From Proteromonas lacertae (lineage: Eukaryota), in assembly GCA_002245135.1 (NCBI GenBank), contig NGBS01000618.1, forward strand, positions 1 through 64,000: a stretch of 64,000 bases of DNA, written 5' to 3'. This document shows positions 1 through 64,000 of the stretch, piece by piece. A model generated the notes under the pieces. It did no database searches. It worked only from the letters and a program-made list of their open reading frames with translations, and was not told the origin of the DNA. How positions within the stretch are numbered: the stretch's first letter is position 1; each line of letters opens with the position of its first letter. A program made the translations under genes and the position numbers.

Positions 1-400
1 ACATAATTGATCCTTTCTCACATTCAGGTAATGATCTATTCATATAGTTATTCGTAATAATTAGAGTAATTATACAATGCAGAAAATACATAGCCGTCAT
101 TAATTTGAATAAGAAGACCATATTCTTGAACTTCAGTTTCATTTGGATCTTTCTTTACAGAGGCACATAACTAAGGAAGAATTGGAGATAGATATACTGT
201 ACTGAAATCAGCTGGATTAACATAAGCAAAATTAGTCATTCTAAAGATATAGATATAATCAAATAGCAATACGCAAGTTTGTTGCTCGTTAAACATTTTA
301 AAGTAACCACTGACTATTAATGAGTTTTCAAGAAAGATATAAAACAAATCAATCTGGTCAATGAAAATATTTTTGGCTTACTCACATATTTATAACGCAT
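1..400 (-). CDS. NSF: Vesicle-fusing ATPase NSF/Sec18, 5' part (runs off the window start; multi-exon)
   Basis: Manual splicing of three to four short GT-AG introns on the minus strand gives ...KCLTSNKLAMTNFAYVNPADFSTLC...LLIQINDGYVFSALSLPECEKGSIM. This resembles the NSF N-domain start (LxxTNxAxVxxxDF...YxF...GxI). The start codon is uncertain and the AAA domains lie outside the window. Confidence 0.6.
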
Positions 401-449
401 CTTTTTTTAATTATCTGACTATATCCATCACATAACCATTTTGAGTATT

Positions 450-1678
450 ATGGTTGTAAACATTCAACTCTAAGGCCAGGAGATATTAAACTACCAAGAA
501 TGAAAAGAGAACCTCGTCCGATTATTAATCCACCTCAGAATATTAACAATTTAAATTTTACTTGTGTAGATAAGTCTAATTGTACAAATTATATTGAGCC
601 AGGGTATATATTTATATATTTTCAGATAATTTTCAATTTTTAGATCTTTATATTTTCAAATTTTTCATATAAGCAACTGTTTTAATTCTCATATATACGT
701 TTGTGATGCTACAGCAGCTGTATATATAGATCAGTGTAAAGATTGTATTATTTTGATTGGAGCTTGTGAAGGTGATGTCCTAATTCGTAATTGTTCAATT
801 GCATATTCATTATTACTACTAGTATATTAAGAACAAGAGATGTTGAGAATTGTAGAATTCTACTGTTTTGTGAATCATCTCCAATAATAGAAAAAACTAC
901 TAATATTCAAATAGGTTGTAATACTATAGGATATGAAGAATATAATAGTATATTTACTATATAATATAATAATATGTAGATCAAATTGAATTATGTCGGT
1001 TACATCTATGGAATAACAATGGAGTGAAATAAAAGATTATACACCAGGTGTACAACATTGGCATTTTTTAGAAAGAGTATTAATAGCTTATATATATATA
1101 ATAGGATGATGATTATTTACAATCAAATCATTCCTGATGAAGAATAAGAAGTTGATTAAATATATAAATAACAACATAATACCAGTAACCTATGGATTAA
1201 CATACCCATCAGACAATAGTAATAATGAATTCTTGTTGTTTATATCCAAGGATTATGAATGTATTGCATTTCAAGTGATTGATAAGATTAATAATTATGA
1301 ATATAATAATAGTTGGAATAACAAAACAACGTCAATCACTTCATCTCCAACTAGATCAAGAGTATCATCATCAAATAAAAATTCAACGTATATATATGTT
1401 TTAAGAACATTTTCATTGTTATTTAATACACAAATGTCAAAATATATGTTTCATAAAAATAAAAGTTTCATGAATAGTATTGATAATAGTATATAATAAT
1501 AATAATAATAATAATATATAGAAATGTGATTATAATCCATTGTTATGGTGATAATTCTTTACATCAAATTGGTAATTTAATGAAGGAATATAAACATGAT
1601 TGTTATTATATTCCTAAAAGTTATAAAGAAGGGATGGAAGATATAAAGACTATTTTTACTATATGGAGTGAGAATTAA
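450..1678 (+). CDS. RP2: RP2/XRP2-like protein (TBCC beta-helix, ARL3 GAP); frameshifted in this assembly
   Basis: Spliced pieces read FHISNCFNSHIYVCDATAAVYIDQCKDCIILIGACEGDVLIRNC, LRTRDVENCRILLFCESSPIIEKTTNIQIGC, WNNxWSEIKDYTPG and IIPVTYG, matching RP2 motifs in order, including the catalytic Arg region. Restoring one G at 450-453 gives the MGC acylation N-terminus. Several 1-nt indels are present. Confidence 0.8.
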
Positions 1679-1864
1679 TGTAATTATAAATAGTACAGTG
1701 TAATTTAATTGTTTCATATTGTATATAATATGTTATATAAATAAATCATTAATAAACAATATCATGTATATCTCATAACCAAATCTGTAATTTTGTGTAA
1801 TTATGACATTCTGTTTGACACATTTATTACATTCTCAAAAATCTCATCTGCTGTAAAGACTGTC

Positions 1865-4800
1865 ATGCCTTGTAACAAAAACAAGAAGTCTAGTGAACAT
1901 ATAGACCAAGAAATTATTAAAACCAAAAGTTCAATACAGCGACGGTAATATAGTTGTGGTTAGAGTAAATAGATTAATTGATTATATAGAATTTATGAAA
2001 ATATTGAGAGATAAAATCAATATTGTATCATTAGATGGATGTAAAATTAAAGTAGCTGACTTAATGTTGTACAAAATGAAAAATGATAAAGAATGTTATA
2101 TAACAGATATGAATGGTATATTATCTTCACAAGACAAATTTTTCCTTGCAAAAAGGAAAAAGAAACAAAGCGGAACTTTCGATTTTAGTAAATATGGTGA
2201 AGTAAACTATTTAATTCGAATAGTAAATAGTTTTAAAACAGACTTTGATTCAAATACCTTAGAAAATTGGATGAAATCGGCAAAGTTGTTTATTGATCGG
2301 TATTTGTATAAATGTATAATTGTAAGTGAAAATAATCCCAATCTTACATCATATTATCTCGCGCTCTTCTATATATTCTACAATGAATATAATTCAAACA
2401 GAATATATTGTGATATACTTCGAATTTTTAAATCTTTTGATAATTGTAAGAATATAATCACTTCATATACAATTAGTTTATGTGAAAAATATTCTAATGA
2501 GATATACGTTATAGGGATTGGTAATGATAAGGCAATAGATGATAATTTACTCCATTCTATTTGTTTTATTTCAGTATATCAAACAGATATAAAAAAGAAA
2601 TGGGATTATAATTCAATTAAAACAATCATAGATAAATTAACTCCACTTAAACATGTTTTATGTTCAGAATTACACACATATTACAGTATAATAAAGAATT
2701 ATTTAATATTTTATGATTCTGATATTAATTTGATTGAACAGCTTCCTATAATTCCAACAAATGAAGAAATACATTGCAATGAAGATTTGATATATTCTAT
2801 GCTTAGAGAGAATAAATTAAAAGACTATAACAGTGTTAGAGAATATTTAATAACTCATTATTTGTTATTGAGAGCAGATGTGTTATTGCCATTACAACAA
2901 ACTGTAACTGTATTATTTATATTATGAAATTTATATATATATATATATATGAATAGATTGCCTCTCTTTCAAAAGTAGATGGTAAGAATAGAATGTTTTG
3001 CTTCTCTTACAAGAACGTCAAGTGTAAATCATTTAATTTTGATAGTAGGAAAGGGTTGCTATATGAAATAGAGTTTGATAAACCATATGCTAAACTGAAA
3101 TGGAAATTTTCGTATATATATTTTCTAATTTGTAAATTATTTTTAGAAAACGATTAAAATATGGTGCTTTATTATGTTTAAGTAATGATAACTTTAAAAC
3201 ACTAATATGGTGTACTGTTGAAGATAGAAAAGAGTTGGAAAATGAAAAAGATAATAATAGCAAATCAAAAATTACAATAAAACTGTTAAATACAGGTGAA
3301 TCATTTTGTAGAATGTTGGATTATAAAATATTATATCAAATGGCAGAATCTCCAGAGATATTTTTTGAAGCATACGTATATATATTATTAATATAATTGA
3401 ATAGAAATATACTCTGATGTCTTTAAGCAAAAAATTATTAAATGCAGAATATAAATTACCATTCAAATCCAATTTAGTTGATGGAAAGAAGAAAATATCT
3501 TATCCATCATATATTAAACCATCAACTTCATATAAAATGAAATCTGTGTTTCCTGATTATGAACATCTTAGTATACTTGATAAATGGCCTAGTTATGAAG
3601 AATGCAAAAGTTTAGATGATAGTCAACTAGAAGCATTGAAGAACATGTTAACGAAAGAAATCAGTCTAGTTCAAGTATAATAGTATTAATGATATATTTA
3701 TATAGGGACCTCCAGGAACAGGTAAAACATACGTTGGTTCATTAGCGGTAAAAATTTTATTAGATAATCATAAATATAAAAGTCCCATTTTAATAGTTTG
3801 TTATACAAATCATGCACTGGATCAATTTCTTGAAACATTTACTGATGTGTTAAAACCAGGAGAATTAGTAAGAATAGGAGGTAGATGTAAATCAGAAAGA
3901 CTAGAAGAATATTCATATTATAATTCGAGTAAAAGGAATAGATACCGTTTAGACAGAGATTATGAAGAAATGAATAGACGTGTATTAAATATAAATCATT
4001 CATTTTGCTTATAGGTTTGTAAATTATCGTCTGAATTACATCAAACTTTTTCTGAATATAAGAAGAAAGCAGAAAAACCAATTAGATTTAGCGATTTATG
4101 TGATGCAGAAGTTATAAATAAAGAAGAGAAATACAATTTGAATGAACTAAAGCCACTTGATCCTCTTCCATATATCACTGCAGAAGAATTTAATAGAATT
4201 TATAAATCAAGCAAAGATATGCCATTAAATGATTTTATTGATAAAGAAAAGATGAGTTTATATAATGATCCTCTATACAAGTTCACTCATCAGGATGAGT
4301 TTTCAAAAAATAAGCTGATTAGAGAAAAAGAAGAAAAGAAGAAGAAAATGAATGAAATGTTTATTAATTGGTTCAACCAAGTACATTACTCAGAATATGA
4401 AATATCTATTGATATAAATGATGAGATCAAATTACACAAAGTTGATGAATTCTATAAGATTTATACAAAATACATTCCAAAATATGTAGAGATTTATAGA
4501 AAACACTTTGATCAATATATGTCAGTAGAAATAAAGAGTGGAATATGGCTATTAGAGCATAATGATAGAATTAATTTGAGCAACAAATGGATAAATAATT
4601 ATTATCATCAACAAAATGGAGATAAATTTAAGCAATTTGAAATCTATAAAGAATTATCAGAAAAATCGGAGATGATTAACTGTGAAATAGAAAGACAAAG
4701 ATTAAGAAATACAAAAATGATAGGAATGACAACTACTGGAGCAGCTAAATTAATAGATACCATTAATGAGTTAGGAATTGAAGTGATAGTAATAGAAGAA

Positions 4801-7800
4801 GCAGGAGAAGTATTAGAAGCTCACACTTTATCATTGTTGTGTGAATCATTGAAACATTTGATATTGATTGGAGATCATAAACAATTAAGACCTTCAGTAG
4901 TAAATTTCAATTTAGAGAATAAATATAATTTAACTAGATCGTTGTTTGAAAGATTAGTATTAAATGGAGTTGATTCAGTAATGTTAAAGACTCAAAGAAG
5001 AATGAGACCTGAAATATCTGACTTGATTAGATGTCCATCTTTATATCCAGACTTGAAAGATCATGAAAGTACCTTAAATCGAAGTAATATTCGTGGTTTA
5101 GTTTATAATGTTTATTTCTTTGATCATAATGCTCTAGAACCTGCATTTTATGAACAAAATGAAGAAAGTCATAGCAAAATAAATCCATATGAATGTAAAA
5201 TAATAATTCATTTTATGAAGTATTTACTTCAAGTAGGATATAACCCAGAACAAATAACAGTGTTAAGTTTCTATTTAGGTCAATGTCAATTAATATATGA
5301 AGAATGTAGTAAATTGTTAGGAATACAAACTTCAAAGAAATTTCGAATAATTGCTGTTGACAATTTCCAAGGTGAAGAAAATGATATTATAATTTTCAGT
5401 GCAGTTCGAAGTAATTTAAATAACAAAATAGGATTTTGTAGAGTAGAAAATCGAGTGAATGTTGCTTTATCTCGAGCTAAGAATGGTTTATTTATGTTTG
5501 GAAATATGGATTGTTTAATAAATGGAAGTCATAATCGAAGTGTATTTCCTGAAACGAATTTATGGGATTTTATAAAAGAAACATTGACTAAAAGAGATAT
5601 GATAGGAAAAAGTTTGCCATTAGTATGTCCAAATCACAACGATAGATTTTATTCAATTACAAAAGTTGAAGATTTTAAGAGATATTGTCCAACAGGAACA
5701 TGTGGTCAAATTTGTAAAAGAAGAATGAAATGTGGTCATAGTTGTAAATTGCGTTGTCATTTTGATGAATGTGAAATTCATTGTCAAGAACAATGTATGG
5801 AAATATTACCATGTGGTCATCAATGCAAAGGAAGATGTTCAAAATGTAAAAAGAATGAACTACATAGAAATTGTTTAGAATCATGTGAAAGAAATTTAAA
5901 ATGTGGACATAGATGTCAGAATAAATGTTCAGAAGAATGTACAAGTAAATGTATGGAAATGATAGATGTAACTCTTCCATGTGAACATAATAAGAGAATA
6001 CACTGTTATGAACAATACAATTTAGATATAATAAAATGTTTAAAGGTATATTTAAGTATATGAATATAATAAACATAGAATTGTAATAGGCAAATGAATT
6101 GTAATCATCAATGTAAAGGTAAATGCTATGAATGTAAAAATGGTCATATTGCTTGTTTAGAACCATGTGATAAAATGCTTTTATGTGGACATAAATGTTA
6201 TAATAAATGTTCAGAAGAATGTACAAGTAAATGTATGGAAATGATATATGTAACTTTTCCATGTGAACATAATAAGAGAATACACTGTTATGAACAATAC
6301 AATTTAGATATAATAAAATGTTTAAAGGTATATTTAAGTATATGAATATAATAAACATAGAATTGTAATAGGCAAATGAATTGTAATCATCAATGTAAAG
6401 GTAAATGCTATGAATGTAAAAATGGTCATATTGCTTGTTTAGAACCATGTGAAAGAAATTTAAAATGTGGACATAGATGTCAGAATAAATGTGGTGAAAA
6501 ATGTACAAGTAAATGTATGGAAATAGTAGATGTAACTCTTCCATGTGAACATAATAAGAGAATACACTGTTATGAACAATACAATTTAGATATAATAAAA
6601 TGTTTAAAGGTATATTTAAGTATATGAATATAATAAACATAGAATTGTAATAGGCAAATGAATTGTAATCATCAATGTAAAGGTAAATGCTATGAATGTA
6701 AAAATGGTCATATTGCTTGTTTAGAACCATGTGAAAGAAATTTAAAATGTGGACATAGATGTCAGAATAAATGTGGTGAAAAATGTACAAGTAAATGTAT
6801 GGAAATAGTAGATGTAACTCTTCCATGTGAACATAATAAGAGAATACACTGTTATGAACAATACAATTTAGATATAATAAAATGTTTAAAGGTATATTTA
6901 AGTATATGAATATAATAAACATAGAATTGTAATAGGCAAATGAATTGTAATCATCAATGTAAAGGTAAATGCTATGAATGTAAAAATGGTCATATTGCTT
7001 GTTTAGAACCATGTGAAAGAAATTTAAAATGTGGACATAGATGTCAGAATAAATGTGGTGAAAAATGTACAAGTAAATGTATGGAAATGATAGATGTAAC
7101 TCTTCCATGTGAACATAATAAGAGAATACACTGTTATGAACAATACAATTTAGATATAATAAAATGTTTAAAGGTATATTTAAGTATATGAATATAATAA
7201 ACATAGAATTGTAATAGGCAAATGAATTGTAATCATCAATGTAAAGGTAAATGCTATGAATGTAAAAATGGTCATATTGCTTGTTTAGAACCATGTGATA
7301 AAATGCTTTTATGTGGACATAAATGTTATAATAAATGTTCAGAAGAATGTACAAGTAAATGTATGGAAATGATATATGTAACTTTTCCATGTGAACATAA
7401 TAAGAGAATACACTGTTATGAACAATACAATTTAGATATAATAAAATGTTTAAAGGTATATTTAAGTATATGAATATAATAAACATAGAATTGTAATAGG
7501 CAAATGAATTGTAATCATCAATGTAAAGGTAAATGCTATGAATGTAAAAATGGTCATATTGCTTGTTTAGAACCATGTGAAAGAAATTTAAAATGTGGAC
7601 ATAGATGTCAGAATAAATGTGGTGAAAAATGTACAAGTAAATGTATGGAAATAGTAGATGTAACTCTTCCATGTGAACATAATAAGAGAATACACTGTTA
7701 TGAACAATACAATTTAGATATAATAAAATGTTTAAAGGTATATTTAAGTATATGAATATAATAAACATAGAATTGTAATAGGCAAATGAATTGTAATCAT

Positions 7801-10800
7801 CAATGTAAAGGTAAATGCTATGAATGTAAAAATGGTCATATTGCTTGTTTAGAACCATGTGATAAAATGCTTTTATGTGGACATAAATGTTATAATAAAT
7901 GTTCAGAAGAATGTACAAGTAAATGTATGGAAATGATATATGTAACTCTTCCATGTGAACATAATAAGAGAATACACTGTTATGAACAATACAATTTAGA
8001 TATAATAAAATGTAATGAAATTTGTGAAATATATTTACCATGTAATCATGTTGTAGAACGCTTCTGTTATGAAAATATAAACAAAAGTATATGTGAATGT
8101 AAACATCCTTGTGATATGTTATTAAAATGTGGACATGTTTGTAAAGGTACATGCTTTGAATGTAGAAATGGTCATATTAAATGTAGAGAAATTGTATATA
8201 AGAAAATTAAATGTGGGCATTTTAGAGAATATGAGTGTTTTATTTATAGAAAACATACTTTATTTTGTGGAGTATATTCTTTATTTATATAATCTTTAGT
8301 TTTTGTACAATTTTATTTCTAGTTTATCATATAAGTGTGAAAATCACTGTATGAAGATATTACCTTGCGGACATAATTGTCCTAATAAATGTTATGAACA
8401 TTGTCCATCAATTTGCAGGGTAGTTGAAGAAATAACCTTGCCTTGCAAACATTCAATCGAAGTAGAATGTAATGAAAAGTATAAAACATATATTTCACCA
8501 TGTAATATTGTGATGAGTAAAACATTATCATGTGGACATACAATACAGTATTTATGTTGTGAAAGAGACTCTAGAAAGTCATATTATTGTCCAAATCAAT
8601 GTGAAATCACATTAGATTGTGGTCATAGATGTAGAGGTATTTGTGGTGAGTGTGTTATGTGTAATAAACATAAGCTATGCAATGAACCATGTGATAAAAT
8701 GCTTTTATGTGGACATAAATGTTATAATAAATGTTCAGAAGAATGTACAAGTAAATGTATGGAAATGATATATGTAACTTTTCCATGTGAACATAATAAG
8801 AGAATACACTGTTATGAACAATACAATTTAGATATAATAAAATGTTTAAAGGTATATTTAAGTATATGAATATAATAAACATAGAATTGTAATAGGCAAA
8901 TGAATTGTAATCATCAATGTAAAGGTAAATGCTATGAATGTAAAAATGGTCATATTGCTTGTTTAGAACCATGTGATAAAATGCTTTTATGTGGACATAA
9001 ATGTTATAATAAATGTTCAGAAGAATGTACAAGTAAATGTATGGAAATGATATATGTAACTTTTCCATGTGAACATAATAAGAGAATACACTGTTATGAA
9101 CAATACAATTTAGATATAATAAAATGTTTAAAGGTATATTTAAGTATATGAATATAATAAACATAGAATTGTAATAGGCAAATGAATTGTAATCATCAAT
9201 GTAAAGGTAAATGCTATGAATGTAAAAATGGTCATATTGCTTGTTTAGAACCATGTGAAAGAAATTTAAAATGTGGACATAGATGTCAGAATAAATGTGG
9301 TGAAAAATGTACAAGTAAATGTATGGAAATAGTAGATGTAACTCTTCCATGTGAACATAATAAGAGAATACACTGTTATGAACAATACAATTTAGATATA
9401 ATAAAATGTTTAAAGGTATATTTAAGTATATGAATATAATAAACATAGAATTGTAATAGGCAAATGAATTGTAATCATCAATGTAAAGGTAAATGCTATG
9501 AATGTAAAAATGGTCATATTGCTTGTTTAGAACCATGTGAAAGAAATTTAAAATGTGGACATAGATGTCAGAATAAATGTGGTGAAAAATGTACAAGTAA
9601 ATGTATGGAAATAGATAGATGTAACTCTTCCATGTGAACATAATAAGAGAATACACTGTTATGAACAATACAATTTAGATATAATAAAATGTTTAAAGGT
9701 ATATTTAAGTATATGAATATAATAAACATAGAATTGTAATAGGCAAATGAATTGTAATCATCAATGTAAAGGTAAATGCTATGAATGTAAAAATGGTCAT
9801 ATTGCTTGTTTAGAACCATGTGATAAAATGCTTTTATGTGGACATAAATGTTATAATAAATGTTCAGAAGAATGTACAAGTAAATGTATGGAAATGATAT
9901 ATGTAACTTTTCCATGTGAACATAATAAGAGAATACACTGTTATGAACAATACAATTTAGATATAATAAAATGTTTAAAGGTATATTTAAGTATATGAAT
10001 ATAATAAACATAGAATTGTAATAGGCAAATGAATTGTAATCATCAATGTAAAGGTAAATGCTATGAATGTAAAAATGGTCATATTGCTTGTTTAGAACCA
10101 TGTGAAAGAAATTTAAAATGTGGACATAGATGTCAGAATAAATGTGGTGAAAAATGTACAAGTAAATGTATGGAAATAGTAGATGTAACTCTTCCATGTG
10201 AACATAATAAGAGAATACACTGTTATGAACAATACAATTTAGATATAATAAAATGTTTAAAGGTATATTTAAGTATATGAATATAATAAACATAGAATTG
10301 TAATAGGCAAATGAATTGTAATCATCAATGTAAAGGTAAATGCTATGAATGTAAAAATGGTCATATTGCTTGTTTAGAACCATGTGATAAAATGCTTTTA
10401 TGTGGACATAAATGTTATAATAAATGTTCAGAAGAATGTACAAGTAAATGTATGGAAATGATATATGTAACTCTTCCATGTGAACATAATAAGAGAATAC
10501 ACTGTTATGAACAATACAATTTAGATATAATAAAATGTAATGAAATTTGTGAAATATATTTACCATGTAATCATGTTGTAGAACGCTTCTGTTATGAAAA
10601 TATAAACAAAAGTATATGTGAATGTAAACATCCTTGTGATATGTTATTAAAATGTGGACATGTTTGTAAAGGTACATGCTTTGAATGTAGAAATGGTCAT
10701 ATTAAATGTAGAGAAATTGTATATAAGAAAATTAAATGTGGGCATTTTAGAGAATATGAGTGTTTTATTTATAGAAAACATACTTTATTTTGTGGAGTAT

Positions 10801-13800
10801 ATTCTTTATTTATATAATCTTTAGTTTTTGTACAATTTTATTTCTAGTTTATCATATAAGTGTGAAAATCACTGTATGAAGATATTACCTTGCGGACATA
10901 ATTGTCCTAATAAATGTTATGAACATTGTCCATCAATTTGCAGGGTAGTTGAAGAAATAACCTTGCCTTGCAAACATTCAATCGAAGTAGAATGTAATGA
11001 AAAGTATAAAACATATATTTCACCATGTAATATTGTGATGAGTAAAACATTATCATGTGGACATACAATACAGTATTTATGTTGTGAAAGAGACTCTAGA
11101 AAGTCATATTATTGTCCAAATCAATGTGAAATCACATTAGATTGTGGTCATAGATGTAGAGGTATTTGTGGTGAGTGTGTTATGTGTAATAAACATAAGC
11201 TATGCAATGAACCATGTGATAAAATGCTTTTATGTGGACATAAATGTTATAATAAATGTTCAGAAGAATGTACAAGTAAATGTATGGAAATGATATATGT
11301 AACTTTTCCATGTGAACATAATAAGAGAATACACTGTTATGAACAATACAATTTAGATATAATAAAATGTTTAAAGGTATATTTAAGTATATGAATATAA
11401 TAAACATAGAATTGTAATAGGCAAATGAATTGTAATCATCAATGTAAAGGTAAATGCTATGAATGTAAAAATGGTCATATTGCTTGTTTAGAACCATGTG
11501 ATAAAATGCTTTTATGTGGACATAAATGTTATAATAAATGTTCAGAAGAATGTACAAGTAAATGTATGGAAATGATATATGTAACTTTTCCATGTGAACA
11601 TAATAAGAGAATACACTGTTATGAACAATACAATTTAGATATAATAAAATGTTTAAAGGTATATTTAAGTATATGAATATAATAAACATAGAATTGTAAT
11701 AGGCAAATGAATTGTAATCATCAATGTAAAGGTAAATGCTATGAATGTAAAAATGGTCATATTGCTTGTTTAGAACCATGTGAAAGAAATTTAAAATGTG
11801 GACATAGATGTCAGAATAAATGTGGTGAAAAATGTACAAGTAAATGTATGGAAATAGTAGATGTAACTCTTCCATGTGAACATAATAAGAGAATACACTG
11901 TTATGAACAATACAATTTAGATATAATAAAATGTTTAAAGGTATATTTAAGTATATGAATATAATAAACATAGAATTGTAATAGGCAAATGAATTGTAAT
12001 CATCAATGTAAAGGTAAATGCTATGAATGTAAAAATGGTCATATTGCTTGTTTAGAACCATGTGAAAGAAATTTAAAATGTGGACATAGATGTCAGAATA
12101 AATGTGGTGAAAAATGTACAAGTAAATGTATGGAAATAGTAGATGTAACTCTTCCATGTGAACATAATAAGAGAATACACTGTTATGAACAATACAATTT
12201 AGATATAATAAAATGTTTAAAGGTATATTTAAGTATATGAATATAATAAACATAGAATTGTAATAGGCAAATGAATTGTAATCATCAATGTAAAGGTAAA
12301 TGCTATGAATGTAAAAATGGTCATATTGCTTGTTTAGAACCATGTGATAAAATGCTTTTATGTGGACATAAATGTTATAATAAATGTTCAGAAGAATGTA
12401 CAAGTAAATGTATGGAAATGATATATGTAACTTTTCCATGTGAACATAATAAGAGAATACACTGTTATGAACAATACAATTTAGATATAATAAAATGTTT
12501 AAAGGTATATTTAAGTATATGAATATAATAAACATAGAATTGTAATAGGCAAATGAATTGTAATCATCAATGTAAAGGTAAATGCTATGAATGTAAAAAT
12601 GGTCATATTGCTTGTTTAGAACCATGTGAAAGAAATTTAAAATGTGGACATAGATGTCAGAATAAATGTGGTGAAAAATGTACAAGTAAATGTATGGAAA
12701 TAGTAGATGTAACTCTTCCATGTGAACATAATAAGAGAATACACTGTTATGAACAATACAATTTAGATATAATAAAATGTTTAAAGGTATATTTAAGTAT
12801 ATGAATATAATAAACATAGAATTGTAATAGGCAAATGAATTGTAATCATCAATGTAAAGGTAAATGCTATGAATGTAAAAATGGTCATATTGCTTGTTTA
12901 GAACCATGTGATAAAATGCTTTTATGTGGACATAAATGTTATAATAAATGTTCAGAAGAATGTACAAGTAAATGTATGGAAATGATATATGTAACTCTTC
13001 CATGTGAACATAATAAGAGAATACACTGTTATGAACAATACAATTTAGATATAATAAAATGTAATGAAATTTGTGAAATATATTTACCATGTAATCATGT
13101 TGTAGAACGCTTCTGTTATGAAAATATAAACAAAAGTATATGTGAATGTAAACATCCTTGTGATATGTTATTAAAATGTGGACATGTTTGTAAAGGTACA
13201 TGCTTTGAATGTAGAAATGGTCATATTAAATGTAGAGAAATTGTATATAAGAAAATTAAATGTGGGCATTTTAGAGAATATGAGTGTTTTATTTATAGAA
13301 AACATACTTTATTTTGTGGAGTATATTCTTTATTTATATAATCTTTAGTTTTTGTACAATTTTATTTCTAGTTTATCATATAAGTGTGAAAATCACTGTA
13401 TGAAGATATTACCTTGCGGACATAATTGTCCTAATAAATGTTATGAACATTGTCCATCAATTTGCAGGGTAGTTGAAGAAATAACCTTGCCTTGCAAACA
13501 TTCAATCGAAGTAGAATGTAATGAAAAGTATAAAACATATATTTCACCATGTAATATTGTGATGAGTAAAACATTATCATGTGGACATACAATACAGTAT
13601 TTATGTTGTGAAAGAGACTCTAGAAAGTCATATTATTGTCCAAATCAATGTGAAATCACATTAGATTGTGGTCATAGATGTAGAGGTATTTGTGGTGAGT
13701 GTGTTATGTGTAATAAACATAAGCTATGCAATGAACCATGTGATAAAATGCTTTTATGTGGACATAAATGTTATAATAAATGTTCAGAAGAATGTACAAG

Positions 13801-15402
13801 TAAATGTATGGAAATGATATATGTAACTTTTCCATGTGAACATAATAAGAGAATACACTGTTATGAACAATACAATTTAGATATAATAAAATGTTTAAAG
13901 GTATATTTAAGTATATGAATATAATAAACATAGAATTGTAATAGGCAAATGAATTGTAATCATCAATGTAAAGGTAAATGCTATGAATGTAAAAATGGTC
14001 ATATTGCTTGTTTAGAACCATGTGATAAAATGCTTTTATGTGGACATAAATGTTATAATAAATGTTCAGAAGAATGTACAAGTAAATGTATGGAAATGAT
14101 ATATGTAACTTTTCCATGTGAACATAATAAGAGAATACACTGTTATGAACAATACAATTTAGATATAATAAAATGTTTAAAGGTATATTTAAGTATATGA
14201 ATATAATAAACATAGAATTGTAATAGGCAAATGAATTGTAATCATCAATGTAAAGGTAAATGCTATGAATGTAAAAATGGTCATATTGCTTGTTTAGAAC
14301 CATGTGAAAGAAATTTAAAATGTGGACATAGATGTCAGAATAAATGTGGTGAAAAATGTACAAGTAAATGTATGGAAATAGTAGATGTAACTCTTCCATG
14401 TGAACATAATAAGAGAATACACTGTTATGAACAATACAATTTAGATATAATAAAATGTTTAAAGGTATATTTAAGTATATGAATATAATAAACATAGAAT
14501 TGTAATAGGCAAATGAATTGTAATCATCAATGTAAAGGTAAATGCTATGAATGTAAAAATGGTCATATTGCTTGTTTAGAACCATGTGATAAAATGCTTT
14601 TATGTGGACATAGATGTCAGAATAAATGTGGTGAAAAATGCACTGATATGTGTAGAGCAGTAGTTACAGTACAACTTACATGTGGACATAATAAGATAAT
14701 ATATTGTTACCAACAGCATAATATGAGATGTGAAGAAGTATTATATTCTCAAATTTATATATTCTTATAGCCATGTGGAAACATACTTCCCTGTGGTGAT
14801 AAATGTCAGAATAAATGTTATGAAAAATGCACAACTGAATGTAAAGCAATAAAGAGAGTGAAACTTCCATGTCAGCATTATAAAAGAATATATTGCTATC
14901 AACAATACTATTTAAGAGATATTGCATGTGATGAGATAGTGAATGTGAAATTGAAATGTGGACATGTAGTTCAAGTTAAATGTCGTGAGAAAGAAAATAT
15001 TAAAAGAGAAGTATTAAATATTGTTATTTATTGTTTTAATAGAGATGCAAGGCAATGGTAAAAATTCCTTTAAATTGTGGTCATTATAAGGATGTAATGT
15101 GCTGTGAAAAGAATAAACAAACACATTGTGAAACAATGATTTATCATACTCTTCCTTGTGGTCATTCTAAACGAATCATGTGTTTTCAAAAGAATTATAC
15201 TCATATTAAATGTGAAGAAGAATGTGGAGCTATATTGCCGTGTAGACATAGATGTAAAGGAATATGTTATAAATGTCAACATTCTCATTTAAAATGTACA
15301 GAAGAATATAATTTGAGACTACCGTGTGGTCACTATAGAACAGTCATGTGTTTTCAACGTAGTTATACTAATTTAAAATGTAGAACTTGTAGGCATAGAT
15401 AA
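1865..15402 (+). CDS. ZNFX1: ZNFX1-like UPF1/SF1B RNA helicase with hugely expanded NF-X1-type Cys/His zinc-finger tail (multi-exon, roughly 4,100 aa by my estimate)
   Basis: Walker A (VQ|GPPGTGKT) is split by an intron near 3677-3705. Also present: VCYTNHALDQFLE, GMTTTGAAK, IEEAGEVLEAH, LIGDHKQLRP, QRRMRPEI, VDNFQGEENDIII and NVALSRAK, followed by C-x3-L-x-CGH-x-C repeats. The many 83-aa ORFs in the track join in frame once the 33-nt introns are removed. There is one +1 indel at ~9611-9615. Confidence 0.9.
5872..14640 (+). repeat. Tandem array of 282-bp units (33-nt intron + 249-nt exon), 22 intron copies, organised in a ~2524-bp higher-order repeat
   Basis: ORF starts recur every 282 bp (6094, 6376, 6658 ... 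14513). A unique block recurs at 8303, 10828 and 13352. The intron gtatatttaagtatatgaatataataaacatag (first copy 6046-6078) is identical in every copy I read. Confidence 0.97.
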
Positions 15403-15684
15403 CAACAAAAACACTAGTTGAATTTTAAAGAAATTTCTATTAAATATATTATATGGTTTTAAACCTTTTTTTATACAATCATAGATACTGCTTCATTATT
15501 TATAATAAAACTACATCATATACAACTCTTTAAAAACAATACTTCAATTCTGTCCTTTAATAGTGGATATATGAGGCTTATATAATAGTAAAAATCTAAT
15601 TAACGATTGTATTGTTTTAACAATCAGTACAATCGTATATTGTAATAAAGTCGTTTTTCTATTTATTTTTTCTATTTAATAATC

Positions 15685-17440
15685 ATGGCATCGTCATATG
15701 CTTTTTTTGAATATTCAAGAGAAGATGCTTTAGAAAAAGGATATGGTCAGAAGAGTATTTTTGCTTGTTTATTTTAGTAATTCGACCACCTTGGGCTGGA
15801 GGTAGATGTGTGTCTGCTCCACTTTTAAAAGTATTAAAAAATATATATGCAATATAGAATCAAATGTATTATTCAACAAAAGGCAATTCTTGGACAAATA
15901 AATATTTAACTCCAATTAATAGAAGAAAAGATCAGTTTGGTTATCGTCCTGATCTGGATGAATGTATGTCGATATTATATTTTATATAAATAGTTGCTAA
16001 AACAATGTATGAGAAAAAGAAAGAAGAAGAAGAAGTATAGTAGTTTTATTCTATACGTCTGTAATAGGAAAGAAAGGCTATGGAGATGGATCGATTGAAA
16101 AGTTTCAGACAAGCTCAATTGGATTTAATGAAAGAAAGAAGAGAAGGTCATGATGCAATAGATGTATAATAATTATTATTATATTTATAGTATTCTCGTG
16201 GTGGTGGTGGTGTTACAATAACACGAGATGAAAGACATCGAAAGAAATATATAGTAAAAGATAATTTATATTATCATGGAAGATGGAATAAATGGACAAA
16301 TTTATCACATATACCTGAGAATAGAATCCCTTTGTTATGTAGACCATATATAATAGAGAAAGATGAAGAAGCAGCTCGAACAATTGATAAGAAAAGGCAA
16401 GAAGAAGTAGAATATGAATATGCAAGACAAGATTATTTAGGATATTTAGCTGAAGAAGATAAAGCTCATTTAGATCATCAAAGAGCAGTAAGACAATCAT
16501 TTGAAGATAGTTTATATGGTCCTAATAGATGTAAATCACATCAACCAAAGTATAATATTAATATAATAATAATAATAATAGATGTTATACAGCAAGTGAA
16601 AGAACTGAAGCATTAGCTCAACCAAAGAATAAAATATATGATCCAAATGGTCCAGAAACAGCTGATTATACTGGTTTAATAACTACATCAACAGCAGCTC
16701 CTCAGATATATCAATCATTACATCGTCCTTATAAAGAAACAAATACAAAATATTCGTTAGATGATTGGATAGAAAGATCAAAAAGATCATCATCAACATC
16801 CTCCTCATCTAATAAGAAGAAGATGACATTAAGTGAACATAGTAGTGATATTCCATATAGTTTACCTGATAATGAAGAATATTCTGATGATGATATTCCT
16901 CCATTTAATGAATTATTAAATGATAATAATAGTAATGAAGAACAACAACAACAACGACAACATGAAGATTATAATGATGATGAAAATGTAAGATATATAT
17001 CACCAGATACAGAAGTAATTCCAACCAAAGTAGGTACAATGTTTGTGAATAGATCTGAATATCCCGAGCCAAAGAGTGTAATATCTCCTGATTTAGCTGA
17101 TAATGTATATCATAGTGTAAGTGAAACATCCTTAGAAAGAAATGATAGAATAGAAGGAATGAATCATATTGATGATTTATATAAACATTCAGCACCTCCA
17201 ATAGATAAAGGAGATGAAGTGAAGAATAGAAATCCCAAACCAATTCAAGAATATACTTCCCCAAGAGATTCTCCGAGATTGAATAAAACAAATAACAACA
17301 AAATTAGAAAACCATCATTTATTAGCAACTATTGGGAATATGTTGATAATGAGACAAAGAAGAAGGAAGATAAGAAGAAGAAAGAAGAACATTTACTTCC
17401 AATATTACAGAAATCTTATCCTCAAGGGCAGTTAATATAA
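15685..17440 (+). CDS. Hypothetical multi-exon protein, low-complexity C-terminus
   Basis: ATG at 15685 (MASSYAFFEYSREDALEKG...). About six short introns join track ORFs 16332-16616 and 16823-17440. One ASERTEALAQPK motif is weakly reminiscent of THEG-like microtubule-binding repeats, which is not enough for a call. Confidence 0.65.
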
Positions 17441-17640
17441 ATATAAGTATTATGTATATTGTTTATCTTGTTTCTTTGATTTTGAGGAAATACAAATATA
17501 ATAATCAGATTATAATTCAAAACACTACATATTATTGATTGAGGGCTGTAAAAATTCACAATACTTCAATTTTCAAAATAAATATGAGAAACGGATAAAT
17601 ATTTTTAATTAAAAAACAGTTTTAATTCTATTTTTGAAAA

Positions 17641-19243
17641 ATGGGTGAAAAAGCATCCAAAGTGTCAGATTTTGGTTTAGAACCAATTCAAACTGACTCT
17701 AAAAAAAAGTCCAGAGATGAACTACTAGCCAATTTGATTGATAAAGACAATTCTGACTCTTTTAAAGTATAACACATTAAAATTCTATTATTAGTTTATT
17801 TCGCAAAGCGATATAAGTAAATGGGATCAGGATAGAAAAGACAAATTTCTACTAAGAGCATGTAAAGCAGGTTCTGTATTGTTATTTTTTTTATTTTCTT
17901 TTATAGAAAGAAATATTGCTGTATTTAATCTCTCAAGGAGCTAATTGTAATGCAAAAACTGAAAAAGGTGAAAGTGCTCTGTTTTTAGCATGTCTAAATG
18001 GAAGGAAAAAATGTGTTAAGCAATTACTTCTTAAAAATGTAAATGTATTTGAATCAGCAACAACAGTGTATATAATTTATATGATTTTATATTTAAATAT
18101 AGTACTTTACCATTATTTGATCGTCCAATAAAAATAACTCCATTTGAAGCAGCAATAATCTCAGGTGATCAAAGAACAATAGAAAGATTAGTAGAAGCAA
18201 CAAATCCATCAATAGCTGCATCTGGATTATCCTTTTATTATGCATGTGCATTAGGTAATATAGATATAGTTACTTATTTATTAACAATAACTGAACAACC
18301 AATGATTAATATCAGAACAGGTTTTGCAGTATCTTGTAAATTGAAAAGAAAAGCAATATCAGAATTGATATTCAATTATCATTCAGCTGATTATATAAGA
18401 GATAAACATGGTAATAATGCATTACATATTGCTATTAAATATAATTATTATGATATAATTCCTACAATAATTAGTAAAAATATTGATATTTATGAGAAGA
18501 ACAATGATAATTTAACTCCTTTACAATATGCTATTCAATTAGGAGATGATATAATTATTAATCTTTTAAAAGGTTATGTAAATGAGAATAAAAAGAAGAA
18601 ATTGGATGAAATAGTAGATAATGATGATGATGTTAATTCTACTAACCCTGTTGAAAATGCTATTACTTGCACTAATAATAGTAAGGCAAATAATGATAGT
18701 AATGTAGAAACAAATACATCTAATAAAAATAATGATACAGAGACAATTCTAACATCTCCAACTCCATCAACTAAAAGAACAGCAAAATTACCACCAATTG
18801 ATAATTCACTTTCACCAGTAATGACACAAAAAAATAATCTTTCCAAATTACCACCATTATCATTAAACAAACCAGAAACTAATAAAACGGTTGAAGAAAC
18901 AAAACCAATAAAAGAAGAAGAAGAAGAAGAACCAAAATCAATACCACAAATAAACCATCCAATTTATGAAAAACCTGAACCAATTGAAGAAGAAAAAGAA
19001 ATAACACAAGAAACTAAACCTATAAATGTGGAACCTCCTCCACCACCTTCACCTGTCAAAGAAGAATCTCATTCAATCCAAGAAGAACAAAATGAGATAA
19101 TGAATGAAGAAGAAAATGAGCCAATACAAACTGATAGAAAAATGACAGAAGATAATGCACAAGTGAAAGAAGAAGAATTAAATACAAGTCAGATTGAAAG
19201 TGAACAAATACATGAAGAATCTGAAGCATTGCAGATAGAATAA
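17641..19243 (+). CDS. Ankyrin-repeat protein with Pro/Glu-rich disordered tail; possible N-myristoylation (MGEKAS)
   Basis: Ankyrin consensus segments GESALFLACLNG, GNNALHIAIKYN and NLTPLQYAIQLG. Three short introns in the 5' part. Confidence 0.85.
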
Positions 19244-19378
19244 ATTATTTATATTTTCCTCTTTATTGTCTTTATTTTGTTTATTAGAAAAATTGTAATA
19301 TGTAATTGACTGATTTAGAATTTTATTAAAATCCATTTCAAAACAAAATAATTCTAAGAATATATATTAAACCTCCCC

Positions 19379-19547
19379 AAAATACCATTTAGTGAAAGAA
19401 TAAAGTATTATTTAACAACTACTGCTATCCAGCCGATTATAGTTAGTTATTATTCATATTTTCCAAAGTTGACATTAGTTACTATAATGTTGAATGATTC
19501 AATAAAAGTAAAAGATAGTTCATGTACTTGTGTTTATCATCAATTCT
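19379..19547 (+). repeat. 169-bp inverted copy of 20314-20482 (coding segment of the HECT-like gene)
   Basis: Reverse complement aligns without gaps (coordinate sum 39861), with about 6 substitutions. Confidence 0.95.
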
Positions 19548-19777
19548 ATTTATAAAAAGTTCAAAAAAGCAACTTTCGATTTAGTTATTTGTATTTGGAG
19601 AAATGAAATCAGATTATTGTTCTACAATTATCTTTATAATTATTATTTCAACATCATATTACTAGTAAATATGTAAAGAACATATAACTGAAAAATAAAA
19701 ATTCAGAAGTAGTTGAAACCCCATAACAACATTTGAATATATAATATAATATATAATAATATTTAATATAGTCTTGA

Positions 19778-22700
19778 CTACATCTTCTGTAAAGAGTGGA
19801 TGAATTTATATGACAAAAATTTGTACATATCATAAGGTACAACTGCCAATACTCCCTTTCGTATATATTCTATACTAACATTATAACAGAAATGATATGA
19901 ATCAAAATCACCGTTAGATATAAGTTGATCAGTGTATGACTTAAACACTCCACTATTATTCTCATTCATACTATTAGTTAAAATATCAACATCAATATCT
20001 TCAACAGATAAACTATCATTAAACAGTAATTTCCAGAAATAAACAGGAAAATATTGAAGTATATCAAAACTTACTGATTCTAGTATTAATCCAATTAATA
20101 CACCTATTCCATAATAATCCTTTTCCAAATAAACACTCTTTCCGTTTATATTGATCATATATTTACCACTTCTATTACTAAATAAGTATTTATGATTCAT
20201 TGCTACATATAATATATAAGAAATTGATATTTGTTGATAAGATTGATTTAATATTGACAATGAATGAGTTAAAGCAGTTTTCTTACAGTTTGATATATTC
20301 CATATATTATTTAAGAATTGATGATAAACACAATTACATGAACTATCTTTTACTTTTATTGAATCATTCAACATTATAGTAACTAATGTCAACTTTGGAA
20401 AATATGAATAATAACTAACTATAATCGACTGGATAGTAGTAGTTGTTAAATAGTACTTTATTCCTTCACTAAATGGCATTTTTGAGATACTTAATACATG
20501 CTTATTACTTGTAGATACAATACTTTGGTTTAATCTTGATAAACAGTATATTCTAAAACATAAATGATATAGTAATCTCTTCTCAATTATTTCTTTCATT
20601 ATTTCTTTATCATTCTTCAACATATTATTAATTATGGATTGTTTATTTGATGTAATAAAATCAAATTTCATTATACATTCATCATATTTGTATTTCCATT
20701 CATCCCACTTATATAAGAATGAATATTTATCTTCTTGATCTTCTTTACAACACTCTATATCATCATTAACTACACATTCATTATCTTTAATCTCTACATT
20801 ATAACATGAAGATTTATAAACATCATAAAAGAATTCTTTTCTGTTATTCATTTTATCTTTGTATAAGAAATATTGAATGGTAGTATATAATTCATTTAAT
20901 AATTTATTATTATCATCTGATTCATGATGATGATGGTTCAGTTCATATAACAATTTTATACATTCTGATGTATTTACTAATTTTGAATTTTTACTCGAGG
21001 AAACTATACCTTTTGATTCTTCAGTGCAATAATAATAATAAGGATTATTATTATTATTATGTAAAACTGAATATAACTGTCTCAATTCAATAAATTTATC
21101 ACCATTTCCTTTCTCTACTTCTATTTCCTTATATTTATTATTAGCTGTTGATAGATTTAAATCATAATTTGATGGTATAAAATATAACAATGATGTTAAA
21201 CAGGATAGTATATTGTTATATTTATATAATGAATCATATTGGTTATTATATTCCTATATAATAATATAAATAATGAATAATATTATTTATATACTTTTAA
21301 TTTATAAACTTTGCTCACTACATTTGATTTCTTATTATGTAAAATGAATGAATTGAAATCATTATCTATCACCAATATATACCAATCATTACAATTCTGG
21401 TAAGTTAATGGTATTGAATATAAAATATTAGTTTCTTCTACCAAATCTTTCTTCACTAATGATGTATACTTGCAATTAATATCATATAAGTCACCTAATG
21501 AGACATATCCTATGTGACTATGTTGTCTTACAAATGGCAATTCATTCATCAACTTGTATGAATTTACACGCGATCTAAATATACCGTAAAAAAATAAGAA
21601 TTAAAGAAACAATAACAGAATGGTTATTAGAATATTCAAAAAAGAAAAAGATATAATATTTGAATCATTTATCATTACAGGTGATATACTATTTTGGTTA
21701 TTTGATAATTCTGATGGAATAATTGATTGATATATCGAATTATCACTCATTTTAGTGAATCTAATATCATTGGTTGATTCTAGTAAATCTGACTGTTGAT
21801 ATAATATATTCAGTGGTAATTCATTAATTGAGAATATGTATAAAGTATAACCATACAATGTATCTTTATCTTCTTCACAATCACAACTAAAATGAATATT
21901 CAATTCTTCAATATTACCTACTGGTATTAGATTCATTGGTTTATATTCATTCTTAAATTCATAAGAATTATCTTCAGTTTTGAAGGTTAAAACAGCACCT
22001 TCAGATAGTTTTAGTGTTGAGATGTATATATATGAATTTGGTTTTGTTATTGCTACATGTTCTTCATAATTACATTTCTTTGGATGATTATGGAATGACT
22101 CTGATAGATAATAATTACATTTATATTTCTTTAATGCTTCTTTCATTTCAATATCATACATTTTATTCAAAGTATCTTTATATCCATTCATTTCTTCATT
22201 GTTAGTTGTAGTTAGCAGTATATTCTTAAGATTCTTGTTTATTGATAATAAATACTTCATTTCAACTGTATCATTTCCATCTATTGACTTACAGTAATTC
22301 ATATAATATTTCGATAATATTTCTGGCTTCATATTATTCAATAATAAACACCTATTCATCAACTGCAACATATCTGAGTATATCAATTGATATATCTCAT
22401 TCATATTCACATCGTTAAATGATTTATTATTGAATGACATACATCTCAAATTAGATACTCTTTCATACTTCGGTATTATCATATTCAAACTATTATTCTC
22501 AATTTTCACTTTAACTGTATTTTCATCTTCGACTTCTATAGCTTTACCAAAGTATAATGAATCTTTATTACTATTTACTATCAAAACATTCTCATTAACA
22601 TCAACAACTTCTTTCTTTTTATTATAATCACTTTCAATGGTTGAGACTTTGATTAAATAGAATAATGATTCTTCTGGTTTAGTATAAGATTCTATTTTTT

Positions 22701-25700
22701 CTTCTATTCACATTTATAATAATAATAATAATAATAATAATATATACCATTATCACTTGAATTGGATTCTAAATAAACAGGATGACTTTCACTCAATAAT
22801 ACTGTAGCTAAATAAGTGGAAGTATTTAATGCAACAACCATATAATCAGCTTTATGATCTTCATATAGATATTTCAAATGAGTTTTATGTAAATAACAAC
22901 CATAACATACATTTGAATCTTTCAGATATTCTTTTAAAACAACAGGACAGAATATTTTATCACTAATATTATAATACAAATCATATGGCAAATCATTGAT
23001 AATTGTAGGTTTTAACTTTGGTTTTAATGATAATAGTTTATTCTCAAGATGCAATTCATTGATTAAATCATTTGATATAATATGGCTAGTAATATTATCA
23101 GAATAAACTATTGAACTATCTCTCTTCTTTAGTTCTAATACTTTGGGCTTTGTATATCGTTTTGGTATTTTCTTGTCAAATAAATCAGAATCATCAGAAT
23201 CATTATCATCATCTGATGGATCTGAGAGATTATTATGATTGGAACTATTTGAATCAAATACTGTACTGATATTGTGACCATCATCATCACCTAGACTATC
23301 ATCAATATAGAAATCTGAAGCAAACATCCTTAAATTGTTAATAAACGTATCTTCATCTTCATCATCAAATTCTTTACCATTATCACTTAATTCTTCATCA
23401 AATTCATCATCAAATTTCAATTGAACTGGTTCTTGCATTGTTAAGATTGGAGATGTATATGATCCGTATTTCTCTAAGATCTTAGTTTCATCATTTTCAT
23501 ACATCAAACATATAATCTTGGCTTGAGAGTAAGTTTTACAGAATTTTGAATTACTGATTTTAGCACATAAATCAGCTGAGAGATTTGTACAATCATATGG
23601 TCTACTGCCACTACCGTTATTTTCATCATTATCATCATCATTATCATAACTATTATATTCTGGTTTCTTTATTGATAATGGAAAACTATCCGTTATTCTG
23701 ACTTTTGATTGGTTGATCAAATTCAACATATATTCTATTAATTCTTCATTATATTGATTAGGTATAAAATCAATTACATTCTCATATTTATTGTAATAAT
23801 CATAAAGTGTGGTAATACTATTGAATAAATTATTCTTTTTGTTGTTATTATCATAATATTTGATATATCTATTCATAAATCTCATGATTAAGTTTTGTAT
23901 AAAACATTTTGTGACAGTTACTTCATTTATCTTTAATAACTCCATAAATACTTTGTGTATTTCTTCACTATGAATGATATATTCTGTGGGTAAATCATAT
24001 GTTATTGGTGGTTCTTCGACTATAGTCTCTTTGTTCAAATTCATACTATCAACATTATATTTCATCTTCCATATTGATGTATTACTATCTTTAATAATGG
24101 TGTTATTACTAAAAGTATATAATTCTAATACTCCAATAACAAATGGTAATGATTTGAGTGTAAATTTCTCTAAGATTAACTGTTGTAATTCATCTGAAAT
24201 TGGTTTAACTTTAAACATTATTCTCAATAACAATATAATGTTGTGAATGAACTTTATATTCACTATTTCATTATCATGTTTATTATTCAAACTATTACTA
24301 TAGTAATCTCCAATTGTATTAATAAACAATTCTAACAGAGAAGGTAAAGTATCAACCTTCTTATCCAATATATTCATATTCTTATATACTATAGAAACAT
24401 TCTTTATTACTAACAACTCTATTATATCAAATGATAATTGAGTTAAATAAGGAATGTTAAAATTCCAAACATTATATAAAAACTGAATCAAATTTACATC
24501 TACAATATCTTTCAATACAAGTTGTTGTCTTTTCAATTCATAATATAAATAATCTAAGAAATTGCTTAGATTAATTATGACTTTGGTTTTCATATTACTA
24601 TTTGTTTTTACATCTTTTATACTGTTATATAATATAATCTCTTTCATAATATATTCCTTAATAATCTTATTATTACCATTTCCTCTGTTACTACTATTAT
24701 CATTACATTGTTTCAATAATGAATATATTATATTTACTGATTTACTATATGATTCATAATAATAAAGTGTATCATTATTCTCTATCTCATTATCTATTAC
24801 TAATTTCTTATATTCTGATTCAGATACTTTGGTAGAATAACATAAACTACTTCCAATTGCAGTAATCATCTTCAATGTAAATATATTATTATCTTTTGCC
24901 TTATTGATTTGGTTAATATATTCCAACAGTTTCTCATAACTAATACCACTTAATAATACTTCAGCTGTTCCATTTATGGTGGATATATTTGTCTCTGGTA
25001 AAAAATATGATGGAGTGTTAAATATATATGATAATAACACTGATGGTGGATATAATATTCTGCTTCCTTCTATTAATGATAGTGTTGGATTAATATAATA
25101 ATTAGAATCAGTATAATCTTCTCTGATTTTACCAAAAAAATAATTATCATTTGGTTTTTCATTATTCTTTCCTGAATATTTGTGTTGGTAATAACTGTAA
25201 CTCAATAAATCAGAAATATCTTCATTTATTGATAACTTTCTAAAGTATTTATTATACAATTTTTCTCTTTTATAATCAATCATTCCATATATCATCTTAG
25301 TCATTTCATCATACTCATTCATTGACAATAAAGGTAATAACTTTGTACTAATATCACTGTTAATATATTTCTTAAAATAACTCAATAATTCAATCAATAC
25401 TTTAATCAACATATAATTATGTTTTTTTACTTCATTTAGTATTAAATCAACTAATATATTTGATATAAAAACAAAACCTTCTTCTTTCTCTTTATTATAT
25501 TCATAATAATCATTTGTATTAGATGAATAAACATATTTATAAACACTTTTAATGAAATGATCTAATTCATAATGAGATAAGTCTTTCATATAATCATTAA
25601 TAGATTTAACAAACTCAACTAATTCACCATTTTCTAATAACTTCACACCATAACGGAATGACTGAGCTATTGATTCAGTTAAACAATATAAAGATGAGAA

Positions 25701-28700
25701 TATAAATGGTATATCAGCTGTATTGTAATTCTGAATTGAGCATGATTGTACTGAAGCAGAATCACCAACTGTAACTAATTCTAATCCAATCATAAAAGGA
25801 AATGAATCTTGTGATTCTAATGGTATTGAAGAATTGCTACCAAATAAACATAACTGATGGTATTGGTTCAATTAACATATTGATACTTTTACCTCTCATA
25901 ATCAATTATTAATGTAATGACAATATCCCGTTTATTATTGTCAGTAATTTCAAATATTTTGTTATTTTTCTTAACTTTACCATTTGAATAGATGAACAAT
26001 TCACCTTTATTACTAATTTGATAGATTTCTTTCTCAGTGAAGAAGTTAATATAGCATCTTCCTACATTATTAGATGGAATTGTAATATTATAACAATGTT
26101 GATATGATTGAGGCAATATTGATTTTATCTCAACTTGTTCAAAGAATGGAACATTTACATTCTTTGCTATATTCAGAATTCTTATTACATGATTCTTCAT
26201 CTGGTGCTTCAGTATTAGGTTGTACACGATACACTGTTGATTTATCATTTGATAAAATAATATTATAATTATCATTGTCATGTTCCGCTGACTCATTGAT
26301 TTGAAATTTCACTGGTAAAATGGATTGAGGTGGATCAACCAATGAATTATTATTATTATTATTATTATTATATGTTACACATTCCAACAATATGAATTTC
26401 ATTCCACTACCTCTCGTAACTGATATTGATGGAATGATTCCAACTCCTTTATTAATTGGATATGAATCAATAGATGTAATGAGGAAATTATTTATGCAAA
26501 CTTTCAATTCACCTTTTATCCTATTAATATAGAATTCTAATATGTCATTATCACCTAATTCATGTTTATTATATATTGAAATCATCTTCTTCTTATCATA
26601 ATAAGATATATTCCATTTTAATTCTTCATTTACTCCAATTACTATATTATTCTCACTATTATCAATACTCTTAAATCCAAAAATACATTTTCCTTTCAAC
26701 TCTCTTATACAAATTGTATATTTTATTATATCATCATATGAAGGTTTAGTGTAATTCAATACTGATAGATTATTACTAATACATTCATATATAAAACTAT
26801 TACCATTATAACTATTGTTATTACTGATATTCCAATTATTGCTAAACTCTGTACCTTCACATGTAAAATACCCTATCTGTTGAATATCACTATCTTCATG
26901 ATATTTAATATTGATTATTGAATCATAATATTCCTTTGCGATTGGCTCCATCTCTTTATATTCATTCTTACACTCACATAGAGTAGTATAGATTGTATGT
27001 AAATATTGAATATTGACATTCTCATAAGGTAATGGTAAATTAGTGATAAATGAACATGTGGTATAGTGTAAATAGTTCTTCATTTTGATTGGATATTCTT
27101 TACATTCTTTAATATTTAATGATTGAACTGTACAGAAATTAGATAAACACTCTAAATACTTATCAAGACTTTTAGTTGGTGGAATTATACTATACTCAAA
27201 TCTTTGAATAAAGAATAATAAATGGAAGAATAAACTAGACTGTATGTCTCTTATATTACTAATTGATTTTGATTGGATGAAATTGTGGTAAATTCCTTCA
27301 AAATCAACTTCAATAAACCATTGAGCATTAACTAAATAATCAAATATTATCTCAATAAAATTATATAACAATGTTATTGTTGATTCATCTTTATCTATAC
27401 TCATTAACAATTGATTTACTCCATTATAATCTATCCAATGAGATACAAAGGTTAATAACAAGTCGATAGACTTTTTATATTCTTCATTAATATTACCTTC
27501 GTTACTTAATACTAATTTCAATGTATGAATACAGAAATTTAACGGATTTTGATTGGATATAAAATCTACACTTCCTTTAATGCAATCTATTAATTCATTA
27601 TTGATAAATGGATAGATTTCATTGTTATTATTCAACAATATAAACAATATATTATCTATCTTTAAGAATAATTCATAATATTCCTCTTCTTGGAGAGATT
27701 GAATTGTTGAATTACTTTTCTTATGATTATTATTGCTGTTGTTACTATTATTGTTAATATTATTTATCATATCAGAATAGGATTTATAGAATTGACATAT
27801 ATTCTTAAGTATTGATATAAATCTAGTTTCATTTTTAGATACATCATTTCTTTTATTCTCATTATCATTATTTACCATATTTAACATTTCATATAATATT
27901 TTCAAAGTATTTAAATCTGTTTTTAACAAGAATGTATCACTATCATCTACATTTTTACATAATTTTATATGACTAAACAAATAGTTTATTAAATCATCAC
28001 TATTCTGTATTTTACTAAAGAACATATCATTTCTTTCTTGACAAAATGCACAAACTATTGAATCAAATGGATTGATAAAACTACAGTTAGGACATTTATA
28101 ATAAAAGTTACCTTCAATTTCATCTTCATCAACGTTTACTTCATATTGTAATTTATCATCATGAAAATATAATATCTTTTCTAATAGCATATTATTTGGA
28201 TTTATATCTTCTTTAGTCTTTGCTTCTGTATTTGCTGTTGCTGTTGTTGAAGAAGAAGAAGAAGATGATGATATTGGTGATGCTAAAGCAACATATCCTT
28301 CTAATTTATCATCTTTCCAATAACCATAATAATATTTATTAATTCCTTTCAATTTAGCAACGCCAGCACCATATTTCTTCTTATTACGTAATTGACCAGT
28401 CCAATTTTCTCTTATTTCTTCATTCTTTACATCATAATTCAATGTTGTTATTCCCGTTACTGGTGATTCACATGTTATTGATCTTATTTCGATTTTTCTT
28501 GTTTTACCATAGAAACAGACTGCTGGATAAACAGTTGGATATAAATCTACAAATCCAATAGCTGGTTCACTATTATTTACTGAAAAATATAATTTCTTAG
28601 CATCCATATCAAAAGTAACATTTACTACATCATTCGAATGTATTTTACTTATCTTATCTTGATGATTTCTTCCGTATAATGAACCATTATAACTTCTTAA

Positions 28701-30368
28701 CATCATCAATTCTTCACAATCATTATATTTACCATTAGATGGAGGCCATTTAGCACAACCAAAGGCAGTACATTCATCACCCATTGTATCTTCTAATAAT
28801 ACGAATTGTACAAGCCATTTACCACTACTGATTGGGAAATCAATTGCTACACATGAACTTTCACTTGAATTAGATGTTGCTACATGATTATTTTGACTAA
28901 ACTCTACATCAGCACCAACTACATACCTTTCAGAGAAGCACGCATCTAATATCTTTGGACCATCGATTGGTTCAATATCTTCAAGTATCGTTGAACATAA
29001 TCTCTTAAAATAAGGTTTACATTCACCATATAGATTATCACCATTCTATTTATTATTAATATAATAATATCTATATTTTATACTTTCATTAATTCCTCAA
29101 TCAATTGTAACAGTATTGCTGAATTACCACTTACTTGAGCTAATACACATAATGTATTTATTGAATCACATTTCAACTCATCAAATCCAAGACAATAAAT
29201 GAGAAATTTACTGATATGACTAAATAAACTGGAAGGATCACAGGAATATTTTGATTTACTGGATTGATATAATAATAAACTATCTATTTTATATTCATCT
29301 GAACAATCGATTGTTATATCTATTTCACTTACAAAACTATTGATTAATATCTTTTGACAGATATTATTTCTCTTTATTATATCACTTTCTGGTTCAATTC
29401 GAATTGATTCTTTCTTATTTTTATTATTGGTTATTATGACTATTACTACTTCAGGTATTTTACTCCATTTTATTTCTAATGATGAGATTTTCTCTTTTTC
29501 ATTATAACAGATTCTTAATTTTGTATTTCTGTTGATTATATTTTGTTCTAAATCATTTATACAACTCAATTCTTCGTTTGTTTCACTTTGATAATGTAAT
29601 TCATAATCTGATTTTCCTATTAATGTCTCTGAAGGTATTGCTGAGATTTCTAATTCATTTAATAAGGAATAATCTTTGTATATCTTTAATAAATCCAATA
29701 AATGGTTAATTATTGGTTTTAACAACTTTTGATCACAATTCAGATTGTCGATTATTGTTTGAAAACTTCTATAAACAATAAATTGATGTAAGTATAGGAA
29801 ATATACATCAAACAAAGTCGATGAACTGGGAAATTCTGTGAATCTGGAATATGAATATATCTCAAAGCATCATTTTCATCCTATTATATTATTAATACAT
29901 TTAATACATTCATATTCTTAGAATAGCATTTAGCTGCACTACATCTCAACAAAAAACCTAATTCCTCTTTACTTATTGTTGATATATCATCATCCTATTA
30001 TAAATTAAATAGACAATATTACGTATATACTTCATATAGAGTATTTCTAACTGCATTACAATAATTGTGGTAGAAATCGATTGTACTATCCAAATCAAGT
30101 TGATACGATTTTATATTCTCTATCTCTTCATAAACTTTCACAGTGGGATGACATATTATGCTCTCTATAATTGAAGTTGAATTACTGCCATTCAGTATCT
30201 ATATGCAGATTAGTCATATTAAAAATATACTTCATGTTTCAATTCCGTGGATTCTACATATTCTTTCCATCCACAACCATATTTACAGGGAGCTCCACAT
30301 TTTCTACATAAATCTCCTCCACTATGCAGATATGGTAATAAATTAAGCACAAATGTGCTTTTCTCCAT
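19778..30368 (-). CDS. Giant HERC/HECTD-like protein: SPRY domain(s), RanBP2-type zinc finger, acidic region, C-terminal partial HECT (N-lobe only)
   Basis: SPRY motifs EDTMGDECTAFG...MLRSYNGSLY...FDMDAKKLYFSVN...VYPAVCFYG. Zinc finger CPNCSFINPFDSIVCAFC. HECT N-lobe-like YGIGVLIGLIL...FPVYFWKLLFNDSLSVEDID and IRKGVLAVVP. Consecutive minus-strand ORFs are separated by intron-sized gaps. ATG at 30368. A single-gene model is inferred. Confidence 0.7.
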
Positions 30369-30631
30369 TTATTATATTCGAATCTAAAAAATAAAAGCAA
30401 GAATAAATTAATTAAATTTCAGCGAAAAAAGTGGGTTTATTTTTTGGAATAGATACTTTTTTCTTTATTTTGGACTATATAATCATCAAATAGAATAATT
30501 TCCTTGAAAATTCATTTAAACATATAAAATATTATTGATACAAACAAAGAACCAGCAATATACAATAAAATGAAAATAATTAAGAAAAATAACAACTCTT
30601 TACACTATATATATTCATTATTTTTCATTTT

Positions 30632-32904
30632 TCAAGAGAGTTTAGATAGTCGAGATATTTTATTTTTAATCTGAGATGAAAGACCATTTAATTCATATCT
30701 CTTTACTATTGGAGCAGCTAAATAAAATATAATAATCATTATAATAAATACTTTCAATCATTGAATCGAGAAGATCTTTCATACTTCGATAATAAGATTG
30801 AACTGAAGGATTATTATCTCTTTCAAACTGTAAAGCTGTTTCATACATTCGAATTATATCATCTCGAACTATTTTATTCTATATACATTTAGAATAACAA
30901 TTAATATATATCATACATTTATATAATTTAATATTCTTATCACGTTGTCATGATCTATTGATAATCCTATATTTATATTAACTATATTTCTTGGTTTTAA
31001 TGATGGAGATATTATTTTACTAGTTACTCTATCTTCTAATTCTGGATTTGGGATTTTATATTCTTCTTCATCTTCATTATTATTATTATTATTATCTTTT
31101 GATGATTTTATTTGTTGTTTTATATCATCAGGAACAAATGTTGAATCATAAGATGGAGGGTGTTGTGTAGATAATGGATCAGAAAATGGAACTTCGATTG
31201 TTGATGAAGCTGACGATGGTAAAAAGATCATATTATCAGAGGAGGAGGATGAATCTTCAGGAATTGGAGGAGGTAATTTGGAGGATTTATCTGAATGGAT
31301 TAAAGAAGGAGGAGATGGTTCATCACTTTTTATAGCTTTAGATGCATATAATAATGCTGGAGATTGTGAAGCAAGTGGATCAGTTGGGATTTGAAATTCT
31401 TCACTATCCTCTAATACAGTTGATGGAATATTCTCTGGTTTATCTAAATTTATATCTGATGGATTATATGTTGATTCAAATGTTGATGAAGATGATGATT
31501 TTATTGGATCTTGAATATCTGAAGGAAGAAATGTTCCATCTTTTATTGTTGAATTTCCACCAGCTAATGGATCTAATAATAATGTGTTAGATTTATCACC
31601 TTCATTGCTATTACTATTTGATGCTAGTGGATCTAATAATGAATTATCTTCATCATCATCTTCATCTTTTTCTTCTTCTTCCTTTTTTTCTTTCAAAGGA
31701 TCTTCTAATGGATCAATCATTAATGGAGAATCAGAATTCATACTACCTACCAATGGATCTATTAGAAAATCAGAATTAGATGATGTTGTCATTGGAGAAC
31801 TTTCATCACTTCTCTTTTTATACATTTCTTCTATTGCATTGGGATTGGATATACTTCTAGTTATTGTATTTTTGTTTGGTTGCAGTTTTAAATGGCTTGG
31901 TTCAGTTTTTACTTCAACATCTCTTCCACTTTTAGATCGATTTCTATTCTTACTACTTGATACTATCATATCAGATGTTGACGATTGTATTTGAGTTGAT
32001 AATGGATAATTCTTCTTTCGATGATGATGATGATGGTGTTTATCATCACTATCACCACTTCCTACACTTTCACTGTGTTTTATTTTTAAATCTTCAATTT
32101 GTAAACTACTACATCTAATGTGAGGCATTGCACTACTATTATTGTTAGTAGGAGTTGTTTTATTTGAATCATTTGAATAAATACTGTCATTACTAGCTGT
32201 TATATCTATTCCTGTTAAACTACATGATAATCTTTTATTTTCTATTGTTGCAATTGGCTTCTTACGATCTTCAACAGGTTCTGGAGTTGATACATTGCTT
32301 TTATATTTCATATCCATAACTGATATGTCAAATTTAAAGATTATTGGAGGTAATTGTATTAATGGATCTAATTTACATGCTTCTTTTCTTAAAGTTTCTA
32401 ATCCTTCTTCATAACTTAGCTATAATAATATATACAAATAATCTATACTTTATTTCTTTCATCAAAGTCGATTTGGTATAAAACTTCATATAAATGAGAT
32501 ATTTCTACTAGTTTCTTTGCTTTTGACTATTTCTTTATAAGATAATAAATATACCTGTGATGATTTTAAACTAAAAAAACTCTTCAAAGATTCAGTAACT
32601 GAGTTTATTCCATTCTTTAAACCATCTACACATTCATTATATGGTGGATGGTGTTGTGAAGCATAAAAACACGTTAATTCTTGTAAATATCCATCAATCT
32701 AAATAAAGAGACAAAAATATACTTTTGGTGATTTAGGAGTGTCTTTTAATATTTTTAATAAATATAACATAATTGAGTGACTAATTCTTTTATCCTTTTT
32801 ATATGCCTTTACTAGTTTTATGTAAGGATTAATAAAACTAATCTCACCTGGTGGATTTTCCTATGTTCAATATATACAATATAAGATACTAGTGTCTTAT
32901 TCAT
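30632..32904 (-). CDS. Hypothetical multi-exon protein with long Ser/Pro/Asp-rich centre and repeated DPL motifs
   Basis: 468-aa track ORF plus flanking short exons, from ATG 32904 (MNKTL|ENPPGEISFINPYIKLVK...) to TGA at 30632. The N-terminus is faintly Vta1/MIT-like but unconfirmed. Confidence 0.65.
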
Positions 32905-33230
32905 TCCTAAATATTCTCTTTAATAAATTAACACTACTTAAAACAGAATATCGAAAAACAAAAATCAGATTCTCGAACTTAAGCTTGACTTAAGTATTTT
33001 TTCAATTTCAAAAATATGTTAGTGTTAATGTGGTTGTTTAACTTCATTCTCATCAGCTTAATGACAATTATGTGGTTTTAAGATGGATTATGATCGTATA
33101 ACGTAAATGAGTAGATGTAATTGAAATCGTTTAGTATTATCACCACAAACATGGTAGAAAAGAAAATATCAGTATTATCAATTAATTTTAACAGAATATA
33201 TGTATTTCAAATAATAAAAAATATATAAAT

Positions 33231-35492
33231 TTACTTGGATGATTGTTTCTGAGTTTCTTCTTCATGTATCTTCACTTTCAAACTCTTGATTTCATCTTCA
33301 TTCACTGTTACTTTCTTACCTTCTTCAATATACGAAGGAATTGTCTCAGCCATATTAATCTGTTTCAAATATCTATTTCTATAATACAATACTATATTTG
33401 AATATTTTCCAGCTTTCTGAGCTATCTCCATTGCATGTTCCCATCTAAATAATCGAATATTCATCTTAATAGCTCTATAAGTCAATGGAGGATAATGTTG
33501 TAATAACATAGCTTCAGCTTCTTCTGGTCTTCTTTGATATAAGGATAATTCAGCATTCTTTACTGTATCATTTGGTAAATTCATTATATATAATATATAA
33601 CTCTGTTTAGCTACTTCACCAAGGCAAGCTAAAGCTTGTTCTGCTCTATTTAATTGATTATTACCAATTGCCATTGCAGCTAAAGTAGCCCATAATGCTT
33701 CTGACTCTACAAATCGACATAATCTAATTGCACCATCCCATTTACCTGTTACTATTAAATCATACAATATAGCAGGATAAGGTGAAACACTTGTAGATAT
33801 TAAACCGCCATTTTGATTCTTTATTGTTAATTGATTACCAGTAAATGAATATATTTCAGGTGATTTTCCTAGATATATATCATATCTTGTTTCTATTGTT
33901 TTCTCTAATAGATCTTTATCAATATAAATAATCTTTGGATAATAGAAACTTTCTATTTTACCATCACTTAAAGCAATCAACATATTACTGTTAGTTGCCC
34001 AACTTATACTATCAACCATTGATAATAGTTTAAATGGTTTATTCTTACTAATATTAGATATATATAATTCTCTATTTACATCTATATAAGCTATCATTCT
34101 TTCTTTATCTTTCCATTGACTTAATGCTATTTCTTCTATATTATGAGGATGAAATAAACCATTTCCTAAAGGTTTACCACTACTTACATCAAAGAAACGA
34201 ATAGTTTTATTATCACTTCGATCTATTACACCTAATATATCAGAACTCAAACTGATTGTCTTATTATTTAAGAATTGAGTTTGTAATCCTTTAAATCTAG
34301 GTGAAGATGTTACTCTTCCTTCATAACTCATTATTTGAATACCATTTGTATTATCTACTAACACAAAACTAGTCTCACCAGGTATAATTAAACTACAACT
34401 GTATCTCAAATCAAATGAATGAGGAGAAGTCCAATTACCACATTCATATATAAAACATTGAGTTGATGTTGCTACAACTAAATGATCATAACTCATTGCC
34501 ATTTCCACTATTCTATCACGATATTCCAATTCTTCTTTACTACCATTATTACTATCAATTATTTGAATTGTTCTACTATCTGTTTCTTCTACTGTTAAGG
34601 ATTTCCATTGTAATTTTCTTCCAATTGCATATGCTACAAGCATTGAACCTGTACCACAAGCACAACCTAATACAGTACCATCTGTACTCCAGCACATATC
34701 AAAGGGAGATCCATCTTCTATTGCTTGTCTTGCACTACAGAATCCATTATGTTCACATAATCTCAATGAACCAAAACAACCAACTACAAATTGATCACCT
34801 GATGGTTTCCAAGATACTGATGTGATTACATTGTCTACTAAAGAACTTTGATATAATAATCGACCATATGGATCCCATATCTTATATCTACAATCTTCAC
34901 CACCTGAGATTATTAGATTATTTACTGAATTCCAGTCAACTTTCATTATTACGCCATCATGAGCTTTCCAACGTAATTGTCTAGCTGCATTTTGTAAACC
35001 TTTGATTAATAAATCTTTTCCTGAAGCAATAACCATTTGATCTCCATCTCCACCCCAAGAGAAGGAATATACTGAATTGGGTAATTGTGCTATTACTGCT
35101 CTTGCCATACCTGTTTTTGACCATGCTTTTACTTGACCATCTTCACCACAAGACACAATTGCTCCTCCATCCATACTCCACTTTACATTAATAACAGCTC
35201 CACGATGTGCATCTACTTTCTTTTCCTCTCTACCACTTTTGTTTACTATTCTGTAAGTACCATCAGTACAACCGACTAAAAATATGTCTGAAGAGCTAGC
35301 TCCATGTGTTGGATACCAATCAATTGATGTGATACAACTATCTAAACTACAAACTGATCCTAAGTTTTGACCATCAATATCCCAACGATATATTGTTTGA
35401 TCATCAGAACCTGTGTAATATTCATTTGATGGGCTGAAACAGATTGCTGTTGCCATATCTGTATGGCATCTCTTACCTTTTCTAACATTCAT
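33231..35492 (-). CDS. IFT80: Intraflagellar transport protein 80 (IFT-B), intronless
   Basis: 753-aa WD40 + TPR-like ORF with IFT80 signatures GREEKKVDAHRGAV, WKAHDGVIMKVDWNSVNNLIISGGEDCRYKIWDPYGR, AIRLCRFV, LWATLAAMA and YRAIKMNIRLFRWEHA. Confidence 0.97.
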   Translation of the reverse strand: MNVRKGKRCHTDMATAICFSPSNEYYTGSDDQTIYRWDIDGQNLGSVCSLDSCITSIDWYPTHGASSSDIFLVGCTDGTYRIVNKSGREEKKVDAHRGAVINVKWSMDGGAIVSCGEDGQVKAWSKTGMARAVIAQLPNSVYSFSWGGDGDQMVIASGKDLLIKGLQNAARQLRWKAHDGVIMKVDWNSVNNLIISGGEDCRYKIWDPYGRLLYQSSLVDNVITSVSWKPSGDQFVVGCFGSLRLCEHNGFCSARQAIEDGSPFDMCWSTDGTVLGCACGTGSMLVAYAIGRKLQWKSLTVEETDSRTIQIIDSNNGSKEELEYRDRIVEMAMSYDHLVVATSTQCFIYECGNWTSPHSFDLRYSCSLIIPGETSFVLVDNTNGIQIMSYEGRVTSSPRFKGLQTQFLNNKTISLSSDILGVIDRSDNKTIRFFDVSSGKPLGNGLFHPHNIEEIALSQWKDKERMIAYIDVNRELYISNISKNKPFKLLSMVDSISWATNSNMLIALSDGKIESFYYPKIIYIDKDLLEKTIETRYDIYLGKSPEIYSFTGNQLTIKNQNGGLISTSVSPYPAILYDLIVTGKWDGAIRLCRFVESEALWATLAAMAIGNNQLNRAEQALACLGEVAKQSYILYIMNLPNDTVKNAELSLYQRRPEEAEAMLLQHYPPLTYRAIKMNIRLFRWEHAMEIAQKAGKYSNIVLYYRNRYLKQINMAETIPSYIEEGKKVTVNEDEIKSLKVKIHEEETQKQSSK

Positions 35493-35758
35493 TATTACTT
35501 TTAAAAAATCAAAATAGATTAGGCTTAAACTAATAAGAATGAATATAAAAATAAGCCTCGAGCGTTTTTTGAATTTTGAATTTTAAAGCTGTTTTTCTCT
35601 TGTTGTAAACCATATTGAACCGTGTTTTATATTTTTATGGACAATATAAGATGAAACAGAGGTATAATTGAGTAAAAATTAGTGGAATAAGAAGAAATGT
35701 GAGATAGTACAATTACTACCCAAAAAATGTTATTAAGCGATAGAAGCAGTTATTATAA

Positions 35759-36909
35759 TTAAATTTCACTAAAAATGTTGATGTTATGGTTTGGATGTGA
35801 CATTTTCATTCCTTGTACTAACTCCAACTTGTTTATTATTCCATTATTACGATTAATCCATAATTTATCAAGTAATGGACAACTACATAAAGAAGTTTTC
35901 ATGAATGCTGACACATTATCTGTAATTTTGTTTTCTTGAAGATTTAGAGTTAATAGATTGGGTATACAGTAGCAATTCTCACAAAATATTTCAACGTCAT
36001 CGTCTTCTAAATCACATTCTAGAAAAATATAGGTTATATGTAGTATAATACTTCTCAAATCAAGATACATAAGATTTGAAATGTTTGAAAGACTAGCGCT
36101 TAAATATTTAATACCTCCAGATAAGTTATTATTGCTTAATCCTAACATTTTCAAAGATGGAATATATTTGAAATCTTTTGACAATTCTCTTAAGCCAAGT
36201 GATGTAATCTTATTGTTAGAAAGCCACAGATTTTGTAGATTTGGTAAGTATTGAAATAGACATAATGAATTGAAGCATATTTCATTTGTTAGATTGTTAC
36301 TTTGTAAGTCTAAATAGGTAAGATTTCTAAAATGAGATAATCTATAACACAAATAATCCACTCCTTTCTTTCCAATTTTTTCTATTTAAAAAGTAGTTAT
36401 ATATTATACTACCACTAAATATCATTTCGTTACAACAATTATCAATAACATTTACTATATACAAACTATAAAAAATAGTATTATATACTCTTTTTCTTAT
36501 TAAAGAATTTACTCTCTAACAATAACTGGAACATTCTTTCATTTTCATAGCAATCCCATTGATGTGGTTCTACATTCTTTAATATTTCTTCTTCTATAGT
36601 ATCGTTATTGTCATTTAACATTATTTTTTCTTCATAATCATTATTGATTATTCTGATTACTTCATTCTCTGAAAGATTGTATAATTGATATAATGTATTT
36701 TGATTAATGATATTTCTTTCTTTCTTTTCTAAGGCTATAACGTTTTCATTTTCACTATTAACTGTTATATTAATTCTCATTAGCGCCGAGAGATGTAATT
36801 TATTCAACAGTTTTACAAATTCGATTAAGCATAGCAATTTACTGTGTTTATTAACTACTCCTTTAATTGAGTTGAAGTTGATGGTATTAAAATCATTGTT
36901 CTGTTGCAT
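35759..36909 (-). CDS. Leucine-rich repeat protein (ribonuclease-inhibitor/NLRC3-like LRRs), multi-exon
   Basis: ~28-aa LRRs: LTYLDLQSNNL, LQNLWLSNNKI, LKMLGLSNNNL, LLTLNLQENKI. Short introns link these to the upstream 142-aa ORF. Confidence 0.75.
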
Positions 36910-37033
36910 TGTACAGGATAAATAATTTTTTATAAATGATAGTTAATCTTTTCAGCTTTATAATCAAAAAATAAATATTCTGAAACGAATAGATTTTTGA
37001 AACAAATTTCAAAAATTAATTAGATTAATAAAG

Positions 37034-39809
37034 ATGGAGATAGATGGAGAAACCTATAACAGTAATAATGAGCAAGAGTATAACGACAAAGTCTACTTTT
37101 ATTCAATAGATATTCAACTTATCCGTTGATCACACTTGAAAGACCACTTAACCGTATGGGTTATTAGAATATCATTTTTTTATTTAGAATATGCAATCGT
37201 ATCTGTTGCAGCAGAAGGAGGTTCAGATGAAATAATCACTTATATACAGAATAATCAACTAAAGCTGTTAGTTATTCCATTTACTAAGAATAATGACATA
37301 TTATTATCAAAGAAATCCTCTTATGCAATTAATTTGTCATCTGAAGTAACAGTATAATCTTGTTTTATTAACTATAAATTATAGAAAATAGAATGGGATG
37401 AATCAGGTATTTATTGCTTAATTGGTGATAAAAGCGGTTGTTTGACTATAATTGACAAAAATGGAAGAATTATAACTTCTTATCATATTAAATTGAATTG
37501 GTATATAATATATTATTTATAATAATTAGTGAAATAATCGATATAAAACTAGTTAAGGTAAATGAAGAAGTATTAATATTTGCAATCCTATCAGATTTGT
37601 CATTATATGTACTGAAAGGGTTTAACCAAATAAATAACATGATATCAGGTGAAAAAATCAAATTTGAAGAAGAAAGTTTTAAAGTATCAGATGAATTTAC
37701 AACTATTGAAAATATGGTGGTGAGGATAGTGAATAGCGAAATTGTTGTATTAATAAATGGAGAAGGAGAATATAAAATAGGATTATATCTATATACTCAA
37801 AGTCAACTTTGTTTTTATAATGGAATTAATAGTGAGTTAATAGAATCAAAAGTTTTATCTGTTTCAATCTCAAATAATAGTAAATTCATTTATATCCTTG
37901 TAAATTCTGGAATATTATATTTATATGATATATATACATTATTGTATATGTATGAATGGAAGTATAATAATTATATATCATTTATATTTTCAATTTAGCA
38001 CTTCATTTACTTCGTTTCATATAATGCCAGATAGTAGTGATGAAAATCTATTTATGGCTAAAGATAAGGTATTATAAAAGAATAATTATATATATATATA
38101 TATTATAAATAGTCATCAGTTATAATTGGAACAATAAATGGAATGAAATTAATAACAAAAATATGTTATAATAACTATATAAATTACTTTACACCATCAT
38201 TTTCGAATAATAATCATTATTATATTTGGAGTATTGATTCATTAGGAGCCTATAACATTAACGTTTGTTATGAAACAAATCCATTACAAAGAATAAAAGT
38301 AAAATTCATTGTGTTTATGATATAAAATATATATAGATTCTATTACGTCAAGGAAATGAATTACTTTCATTTCAATTATCAGAAGAGAATAACATTCCAA
38401 AGGAAATAGTGTATAGATGTTATGCTGAAATAACCAAAGAGAAGATAGAAAATAATCAAGAGAGTATAATATTCCAATTAATTATAAACTGTTTGTAGAA
38501 TATGATGATAATAAAGTGAAGAATATATTGAATCAATTAACTGATATTGAATATGTCATAGACTATTGTATTAATGTATATATACATATAATATTCTTTA
38601 TGCTATTATTCTCTTGTATAGATAATACTGCCAGTCAGAAAAGACACTGAAAGTATGTTATATTATGCATCTGAAAGATGGACTTCCTTCCAAAACAAAG
38701 AAAAAGATATACAATATTATGATATTAAAACAAAGTTAGAAATATCATTTTTATAGCAATGCACTGTGTTTTAGTTTAATTAACCGTATATTTTTAATCG
38801 ACTTTAGTAAGATGGGGAACTTATTATATTCTATCTGATAATGAGATGTTTAGTCCTCAGAATTGGCATATTTTCAATAGTCAAGACATTGAAGAGAAAC
38901 TAATTACATTCATTGAGGAAGGTAATATTAGAAACTCAATACTGATATGGAGAAGACATTTAAAAGAGTTTGAGAATTGTTCAATTCCTGATAATTTTAT
39001 TAATTCAATATTATCATTACTACCGCAGAATATTTCACCAAGTAGTTATAGTTCATGGTTAAAACATGAAGTATTACCTCATATGAATAAAGAAGAAAGA
39101 TATGTATAAATATATATATATAGATAATATTATATGTATAGAACTTTGCTGAATGGGTAATGAATAAAGCAATAACATATTCACAATCATATGATTTTAA
39201 TAATGCTTTATTATTAACTGGAATATTCTATAATAACAACAACAGTAATACTGATATTCATTACTATAAAACAGCTGGTGAAATGATTAGAGATTATAAT
39301 TTATCAACAAACATATCATTCGTAAATCAAGATAATAATGATGGTATAATGTCATGTTATGTTGTTATAGATATTGAACTTCAAATACTCTCACTTCATA
39401 ACACATTGAATGATTTAAATGAATTGAAAAGAAACTATAATATTGTACTTTCTCCTAATAATATATTATCAATTAATGATATTTGTATTGCAATGATTGA
39501 TAGAGTTACTGCGAATGAATTGTTGGTAGATGAAATATCTATTAATATTAAACCATACTGTGAAAAACATGGTTTAAATTATGAAATGATTATGTTAGAT
39601 TATGTTAAACAAATGATATTGAAATCTTCAACTAATTTCATCGTGGAAAGAGGGATTTTGTTGTGTAAAATGATTGAATCTATTGAAATAAAAACTCGTA
39701 TATATGTTGTAGTTAATTGTATATAGAATGTAGTATAATCTTGATTGATAACTACAGCAAACAATATCCATATCTCATTCAACTTCTAATTGAAGATCTT
39801 CAAATATAT

Positions 39810-39854
<45 letters not shown>

Positions 39855-42800
39855 CGTTTTATGTAATTGAATAGGATGTTATTAGTGAAGAAGCCCGTAA
39901 ACACATAATAGAACAAAGTCATTATATATCATTACATCTCTTACTTTCAAAATATAATATAAACCATTCACAGTATGATATTAGTGATAAAACATCTACT
40001 TTAATGGTTATTAATTACATTTTATCTCAAGTACAATCTCCAGAAGTTTTAAATGATGCATTGTTGCTTATTCCTATATATCCTTCCATTCACATTATTG
40101 ATGTTTACTCACAATACATATTCAATATTATTAGTATGTTATATATAATTAATTAATATTTAAATGTATATAGATTCATCAAATGGAATGTTATTGTTAT
40201 ATATAAATCCAGATAATTTAGAGAATAGAACAAATTTCATTTATCAAACAATTAGATGTTTATCACCATCTTTGATAATTGAATTATACAACATACTACA
40301 TCAGTATTTCATAGAACTAACATCAAATATGAATAATATTACATGCAATACAGGATATATTTTAAATGCAGATGATATTGAAGAATATAAGTTATACAAT
40401 GAAATATTATACAGATTATTATCAATATTATTAAATGATGATAATGTTCAAAAATATATCAATTCAATTCCCAACTATAATTCTCATGTAAATATGAAAG
40501 CTCAAAATGTATTAAAGTCTCTCTATCAGTTAATTGATAAATATCATATGTATATAATACTATATTATTGTTTAGAGTAATATCATACTGTGATATATTA
40601 AGCTACAAGACAAAGTGTTTGGTACTTTCAAAATATATTGATAGAATAGCAAAAGATAACATAAACATTGTTGAATTAATCAATTTGGCTGATATATTGA
40701 GTTTATCTACAACAGAATTATATGTTAAACTCTCTCAAATTAATATTATGTATGGATTATTATATACATCTATAATAGATCTGGAGAGTATGATCAAGTG
40801 TTTGAATATATAAAGAAACTGTCAATTAATGATCCAGATAACGCACATTTCTATAAAGATATCTGCTTATCACTCATTATTACAGCGTTTAGTATTTCTT
40901 TTATGTTTTATATTTGATATAGAGAATCAAAGGAATTATAGCTATTTACCACTCAGTAAATTCTCTGATTGTGCATTATATTTGGTAATAAACTATCTAT
41001 TAACATGTAAGAATGAGAATATATCTGAAGCAATATTAATATACCAATCAATTACCTATTTCAATTCATTTCTTTCACTTTGCGATACTGTTGATGAGAA
41101 CGAAATAGATTGGGATAAGTATATATGTTATTATTATCTTTCTTATAGTGATGCAATTGATTTATTTACTGAACCACAGGTAACTACACCATCTAATGCA
41201 CTTTTATCTCATTCAAATCAATCAGATAATCCATTATATGAAAGTAATTATTATGTTGAAGATACAATGATGTTAAAAATCAATGAAGGAATGATGTTAG
41301 CAGTAAAATGTTTTGCAACATCAATCAAATCAAATTCTTCAAGTAATAACAATAGTAATAGTAATGACTTGATTGATTTTGTTAATTATTTGTCAGATAA
41401 TAGAGCACATCAATTATCAATATCAGTTCTATCTAGTTTTGGTAATTTGAAAGATATTACAACATATTTACCTGATTTATTGAGTCTATTATCTCAGAAA
41501 GTGTTGAATTGGAGAATTAATGATATTTCATTGACTCTAGCTTATATGTTACCACTGAATAGTGAAAAAGGATATAAATTATATGAGAAAAGTATAGAGA
41601 ATATAGATTTTGATTTTAAGTATATATATATATATATATATTTCTTCTTTTATATCATTTTGATAGTCGATTATTCAAAATATCTTGTCTTGGAATTGAT
41701 TTGAGTAGTTATTGGGGATTAGAAGACTTATGTTCATCATGCAATGACATGAGAATCAATTCATTTTGGTGTAAACATGTATAAATATACTTAATAATAT
41801 ATATGAATAGTTTATAAATTGGGGAGTTCAATTCAATCTATCAAAGTTTGATGATATACCTTATCTCAATACATTATTATTACCACTTCTAGAAAATACA
41901 AACTATGATTTGACATTACCTAAGTTGTTTGTGAAGAATAAAGCATTAGAGCTTAATACATTATACTTTGTTTTTATTAGATCCGTTTTGATAAATCCAA
42001 CACAACATGATTATATTGAATTATGTGAACCAATAATCAGTATAATGAATGAAAACAGTGTAAATAGTATTCTTTTTTCTGTTATTACAGAAGTTGATGT
42101 ATTTAGTAATCTTTTATCACTCTTATAGGGATATGATTATCAAAGATTATTATGGATTGCTGAAAAGTTGAATGAATTAAATCAGAATAATGAAATAATC
42201 GAAAGACATATAGAAATTTTGAATATTCTCTACAATCTATCAACAACAATGGAAAATGGTGAATATAAATACAGAAGAATCAATTATCATGAGTTAACTA
42301 AAGATCCTTGGCCAATCTTAAAAACTGTTTTAACTCCTCAAACATTTGATGATTTAATGACTTTAGCTTTGTCTTTAGAAATATCTTTGGATGATATTTA
42401 TATATTCTTAGTAAATCAATCCACAAATGTTCAGTATATATATATTACATTATTACTATATTATTAGAAATGGAAAATTACCTGAAGCAAAGACATTAGT
42501 TTCATATATTTCTCAGATTCAAGAGTATATATATATATATATAATGTTTAATTGTTATGATTAATAGTGTGTATAAATCAATTGATTTACTTTTGTCTTT
42601 ATTACAGAAATACCCAATTAATAATGATAAGATAGAATTATATGAGTATTATATTATATATATATGATTAAATATTTATTATAGTATGTTAATTAAAACT
42701 ATTCAACCGATGATAGTAAAAGAATGCAAATGTCCAATAAAACTAGAAGATGTAACAAGAAGTAAAAAGTGTGATTTTCTTCAATTATTGCTAAAGAGAT

Positions 42801-44456
42801 TGAATCTACCAGAATATAATGATGTAGTATCAACAAATAATATAAATATTGACAAATTGATATTTGATTTGTATATGAATTATTCATCACAAGCAGGGAG
42901 AGAACTGATTGAACATGATAGATCGTATATATATATAATATTTTATGTGAATAGTAAATTATGTGATTTGAATGATTCTAACAGTGTAGGATTAGTATCA
43001 ATTCACAATATTGTGGATCAAATATCAATTGAATGGTCCAAAGATGCTGAAAATTACAGAAATATCTGTTTAGACAGATTTTTATCTTATGACTATGAAA
43101 CACTAATAGCTAATAAAGGAAACAACATATTAGAATTATCATACTATGAGAATATGAAAATAATAAATGAGAATATTTGTTATGCTGTTTTATATATTTT
43201 ATCTCATGATAGAGATAATAGTGATATCTTATATGAAAATGGTAAAATATTAGCAAGAAAAGCTTATAATGAGAATATATGTTATAAAGAGAGAGTAATT
43301 GCTTTACAGTGTCTGTTTTTACTCTGTCCTTCAAATGTGATTGAGATATTAATGGACAAACCAATTAATGAAGTTCATATGTATTGGCAGTACTGTAAGT
43401 ATGATTATTATTATTAATTGTTATTATTGTTTATAGTTATTTATCAGTGTTAGAAGAAAAGAAATTGACATATTCATATGATGAAATAACATCAATTGAT
43501 AAAGAATATCTAATAAGTGGAATATTGAGAGATTATCCAAATGATGCTGAATTGGTAAATATGGTAACACAAATGCTATTAGATTTCAACATTAAGAATA
43601 TATCTTTTTATAATTGTTGTTAATCATTCTTCTAATCTGATTTCTTTAATTAAGAGTTTACCTTAAAATATGGATTAATGTGTTTAAGAAATTAGTCAAT
43701 TTGAGACAATATCGTTTGATAATAAAGATAATGATAGAATTAACCAAAACAGAATTAATAGAATCATATTCTCCTTTATCTGATTTGTGGAATCAAATAT
43801 TACAGAAACTAATACAAGAAATATGTAAACAATACCAAAACAGTATGAATAACATAGAGTATAAGTGTGAAGCAAATCATTTACTTAATAAGATAATAAT
43901 CATCTGTGAATCAAATCCATTCCTATTGAAAATGAATATATTGTCAATGATAAAAACACTCGTTAATATTGGAGATGATTTTATCCCAATTGTTGTTAGA
44001 TTATCATTGTTAATCCCTTCAATTAAAGGAAGAATAGATGTATTAAATCAATTTGTGAATAAAGGATATTATATAGAAGTATTATATGGATTAAGTAATG
44101 GAGTAAGTGAGATATCTTTAACAGAGAATTCAATAGAGTTGAATTTGATTCATAAGATATATGATGAAATAAATAAGCAGAAACTGTTCTATATGATTCA
44201 ACCAACTCAGTTTTATTCAGATTTTGTAGATTATTTGATATTCACTAATTCAATAGATTTTATCATTGAAAATTTTGTATGTAATGGAAATATTGATGAT
44301 GCAATTGGATTATTGAATAATTATAATGAGAAGAATGAAAATAAAGAAATGTCAATGACAAATAACAAGAATACAACAAGACTTCAACTATTGAAAGAGT
44401 TTATAACCGAATCTCAACTTTTAAGTAATAATCTATTATCTTTATTACCTTTCTAA
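37034..44456 (+). CDS. KNTC1: Kinetochore-associated protein 1 / Rough deal (Rod, RZZ complex), many short introns
   Basis: Motifs in Rod order: CYETNPLQRIK..LLRQG, FSPQNWHIF...EEGNIRNSILIWRRH, WLKHEVLPHM, MIDRV...IKPYCEKHGL. Gene length is consistent with a ~2,000-aa protein. Confidence 0.75.
39813..39852. repeat. (TA)n microsatellite in a KNTC1 intron
   Basis: Uninterrupted TA run of about 40 nt following an intron GT. Confidence 0.9.
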
Positions 44457-44563
44457 CTTGTAATCGATATTTGATATTGTTATTTTTGTTGTTTATAAAG
44501 CTTATTCAAAATAGAAATGAAAAACGCTCATATTTTCATTAATTGTCCAAATCACTTTTTGAA

Positions 44564-45423
44564 ATGAATATAGACGATGATGAAGTATATGATGAAATAG
44601 AGGATAAATATGAGACAATTTTGAGTAGAATTAATGAATTAATAGATTAGGAAACGAAGAGAAAGACATAGAAGAGTCAATTGAAAGTTACAAGAGTTTT
44701 TGCAAAGTTTACAAAGAATATAACGTTATTTGGTATAATATATATCAAAATTGATATTGTATAGGTTATATTTATCAAAATACAGAATAATCATGTTGTG
44801 TATAAAATTAAGTAGAGTATATCCTATATAATCTTTTAATGTTACATAGAAAGATGAATGTTTAGTATACTTGAGAGAATTGATCAATGATTACACGAGA
44901 ATGTTCTATAGAAGTGAATTTGAAGATAAATTAGTTGAAATACTGAGATTATTATCATCAATTCATAGAGCTGAAACTATAAGAAATGATTTTATGTTAC
45001 TGGAAGATGTATTAGAGAAAATTAGTTTTGATTTTGTATAAATATATATATATATATATATTATAGAGTGTTCCTTGGTCATTATATATCTCAATGATAG
45101 ACTATTATATCTCAAATAATGATAGTGATTCAATATACAGAATACGCACAAAGATGAATGGATTATTTGAAACTAGAAAAGATGAATTGAATTCCAAAAC
45201 AAAGATGATGATAATCAATACATACATAAGAATATTAGAGTATTTTGGTCGTCCAAAGGAAGGAATATTATTGTTTAGACCACTTCATCTACAACCACCA
45301 ATAGAACCACTATACTTTCAAAATACACTAGAACCTCTATCACCATCTTCATATGAGAGTTTGAATAATATGATAGAAGAAGATGATGATGAAGTAGAAG
45401 ATGATGAAGAAGAATGGATATAA
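44564..45423 (+). CDS. Small hypothetical multi-exon protein with acidic C-terminus
   Basis: ATG at 44564 and several short GT-AG introns. The last exon is track ORF 45094-45423. The 5' exon structure is uncertain. Confidence 0.45.
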
Positions 45424-45499
45424 GAGTGGTTGTGAATATCTAAAACAATTATCATTATAATTATAAAATGATTGTTTCTTTATTATTGAAAAAATTGCA

Positions 45500-47830
45500 T
45501 CAACTGTTTTTTAATTGCACAAACTCATTTCTCTTGTATATATCATCTGATTCACCACTTATCTATTATAACAAATATTACTTTCATATCTATTTTTTAA
45601 GTAATTTACTCAATTTTTGATCAAATGATAAATGTTTACAACAAATATCAATATATAGATCTAATTCCCTCGCAACTATTGTAATTATTGAGTTATTGAT
45701 GTTGCTATAAAATAGACCTTGGCTTGTATAGCCACGATAAGAATTTTCTAAGTGCTTTTTGTGACTTTAAATAGATTTTTCTCAATAACTATAAGGAATA
45801 AAATAGTAAAAATTTGTCAAACGATGTATCATGCTTTGAGCTTTATCATAGTATACTTAGTTTCATAATTACCTCTTTCATGTCATTCGTCTGTTTTTGA
45901 TATGTTACATTATAATTGAATAACAACAAACATAAATAATAACATTGATATATTTTTATTTGATTTATATCATTTATTAGCTTTAAAAACTATAATACAT
46001 CTCGAACTGTACTGATTTTAAATACCACGTATTTGGCTAATAGGGACTGAAATATGTTAATAAATTTTATACGTAATCACTACCTATATACGATATGTAT
46101 AGTATAGGAGTATTCCAGAAAGGACGATATTAATTTTGACTAGGTAATTGAATGTAATCATGATATTATGTGATTTTTGATGTATGTGTGTGTAGTTAAA
46201 TAGAGCCATATTGCTATTTTTGACTAATTGCTTCTAATTAAGAAGATATCAAAATATTTTTCATATCAGCACTATATGCTGTATTATTATGTTAATCTGA
46301 ATAGCTAAACCCCATAAATACACTGTATAACATATATTATAGATAAATTACTGAATCAATATTCTTCTCCCCTGGAATTCTGTTGCTATTCTAATAAAAT
46401 AACTATTAAAATATAAAAATAACTATAATACTTATATAATCATCTATAATATCTATAAACATAATAACAAATTAAAACATACCAGTATAGCTTAACATGC
46501 AAGTTGCTGATATTCTCTGCCTTTCATCGATTAGTACAATGCTAAACAGCTATAATAAAATATAATATACTAAAATAGTTATACTTTTTCTAATTATAAA
46601 ATATAATATATAAACTGGATGTTTCTACTGTTCTTCACCTGGAATTCTAATGCAATTCATCTAATGATAATATATAAATAAGAATATACTTTGAATTATT
46701 GAAATTATATTCAATACTCTACTAACAATATATAAATAAGAATAATATACTAATATACTTATAAGAATATATTCATTTACCTATTATAAAATAATAAAAA
46801 TAATACTGGATATACTAACTCAATAATACCACTATATACAAATCCAAATGTTATTTTCATATAATGGAGTAAAAACTAATAGAGTAAATAATAGATCAAA
46901 TACTTCTTAAATATAGGATTATCATTAACTTGATTCAATAAATACAATGATTGAACTGTTTCTAAATCAATTAATCCAAGAATAACATCAGCTAAATACT
47001 CTTGAATTGGAGATGGTTTAGAAGCTTCCAAGTTTTTTAATTACTATGAATAAATAAAATAAAATCAGAATATTCGTATCATCATACTTAATTTTCGTGT
47101 TCTCATCGAATGAATTGTTGAACTTACGATATATGTCTTTTCTACAGTTACTGTTTTGGCAACACCTGAAATCACACCAATTGTTGAATAAACATACCTA
47201 ATAATTCATCCTAACAAAAATAATTATAAAAAATATACTAATTCATCTTAGCTTCTTCATCATCAGACTTTACTATTTTATATTATAATAACAATTATAC
47301 TTATTTGTATTTGTTGGATTAATCGTTGATGGTAAACTTGGTTTATATTCTAATTATCCTAGTCTGACACCTAATTTAGATAATAAAATATATGATAATT
47401 GCTATAATACCAATATGCTAAATTAACAGAAATAGTTGAATTTCCTACTACTTATAACTCGAATAATATGTTGTACATCAAAAGTGCCAAATGTATTAAC
47501 AAGGTAAAAGTTTGTATATGTAGTTGATGAGCTTTAGTAAGACAGACTAAATCAAAGATGATAGTTGTATTTTTTTCTTCAAATGTTCTTAATTCTTCCC
47601 TTAGTTATAATATCTTTGATTTTTAATTATTAGAACTATTATCTAATTAACATATATGATAATATTATACTTCCTTCAACAATTATAATCAATTCCTGCT
47701 CTTTGTATTGTTTTGTATATTTCTTATCTGTAATAACAACACTTGTGCTGCCATTGTTATATTCTATATAAAATTATATACTATATATACTCATAACACA
47801 ACAGAAGAAAAAAGAATTAAAGTGTATTTC
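45500..47830 (-). pseudogene. Probable degraded, intron-rich gene remnant(s)
   Basis: Many host-style intron signatures on the minus strand (cta...atac on +) separate short protein-like stretches that contain stops. No ORF of 60 aa or more. Product not recognised. Confidence 0.3.
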
Positions 47831-48728
47831 AAAAATTATATTCGTTTCAGTTTTTAAGTTTTGAGAAATTAAATGAATGTATAAGTTTAGATTATTTTTA
47901 TTATAGTGAATAGATAATAATATATAGTGTACATGTCAATTTGATGTTTGATTCACATAAAGATGCTTAAAATAAATATCCAAGTAAAAATGTGAAGTGA
48001 AAGGCGGTTAAGAGAAAGTAAATATGCAAATTAATCTATTGGCTATATAAGTTATTGTCTAAAAATCAAATTTCAATAGATTCAAGGAATTATTTTATAT
48101 GTGATTGTATTTATACTAATGTTACAACAAATTACTATCATGTGAGTAGAATGAGTTTAGTGAGTAATTTTTCGACTTGGTTATGCAAATTGTGAATATA
48201 GGAAGTGAAGAGAAGAGAGAATATGATAAACCTAAGAGAATATTACAATCTTCCACATGTTTATACTATTAATTCAGTAGTAAATGTTCGAATTGGATTT
48301 GTTTCTTATTTAGGTTGGATATTACAACAACTAAGATAACACCGAATATGTTATATGCAAAAGTATCATTAGCTAATGATTATTTGAATTAGTGTTATTA
48401 TAAACTGATATACAGGTAAAATAAAAGCTTCCTATACATTTGATGTATGGTTTTTATAATAGAAACAGATAATGGTGACTAATACTCATCATCCATTATA
48501 AATGTAATAATAGATACCTAAGCCACTGACTATTTGTCAGGATGACTTAAGAATACTCTGTAGCAATATAACGGTTATTTCCCCCTTTGGCTTATTACTA
48601 TTGCTATTACTATTACTATTATTATTATTATTATATAGATATATATTATATTACTTTATAATGAAAAAATAAAAAAGAATAAAAAAGAATAAAAAAGAAT
48701 AAAAGAGAATTAATATTTATATATAAAT

Positions 48729-51700
48729 ATGAAATTTTTAGACATTCTAGTTCAATTATACCCTAATATAATACATGATGATGTTTATTATAGTAATTCT
48801 TACAACGTGTTGGTAGTTGATGATACTATTTATAATTTCAATGAAAATACTCAAAAATATTATGAAGTAGTTTTTTATGAAGAATTCACAAATATTGATG
48901 AATTAATTAATATATACAATAATAAGAAAGTAAATATATATTTTCAAACAGACAAACCATCCATCATCATTACATTGTTAAGATTTAATGTTATTATAAT
49001 TTATAAAAATCAATTCATATCTACAAAAGTGGCTCAATATTACTTAAGACAAAATTTAGATAATAAAAATGAAGATTTTCTTTTCTATAATAATGAAAAA
49101 GATGTAATAATGGATAAAGTTATTGATAACTTTCTATTTCTTGCTTTTATATATTTCAGTAAAGTAATTACTACAAATGTAGAAAGAAATATACCATTGT
49201 TTTATAAGTTAATTGATTGTTATAAAAGAATTAATAATAAATACAGAGATTTTGGAAAGTGTGTAAAATATGTATTTGATGTAATAGGAGAGTTGGATAG
49301 AGAAATTATAAAGAAAGCAAATGAAGAGGTTATAATAGAGAAATTATATTATCCTCAATTCTATAAAAGTTTTAATGTAATAAAGGGAAAAACAATCAAT
49401 TATAATAAAAAAATGGTAAGTAGTATTAATGATATAGATTATATAAATAATAATTATTGTGTATTAGATTCTATCAATCCATTTTTATTCAAAAGAAATT
49501 ATACTAGTAAAAAATCAGTGGAAGATATGGAATATTTGGTTGGTAAATCAATTAGAATTGATTTTCCTTATTATTTAACAAATGTAATAATTGATAGAAT
49601 ATTGTCATATAATTATACAATACAAAGTAAAGGATATGTTACAAGATCAAGTAGAAACAATAAATCAGCTGTATTAGATTTTTTGAAAATTAAAGAAACA
49701 ATTAATGAAGAATATAGAAAAGGTAAGTACATTATTCAATACTCTGTAGAAGATAAAGTTCATTATATTTCACTAGATGAAATAAATATTGATAGTGTAA
49801 TGAATAGAGGAAAAAGAAAAAGAAGAGAAAAAGTAATTAATAGAGAAGATACACACAATAATAAAAGAATAGATGTTGATAATAATAATATAAGTAACGA
49901 ATATGATGATATTGCAGCAGATGGTTATGAAGATGAAACAGATAGTTCTGACAATGATGATAATACTAATGATGAAGATTATAATATTCTTAATAATATA
50001 ACAAAGAATGACATTTCTAATAGAAATAATAATGTATATGATGAAGATAGTAATGATGGAGATGAAATTGAATTAGAAATAATGACTGATGAAGAGGAAA
50101 TAGCTGTAGATGAAAATGGAAGAGATGGTAATGATGATGGATATGTTGGTTTTCGTGATGATGATGATGATAACGATGAAATATTAGATGATTCAGTATT
50201 ATATGATGATAGAGATAGTGAATATGAAGGTAGAAATGGCGATAGTGATAAAGAAAAATTATCGGTATACTTATACTATTTCTTTCTGAAGAATTCTATA
50301 TCTCAAGATAAAGTAAATAAGTTATTGAAACAATTAAACTCAATAGAAACAATAAAGAATTTACATTTAAAAGAAACATTCAAGCCTTTACGAGATTATG
50401 TTGAAAAGGTAGTAGGATTAAAAAAACCAGACAAAAATAATTATATTACAATTGAAAGTGGGATTAGAAAAATGTTGAAGAAGAAAATAATTAAATTTGA
50501 TGATTCAATTAATAATAATAAAAGCAAATATAAGAGCATTTATAGTAGTAACAATTACAAAAACATTTATAATTTAGATGTAAATAGAGAAAATTTCAGA
50601 CATATTTTGTTACAGATCAGTAGTGATGGTGTTGAAATAAATCACTTTAGCTTTATTAAAAAAAGTGTAAATGTTTTATCATACAAAGTATTAAATAATT
50701 ATAATGACAGTAAATTACTTCAAGTAATAAATATAAGTGATAATGATGATAATATAAATGATATTACAAAATTAGTAGTTGATGAATTAAACAATATATT
50801 TATTAAAGGTATAGAGGTAGAAGGTGTCAAATATAATATATATTTGGTAAGTATAGTAGGTGATATGATTGGAATAATAAAACTAATGAAATTACATAAT
50901 TTCGTAGGTAGTAATAGTTTCTGTAGAACTTGCACAGCAACTACCAAAATCATTACTATTAATAAAATAATCAATAATGTTGTAGTTGAAGAAAAATTAA
51001 AAATAAAAGACTCAATGAGAGCTTATAAGAAGAAGTATCAGAATTTATATCCTCAATTTTATCAATATAAAGAAAAAAGACTATTCCATATATTTAATAA
51101 CTATTCATATAGTAGATTTTTAAGAACTTTCAATAAAAAGCAACACAAAGAAGATATACAAAGCAGTTTTCGATCATTAATTTACTATGACATTAACTTA
51201 ATAACTTTTGATGCGATGCATACAATAAACAACTGTTTTAATAGGTTTTATGATCAAATGAAAGACAATATAATTAATTTATACAACAATAATCAATTTA
51301 AAATGGTTTATACTCAATCTTCATCATTTTACAATCTTCAGCTAAATAAATTTACAAAGTATAACATGATAGAACAAAACCACTTCTTTTTATATATCCT
51401 ACCTCTAATGATAATAAAATTAAGAAAAGAGAGTGAAATAATGATTTATGATGGATTATTCAACATCATAGATATAGTAAATAATGCATTAAACTATCAA
51501 TTCAGTAATATCACTTTAAATAAGATGGAAGACATTTTAGTAACTAATTTAAATATTATGGAATTATATATATTCTTCACTCCATCCTGTCATGATTTGG
51601 TTCACTTAATTAAATATTTGTCTAATATAGGCCCGCTTATTCACCAGAGTACAAGTGTTTATGAAAGAAGTTATAAACAAATAAAAAACATCTCTATAAG

Positions 51701-52121
51701 TAATAATCATCAAAAAACATCAATCTTAAATACAATATCATCAATTAACCAAATATATGTTTATAATTATAATGAAAAAATGAAGATCAATAGAAAATAT
51801 AATCTAGTTATTAATGATTCTAGATCAATATCTGACCTTTTTAAAACATTTCCATCTATTCATTATTATTCAATTATATCCTTCCATAGTGGAGAAAATA
51901 TTCATTTTGGTATTATAAAGTCAATAAATAATTCGCAAATCCATTATAATGAAATAAATGTTACAAAAATTACATTAACAATATACAAATATATAAGCAT
52001 TACTACATTGGATAAAATTGTTGATATAAATGATATTATTATATTTAATAATATATTCAAATTCAGTGATGTAGAATATTATATCTTTATTAGTGAAATA
52101 ACATTCTATAAAGATTTGTAG
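48729..52121 (+). mobile_element. CACTA/EnSpm (CMC superfamily)-like DDE transposase ORF, 1130 aa, intronless; element ends not found
   Basis: An acidic tract is followed by ISQDKVNKLLKQL, LQISSDG, SIVGDMIG...HNFVGSNSFCRTC, FDAMH and HDLVHLIKYLSNIGP...VYER. This is the motif order typical of Tnp2/EnSpm-type transposases. Confidence 0.75.
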
Positions 52122-53855
52122 TTTAATCAATTAATATTCTAAATGTTTAATAATATTTGTTTGTTAAATATATGATGAAATCAAATACATTTGTTGTATA
52201 ACGTTGGGAGATAAATGGATTTTAGATTGCGTTGAAGTTATAAACGTAATCTAAATCCCATAAATATTACAAAAATACACTTATATTTTATTGTTCTGGT
52301 TACTCAGTTATATATGTATCACTGCTTGTTTATACTTAATATTAAACATCTGTAGCAATAGTAGAAAACGAAATTAAGGCTAAAAATGATTAGAATTAGA
52401 TAACTTTAATTTCTTTATACTTAATATTGAATTTGAAATTATAGGCTTGAAAGAGGTTTGAACTCAATTTTTATTTTTCCTTTTTTAATTACCTTAACAT
52501 CTTTTTTTTCACATCTTATTCATCTCAGGTGATGAATTTTTGTCTCCAGAAGCTTTAAATAAAATATATCGCAAATGTAGCTTATATACCAAAATAAGAT
52601 TATATTTGAATATAACTCACTACCTAGCCCTCTACTGTCATATTATTTTCTATAAAACCCATTTATCTCCCAACGGCATAAATCTCCTAATGGCTTATAA
52701 CAACATCGCATAATTCAATCAATTAAAATACTTCTCTTTACTGTCTTCTTCTCTTCTTGTCTTTTTCTAATACCTCTTCTTATTCCTCAACATTATCTAA
52801 TCTATTTATTCCTAAATTATCATCTTTGAACTTCTTTATATCACTTTCGTATATTAACAATGTAATTATTTCATCATTTTCATCACACATTTCTTCTTTA
52901 TAATTGTTTCTTAATCATCAATGTATAAATCATTTACTTTTTCATTAAATGTATATACACATGATACTATGAATATTATTCTATACAATTAGCAAATATA
53001 TGCATGTTTATATACAAAAATAGTTAAAATAACTAATTACAATCAAAATGATAATATTTTACACAAATAATAAAATTACATTAAAAGATGACAATTACAT
53101 GTATTTTTACTTCTTTTACTTTTTTTATTTTCTCATTTTTCTCTTCATATACTAATGAATATGTATTAATTTCTCTATCATGAATCAAATAAATAAATAT
53201 TCAATCTGAAGTTATATGTAATATAGGTTGCTAATCACTTTTTCTACTATATTACTTTGAAAGTGCATATAACGCAATATAAATTTTATAATTATACAAT
53301 TAAACATTAGATATAACTATATAACAACTAATTAGAATAGATCCTCTAAATTTGAAATGTCATTTATATACAAGGAGATATTTTCTTAGCTTTACTCACA
53401 TAGATTTACAATTTATATATTATCTTTAAGAATAATTCGAGAATTCTAATAAGTCTTCGGTACAAAGTGATTGCCCAGTGTTTGATAGTTTACTAATAGC
53501 AAGCGAATTTAGTTATGAAATATTACTTAATTTAGAAATATTGTTGGTTCTGTCGAGTTGGAATTTCTATTAAAAGTCTATCTAAAAAGTATTAAAATTT
53601 GATATTTTTAATTTATAGCTAAATACAAACTTCAACATGTAATTAATAGATGTGTAGAGTATTGGCTTTTTATTCAAACTTAAAGACAATTAAAAAACGA
53701 AAAGAAAATGGTGTTAAAGTCAAAATTCAACGAGCCCAGCTTGGGTCAAGTATATAAGTCCTATTTGCAAAATAGATTAGAATTCTTATAGTGGCTTGAG
53801 TTATTTTTCTTTTTTTAATTGTAAGTGAGCCATCCATTATTTTTTAAAATTGATA

Positions 53856-55264
53856 ATGAGTTTTTCAGATAGATCAAACGACTCACCATTTTCATCGCAA
53901 GGAGATCCATTTGAACATATTTTATCATATTCTGAAGATTATATAGATTTAAAGAAGGTATTCTACTTTAATTTACATCACTGTAGATTTCAAGACTAGT
54001 TTATATGGCAGATAGAAACAATGAGTATTCTAGACATGCTTTTCTAGAAGCACTTAAGTACAGCAACAGCAAGCACATTCCAGCTTTTATTGAAGAAGTA
54101 TAGAAATAATTAATAACAATTATAGCTTAAACAAATCAATGCAAAACATCAATTTCACTTTGATGACATATTAAAGGACACTGTAAAGTCACATAACTTA
54201 AAAATCATTGAAACAACTAGAAAGGTATATTTTCAAGATTATTTGAAATTCATAGCTTGATTTAGAAAACAGAGCAGAATATTTCGCAAACAAACACGAA
54301 TACAACAAAGCAGTCGCATCGTTAGTCCAATCCAGACAATATGGCAACACAGACAAAGATCGAGGATTAACTCAATTAAAGATATGTAGTTTAGTCTCTA
54401 TCTTCGGTGATGGTAAAAGTCTATTAAATCACAGTCAATATAATAAAGGACTATTAGAATTAAAGAATCAAAGTTTAGAAATTTATCATGGTTTGAACGT
54501 ATGTTATGCTTTAAGTAAAATCATCACACCCTGCAAATTAGAAGAATATAAACGAAATTTAAGAGATGCTTCAAGGATATTAAGAGATGTAATATTATCA
54601 AGAAGGTATAAAGAAGAAGTTATGCCGTTTAATCATGTGATTATATATTTTGTAATTTCTTTCATTTGTGGTTCAAGCAGAGATGAATTATTGAGTGAGG
54701 TAGTGAATAATTCAACATTAATGAAGATTATTAAAGAATCATATCCAAATTTGAAAGTATTGTTTAATTCTATTACTCAATGTGATTATAAGTCCTATAG
54801 ATTATCTTGGATTAAAATGAATGTATATATAATGTATATTCATTTTTATACCCAAATTTTACATATTTTTTTTATTTTTTTATCTTTATTATTATTGTAA
54901 TAGAGATTCATTGAAAATGATTATATTCTCAGATTTACGAATGTAGCAATTGTAGGTTTATTCAAGAAAGCATCATTAGAACAGTACTTCAAACCATATG
55001 CTATCATTAAACTATCATTAATGGCAGAAGAATTTGGTGATAATTTAGATAATTTTCAAAAAGAAATGAACAATTTGATAATTACAGGAATTATTGACGG
55101 TGAAATTGATAAAGAGAATCAATATTTATATTTGAAGAAAGTCAAATGTATATATTTATTTACTAATTTTATTTATTTATAAATCTGACTATAGAGCACC
55201 TAGTTCTCATGGTCATTTAGTCCAAAGAAATCTGAGCATTTCGATAGAACATATTAGTAATTGA
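53856..55264 (+). CDS. CSN1: COP9 signalosome subunit 1-like PCI protein (divergent), left copy
   Basis: Spliced translation MSFSDRS...KISRLVYMAD...EALKY...YNKAVASLVQSRQY...SSRDELLSEVVNNS...NDYIL...LEQYFKPYAIIKLSLMAEEFG...LIITGIIDGEIDKENQYLY follows CSN1/GPS1 (Rpn7 family) motif order. The last exon is uncertain. Confidence 0.7.
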
Positions 55265-55467
55265 AACTGATTAATTATATTGTTTTTATTAATATATGTT
55301 TGTATAAATCGGTTATGACCTCTAGTAAGTATTAGTTGACCTCTTTTGTAGTATGTGTTTCTAATCATAAAATCATGTATAAACATATTAAGCTATATAT
55401 ATCATTCAACAAAAGATAAATTAACAGACGGTTGATTATTAACATTTGATTATTATCTCATCTAAAC

Positions 55468-58172
55468 CTGGGTTCGATAAAGGGCGTCCTTTTCGAATTT
55501 TGCCCTATTTTTGCCCCTTTTTTTTCAGCTGAAAAGAAGCCTGCCCCTTACTGCTCGGGCATAGTAATATTACCATGTGTTATGCTGTAGTATATTTTTT
55601 CTGATTTTTTGTTATAACTTTTCCATATTATCATCTAGATATACTAACATATGTTAAAAAGGATATATTATTGTGTATTATAGCATAATAGTCATCTACT
55701 TTTCTTATGATTATATAATATCATATGTTTATGCATATATACTAATTATATAGAATATACATACTGTATATCATATTCTGATATGCATATATATACATTA
55801 TGTACATTTCAAGGTGATTGACGTCACTGAACATAAATGAAATTTATATAATAAATAATTTTGTATATTACACATATATCATATAGATAATTAAGAAGTA
55901 TAGCTATAGAATGGGTATTTTCAGTTAATTGATAATCAATAGTACTTGTTATGATAATAACATAATATATTTCATAAACTAATAGAAAAACTATTTCAAA
56001 ATTACTATTTAGTATATTTTGCATACTACTTAATGTATTTCAAGCAATTATTTCAATACTTAGAAAATGGTTTGAGAATTTCGAGCTATCATTTTGCATT
56101 TCAATTGTATATGGGTAAAACGAGAGATGCTGTGTATAGATACTTTAATGAAGATGTGGTGTTAAAGAAACCCCTTGAAAAATACAACAGAATTCAATGC
56201 AGAAGGTGCAAGGCAATGATTATTGCTCATTGCACTAATTTGAAACGTCATTACAAAAAGTATAAATATATTTATTATATTTATTAAATTAGATGTAGTG
56301 AAAAGCTAATCCAATCAAAACTTACATAATTGAGATATGATGAACGTGCAATAAACTTAATGGTGACCAAATATCTTATAGAAAATAACTTAGCTTTCAG
56401 AACCATACAATCTAAATCCTTTAAAAATCTAATATATACATTAAATCCAACTACAAAGTCAATAACAATAAACAAAATAAAAGCATCAATGAACGAAGAA
56501 GCAGAAAGAATAGTAAAGGAAATTGTAGATAACAGTAAAATATGTATAATTGTGGACGCTTGGAAATCAGTAACCAATGAAAACGTTATTAATTTGGCAA
56601 TAAAGAAAAGCAGTGATATTTCGTTTTTGGAATCCATTTATTTACATAAACGAGAAACATCAGAAAATATAGTGGAATTAATAATTCAAACATTAGTGAA
56701 GTATAAACTAGATATTAAAAACATTGTTGCTGTGAGTAGTGATAACAACTACACCATGAAAAAGATAAGTAGTATTTTAGAGAAAAAAATAAATAGACCT
56801 GTAGTAAAGTTTGGATGTTTAGCACACATCCTAAACTTAATCAGTAAAAAAGTATTCGAAATAGAGAAATACAAAAAAGTGATAGTCATGTGTAATGACA
56901 TTATTCATAAGTTAAATAATAATCAAAAGATTAGAGAAACTATATATTCAATTATACAAAAAAATATCCAAATACGCAAGGGTTGTGATACGAGATGGTC
57001 AAGCTATAGCGATGTATTTAGAAAAATATTACTCAATAAAGAAATTTTATTACAGATAAAATTATTAAAGGAAGAAGATATACAAGAAATTAAAGAATGC
57101 TACAAGATTGCAAAATATATTTCCACAAATATACACTTATTATGCAAAGATTCATCTACATTAAATGATGGTTTCAGAATATTGACCAAAATTAAAAGAA
57201 AGTTAATGAAAAGGTCATCAAGTGAAAAAGAACTTATTAAAGACATTATAAAAAAAGAGACTAGACATGCAAACTACAGCATTTTAGCTCTATATGAATT
57301 TTTAGACATAAACAGTAAACATAAATTTTCAGACATGGAGAAGGATAATATAAAAAGATATATATTATCTAAATTCAGCCCTATTTTAAATCAGAAAGCA
57401 TTAAATGAGATTTATCATTTTGAAAGAAGAAAACCATACTGCAAAAAGTGCCCTTCAGATATATTTTCGAAAAAGATATCAACTAATATATGGTACAATA
57501 TGTATGGAGTTTTTTACCCAAATGTTAAGAAGCTATATGATATTCTTTCAACTATTCCTGTCACAAGCTCATTTATTGAACGTTCATTTAGTATTGAGGG
57601 AATAGTTCATAATCATATTAGAAATAAATTACAGCTTAATACTATAAATAATATTTTAAGAATAAAATATGATTTATTAAAAGAAAAAAACAAAGAAAAA
57701 GATATAAATGAAGATGATAATGATATTAGTGAAGAAGAATATAATTTAGATGTGCTGAATGAAATTGATAACAATATAGTATATGACACTTTAGATTATC
57801 AATGTTCTGGTGATGAAGATGAAAGTTCTGGTAGTTCTAGCGATGAAGGTTTAAGTGATGAAAGTTCTAGTGATGAAGGTTTTAGTGATGAAGGATCTCA
57901 AAGCCCTTACTTTTAAGGCTATTATTATAATGAAATATTATTGTTTGTTATTGTTATAAGATAATAATACATAATTATGAAAAGAATAAATATTTTTATA
58001 GCGTTTAATATCCCTAAAATCGCACAAAATATAAAAATTCAAATAAAATAATTGAAAAGGGCAAATTGTACCCTTTTCTATTTTTAGATAGTATAAAGGA
58101 CGCCCCTTTCAATTTTTGCCCGGGACATGCCCTTGTCCCGCCACTGCCCTGTCCCTTTATTATTCAACCCAG
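55468..58172 (+). mobile_element. hAT DNA transposon, 2705 bp, 8-bp TSD ATCTAAAC
   Basis: ATCTAAAC at 55460-55467 and 58173-58180. Termini CTGGGTT...AACCCAG, with imperfect extension ATAAAGGG/CCCTTTAT. GCCC/GGGC subterminal clusters at both ends. The empty site is visible in the opposite palindrome arm (58662-58669). Confidence 0.95.
56111..57916 (+). CDS. hAT transposase (BED finger + DDE + dimerisation domain) with one in-frame TAA at 56327-56329
   Basis: BED finger YRYF...CRRC...NLKRHYKK|C across intron 56260-56292. Also IVDAWKS, SSDNNYTM, CLAHILNL, TRWSS and PVTSSFIERSFS. Confidence 0.9.
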
Positions 58173-58864
58173 ATCTAAACTGAAACTCAATACTGGATAA
58201 TCCACAATATTCATTGTTATTACACTAATTATTAAACAACTTCCTTGACAATTTGTATTGATTTGAGATACTACATCGTAAGCAGCTGTGCAGCTTATAT
58301 CTTTCATTTTATAACTTCCTTTATATACTAAATTTCTTTCATTTGTTATAAAGGAAGTGATTATCTCATAACTTTTCATTAAGTGGTGATAATTGTAATG
58401 GTAATTTATTATACAGTAATGCGATAACATACAGTTTACTTAGTCGTAACTATCAAAACTTAATGAAAAGTTATGAGATAATCACTTCCTTTATAACAAA
58501 TGAAAGAAATTTAGTATATAAAGGAAGTTATAAAATGAAAGATATAAGCTGCACAGCTGCTTACGATGTAGTATCTCAAATCAATACAAATTGTCAAGGA
58601 AGTTGTTTAATAATTAGTGTAATAACAATGAATATTGTGGATTATCCAGTATTGAGTTTCAGTTTAGATGAGATAATAATCAAATGTTAATAATCAACCG
58701 TCTGTTAATTTATCTTTTGTTGAATGATATATATAGCTTAATATGTTTATACATGATTTTATGATTAGAAACACATACTACAAAAGAGGTCAACTAATAC
58801 TTACTAGAGGTCATAACCGATTTATACAAACATATATTAATAAAAACAATATAATTAATCAGTT

Positions 58865-60273
58865 TCAATTACTAATATGTTCTATCGAAATGCTCAGATT
58901 TCTTTGGACTAAATGACCATGAGAACTAGGTGCTCTATAGTCAGATTTATAAATAAATAAAATTAGTAAATAAATATATACATTTGACTTTCTTCAAATA
59001 TAAATATTGATTCTCTTTATCAATTTCACCGTCAATAATTCCTGTAATTATCAAATTGTTCATTTCTTTTTGAAAATTATCTAAATTATCACCAAATTCT
59101 TCTGCCATTAATGATAGTTTAATGATAGCATATGGTTTGAAGTACTGTTCTAATGATGCTTTCTTGAATAAACCTACAATTGCTACATTCGTAAATCTGA
59201 GAATATAATCATTTTCAATGAATCTCTATTACAATAATAATAAAGATAAAAAAATAAAAAAAATATGTAAAATTTGGGTATAAAAATGAATATACATTAT
59301 ATATACATTCATTTTAATCCAAGATAATCTATAGGACTTATAATCACATTGAGTAATAGAATTAAACAATACTTTCAAATTTGGATATGATTCTTTAATA
59401 ATCTTCATTAATGTTGAATTATTCACTACCTCACTCAATAATTCATCTCTGCTTGAACCACAAATGAAAGAAATTACAAAATATATAATCACATGATTAA
59501 ACGGCATAACTTCTTCTTTATACCTTCTTGATAATATTACATCTCTTAATATCCTTGAAGCATCTCTTAAATTTCGTTTATATTCTTCTAATTTGCAGGG
59601 TGTGATGATTTTACTTAAAGCATAACATACGTTCAAACCATGATAAATTTCTAAACTTTGATTCTTTAATTCTAATAGTCCTTTATTATATTGACTGTGA
59701 TTTAATAGACTTTTACCATCACCGAAGATAGAGACTAAACTACATATCTTTAATTGAGTTAATCCTCGATCTTTGTCTGTGTTGCCATATTGTCTGGATT
59801 GGACTAACGATGCGACTGCTTTGTTGTATTCGTGTTTGTTTGCGAAATATTCTGCTCTGTTTTCTAAATCAAGCTATGAATTTCAAATAATCTTGAAAAT
59901 ATACCTTTCTAGTTGTTTCAATGATTTTTAAGTTATGTGACTTTACAGTGTCCTTTAATATGTCATCAAAGTGAAATTGATGTTTTGCATTGATTTGTTT
60001 AAGCTATAATTGTTATTAATTATTTCTATACTTCTTCAATAAAAGCTGGAATGTGCTTGCTGTTGCTGTACTTAAGTGCTTCTAGAAAAGCATGTCTAGA
60101 ATACTCATTGTTTCTATCTGCCATATAAACTAGTCTTGAAATCTACAGTGATGTAAATTAAAGTAGAATACCTTCTTTAAATCTATATAATCTTCAGAAT
60201 ATGATAAAATATGTTCAAATGGATCTCCTTGCGATGAAAATGGTGAGTCGTTTGATCTATCTGAAAAACTCAT
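58865..60273 (-). CDS. CSN1: COP9 signalosome subunit 1-like PCI protein, mirror copy
   Basis: Reverse complement of 53856-55264 within the palindrome. Confidence 0.7.
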
Positions 60274-61700
60274 TATCAATTTTAAAAAATAATGGATGGC
60301 TCACTTACAATTAAAAAAAGAAAAATAACTCAAGCCACTATAAGAATTCTAATCTATTTTGCAAATAGGACTTATATACTTGACCCAAGCTGGGCTCGTT
60401 GAATTTTGACTTTAACACCATTTTCTTTTCGTTTTTTAATTGTCTTTAAGTTTGAATAAAAAGCCAATACTCTACACATCTATTAATTACATGTTGAAGT
60501 TTGTATTTAGCTATAAATTAAAAATATCAAATTTTAATACTTTTTAGATAGACTTTTAATAGAAATTCCAACTCGACAGAACCAACAATATTTCTAAATT
60601 AAGTAATATTTCATAACTAAATTCGCTTGCTATTAGTAAACTATCAAACACTGGGCAATCACTTTGTACCGAAGACTTATTAGAATTCTCGAATTATTCT
60701 TAAAGATAATATATAAATTGTAAATCTATGTGAGTAAAGCTAAGAAAATATCTCCTTGTATATAAATGACATTTCAAATTTAGAGGATCTATTCTAATTA
60801 GTTGTTATATAGTTATATCTAATGTTTAATTGTATAATTATAAAATTTATATTGCGTTATATGCACTTTCAAAGTAATATAGTAGAAAAAGTGATTAGCA
60901 ACCTATATTACATATAACTTCAGATTGAATATTTATTTATTTGATTCATGATAGAGAAATTAATACATATTCATTAGTATATGAAGAGAAAAATGAGAAA
61001 ATAAAAAAAGTAAAAGAAGTAAAAATACATGTAATTGTCATCTTTTAATGTAATTTTATTATTTGTGTAAAATATTATCATTTTGATTGTAATTAGTTAT
61101 TTTAACTATTTTTGTATATAAACATGCATATATTTGCTAATTGTATAGAATAATATTCATAGTATCATGTGTATATACATTTAATGAAAAAGTAAATGAT
61201 TTATACATTGATGATTAAGAAACAATTATAAAGAAGAAATGTGTGATGAAAATGATGAAATAATTACATTGTTAATATACGAAAGTGATATAAAGAAGTT
61301 CAAAGATGATAATTTAGGAATAAATAGATTAGATAATGTTGAGGAATAAGAAGAGGTATTAGAAAAAGACAAGAAGAGAAGAAGACAGTAAAGAGAAGTA
61401 TTTTAATTGATTGAATTATGCGATGTTGTTATAAGCCATTAGGAGATTTATGCCGTTGGGAGATAAATGGGTTTTATAGAAAATAATATGACAGTAGAGG
61501 GCTAGGTAGTGAGTTATATTCAAATATAATCTTATTTTGGTATATAAGCTACATTTGCGATATATTTTATTTAAAGCTTCTGGAGACAAAAATTCATCAC
61601 CTGAGATGAATAAGATGTGAAAAAAAAGATGTTAAGGTAATTAAAAAAGGAAAAATAAAAATTGAGTTCAAACCTCTTTCAAGCCTATAATTTCAAATTC

Positions 61701-64000
61701 GGGGTATTTTTTTTTGAACAGCTGCTCAAATTTTGAACAGGCTGTTTCTAAAAGCGCCATGAATCTCATATTGAAATTTGTCTGACTATTATTAATTATT
61801 TTAGCTTTTCTGAATTGTGTGTGGTATTTAGACATCATCAATGTTAATCATTAGAAACAATTAGATCGTTCTAGGTATCAGTCTATTATAAATAATATCT
61901 GTACACTGGACCTCCAGTTTTTTCTATTCTAATCTCTCTATTTAGAGAGAATAATAAAAAACAAATAAAATTGACGCAAGCCAGGTTTGAACATTTTTTC
62001 AAATTTTTATATTTTGAGCACCTGCCTCCTATAGGAAGTAAGGGCGCAATATAATAATATATTATGTGTATATGATGATTTTATCAAACATTCATTTAAT
62101 AATATTAATCAAATTTTCATAATCTAGCTATTTCCTTAATTAGTAACAATTGATTCCTAGCAAAATAAAATAATACTAGCTAATAACGCTTGTCTATCAG
62201 TCTATATATTATAAGACCTATTTGTACTATTATTAAACATATTTGTAAATATTGCGAATTATAACAAACAAAACACTAACAAATGTATATTTATTTGTTA
62301 CTCAGTGATAATTTAACAATTTTCTTAAAAACAAATCATTAAAGTAAATTTTGGCAATCTTACATCTATTCGAGTAAGTCAACATATTAGCCATTGGATA
62401 AGTTAAGAATTTAAAATCATCTACTTCTCGTTTTATAATCATGAATTTTGACAATTTGCTTTCTAAAGCATTTCTTATACCTACAACGAAGATATCTCTA
62501 TTGAATTGTAATTGATATACTTCTACTAATCTTTTCATATATTATAAAGCTACTTCTTTTATATTCAATTTACCTCTCATGATTTAGCTTTCAATATCTC
62601 AACTTTTACAACCATTCTTTAAAAATTTTCAGGTGTAAGAAGATCTTTATCATTTGTAATTGTAACCATTTTTATCATTTGTAAGTATAAATATCATAAA
62701 TTACTTCAATTGGTGGAATTCCATTTTCATTTAACTTACTTATTTAGTAATAATCTAATGTCATAGTTTTTTCACCTTCAAACAATTCAATTAACACATC
62801 GGGTTGTTAATTACTGTATGTACTAAATACTTGAGTATTATTAACTAAAATGTTAATAATTCTTTTAATCTACACAATTATTACACCACTAACTTTTATA
62901 ACAACATTTCATTTTATAACAACATTTCATCCAGTTTCTCATCTCTATCAACACTATTGTAAAAGTAACAGATTGTATTCCTGCAGTAAAAGCTAAATCT
63001 ATTTAAATTGAATTATATGCACATATTCTATGCATAAGGTTTCTAACATCATTTTTTGCTTTTGTCTTATTATAAACATTCTAATTTGTATTGTTTAATA
63101 CTCATAATATCTTCAAAATTCAAAAATTGGTTCAAACTTTAGCTTGAAAATCCCATTTATTTTTGTGTTTTTTGGATGATATATGTGGATTATGAAATAT
63201 TTTTTGTATATAATAAATTTATTTACACATCTAGAACAAAATGACAACAATAATTATTTTTAAAAGTAAAGTAGAAGAAAAAATGGTAGTAGAATATCCA
63301 CAGATCCCCCATTGCTTGAACAATTTGAGAAAGCTGGATATAAAGTAGAAGCAGATATATATATAATCCAAATATTATAATGGTTATTGAAATCACAGTT
63401 GATGTTAGTGATTATTTAAAAGAATATTAATATCTTATATTCTGGAGGATGTTTTTCAATTATTTTCAAGTATATATTATCCTAAAAGTTGATTATGATT
63501 GTCTATTATGTAATTAAATTCTTAATTAGAGATGTTTTTATAAAACAACATTAGAGGATAAGAATGTTATATTTTGTAAACAGATAGAATAGTAGAAGAA
63601 TATTGATTGTGTAAATAAACACATAAGCATATATGTCAATTTCAATCAAGTAGTTAAAACATAATATGGCAAATGAAAAGAAATAGAATCTATTGATAAC
63701 AAATATAATTCAATTATAGTTAAATGTACATCTATTGTTAATAAGAAATGCTTTAGAAAGCAAATTATCAAAATTCATGATTATAAAACGAGAAGTAGAT
63801 GATTTTAAATTCTTAACTTATCCAATGGCTAATATGTTGACTTACTCGAATAGATGTAAGATTGCCAAAATTTACTTTAATGATTTGTTTTTAAGAAAAT
63901 TGTTAAATTATCACTGAGTAACAAATAAATATACATTTGTTAGTGTTTTGTTTGTTATAATTCGCAATATTTACAAATATGTTTAATAATAGTACAAATA
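61701..64000. mobile_element. Putative long-TIR (Mutator/foldback-like) non-autonomous element, truncated by the window end
   Basis: Palindrome symmetry stops abruptly at 61700, followed by GGGGTATTT.... Segment 62219-62478 is an inverted copy of 63741-64000 (sum 126219, one mismatch seen) that continues off the window. No transposase is visible. Confidence 0.5.
62458..63011 (-). pseudogene. HSP70: Decayed HSP70 fragment (substrate-binding domain)
   Basis: The minus strand reads TQVFSTYSN*QPDVLIELFEGEK, GIPP.IEVIYDI, VTITNDKDLLTPE, RMVVKVE and RNALES, in HSP70 order, with stops and deletions. Confidence 0.75.

Follow-up and report, generated by a model that had tools for sequence, protein, structure and literature searches.

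A predicted ZNFX1-family helicase gene with a tandemly repeated and probably recently lengthened NFX1-type zinc-finger arm

Helicases of the ZNFX1 family include C. elegans ZNFX-1 and S. pombe Hrr1, which function in small-RNA inheritance or amplification and belong to germ-granule or RDRC complexes. Tandem arrays that stay in frame within a coding gene are known from an unrelated protein family, namely human LPA, in which the multi-exon kringle IV-2 unit is near-identical from copy to copy, preserves the reading frame, and varies in copy number between individuals. In human ZNFX1, twelve zinc-finger motifs are described within an arm of ~300 aa, and the arms are described as linking filament strands laterally (PMC13710534). 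The human arm is further stated to stabilise filaments and polymers, and accounts from 2025-2026 present it as a rigid stalk, required in patients, that aids polymerisation. Arrays of NFX1-type zinc fingers are also found outside the helicases, in NFX1 and yeast Fap1 (PDB 7zw0); Fap1 has no helicase and is described as a ribosome-binding ubiquitin ligase (PMC12008924).

In the 64,000-nucleotide stretch of Proteromonas lacertae DNA analyzed here (the window), we found a predicted plus-strand gene that shares the helicase family of ZNFX-1 and Hrr1 and carries an amplified zinc-finger arm (Table 1). The gene model, built from sequence alone, uses the standard code, begins at an ATG at 1865, ends at a TAA at 15400-15402, and contains ~34 exons and ~33 predicted introns of 19-53 nt; its predicted product is 4,153 aa long if the frame is kept and 2,404 aa long as assembled. 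An alternative start is the ATG at 1995. The ciliate code (table 6) was ruled out, as it leaves no long plus-strand frame across the array, and the standard code with short introns fits. This protist gene is AT-rich. The N-terminal 313-aa exon matched no Pfam family, and its single-sequence AF2 model, made with no alignment, has a pLDDT of 35.1 and is too low in confidence for use. The last ~95 residues of this exon are collinear with human ZNFX1 385-473 (9q9z, the sole PDB match, E 0.048), and its first ~217 aa could be a divergent ARM domain.

Table 1. Predicted features of the ZNFX1-family gene (positions in the window).
Feature	Position	Strand	Evidence
Whole predicted gene, ZNFX1-family helicase and amplified zinc-finger arm	1865..15402	+	Gene model, Pfam
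Tentative first exon with start ATG, followed by a doubtful 19-nt intron (1945-1963)	1865..1944	+	Read from sequence
N-terminal exon, 313 aa	1964..2903	+	Partial collinearity with human ZNFX1
ZNFX1 domain PF25396, C-terminal part (N-terminal part in preceding exon, 2957-3111)	3136..3393	+	Pfam
Walker A exon (GPPGTGKT), where helicase lobe 1A begins	3706..3981	+	Pfam AAA_11, AAA_19, ResIII
Helicase core: remaining AAA_11, insertion, AAA_12 (lobe 2A)	4015..5640	+	Pfam, alignment
First single-copy zinc fingers, sharing the helicase exon and ending in module F	5641..6045	+	Alignment to human ZNFX1
33-nt predicted intron GTATAT...ACATAG, 15% GC, in-frame stops	6046..6078	+	Sequence; 22 identical occurrences in array
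Higher-order copy 1, 2,806 nt, A B B C A B + 501-nt + 552-nt exons	6046..8851	+	Comparison of higher-order copies
Higher-order copy 2, 2,525 nt, A B D A B + 501-nt + 552-nt exons	8852..11376	+	Comparison of higher-order copies
Extra A at 9615, frameshift, premature stop 9635-9637	9615..9637	+	Comparison of higher-order copies, translation
Higher-order copy 3, 2,524 nt, A B B A B + 501-nt + 552-nt exons	11377..13900	+	Comparison of higher-order copies
Incomplete fourth copy (A and B modules plus their introns)	13901..14497	+	597/597 nt identical to start of copy 3
Unique distal finger exons (240, 240, 360 nt) and stop codon	14498..15402	+	Gene model, alignment to relatives

The helicase portion carries the signature of the family. 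The ZNFX1 domain was matched by PF25396 (E 3.2e-12, 46.8 bits against a cut-off of 27, profile positions 44-106), AAA_11 was matched as well, and AAA_12 was found at E 1.4e-40 (139 bits); both RecA lobes and the ATPase motifs of a UPF1-like SF1 core are present. The motifs GMTTTGAAK, EEAxEVLEAHT, LIGDHxQLRPS, QxRM, VDxxQGEENDII, and VALSRAK align with human ZNFX1 (9q9z), to which the helicase is ~35-40% identical and which is also the best sequence match in the PDB (277.6 bits, E 2.1e-81); the runner-up is UPF1 (94.4 bits, E 5.7e-26). By score, rather than by tree, ZNFX1 outranks UPF1, Aquarius, SEN1, IGHMBP2, and DNA2 in this comparison. The alignment to human ZNFX1 runs from the helicase straight into the first fingers, the fingers directly following the helicase in both proteins. 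As judged from these sequence matches, the gene is a ZNFX1-family, UPF1-like SF1 RNA helicase gene, and the intact core and ZNFX1-like identity proposed in the initial annotation are borne out. Among the profiles named there, AAA_11 and AAA_12 were found, but zf-NF-X1 matched no finger piece.

Downstream of the helicase, Cys/His-rich coding sequence extends over ~5641-15402, or 9.76 kb, in agreement with the ~9.7 kb originally estimated, and conceptually encodes 2,962 aa with 17.4% Cys. The accompanying estimate of an arm of ~3,000 aa holds for this conceptual translation, but the frame as assembled stops earlier, giving an ORF of 2,404 aa. The first fingers align with the first fingers of human ZNFX1 (chain residues ~1370-1430), and module F, in which they end, was probably the source of the centre of the B-type modules described below. 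The module and block exons of the array align repeatedly with the tail of a relative, P0012 (best E 6e-24, 38% identity). A fold search was conducted with an AF2 model of the 184-aa exon (pLDDT 81.3), and among the 246 chains re-aligned by VIA-align, just two reach a Z of at least 2. With ZNFX1 9q9z the exon reaches Z 6.5, at 37% identity and an rmsd of 2.1 over 57 residues, and the matched stretch (chain 1288-1364) lies within the arm; with 7zw0_sh (FAP-80S) it reaches Z 5.1 over 105 residues. Chains of the same two structures occupy Foldseek ranks 1 and 2, the top one being 7zw0_sh (E 8.2e-4, probability 0.99), which we take to be Fap1 from the entry title. These matches are of middling strength (Z 5-6.5), and the modelled fold of the module is that of an NFX1-type finger array, as in human ZNFX1 and Fap1.

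The Pfam profile zf-NF-X1 (PF01422) found no match in any of the eight finger pieces, with E allowed up to 10. Because the tails of four relatives likewise gave no finger family in the Pfam search, this profile appears to be insensitive to this branch. With the same limit, the eight pieces returned only zf-RING_2 at E 8, which is at chance level, and Acyl-ACP_TE at E 0.084, and a phmmer search of the PDB with the 167-aa exon returned no match at E up to 1. Precomputed annotation lists PF26600 (zf-CHCC_shd) or PF26601 (zf-CHCC_ins) for some relatives, but neither was returned by our Pfam search, even for P0004, which is listed with PF26600. The nearest ESM Atlas clusters, with PF26600 on 14-48% of members and PF01422 on 26% in one cluster, provide a lead only.

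The greater part of the arm is a tandem repeat. TRF reported a 282-nt period with 31.2 copies over 5871-14629, and in the array core (6046-14497) the 282-nt units consist of a 249-nt phase-0 exon (83 aa) and a 33-nt GT..AG intron. Modules A (7 exons) and B (9 exons) are the two main variants, as first described, but the arm is not built mostly from such modules: the 18 free module exons contribute 18 x 83 = 1,494 of the 2,962 aa, about half of the tail, and the remainder consists of a 351-aa two-exon block (501 + 552 nt), which occurs three times, plus the unique first and last fingers. Module D is B plus one base, and module C is a chimera of a B head and an A tail, as expected of unequal crossing-over. 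Modules and blocks together form higher-order repeats of ~2.5 kb (~2,524 nt), the copies of which are set apart by a single complete unit and a single added base alone: copy 1 is copy 3 with one more 282-nt unit and no mismatches, copy 2 differs from copy 3 at 1 base in 2,524, and there are no substitutions between copies. The near-zero divergence noted in the initial annotation is confirmed, and the very recent expansion it implied is supported. The higher-order repeats, the frame break at 9615, and the lack of a detectable RZ/E3 module had not been noted there.

Variants A and B differ at 19 sites, all within exon nt 93-178, with the Cys/His residues retained; 12 residues between the conserved Cys/His are altered, and the ratio of 17 nonsynonymous to 2 synonymous differences would fit selection for variety or absence of constraint alike. 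A 174-aa protein from another source, P0123, shows 54% identity over query residues 6-82. The 501-nt exon has a layout of module plus extension (from the alignment of the 501-nt with the 552-nt exon), most of which is covered by the alignment to P0123, and this layout therefore predates the amplification. Overall, we consider it on balance probable that the window contains a ZNFX1-family helicase gene in which the NFX1-type finger arm has grown very recently, unequal recombination between tandem units of exon plus intron being the most likely cause.

The extra A in copy 2 ends the frame, as assembled, after 2,404 aa. If this frameshift were real, the encoded helicase would be 2,404 aa long, with ~1,200 aa of arm, and the distal 5.8 kb would be an untranslated, young, coding-derived minisatellite, or the whole gene would be a newly dead pseudogene. 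The inserted base lies outside any homopolymer run, and the truncated arm (2,404 minus ~1,190 aa) would be near the tail lengths of long-tailed relatives (~1,150-1,340 aa). In addition, identical copies are incapable of showing constraint, and the distal 5.2 kb, which is open only as an exact copy of upstream sequence, therefore provides no independent evidence of selection. The helicase exon also has no close orthologue in the length band searched (372-1,185 aa), where none exceeds 45% identity and two proteins, both 45% identical, were found at E up to 1e-120, whereas the IFT80 of the same window has a 96% match. However, a real frameshift would cut off the unique distal finger exons, which are intact, carry regular GT..AG introns, and can be aligned with finger regions of relatives; it would be a single lesion in 13.5 kb; and skipping of the affected exon (9449-9698, phase 0, 83 codons) would restore the frame. 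Residual indels are, moreover, a common assembly error in exact repeats, where polishing reads map ambiguously. We regard a real frameshift as somewhat unlikely, and the extra A as more likely an unpolished assembly error in the repeat than a real mutation.

Errors of assembly could also extend to the array itself, which may be real but over-expanded, collapsed, or homogenised in the assembly, such that its length and order are artefacts and the true module number is different and perhaps ordinary. Consensus polishing can homogenise repeats in such a way that no substitutions remain over ~8.4 kb, as is the case here, and the one stray indel and the absence of the gene's own product among proteins of 1,186-3,385 aa and among the representatives searched would be consistent with this explanation. 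Nevertheless, it appears unlikely to us, given that the module order is irregular (ABBCAB / ABDAB / ABBAB / AB), that the clean one-unit indel and the chimeric module look biological and unlike assembler padding, and that the total span of ~8.5 kb is within ordinary long-read length. The remaining 48.6 kb of the window contains no other large tandem repeat, which indicates that the assembly is not generally repeat-inflated.

Long finger tails are present in a number of other ZNFX1-like proteins from invertebrates and other eukaryotes, such as P0012 (2,517 aa) and P0004 of Actinia tenebrosa (3,355 aa). These proteins share a helicase at 35-40% identity and Cys-rich tails of ~1,000-1,800 aa, which bear 20-40 CGH motifs and are homologous to the modules in the window, and are mostly without PF20173 (18 of 120 carry RZ in precomputed lists). 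Across the best 120 relatives, the median post-helicase tail is 870 aa long with 14 CGH motifs, and the tails reach up to 1,807 aa and 40 motifs. Human ZNFX1, too, has twelve fingers, and the earlier premise that a handful of fingers is the norm does not hold. Internal duplications were sought with an ungapped sliding window, as self-BLAST of the relatives gave the main diagonal alone, and in 21 of 245 relatives a stretch of 60 aa recurs elsewhere in that protein at an identity of 90% or more. In 19 of these 21, the periodic stretch comprises ~1.5-4 copies, the two with gene-length offsets being excluded. Recent internal duplications recur in the ZNFX1 family. By contrast with the present gene, the repeats of the relatives are old and diverged or limited to those few near-identical copies, whereas here ~25-31 units, including the 2.5-kb block three times, are free of substitutions, and the predicted arm is 1.6 times the longest tail in the best 120. 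A search of 1.84 billion representative proteins with the module as query retrieved 425 proteins at E up to 0.001, and among the best 150 of these, none has more than 14 matched stretches or exceeds 2,587 aa. No paper on amplified ZNFX1 finger arrays was found in a full-text search of a limited literature collection.

Compared with the human arm, the predicted arm of ~2,960 aa would be roughly tenfold longer, and it was built by near-identical tandem exon-intron units. The two proteins also seem to differ at the ends. The C-terminal RZ finger (PF20173), which in vertebrate-type ZNFX1 has a catalytic Cys, had no match at E up to 10 in the three distal exons and five other finger pieces. The ORF ends 119 aa past the last intron, inside finger-like sequence, and downstream plus-strand ORFs match no Pfam family. 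We infer that there is no room after the fingers for the ~480-aa E3 module of human ZNFX1, which combines the E2-binding Miz-like/Z-RING domain with RZ, and the armadillo (ARM) domain, which serves dimerisation and dsRNA binding in vertebrate-type ZNFX1, is undetectable by sequence here. As no RZ/E3 module was detected, the ubiquitin-ligase step of vertebrate ZNFX1 would be missing from the action of this protein, and the analogy with the human enzyme is incomplete in this respect. Within this analogy, single-stranded RNA would be bound by the helicase and serve as its track for translocation, as in human ZNFX1, and the arm might be a long rod of zinc fingers, stiff and multivalent, through which the protein self-associates or scaffolds RNA-protein assemblies.

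Since the free modules are 249-nt phase-0 exons joined to the same 33-nt intron, gain or loss of a unit would preserve the frame, and the arm could grow or shrink like an accordion. In a more far-reaching version of this idea, which we consider quite unlikely, the gene would be a molecular accordion, with a copy-number-variable, exon-modular rod of >100 fingers on an E3-less ZNFX1-type helicase, whose length or A/B mix (through exon skipping) is tuned over short evolutionary times and sets the reach or valency of RNA-silencing or quarantine assemblies against RNA parasites. It is also conceivable, but very improbable, that the A and B exons serve as cassettes, alternative splicing of which would vary arm length and surface for the recognition of RNA parasites or partners. 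All 18 free modules have the phase-0 length and identical flanking introns that such splicing would use, and A and B differ between, not at, the Cys/His residues; yet the diversity is small (two main variants plus the chimeric C and the frameshifted D), the identical introns leave no regulatory sequence to set any module apart, and the dN/dS is based on 19 sites. If the array is a recently lengthened arm, as we favour, an arm about ten times longer and lacking the ubiquitin-ligase end would offer a natural test of arm length and valency, and the gene would exemplify how a coding repeat can expand in frame by unequal recombination when its units are phase-0 exons plus introns. If the array is mis-assembled or the gene dead, it is a repeat curiosity only.

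Two antisense ORFs of 833 and 681 aa across the array gave only Lactococcin_972, near threshold and with no stretch passing, which was taken as composition noise. A search of the whole window against Rfam returned no matches. The initial annotation regarded the host as a protist, with which the matches of the neighboring IFT80 are compatible. A metazoan host (dicyemid or orthonectid), to which the tiny introns had seemed to point, finds no support in these matches. The named best matches of this IFT80 are green algae, at 43-46% identity, with no animal or ciliate prominent.

The repeat anatomy of the ZNFX1-like gene is real and striking. A tandem array with a period of 282 nt and 31.2 copies was detected at 5871-14629 by Tandem Repeats Finder (TRF); aligned in register, the units form two main types with 93% identity, and among them a diverged segment recurs every 2,524-2,525 nt. 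No other large tandem repeats are present in the remaining 48.6 kb of the window, and no further copies of the module or the helicase were found outside the gene.

GC content is 25% throughout the window. With the ciliate code, the plus strand has no long frame over 1865-15402; with the standard code, a 682-codon open frame (4015-6063) is followed by regular 88-codon frames every 282 nt. Each 282-nt unit contains a 33-nt stretch, GTATAT...ACATAG, with in-frame stops, and the exact 33-mer occurs 22 times. This stretch and similar GT..AG stretches were taken as introns, so that the splicing is a prediction from sequence. The resulting model runs from the ATG at 1865 to the TAA at 15400-15402 with 33 predicted introns of 19-53 nt, which have a GC content of 15% compared with 27% in exons; tentative in it are the first intron, of 19 nt, and whether a 28-nt or a 64-nt intron is placed at 8272.

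The array thus modeled contains 18 free exons of 249 nt, each encoding one 83-aa finger module (7 A, 9 B, 1 C, and 1 D, the last being B plus one base), and a 501-nt and a 552-nt exon close each higher-order copy. Between modules A and B there are 19 nucleotide differences, 17 nonsynonymous and 2 synonymous, all within exon nt 93-178; all Cys and His are retained, and the remaining exon and the intron are identical. Module C joins a B-like head to an A-like tail, and mosaic structure is also seen in module F. No difference separates the three 1,114-nt diverged segments; copy 1 matches copy 3 with 0 mismatches apart from an additional 282-nt unit, copies 2 and 3 differ solely by an extra A at 9615, and the partial fourth copy (13901-14497) is identical across 597 nt. 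The near-zero divergence and recent expansion proposed in the initial annotation are therefore borne out, as the higher-order copies carry no substitutions and differ only by one unit and one base. Together with the C and F mosaics, this is consistent with intron-spanning units having repeatedly undergone unequal crossing-over or conversion, and there is good support for the array having expanded by unequal recombination of phase-0 exon-intron units; such exchanges would have been too recent for point substitutions to accumulate.

Features of the array and of the surrounding window
Feature	Positions	Strand	Composition or domains
Module F			End of helicase exon
Higher-order copy 1	6046-8851	+	Exons A B B C A B, then 501-nt and 552-nt exons
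Higher-order copy 2	8852-11376	+	Exons A B D A B, then 501-nt and 552-nt exons as in copy 1
Higher-order copy 3	11377-13900	+	Exons A B B A B, then 501-nt and 552-nt exons as in copy 1
Distal part			Exons A B, followed by unique exons of 240, 240, and 360 nt
Antisense frames over finger array, up to 833 aa	5675-8176, 8655-10701, 11180-13225, 13704-14663	-	
Low-complexity ORFs, 141 and 292 aa, downstream of helicase gene	16191-17440	+	N/D/E/K-rich
Abutting or overlapping long ORFs: 491, 368, 1,055, 139, 968, and 263 aa	19781-29869	-	
IFT80 gene, 783 aa, intronless	33234-35582	-	Both beta-propellers and TPR domain
Mitochondrial ribosomal protein S22-like (MRP-S22-like) region in ORF	43650-44453	+	E 2.3e-7
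Open frame, 1,135 aa	48714-52118	+	
hAT transposase-like ORF, 528 aa	56330-57913	+	DUF659 and hAT-family dimerisation domain

The extra A at 9615 (ATAG-A-TAGATG, compared with ATAGTAGATG in the sister copy) shifts the frame, which meets a stop at 9635. The finger tail of about 3,000 aa that had been proposed thus agrees with the predicted length of 2,962 aa (514 Cys, 178 His; 4,153 aa for the whole protein without the extra A) but not with the ORF as assembled, which ends at 2,404 aa in total. The extra A may be an assembly error or a real mutation. Downstream of the break, 1,728 codons remain open from the next exon to the end; since the distal sequence exactly duplicates the proximal one, this is uninformative on selection.

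The gene is well assigned to the ZNFX1 family, in agreement with its initial description as a ZNFX1-type helicase. Pfam profiles detected the ZNFX1 domain (PF25396; 46.8 bits, cut-off 27), AAA_11 across two exons, and AAA_12 (E 1.4e-40). Among solved structures, the helicase exon matched ZNFX1 best (9q9z_A, E 2.1e-81, 277.6 bits), followed by UPF1 (94.4 bits) and then Aquarius, SEN1, IGHMBP2, and DNA2. The residue alignment with ZNFX1 retains the ATPase and RNA-binding motifs and extends as far as the first zinc fingers. At its end, the N-terminal exon can be aligned collinearly with ZNFX1 residues 385-473, its sole PDB match (E 0.048); its first ~217 residues matched no Pfam family, and a single-sequence fold of the exon was useless (pLDDT 35). 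The 120 best long relatives show 33-41% identity. Most are annotated as NFX1-type zinc finger-containing protein 1-like and come from echinoderms, molluscs, cnidarians, and insects; the set also includes many unnamed proteins of ~2,400-2,600 aa.

Profile searches thus recovered the expected AAA_11 and AAA_12 domains but not the fingers: zf-NF-X1 and RZ matched none of eight finger pieces at E up to 10. Nor did these two profiles match anything in the tails of four relatives, so the Pfam profiles apparently fail to recognize this branch. Repeated alignments of module and block exons were obtained along the tail of the related protein P0012 (best E 6e-24, 38% identity). The 184-aa product of the 552-nt exon was modeled with AF2 and 19 short relatives at pLDDT 81.3, and its top two Foldseek matches in the PDB were chain sh of 7zw0, the FAP-80S complex (E 8.2e-4), and ZNFX1 9q9z (E 0.16). 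On re-alignment, these were the only two of 246 chains to reach Z ≥ 2: 9q9z at Z 6.5 (rmsd 2.1 Å over 57 residues, 37% identity, chain 1288-1364) and 7zw0_sh at Z 5.1 (rmsd 6.1 Å over 105 residues). From the entry title, the latter chain is presumably Fap1, which is described as a yeast relative of NFX1/NFXL1 that binds the 80S ribosome (PMC12008924). The fingers are accordingly NFX1-type in modeled fold and in descent, and not by Pfam profile. ESM Atlas neighbors of the fingers suggest PF26600 (zf-CHCC_shd) and PF01422 as leads.

The gene is an extreme form of an already known ZNFX1 kind. The view that only a handful of fingers is normal in this family does not hold, as human ZNFX1 is described as having twelve zinc-finger motifs within ~300 aa (PMC13710534), and in the 120 best relatives the tail after the helicase has a median length of 870 aa with a median of 14 CGH motifs, the maxima being 1,807 aa and 40 motifs. 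The predicted tail is about 10 times as long as the human arm; compared with the longest of these relatives' tails, the factor is 1.6. Among 245 relatives of at least 300 aa scanned for internal duplication, a 60-aa window recurs elsewhere in the same protein at ≥90% identity in 21 and at ≥70% in 39. Of the 21, two resemble fused gene models, and in the other 19 the near-identical stretch covers only ~1.5-4 copies. Finger-arm duplication therefore seems to be a recurrent habit of the ZNFX1 family or of its gene models. Two to four near-identical tandem finger units, at offsets of ~50-180 aa, are seen in relatives P0118, P0101, P0013, P0005, P0163, P0086, P0010, P0009, and others. With the module as query, 425 proteins were matched at E up to 0.001 among 1.84 billion representatives; the best 150 of these had at most 14 matched stretches and were at most 2,587 aa long, and their top identity was 54-55%, to short fragments. 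One fragment, P0123, can be aligned with the 501-nt exon over most of its module-plus-extension layout, indicating that the single-copy layout is ancestral. An arm this long is indicated to be rare, short of proof, since the long relatives compared were proteins of ≤3,385 aa and the module search covered representatives.

The human ZNFX1 arm is described as a rigid stalk linking the helicase to a C-terminal Miz-like and RZ ubiquitin-ligase module; mutations of the arm's zinc ligands in patients are deleterious, and in filaments the arm makes finger-finger, finger-ARM, and finger-helicase contacts (10.1101/2025.10.14.682297; PMC13710534; 10.1101/2025.09.05.674436). By contrast, no RZ finger was found in the window gene, whose ORF ends within finger-like sequence. 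By analogy with the human stalk, and given the absence of RZ, we infer that the product may be an RNA-bound SF1 helicase bearing a very long, stiff, multivalent finger rod, which would cluster or scaffold RNA-protein assemblies without a ligase step of its own. The two ORFs downstream of the gene were considered as a detached E3 module and rejected, being of low complexity and without a family match.

The antisense frames over the array, with only a near-threshold Lactococcin_972 match, most likely arise as a side effect of the repetitive coding strand, in which G exceeds C (GC skew 0.35-0.38). Only one of the ORFs at 19781-29869 has a Pfam match (SPRY/Neuralized-like), and together they probably represent one very large gene interrupted by tiny introns or frameshifts. 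For the 1,135-aa frame, a Pfam search at E ≤ 0.001 gave no match, and the hAT-like ORF may be mobile or have been domesticated. The window further encodes ankyrin, SPRY/Neuralized-like, and LRR proteins. The presence of IFT80 led us to take the host as a flagellated or ciliated eukaryote. The top IFT80 matches share 96% and 81% identity, followed by green algae (43-46%) and a mixture of algae, oomycetes, and animals (40-45%). The protist host assumed initially is reasonable, and an animal with tiny introns, which was also considered, finds no support in these matches. The MRP-S22-like ORF suggests that the organism retains a translating mitochondrion.

What the first reader, a model, noticed from the sequence alone, without database searches (positions are those of the whole stretch)
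6046..14497. The repeat unit is a symmetric phase-0 exon plus a 33-nt stop-containing intron, copied 22 times
Seen: every intron falls between codons (AAG|gt...ag|AAT), is 33 nt long and contains an in-frame TGA (retention reads VYLSI*). The standard exons are 249 nt. Skipping any number of standard exons therefore keeps frame, and retaining any one intron terminates the protein there. Inference: one locus could yield a ladder of helicase isoforms with 0-22 modules and different variant orders, a splice-tunable cassette array. It also shows intron gain by tandem duplication in progress.
Basis: partly seen in the sequence, partly recalled or inferred. Interest (0 to 1): 0.7.

Follow-up and report, generated by a model that had tools for sequence, protein, structure and literature searches.

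The report
Giant zinc-finger tail on antiviral helicase
A relative of the antiviral RNA helicase ZNFX1 carries about 108 predicted zinc-finger turns in this assembly (the human protein has twelve fingers) because a 282-base piece of the gene holding one ordinary tiny intron is repeated head to tail; the introns are likely all spliced out every time rather than used as a switchable cassette.

Summary
In detail: 22 identical 33-nt GT-AG introns, phase 0, with in-frame stops, mostly between 249-nt exons. It is the zinc-finger stalk of a ZNFX1-like helicase gene (about 1995-15402, 33 predicted exons). The features read as design are by-products. 33 nt is the commonest predicted intron length here. 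75 of 77 introns end in TAG, so any phase-0 intron of 3n length holds a stop. Copying a segment that contains one intron makes symmetric exons automatically, and the array's ends lie inside exons. Skipping would need a 315-nt excision (longest predicted intron 72 nt), and Paramecium, with similarly tiny introns, shows none. Relatives also duplicate fingers at DNA level (up to 9 near-identical copies, 54 finger turns). Best reading: a recently expanded, intron-bearing coding minisatellite, constitutively spliced. Left open: the protein ends in fingers with no E3 module found, and the acceptor is weak, so leaky retention could give shorter-stalk forms. Splicing was not tested with RNA.

The parts
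1995..15402 (+). ZNFX1-like SF1 RNA helicase gene, 33 predicted exons, about 4118 aa if the one extra base is discounted; start uncertain (another ATG at 1865)
   Evidence: Pfam ZNFX1, AAA_11, AAA_12; PDB 9q9z E 2.1e-81
3147..3375 (+). exon with the ZNFX1 domain (PF25396)
   Evidence: E 3.2e-12, 46.8 bits, cut-off 27
3706..3981 (+). exon starting with Walker A GPPGTGKT; a 31-nt intron (3675-3705) lies just before it
3982..4014 (+). unrelated 33-nt, phase-0, TAG-ending (stop-containing) intron in the helicase part: the same 'special' features outside the array
4015..6045 (+). large exon: helicase motifs II-VI and the first four finger turns; the repeat begins inside it at about 5871
5871..14629 (+). 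tandem array, 282-bp basic unit (249 coding + 33 intron; three finger turns); both ends lie in exons
6046..14497 (+). 22 identical 33-nt phase-0 introns, starting at 6046, 6328, 6610, 6892, 7174, 7456, 7738, 8852, 9134, 9416, 9699, 9981, 10263, 11377, 11659, 11941, 12223, 12505, 12787, 13901, 14183, 14465
6079..6327 (+). 249-nt exon, version A (7 copies: 6079, 7207, 8885, 9732, 11410, 12256, 13934)
6361..6609 (+). 249-nt exon, version B (9 copies: 6361, 6643, 7489, 9167, 10014, 11692, 11974, 12538, 14216); differs from A at 19 bases, all within positions 93-178
6925..7173 (+). 249-nt exon, version C (1 copy), two bases from B
9449..9698 (+). 250-nt exon with one extra base at about 9615, at the join of two higher-order copies; it is the union of the B and C readings; likely a consensus error, otherwise a real frameshift
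7771..8851 (+). block D (3 identical copies: 7771, 10296, 12820): 501-nt exon, 28-nt phase-0 intron (8272-8299, 10797-10824, 13321-13348), 552-nt exon; 13 finger turns of older, diverged type
7089..14589 (+). three higher-order copies of about 2524 bp: 0 mismatches in 2526 bp (copy 1 vs 2) and 0 in 2450 bp (copy 2 vs 3)
14738..14770 (+). diverged 33-nt phase-0 intron at the same place relative to the finger cysteines as the repeated intron (13 of 33 bases identical, no better than unrelated 33-nt introns): likely an older copy of the position
15043..15402 (+). last exon: six finger turns, then stop; no RZ finger or E3 module found

Best explanation
The array is the zinc-finger tail of a ZNFX1-like RNA helicase gene, likely lengthened by recent unequal crossing-over that copied a three-finger, one-intron segment and then a 2.5-kb block of such segments, and all its introns are likely spliced out constitutively to give one very long protein. 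Shown: the anatomy, the family assignment, the exonic array ends, the perfect identity of copies, and the ordinariness of the intron. Inferred: (1) crossing-over between neighbouring homologous finger triads made the first copy, and further unequal exchange amplified and homogenised exons and introns alike; (2) each intron is recognised across its 33 bases (intron definition), so exons are joined in order; (3) retained introns are errors, removed by nonsense-mediated decay if the organism has it; (4) stalk length varies at the DNA level between alleles or strains; (5) by analogy with human ZNFX1, the helicase binds and unwinds RNA and the fingers form a rod used in multivalent contacts, here without a detectable C-terminal E3 module. 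The copy number 22 and the single frameshift are probably not exact.
For: Family: Pfam ZNFX1/AAA_11/AAA_12, best PDB match human ZNFX1 9q9z at E 2.1e-81, next best UPF1 at 5.7e-26, all six helicase motifs looked for are present. Module: best and only PDB sequence match of the repeat profile is the finger region of 9q9z (E 0.067); the one-exon model (pLDDT 69.6) matches 9q9z with prob 0.87, rmsd 2.4 over 51 columns, E 0.4; both weak. DNA-level origin: array ends in exons, mosaic exons at both ends, 0 mismatches between higher-order copies. Ordinary intron: modal length, TAG acceptor 75 of 77; outside this gene 9 of 9 phase-0 3n introns end in TAG and three are also 33 nt. Relatives: near-identical tandem duplications inside the finger array in 10 of 120; up to 34 finger turns in one unbroken reading frame among 50 loci with a closed frame, so long stalks need no exon cassettes. 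Literature: no exon skipping in Paramecium and 80.1% of its introns NMD-visible on retention (PMC5663052, passages); frame-keeping skipping is largely an animal trait, Tetrahymena an exception (PMC6142364, passages); human fingers form a rigid stalk that mediates polymer contacts (10.1101/2025.10.14.682297 and PMC13710534, passages).
Against: Splicing was not observed here; it rests on gene prediction and on other organisms. The intron catalogue comes from my own gene finder, seeded with nine introns of this gene and capped at 79 nt, so it cannot exclude long introns. 8 of 9 distinct introns of this gene are phase 0 against 28 of 68 elsewhere (binomial P about 0.005 by hand, about 0.01 if the two homologous positions count once; post hoc). 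The repeated acceptor ranks 66 of 77, with a slightly better-scoring AG 11 nt downstream and a second GT 10 nt inside. At 3% error per intron only 38% of transcripts would be fully spliced over 32 introns. As assembled, the frame breaks at residue 2370. PMC6142364 lists species where skipping goes with short introns.
Confidence: 0.7

Rival explanations
1. The array is real but its size is partly an assembly product: the middle or all of the 2.5-kb higher-order copies may be duplicated or collapsed, and the extra base comes from mixed reads. Compatible with the best explanation.
For: 0 mismatches over 2.5 kb twice; the one extra base sits at a copy join and equals the column-wise union of the C reading (left neighbour position) and the B reading (right neighbour position).
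Against: The order A B B C A B D / A B E A B D / A B B A B D / A B is not strictly periodic, and the end exons are mosaics, which a simple mis-join would not make.
Confidence: 0.3
2. Leaky retention of the weak, repeated intron yields a ladder of stable shorter proteins. Because the protein ends in fingers with no terminal domain, a truncated form has the same build (helicase plus n fingers) as the full one.
For: Weak acceptor and competing sites; errors compound over 25 array introns; no RZ or E3 module; in 20 of 50 related loci the frame also ends within 60 residues of the last finger (some may be introns or errors).
Against: The donor is strong (rank 14 of 77) and the summed score is mid-range (44 of 77); stops in such introns are the rule; such variants are mostly errors cleared by NMD in Paramecium (PMC5663052).
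Confidence: 0.1
3. A regulated exon-skipping cassette array.
For: All array exons but one are phase 0-0 and 3n; brown-algal ROCO genes have one-repeat exons with annotated splice variants (PMC11378527, passages); phase-0 excess in this gene.
Against: Needs 315-nt or longer excisions against 22-72 nt predicted; only three module versions; identical introns give a regulator nothing to tell copies apart (inference); no unusual RNA fold to loop out an exon (z -0.36); no skipping in Paramecium.
Confidence: 0.04
4. The extra base is real and this allele makes a protein cut at about residue 2370, or is decaying after runaway expansion.
For: The assembled sequence says so; a one-base misaligned crossover between B and C would give the same string.
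Against: It is the only lesion in 8.7 kb, all downstream exons are open and all splice sites intact, and it has the look of a mixed consensus.
Confidence: 0.15
5. The 33 bases are not an intron but are read through under a changed genetic code.
For: The insert is a multiple of three and in frame.
Against: It would need TGA, TAA and TAG all as sense codons, yet none occurs in 677 codons of the adjoining exon; removal restores the conserved cysteine spacing; ends match the window's intron consensus.
Confidence: 0.01

Closest known systems
[quoted passage not shown]
   Same: ZNFX1 domain, UPF1-like SF1 helicase, finger array directly after the helicase with the same cysteine spacing.
   Different: About 108 finger turns against twelve fingers in human (PMC13710534) and 9-54 in 221 relatives; no RZ or E3 module found; N-terminal ARM domain not detected; the array is split by tiny introns.
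Invertebrate and hagfish ZNFX1-like proteins with duplicated fingers (P0005, P0009, P0013, P0101, P0118)
   Same: Recent near-identical tandem copies inside the finger array.
   Different: 2-6 copies there (up to 9) of 25-56-residue units (one pair at 156); here about 22 copies of an 83-residue unit with an intron and a higher-order repeat.
[quoted passage not shown]
   Same: Candidate immune genes with same-phase, same-size repeat exons (PMC11378527, PMC3341825, passages).
   Different: Those repeats are diverse, under diversifying selection, in a long-intron genome, with annotated splice variants; here copies are nearly identical and introns are 33 nt.
PRDM9-type coding minisatellite
   Same: A zinc-finger array behaving as a homogenised tandem repeat (PMC3890296, search listing only).
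   Different: PRDM9 fingers are C2H2, bind DNA and lie in one exon (recalled); here the unit carries an intron.
Intron gain by tandem genomic duplication
   Same: Intron number rises through intragenic duplication.
   Different: The named mechanism makes a new intron out of duplicated exon sequence with AGGT (PMC3443670); here an existing intron is copied.

Membership tests
ZNFX1 family | ZNFX1 domain PF25396 before the helicase | tested here: met
   46.8 bits, cut-off 27
ZNFX1 family | UPF1-like SF1 helicase, closer to ZNFX1 than to UPF1, motifs intact | tested here: met
   (E 2.1e-81 vs 5.7e-26)
ZNFX1 family | Array of NFX1-type fingers directly after the helicase | tested here: met
   alignment runs into the fingers; cysteine spacing; weaker support. 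Pfam zf-NF-X1 itself did not hit any exon
ZNFX1 family | N-terminal ARM domain | tested here: inconclusive
   Exon 1995-2909 matches 9q9z only at residues 385-474 (E 0.026); first 244 residues match no relative
ZNFX1 with E3 activity (human type) | C-terminal RZ finger and Miz/Z-ring module | tested here: not met
   An RZ profile from 19 of 120 relatives finds nothing in the gene (its one weak hit, at 630, is a TBCC domain); the frame stops four residues after the last cysteine; neighbouring genes match no relative
ZNFX1 family | RNA binding, unwinding, antiviral or small-RNA role | not testable with these tools
   needs biochemistry or genetics
Alternatively spliced repeat-exon arrays (ROCO, Dscam type) | Same-phase, frame-keeping repeat exons | tested here: met
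   except the 250-nt exon
Alternatively spliced repeat-exon arrays (ROCO, Dscam type) | Sequence-diverse alternative exons | tested here: not met
   17 standard exons give three versions; A and B differ at 12 of 83 residues
Alternatively spliced repeat-exon arrays (ROCO, Dscam type) | Transcripts with different exon sets | not testable with these tools
   needs long RNA reads
Intron gain by tandem genomic duplication (strict sense) | Intron sequence derived from duplicated exon sequence around AGGT | tested here: not met
   The intron is an AT-rich consensus intron with four stops, not a copy of the exon; definition
Coding minisatellite with higher-order repeat | Head-to-tail, near-identical units with exonic ends and mosaic variants | tested here: met
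Coding minisatellite with higher-order repeat | Copy number varies between alleles or strains | not testable with these tools
   only one assembled sequence was available

The most novel reading that the evidence does not exclude
This microbe makes a ladder of ZNFX1-like helicases with stalks of a few to about 108 fingers from one gene: an accordion-like DNA array sets the maximum, and leaky retention of 22 identical weak-acceptor introns cuts the stalk at regular steps into stable, working proteins, possible because no terminal domain is lost.
Probability: 0.1. Interest if true: 0.7.

Novelty: new variant of a known kind. Interest (0 to 1): 0.3.

Why it matters
If the assembly is right, this is a ZNFX1-like protein with about twice the finger count of the longest of 221 relatives examined and about nine times the human count, and with no E3 module found. 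The stalk's function is stated to be unknown (10.1101/2025.10.14.682297), so a natural extreme suggests that length itself is evolvable, perhaps for multivalent assembly, and that the stalk does more than link helicase and ligase. It is also a clean case of one intron multiplied 22-fold with no divergence, and a natural test of how splicing errors compound. The building blocks (repeat-exon duplication, stop-containing 3n introns, coding minisatellites) are all known, and the splice-cassette idea has no support, so the interest is moderate to low.

Tried and rejected
No whole genome is held for this window, so paralogues and genome-wide intron statistics could not be examined. The search for sequencing runs listed none (no RNA holder listed), so no reads were laid. 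No earlier scan findings. The search of 50%-identity representatives never ran, so longer finger arrays may exist unseen; searches covered 1186-3385 and 1845-5872 residues, best 120 rows each. The metagenome scan found no close relative (best 49% identity), so the ancestral exon structure could not be compared; TRF on those 80 loci showed only two-copy finger duplications in four loci (L053, L056, L060, L072; a fifth hit, L031, lies upstream of the helicase). Pfam zf-NF-X1 did not hit the exons. The Atlas gave NF-X1-type clusters at 0.92-0.93 but with low recognition, a weak lead. Foldseek gave nothing at E 0.001 or better. RNA folding of intron-exon-intron was no better than shuffles. The 12 changed against 1 silent codon between A and B was not taken as positive selection: about 85% of sites are non-synonymous and the differences are a patch from older paralogous fingers. 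Long minus-strand frames over the array (up to 833 aa) were rejected: one frame of the unit simply lacks TTA, CTA and TCA. My gene finder rescued the frameshift with a 28-nt intron at 9591-9618; rejected as forced (rare donor, removes cysteines) and dropped from counts. A recalled eight-base signal for stops made by polyadenylation is absent from the plus strand of this gene. A changed genetic code was rejected. Paper searches listed no study of ZNFX1 finger-array expansion; one search returned nothing; PMC2791625 is not held. No supplements were read.
Full report
Setting. The window is about 25% GC and comes from a eukaryote with very short introns; an IFT80 gene points to a flagellated organism. 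I did not identify it further.

Observation. One search finds exactly 22 identical 33-nt GT-AG elements from 6046 to 14497, each between AAG and AAT. Seventeen of the 21 intervals are 249 nt (7 of version A, 9 of B, 1 of C), one is 250 nt, and three are identical 1081-nt blocks that contain a 28-nt intron and split into 501 and 552 nt. The boundaries are right: removal gives C-x3-C-x5-C-x-H, seen in 749 of 755 such motifs in 120 relatives, and the three alternative GT/AG pairs shift the frame. A changed code is excluded because the adjoining 677 codons hold no TAA, TAG or TGA.

The gene. The array is the 3' two thirds of a gene from about 1995 to 15402 with 33 predicted exons. It has the ZNFX1 domain, AAA_11 and AAA_12, all six helicase motifs looked for, and matches human ZNFX1 (9q9z) at E 2.1e-81, with the alignment running into the first fingers. 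The repeat profile and a one-exon model each pick the ZNFX1 finger region, weakly. Counting C-x-H turns gives 108, with three assumed for the frameshifted exon. The frame ends four residues after the last cysteine; an RZ profile finds nothing in the gene and no neighbour matches a relative. RZ is often absent in relatives too (motif in 19 of 120), but only 5 of 120 end within 60 residues of the last finger; among metagenome loci 20 of 50 closed frames do (55 of 80 loci had the anchor motif).

Is the intron special? I built a small gene finder trained on the window's long frames and nine introns of this gene, with lengths limited to 20-79 nt, dropped three gene calls (an antisense overlap, a poor call, a duplicate) and one forced intron, and kept 77 distinct introns. 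The mode is 33 nt (9), 36 are phase 0, 75 end in TAG. A phase-0 intron of 3n length ending in TAG must hold an in-frame stop: 12 of 12 do, 9 of 9 outside this gene, three of them also 33 nt. Two more such introns sit in this gene at 3982 and 14738. Shuffling the interior gives a stop in 83% of trials. These are predictions without RNA support and the seeds bias the lengths.

How the array arose. The repeat begins inside the helicase exon and ends inside the exon after the last intron; both end exons are A/B mosaics. Copying such a segment in frame yields symmetric exons by necessity. Above the 282-bp unit lies a 2524-bp unit in three copies with 0 mismatches in 2526 and 2450 bp. I infer recent unequal crossing-over and homogenisation. 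The intron at 14738 lies at the same place relative to the cysteines, while homologous positions in block D and the last exons have none, which suggests older rounds; gain or loss cannot be polarised. Relatives do the same on a smaller scale: 10 of 120 have near-identical tandem copies in the finger array (rows needed two finger turns in the repeat and a single helicase motif), and 11 of 221 have three to nine copies of a cysteine-containing 15-mer (at least P0021's lies outside the array). Up to 34 turns occur in one unbroken frame.

The extra base. The 250-nt exon breaks the spliced frame at residue 2370. The base lies at the join of higher-order copies 1 and 2, and the three homologous positions read C, then the union of C and B, then B. 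That is what mixed reads give in a consensus; a misaligned crossover could give it too. I put about 70% on error (judgement). Either way the copy number is not secure.

Splice-tunable cassette? Skipping one exon needs a 315-nt excision; the longest predicted intron is 72 nt, though my model could not call long ones. Paramecium, with 20-35-nt introns, showed no exon skipping, and 80.1% of its introns are NMD-visible on retention (PMC5663052, passages). Frame-keeping skipping is mostly an animal trait, with exceptions (PMC6142364, passages). The real precedent, brown-algal ROCO genes, has diverse repeats and long introns (PMC11378527, PMC3341825, passages); tandem exon duplication is common in animals (PMC9013439, passages). 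Here there are three module versions, identical introns and no unusual fold. Against my reading: 8 of 9 distinct introns of this gene are phase 0 versus 28 of 68 elsewhere (P about 0.005-0.01 by hand, post hoc); the acceptor ranks 66 of 77 with competing sites nearby; and errors compound, leaving 72%, 38% or 19% full-length at 1%, 3% or 5% per intron. Since no terminal domain would be lost, retention could give shorter proteins of the same build.

'Intron gain'. In the strict sense this means a new intron made from duplicated exon sequence (PMC3443670, passages). Here an existing intron was copied.

Function. In human ZNFX1 the fingers form a rigid stalk that mediates polymer contacts and whose exact role is unknown (10.1101/2025.10.14.682297, passages; PMC13710534). 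By analogy this protein is likely an RNA-sensing helicase with a greatly lengthened rod and no ligase; this is inference.

Verdict. Observation confirmed with corrections; interpretation partly supported; a new variant of a known kind. Searches listed no paper on such an expansion, within a library lacking most subscription journals. Interest 0.3.

Noticed in passing
window 52429-55467 and 58662-61700: A 3039-bp inverted repeat at 100% identity; each arm holds a predicted 377-aa, five-intron gene. The spacer carries an intronless hAT-type transposase frame at 56330-57913 (DUF659 and Dimer_Tnp_hAT). Could be a large element with a captured gene in its arms, a hairpin-derived duplication or an assembly product.
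   Followed up: partly
window 58173-58669; 62219-62478 with 63741-64000; 19379-19547 with 20314-20482: Further inverted repeats: a 93% near-palindrome beside the transposase, a 260-bp pair at 99.6% and a 169-bp pair at 96%.
   Followed up: no
window 33231-35492 (-): Intronless IFT80 gene, a sign of a flagellated organism; a TBCC-domain gene lies at about 500-1529.
   Followed up: partly
window 19778-30368 (-): A predicted 3406-aa gene with 10 introns and a SPRY/Neuralized-like domain; function unexplained.
   Followed up: no
window 48729-52121 (+): A predicted 1119-aa, very AT-rich gene with no Pfam match.
   Followed up: no
window 5675-14663 (-): Long antisense open frames (up to 833 aa) over the array; a by-product of one frame of the unit lacking TTA, CTA and TCA.
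   Followed up: yes
L043, L040, L049, L058 (one contig): Four ZNFX1-like matches within about 95 kb of one 153-kb metagenome contig: a tandem gene cluster in a relative.
   Followed up: no
L069, L073, L077; P0002, P0003: Relatives with 32-33 finger turns ending 36 residues after the last finger; and proteins with large internal duplications of about 1300-1450 residues.
   Followed up: partly

Follow-up and report, generated by a model that had tools for sequence, protein, structure and literature searches.

Palindromes with near-identical arms, intact gene pairs and a unique spacer are found on primate and mouse sex chromosomes, where they undergo arm-to-arm gene conversion; their arms measure from 9 kb to >1 Mb, their spacers are on the kilobase scale, and they are common to several species. 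The palindrome described here likewise has near-identical arms with intact gene pairs around a unique spacer, but its arms are 3.2 kb and its spacer is 73 bp, and the presence of a hAT transposon in only one arm argues against recent conversion.

In budding yeast, fold-back repair of a break uses a short natural inverted repeat and leaves a non-palindromic loop at the centre, and in two of three inverted duplications from wild-type cells the inverted repeat was 5 bp and its spacer 35 bp (PMC10622511). The centre of the present locus, TGATA/TATCA with a loop of about 59 nt, is of this kind. The yeast duplication runs on to a dicentric chromosome, which is then resolved at dispersed repeats; the copy here is 3.2 kb and, unlike that in yeast, ends in unique sequence without a recognizable repeat or microhomology, and its mechanism is one that we infer rather than observe.

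There are precedents as well for palindromes as artefacts. Those in the 2013 draft of Adineta vaga (AV13) were judged likely to result from phased haplotypes having been wrongly scaffolded (PMC8494291), and multiple displacement amplification (MDA) produces many palindromic long reads with native-sequence centres (PMC13265396). The A. vaga draft likewise held gene-bearing palindromes, in an invertebrate-type assembly, that were read as biology; unlike those, the present structure has no gap, has unique flanks and carries an insertion in one arm. The inverted chimeric reads of MDA consist of inverted copies of nearby sequence around a native-sequence centre, as here (PMC13265396), but both arms of such a read derive from one molecule, so that a one-armed insertion flanked by a target duplication (TSD) would be unexpected.

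Two perfect arms around a native-like centre

A repeat search of the window (the whole 64-kb stretch of DNA analysed) returned two inverted matches, 52429-55467/58662-61700 (3039 nt, 100% identity) and 58173-58394/58448-58669 (222 nt, 99%). The bases were then compared one by one, ungapped, outward from the centre after deletion of 55468-58180, i.e., the hAT and one TSD copy. This resolved the following parts:

52429 to 55467, plus strand: outer part of the left arm, ending at the hAT site, 3039 bp, 100% complementary to 58662-61700
58181 to 58384, plus strand: left arm, inner part, 204 bp, perfect complement of 58458-58661
58385 to 58457, no strand: non-palindromic spacer, 73 bp, 27% GC
58458 to 61700, minus strand: right arm, continuous over 3243 bp, in which one clean ATCTAAAC lies at 58662-58669

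Each arm was thus 3243 bp long, without a mismatch or an indel, and mismatching bases were confined to positions ≤36 nt or >3279 nt from the centre. The first-pass annotation had described indel-free arms of this length around a 73-bp spacer; that description proved exact, and the arms are free of mismatches as well. A perfect reverse complement of 3243 bp cannot be attained by chance, and zero substitutions between the arms place their divergence at <0.09% (95% bound).

Arms that are 100% identical are also what is seen when one sequence has entered an assembly twice, and polishing can erase differences between two haplotypes. The locus could accordingly be single copy: two haplotypes, one with and one without the hAT, might have been joined head-to-head, or a chimeric long read that folds back, such as whole-genome amplification can yield, might have taken the assembler over the same sequence in reverse. 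We regard such an assembly artefact as unlikely, though it is the alternative to be weighed most carefully, because it calls for several coincidences, including a polymorphic hAT. It needs two haplotypes without a single SNP in 3243 bp, for which P = 0.04 if heterozygosity is 0.1% and P = 9e-8 if it is 0.5%. It also needs a gapless join, as there are 0 N at the centre or anywhere else in the window. The spacer showed no above-chance likeness to five library adapters: its scores were equalled or exceeded by a fraction of 0.07-0.99 of random segments from the window, in a test that is only as good as the adapter sequences supplied to it. With scores at this chance level, an adapter remnant in the spacer was rejected.

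The composition of the spacer is native-like, its 27% GC resembling that of the genome. At its edges, the outer 10 nt on each side pair with each other at 7 of 10 positions (chance P = 0.013, only mildly unlikely by chance), leaving a strictly unpaired core of 53 nt, and these pairs include the 5-bp inverted repeat TGATA/TATCA with a 59-nt loop. A short inverted repeat with further pairs and a long loop is the anatomy of fold-back priming, and highly identical inverted arms, with a short, asymmetric centre that has such a repeat at its edges, are what a fold-back inverted duplication shows. When 58181-58384 was folded as single-stranded DNA, a 204-bp stem was predicted (−232.5 kcal/mol, z = −43).

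The open reading frames listed at the centre are 58361-58690 (plus strand) and 58164-58439 (minus strand), and they contain one shorter frame that may be a gene:

58463 to 58690, plus strand: 75-codon ORF, beginning 5 nt within the right arm and directed outward

In the left arm, the twin of this ORF (minus strand, from 58379) has lost its last 6 codons to the hAT, and no Pfam family was found for this left copy.

A transposon in one arm only

The left arm is interrupted by an insertion, whose features are as follows:

55460 to 55467, no strand: left TSD copy, ATCTAAAC, 8 bp
55468 to 58172, plus strand: hAT-superfamily transposon, 2705 bp, ends CTGGGTT...AACCCAG
58173 to 58180, no strand: right TSD copy, ATCTAAAC, 8 bp

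The element has the 8-bp TSD on both sides and the short terminal inverted repeats of a hAT, and its ORF matched PF04937 (DUF659, E = 4.9e-12) and, with the C-terminal dimerisation domain of the superfamily, PF05699 (Dimer_Tnp_hAT, E = 3.8e-7, 30.2 bits versus a cut-off of 21.4). It shares with Ac, hobo and Hermes the 8-bp target duplication, the short terminal inverted repeats and a transposase with DUF659 and dimerisation domains. Elements of this superfamily prefer nTnnnnAn as target, and their ends usually begin with CAG/TAG; the octamer here fits that preference, whereas the element starts with CTGGG, unlike the usual ends, and also contains an in-frame TAA. The coding part comprises an N-terminal exon (56113-56259), a 33-nt intron and a main ORF (56330-57916, 528 codons), and the TAA (56327-56329) lies between that exon and the 528-codon ORF. 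Splice-site candidates were worked through by hand, and none was found that removes it. A ciliate nuclear code was rejected as its explanation, since the standard code leaves 20 long ORFs open, and all three stops are used to terminate them. With this stop between its N-terminal exon and its catalytic ORF, the copy may lack full transposase coding. No other copy of the hAT was found within the window.

The insertion site is 285 bp downstream of the left gene stop. Opposite it, the right arm has a clean empty site with one ATCTAAAC octamer, which bears out the earlier observation that a TSD-flanked insertion is present in one arm only. Since the hAT with its perfect TSD is in one arm and the empty site in the other, the arms are separate DNA copies with separate histories. 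If one molecule had folded back, the hAT would be present in both arms or missing from both, so that the first-pass argument against a simple fold-back read was sound, and this form of the assembly artefact is argued against.

The same asymmetry bears on the age of the structure. Arms that match perfectly for 3.2 kb, pairing imperfectly only in the 10 nt beside the spacer, and two intact gene copies would also fit an older real palindrome whose arms have been homogenised by arm-to-arm gene conversion, as in the primate sex-chromosome palindromes. This seems to us improbable, as a conversion tract over the site would have removed or copied the hAT, which is still one-armed; in addition, homogenisation is not the rule in this window, since its two other inverted repeats have diverged, although those are shorter and more widely spaced. 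It had been proposed that the palindrome is either very recent or maintained by conversion. The one-armed hAT and the divergence of the other repeats (99.6% and 93.5% identity) favour the first option over the second.

The hAT itself was considered as the origin of the palindrome and rejected. A hairpin from its excision predicts a spacerless centre where the element used to be inserted. The actual centre is 73 bp long and asymmetric, and a hAT with both ends and a perfect TSD contradicts this origin as well. Alternative transposition was rejected on the same grounds.

Sharp ends in unique sequence

Symmetry ends sharply at 52428/52429 and 61700/61701. No partner of the right flank (61701-64000) was found in 1-52428, and no mirror symmetry continues into the flanks in the window (to 64000); both flanks are unique, and the structure is not simply mirrored on toward the contig end. 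On the left, the suggestion that the true arms may be longer is thereby ruled out as far as the window reaches; it could hold only if an insertion started at 61701. Beyond 64000 there could be a larger, nested mirror structure, since a neighbouring inverted repeat of 99.6% identity runs off the window end.

The left flank ends with ...AATATT and the right flank starts with GGGGTA...; there is no TSD at the outer palindrome ends and no visible microhomology at the outer junction. Searches for terminal repeats, TSDs and other copies with the end of the left flank, the start of the right flank and the two ends of the hAT gave nothing beyond chance, which leaves the proposal that another element begins at 61701 without backing. 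For a 1135-aa ORF left of the palindrome, no Pfam family, no homologue of residues 560-1135 and no transposase identity were found.

Sharp outer boundaries on both sides would be expected if the whole 6.6-kb structure were a foldback-type mobile element, with 3.2-kb terminal inverted repeats and a captured host gene. We consider this very improbable, given the lack of an outer TSD, the absence of any other copy or fragment within the window, and the presence in the arms of a gene of ordinary host type that is also conserved in relatives. As for the assembly artefact, a locus with a polymorphic hAT and another polymorphic insertion at 52428 could look just as asymmetric as the one observed. However, that second insertion would have to be at least 2.3 kb, be present in one haplotype only and lie exactly at 52428, because the right flank is unmatched in the 52 kb of the left flank.

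One intact gene per arm

Each arm carries one complete PCI-domain gene pointing to the centre, in agreement with the tail-to-tail pair of intact, intron-containing genes annotated previously:

53856 to 55182, plus strand: left PCI-domain (Rpn7/CSN1-family) gene, five-exon gene model
53856-53957, 53987-54097, 54126-54224, 54256-54822 and 54904-55182, plus strand: exons of the left gene, 3′ end of the last exon uncertain
58947 to 60273, minus strand: right PCI-domain gene, mirror of 53856-55182, identical through the arm identity and with the same ORFs on the minus strand

The introns of the left gene are 29, 28, 31 and 81 nt. Three relatives were found, all of them fragments, at 62-83% identity; the spliced left-gene product aligned with one (P0003) across exon junctions 1-4 and matched the others (P0001 and P0002) at 83 and 82%. 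The C-terminal winged-helix domain was recognized by Pfam as PCI (PF01399, E = 1.9e-8, 34.8 bits versus a cut-off of 22), and the RPN7 domain scored 0.0092 (16.1 bits), under its cut-off of 29.6.

The two domains pointed to different family members. For the winged-helix exon, CSN1 chains were the top solved-structure matches (E about 2e-4, versus 0.25 for PSMD6/Rpn7). For the helical exon, the top match was 8amz_R, a 386-aa "PCI domain-containing protein" (E = 0.0027 alone and 7.7e-7 with profile A1), followed by PSMD6/Rpn7 (0.15), with no CSN1 chain among the matches listed; the helical domain is thus not nearer to CSN1 than to Rpn7/PSMD6. The predicted protein is about 375-390 aa, the listed PSMD6/Rpn7 chains are 378-389 aa, and the listed full-length CSN1 chains are 433-527 aa. 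The label "CSN1-like" therefore stood for the winged-helix exon and failed for the helical exon, which best matches Rpn7-type chains. These sequence comparisons take the gene no further than the Rpn7/CSN1 family, whose members include the proteasome-lid subunit Rpn7/PSMD6 and its paralogue, COP9 signalosome subunit 1 (CSN1/GPS1), and the name CSN1 is too specific.

No homologues of the helical exon were found among longer proteins. An exact 30-nt gene word gave 0 matches in metagenome contigs, and protein-profile searches for the loci of the relatives yielded 61 pattern matches in metagenome contigs and 28 in prokaryote genome contigs, none of which was confirmed. That convergent read-through of the two genes would make hairpin dsRNA is pure inference.

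Other inverted repeats in the window

With 25% GC and the standard code, the window has introns of 28-31 nt and encodes IFT80; Rfam found 0 families in the whole of it. Among eukaryotes with very short introns, dicyemids have a median intron of 27 bp (PMC6543705), but the GC content of Dicyema japonicum is 36.7% (PMC6736024), and the median in myxobolids is 22-27 bp (PMC13644364). Myxozoans are not known to have cilia. By self-BLAST of the 64-kb window, all of the repeats outside a 282-bp tandem array and its edge (3/3) were local inverted duplications of non-transposon sequence. Besides the palindrome these are:

62219 to 62478 and 63741 to 64000: inverted pair, 259/260 identical (99.6%), about 500 bp from the palindrome and running off the window end
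19362 to 19547 and 20314 to 20499: inverted pair, 93.5% identical, a copied coding fragment with the frame kept

A second near-perfect inverted repeat 500 bp away could be taken as a further sign of faulty assembly. Against this, the arms of both pairs differ, so that neither is one sequence entered twice, and the 93.5% pair is too diverged for a fold-back artefact; therefore, this genome does make such duplications. Three events of graded age (93.5%, 99.6% and 100%) in 64 kb raise the prospect, which we hold to be rather doubtful, that local fold-back or inverted copying is the main way in which this lineage duplicates its genes.

A model for the duplication and its implications

Taken together, these data suggest, with reasonable probability, that the locus is a real and very young inverted duplication of a 3.2-kb gene segment, into one arm of which a hAT was then inserted. 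In such a duplication, a break or stalled fork would have arisen just right of the present spacer, and the 3′ strand would have folded back on TGATA/TATCA, of whose surroundings 7 of 10 pairs survive, with a loop of about 59 nt. Fold-back priming or a replication template switch would have allowed the folded strand to copy about 3.2 kb of its own arm, and the new end would have been joined, without visible microhomology, to the sequence now starting at 61701. Insertion of the hAT 285 bp downstream of the left gene stop would have followed, making the 8-bp duplication, with no substitution since the arms were formed. The 73-bp spacer and the 2.7-kb hAT bulge would leave 204 bp of uninterrupted stem, which may reduce hairpin or cruciform formation and let the structure persist.

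On present evidence, the palindrome belongs to an ordinary class of structural variant and has no bearing on any open question. If it were an artefact, it would mean a mis-assembled locus and a falsely doubled gene. If the lineage did duplicate genes mainly by fold-back, weak hairpin processing or unusual break repair would be implied in an AT-rich, ciliated eukaryote with ultra-short introns, and the palindrome would be the youngest of the three events, caught before mutation with both subunit copies intact and the hAT fixing the order of events. If real, the locus would be a clean snapshot of the birth of an inverted gene duplication, with no substitutions, a central repeat that can still be read and a transposon that orders the steps. 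The survival time of a perfect palindrome with a 73-bp spacer could then be measured in this organism, and the locus could show whether duplication of a stoichiometric complex subunit is tolerated.

Geometry of the palindrome

To compare the arms, positions 55468-58180 were removed and the bases were paired one by one, without gaps, from the centre outward. This revealed two 3,243-bp arms, free of mismatches and indels, around a 73-bp spacer (58385-58457), exactly the arm length and spacer of the first-pass annotation; mismatches were confined to less than 36 nt from the centre and more than 3,279 nt out. A repeat search of the window returned inverted arms at 52429-55467/58662-61700 (3,039 nt, 100%) and 58173-58394/58448-58669 (222 nt, 99%). 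The symmetry ends abruptly at 52428/52429 and at 61700/61701.

Features of the palindrome
52429-55467 plus 58181-58384, left arm, 3,243 bp without the hAT element
58458-61700, right arm, 3,243 bp
53856-55182, left copy of the PCI-domain gene; introns of 29, 28, 31, and 81 nt, every exon in phase 0, end of last exon uncertain
55468-58172, inserted hAT element, 2,705 bp, ends CTGGGTT...AACCCAG
56113-56259, short hAT N-terminal exon, preceding the main ORF together with a 33-nt intron
56330-57916, hAT main ORF, 528 codons; DUF659 (4.9e-12) and hAT dimerisation domain (3.8e-7)
58463-58690 (+), mirrored from 58379 (-), 75-codon ORF starting 5 nt inside each arm and reading outward

No family was found for the 75-codon ORF, the last 6 codons of whose left copy are replaced by the hAT element. 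Both mirrored ORFs would share the palindrome centre as their upstream region.

The mirrored PCI-domain genes and their surroundings

Each arm carries an intron-containing gene, as had been described, with five exons that are identical between the arms. The copies do converge tail to tail, their stops lying 3,764 bp apart with the hAT element and 1,051 bp apart without it. A relative with 62% identity, itself unbroken at these points, aligned with the spliced product over exon junctions one to three, and the product showed 83% and 82% identity to two other relatives, which are 81% identical to each other. These three, all from read-run assemblies, were the only relatives detected in public protein data, and no more distant homologues were found at E ≤ 0.001. 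Judged from these alignments across the junctions, this is a real gene, with conservation in a small number of poorly sampled relatives. Searches of metagenome and prokaryote genome contigs recovered no locus of a relative.

The last exon encodes a PCI domain (1.9e-8), and the long helical exon matched the RPN7 domain only below the cut-off. Against solved structures, the winged-helix exon favoured CSN1, in contrast to the helical exon, which favoured an Rpn7-type chain and PSMD6; protein-atlas neighbours were a mixture of the Rpn7, CSN2, and PSMD12/CSN4 families. Thus, the predicted product is best named an Rpn7/CSN1-family PCI protein, and the earlier label "CSN1-like", though not wrong, is over-specific. 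The hairpin dsRNA proposed from convergent transcription would need read-through beyond the stops, from about 0.5 kb for the right copy to 3.2 kb for the left copy. Only two poly(A)-like hexamers lie within 562 nt past the gene stop.

The window has 25% GC and introns of 28-31 nt, and it uses the standard genetic code, as 20 long ORFs terminate in TAA, TAG, or TGA. It encodes IFT80 in one exon (33231-35582, -), and the ORF at 43650-44456 resembles mitochondrial ribosomal protein S22. On these features, the source is a poorly sampled, fast-evolving ciliated eukaryote whose introns are ultra-short. Dicyemids have introns of similar size, but the only GC value published for them is a different one. 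Immediately left of the palindrome lies an unbroken 1,135-codon ORF (48714-52121, +) with an acidic low-complexity middle; it matched no Pfam family, and residues 560-1135 had no homologue. By eye, a few of its motifs resemble CACTA/Tnp2-type transposases, with no other support.

A hAT insertion in one arm

The 2,705-bp insertion was assigned to a hAT element because its ORF matches DUF659 and the hAT dimerisation domain. It lies 285 bp beyond the stop of the left gene copy and is bordered on both sides by the octamer ATCTAAAC, which is present as a single clean copy in the right arm, at the empty site 58662-58669. No further copies were found within the 64-kb window. An in-frame TAA (56327-56329) lies between the N-terminal exon and the 528-codon catalytic ORF, and none of the candidate splice choices removed it. 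Given the standard code, this recent insertion may lack a full transposase and may therefore be non-autonomous.

Other repeats in the window

Outside a 282-bp tandem array, all repeats of the window are local inverted duplications of non-transposon sequence.

Further inverted pairs
19362-19547/20314-20499, 93.5% identical, spacer 766 bp
62219-62478/63741-64000, 259/260 identical (99.6%), spacer 1,262 bp, mismatch 62452 versus 63767

The first pair copies an internal coding fragment of a 491-codon ORF (19778-21253, -), the frame still being open; the copied fragment sits about 230 bp beyond the stop of that ORF. The pair is an older local inverted duplication. The second pair ends at the window edge, so its arms are possibly longer; it may represent either an inverted duplication of slightly greater age or an element that begins at 61701 and carries these as long terminal repeats. 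The last 57 ORF codons fall within its arms; on the left they form part of a longer ORF, and the copy on the right is fragmentary.

The tandem array (5871-14914) comprises at least 25 copies of the 282-bp unit, many 98-100% identical, with a higher-order period of about 2,524 bp (blocks at 6160, 8684, 11209, and 13733). Long ORFs on both strands enclose the array, which adjoins a helicase gene (AAA_11/AAA_12, 4015-6063).

A young inverted duplication or an artefact

We consider the palindrome to be probably a real, young inverted duplication. Misassembly of the locus, by joining two haplotypes head-to-head or through a palindromic read, is a less likely reading, for which the Adineta vaga AV13 palindromes (PMC8494291) and MDA palindromic reads (PMC13265396) are strong precedents. 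Perfect arm identity is also produced by mis-assembly and polishing, and the 99.6% repeat overrunning the window end makes a larger nested mirror conceivable. However, both flanks are unique, and the 52 kb on the left contain no counterpart of the right flank, indicating that the assembly does not merely run back on itself. By the same observation, the left flank is no insertion that interrupts a longer palindrome, which disposes, on that side, of the suggestion that the true arms may be longer. The centre is gap-free, not a single N occurs in the window, and the spacer is genome-like (27% GC), with no likeness above chance to the five adapter sequences compared. A hAT element flanked by its target-site duplication in only one arm shows the two arms to be distinct copies; the first-pass annotation had used this insertion as an argument against a simple fold-back read. 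For the haplotype version, four conditions must coincide: polymorphism of the hAT element, another insertion of 2.3 kb or more placed exactly at 52428, 3,243 bp without a SNP (P = 0.04 even at 0.1% heterozygosity), and head-to-head joining without a gap. Finally, the pair diverged to 93.5% cannot come from a fold-back error, showing that this genome does make such duplications.

An older palindrome whose arms are held identical by conversion appears highly improbable, and recency is favoured because the hAT element is still confined to one arm and divergence is seen in the other inverted repeats. That the structure is a mobile element ending in giant inverted repeats is scarcely credible, as its outer ends have no target-site duplication.

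Proposed origin and stability

A young duplication of this kind would have begun with a break or stalled fork immediately right of the present spacer. The 3′ strand would then have folded back at a short inverted repeat and been extended by copying 3.2 kb of the arm to which it belonged. Its new end would have been joined to what is now the sequence from 61701, and the hAT element would have inserted last, into one arm. At the centre, 7/10 positions of the inner 10 nt per side pair, including TGATA/TATCA (P = 0.013 by chance), and folding as single-stranded DNA gave a 204-bp stem, the 5-bp TGATA/TATCA pair, and a 59-nt loop. No microhomology at the join to 61701 was visible from the side in view. 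A centre with a short inverted repeat resembles yeast fold-back priming, for which one report describes wild-type clones using a 5-bp repeat and a 35-bp spacer (PMC10622511); unlike the events described there, this one produced a short copy that ends in unique sequence.

Between them, the spacer and the hAT bulge reduce the uninterrupted stem to 204 bp, which would disfavour hairpin or cruciform formation; greater separation of inverted repeats is described as reducing their instability (PMC10164571). The structure belongs to a known kind, a fold-back-type inverted duplication or small palindrome, and is unsurprising to a specialist.
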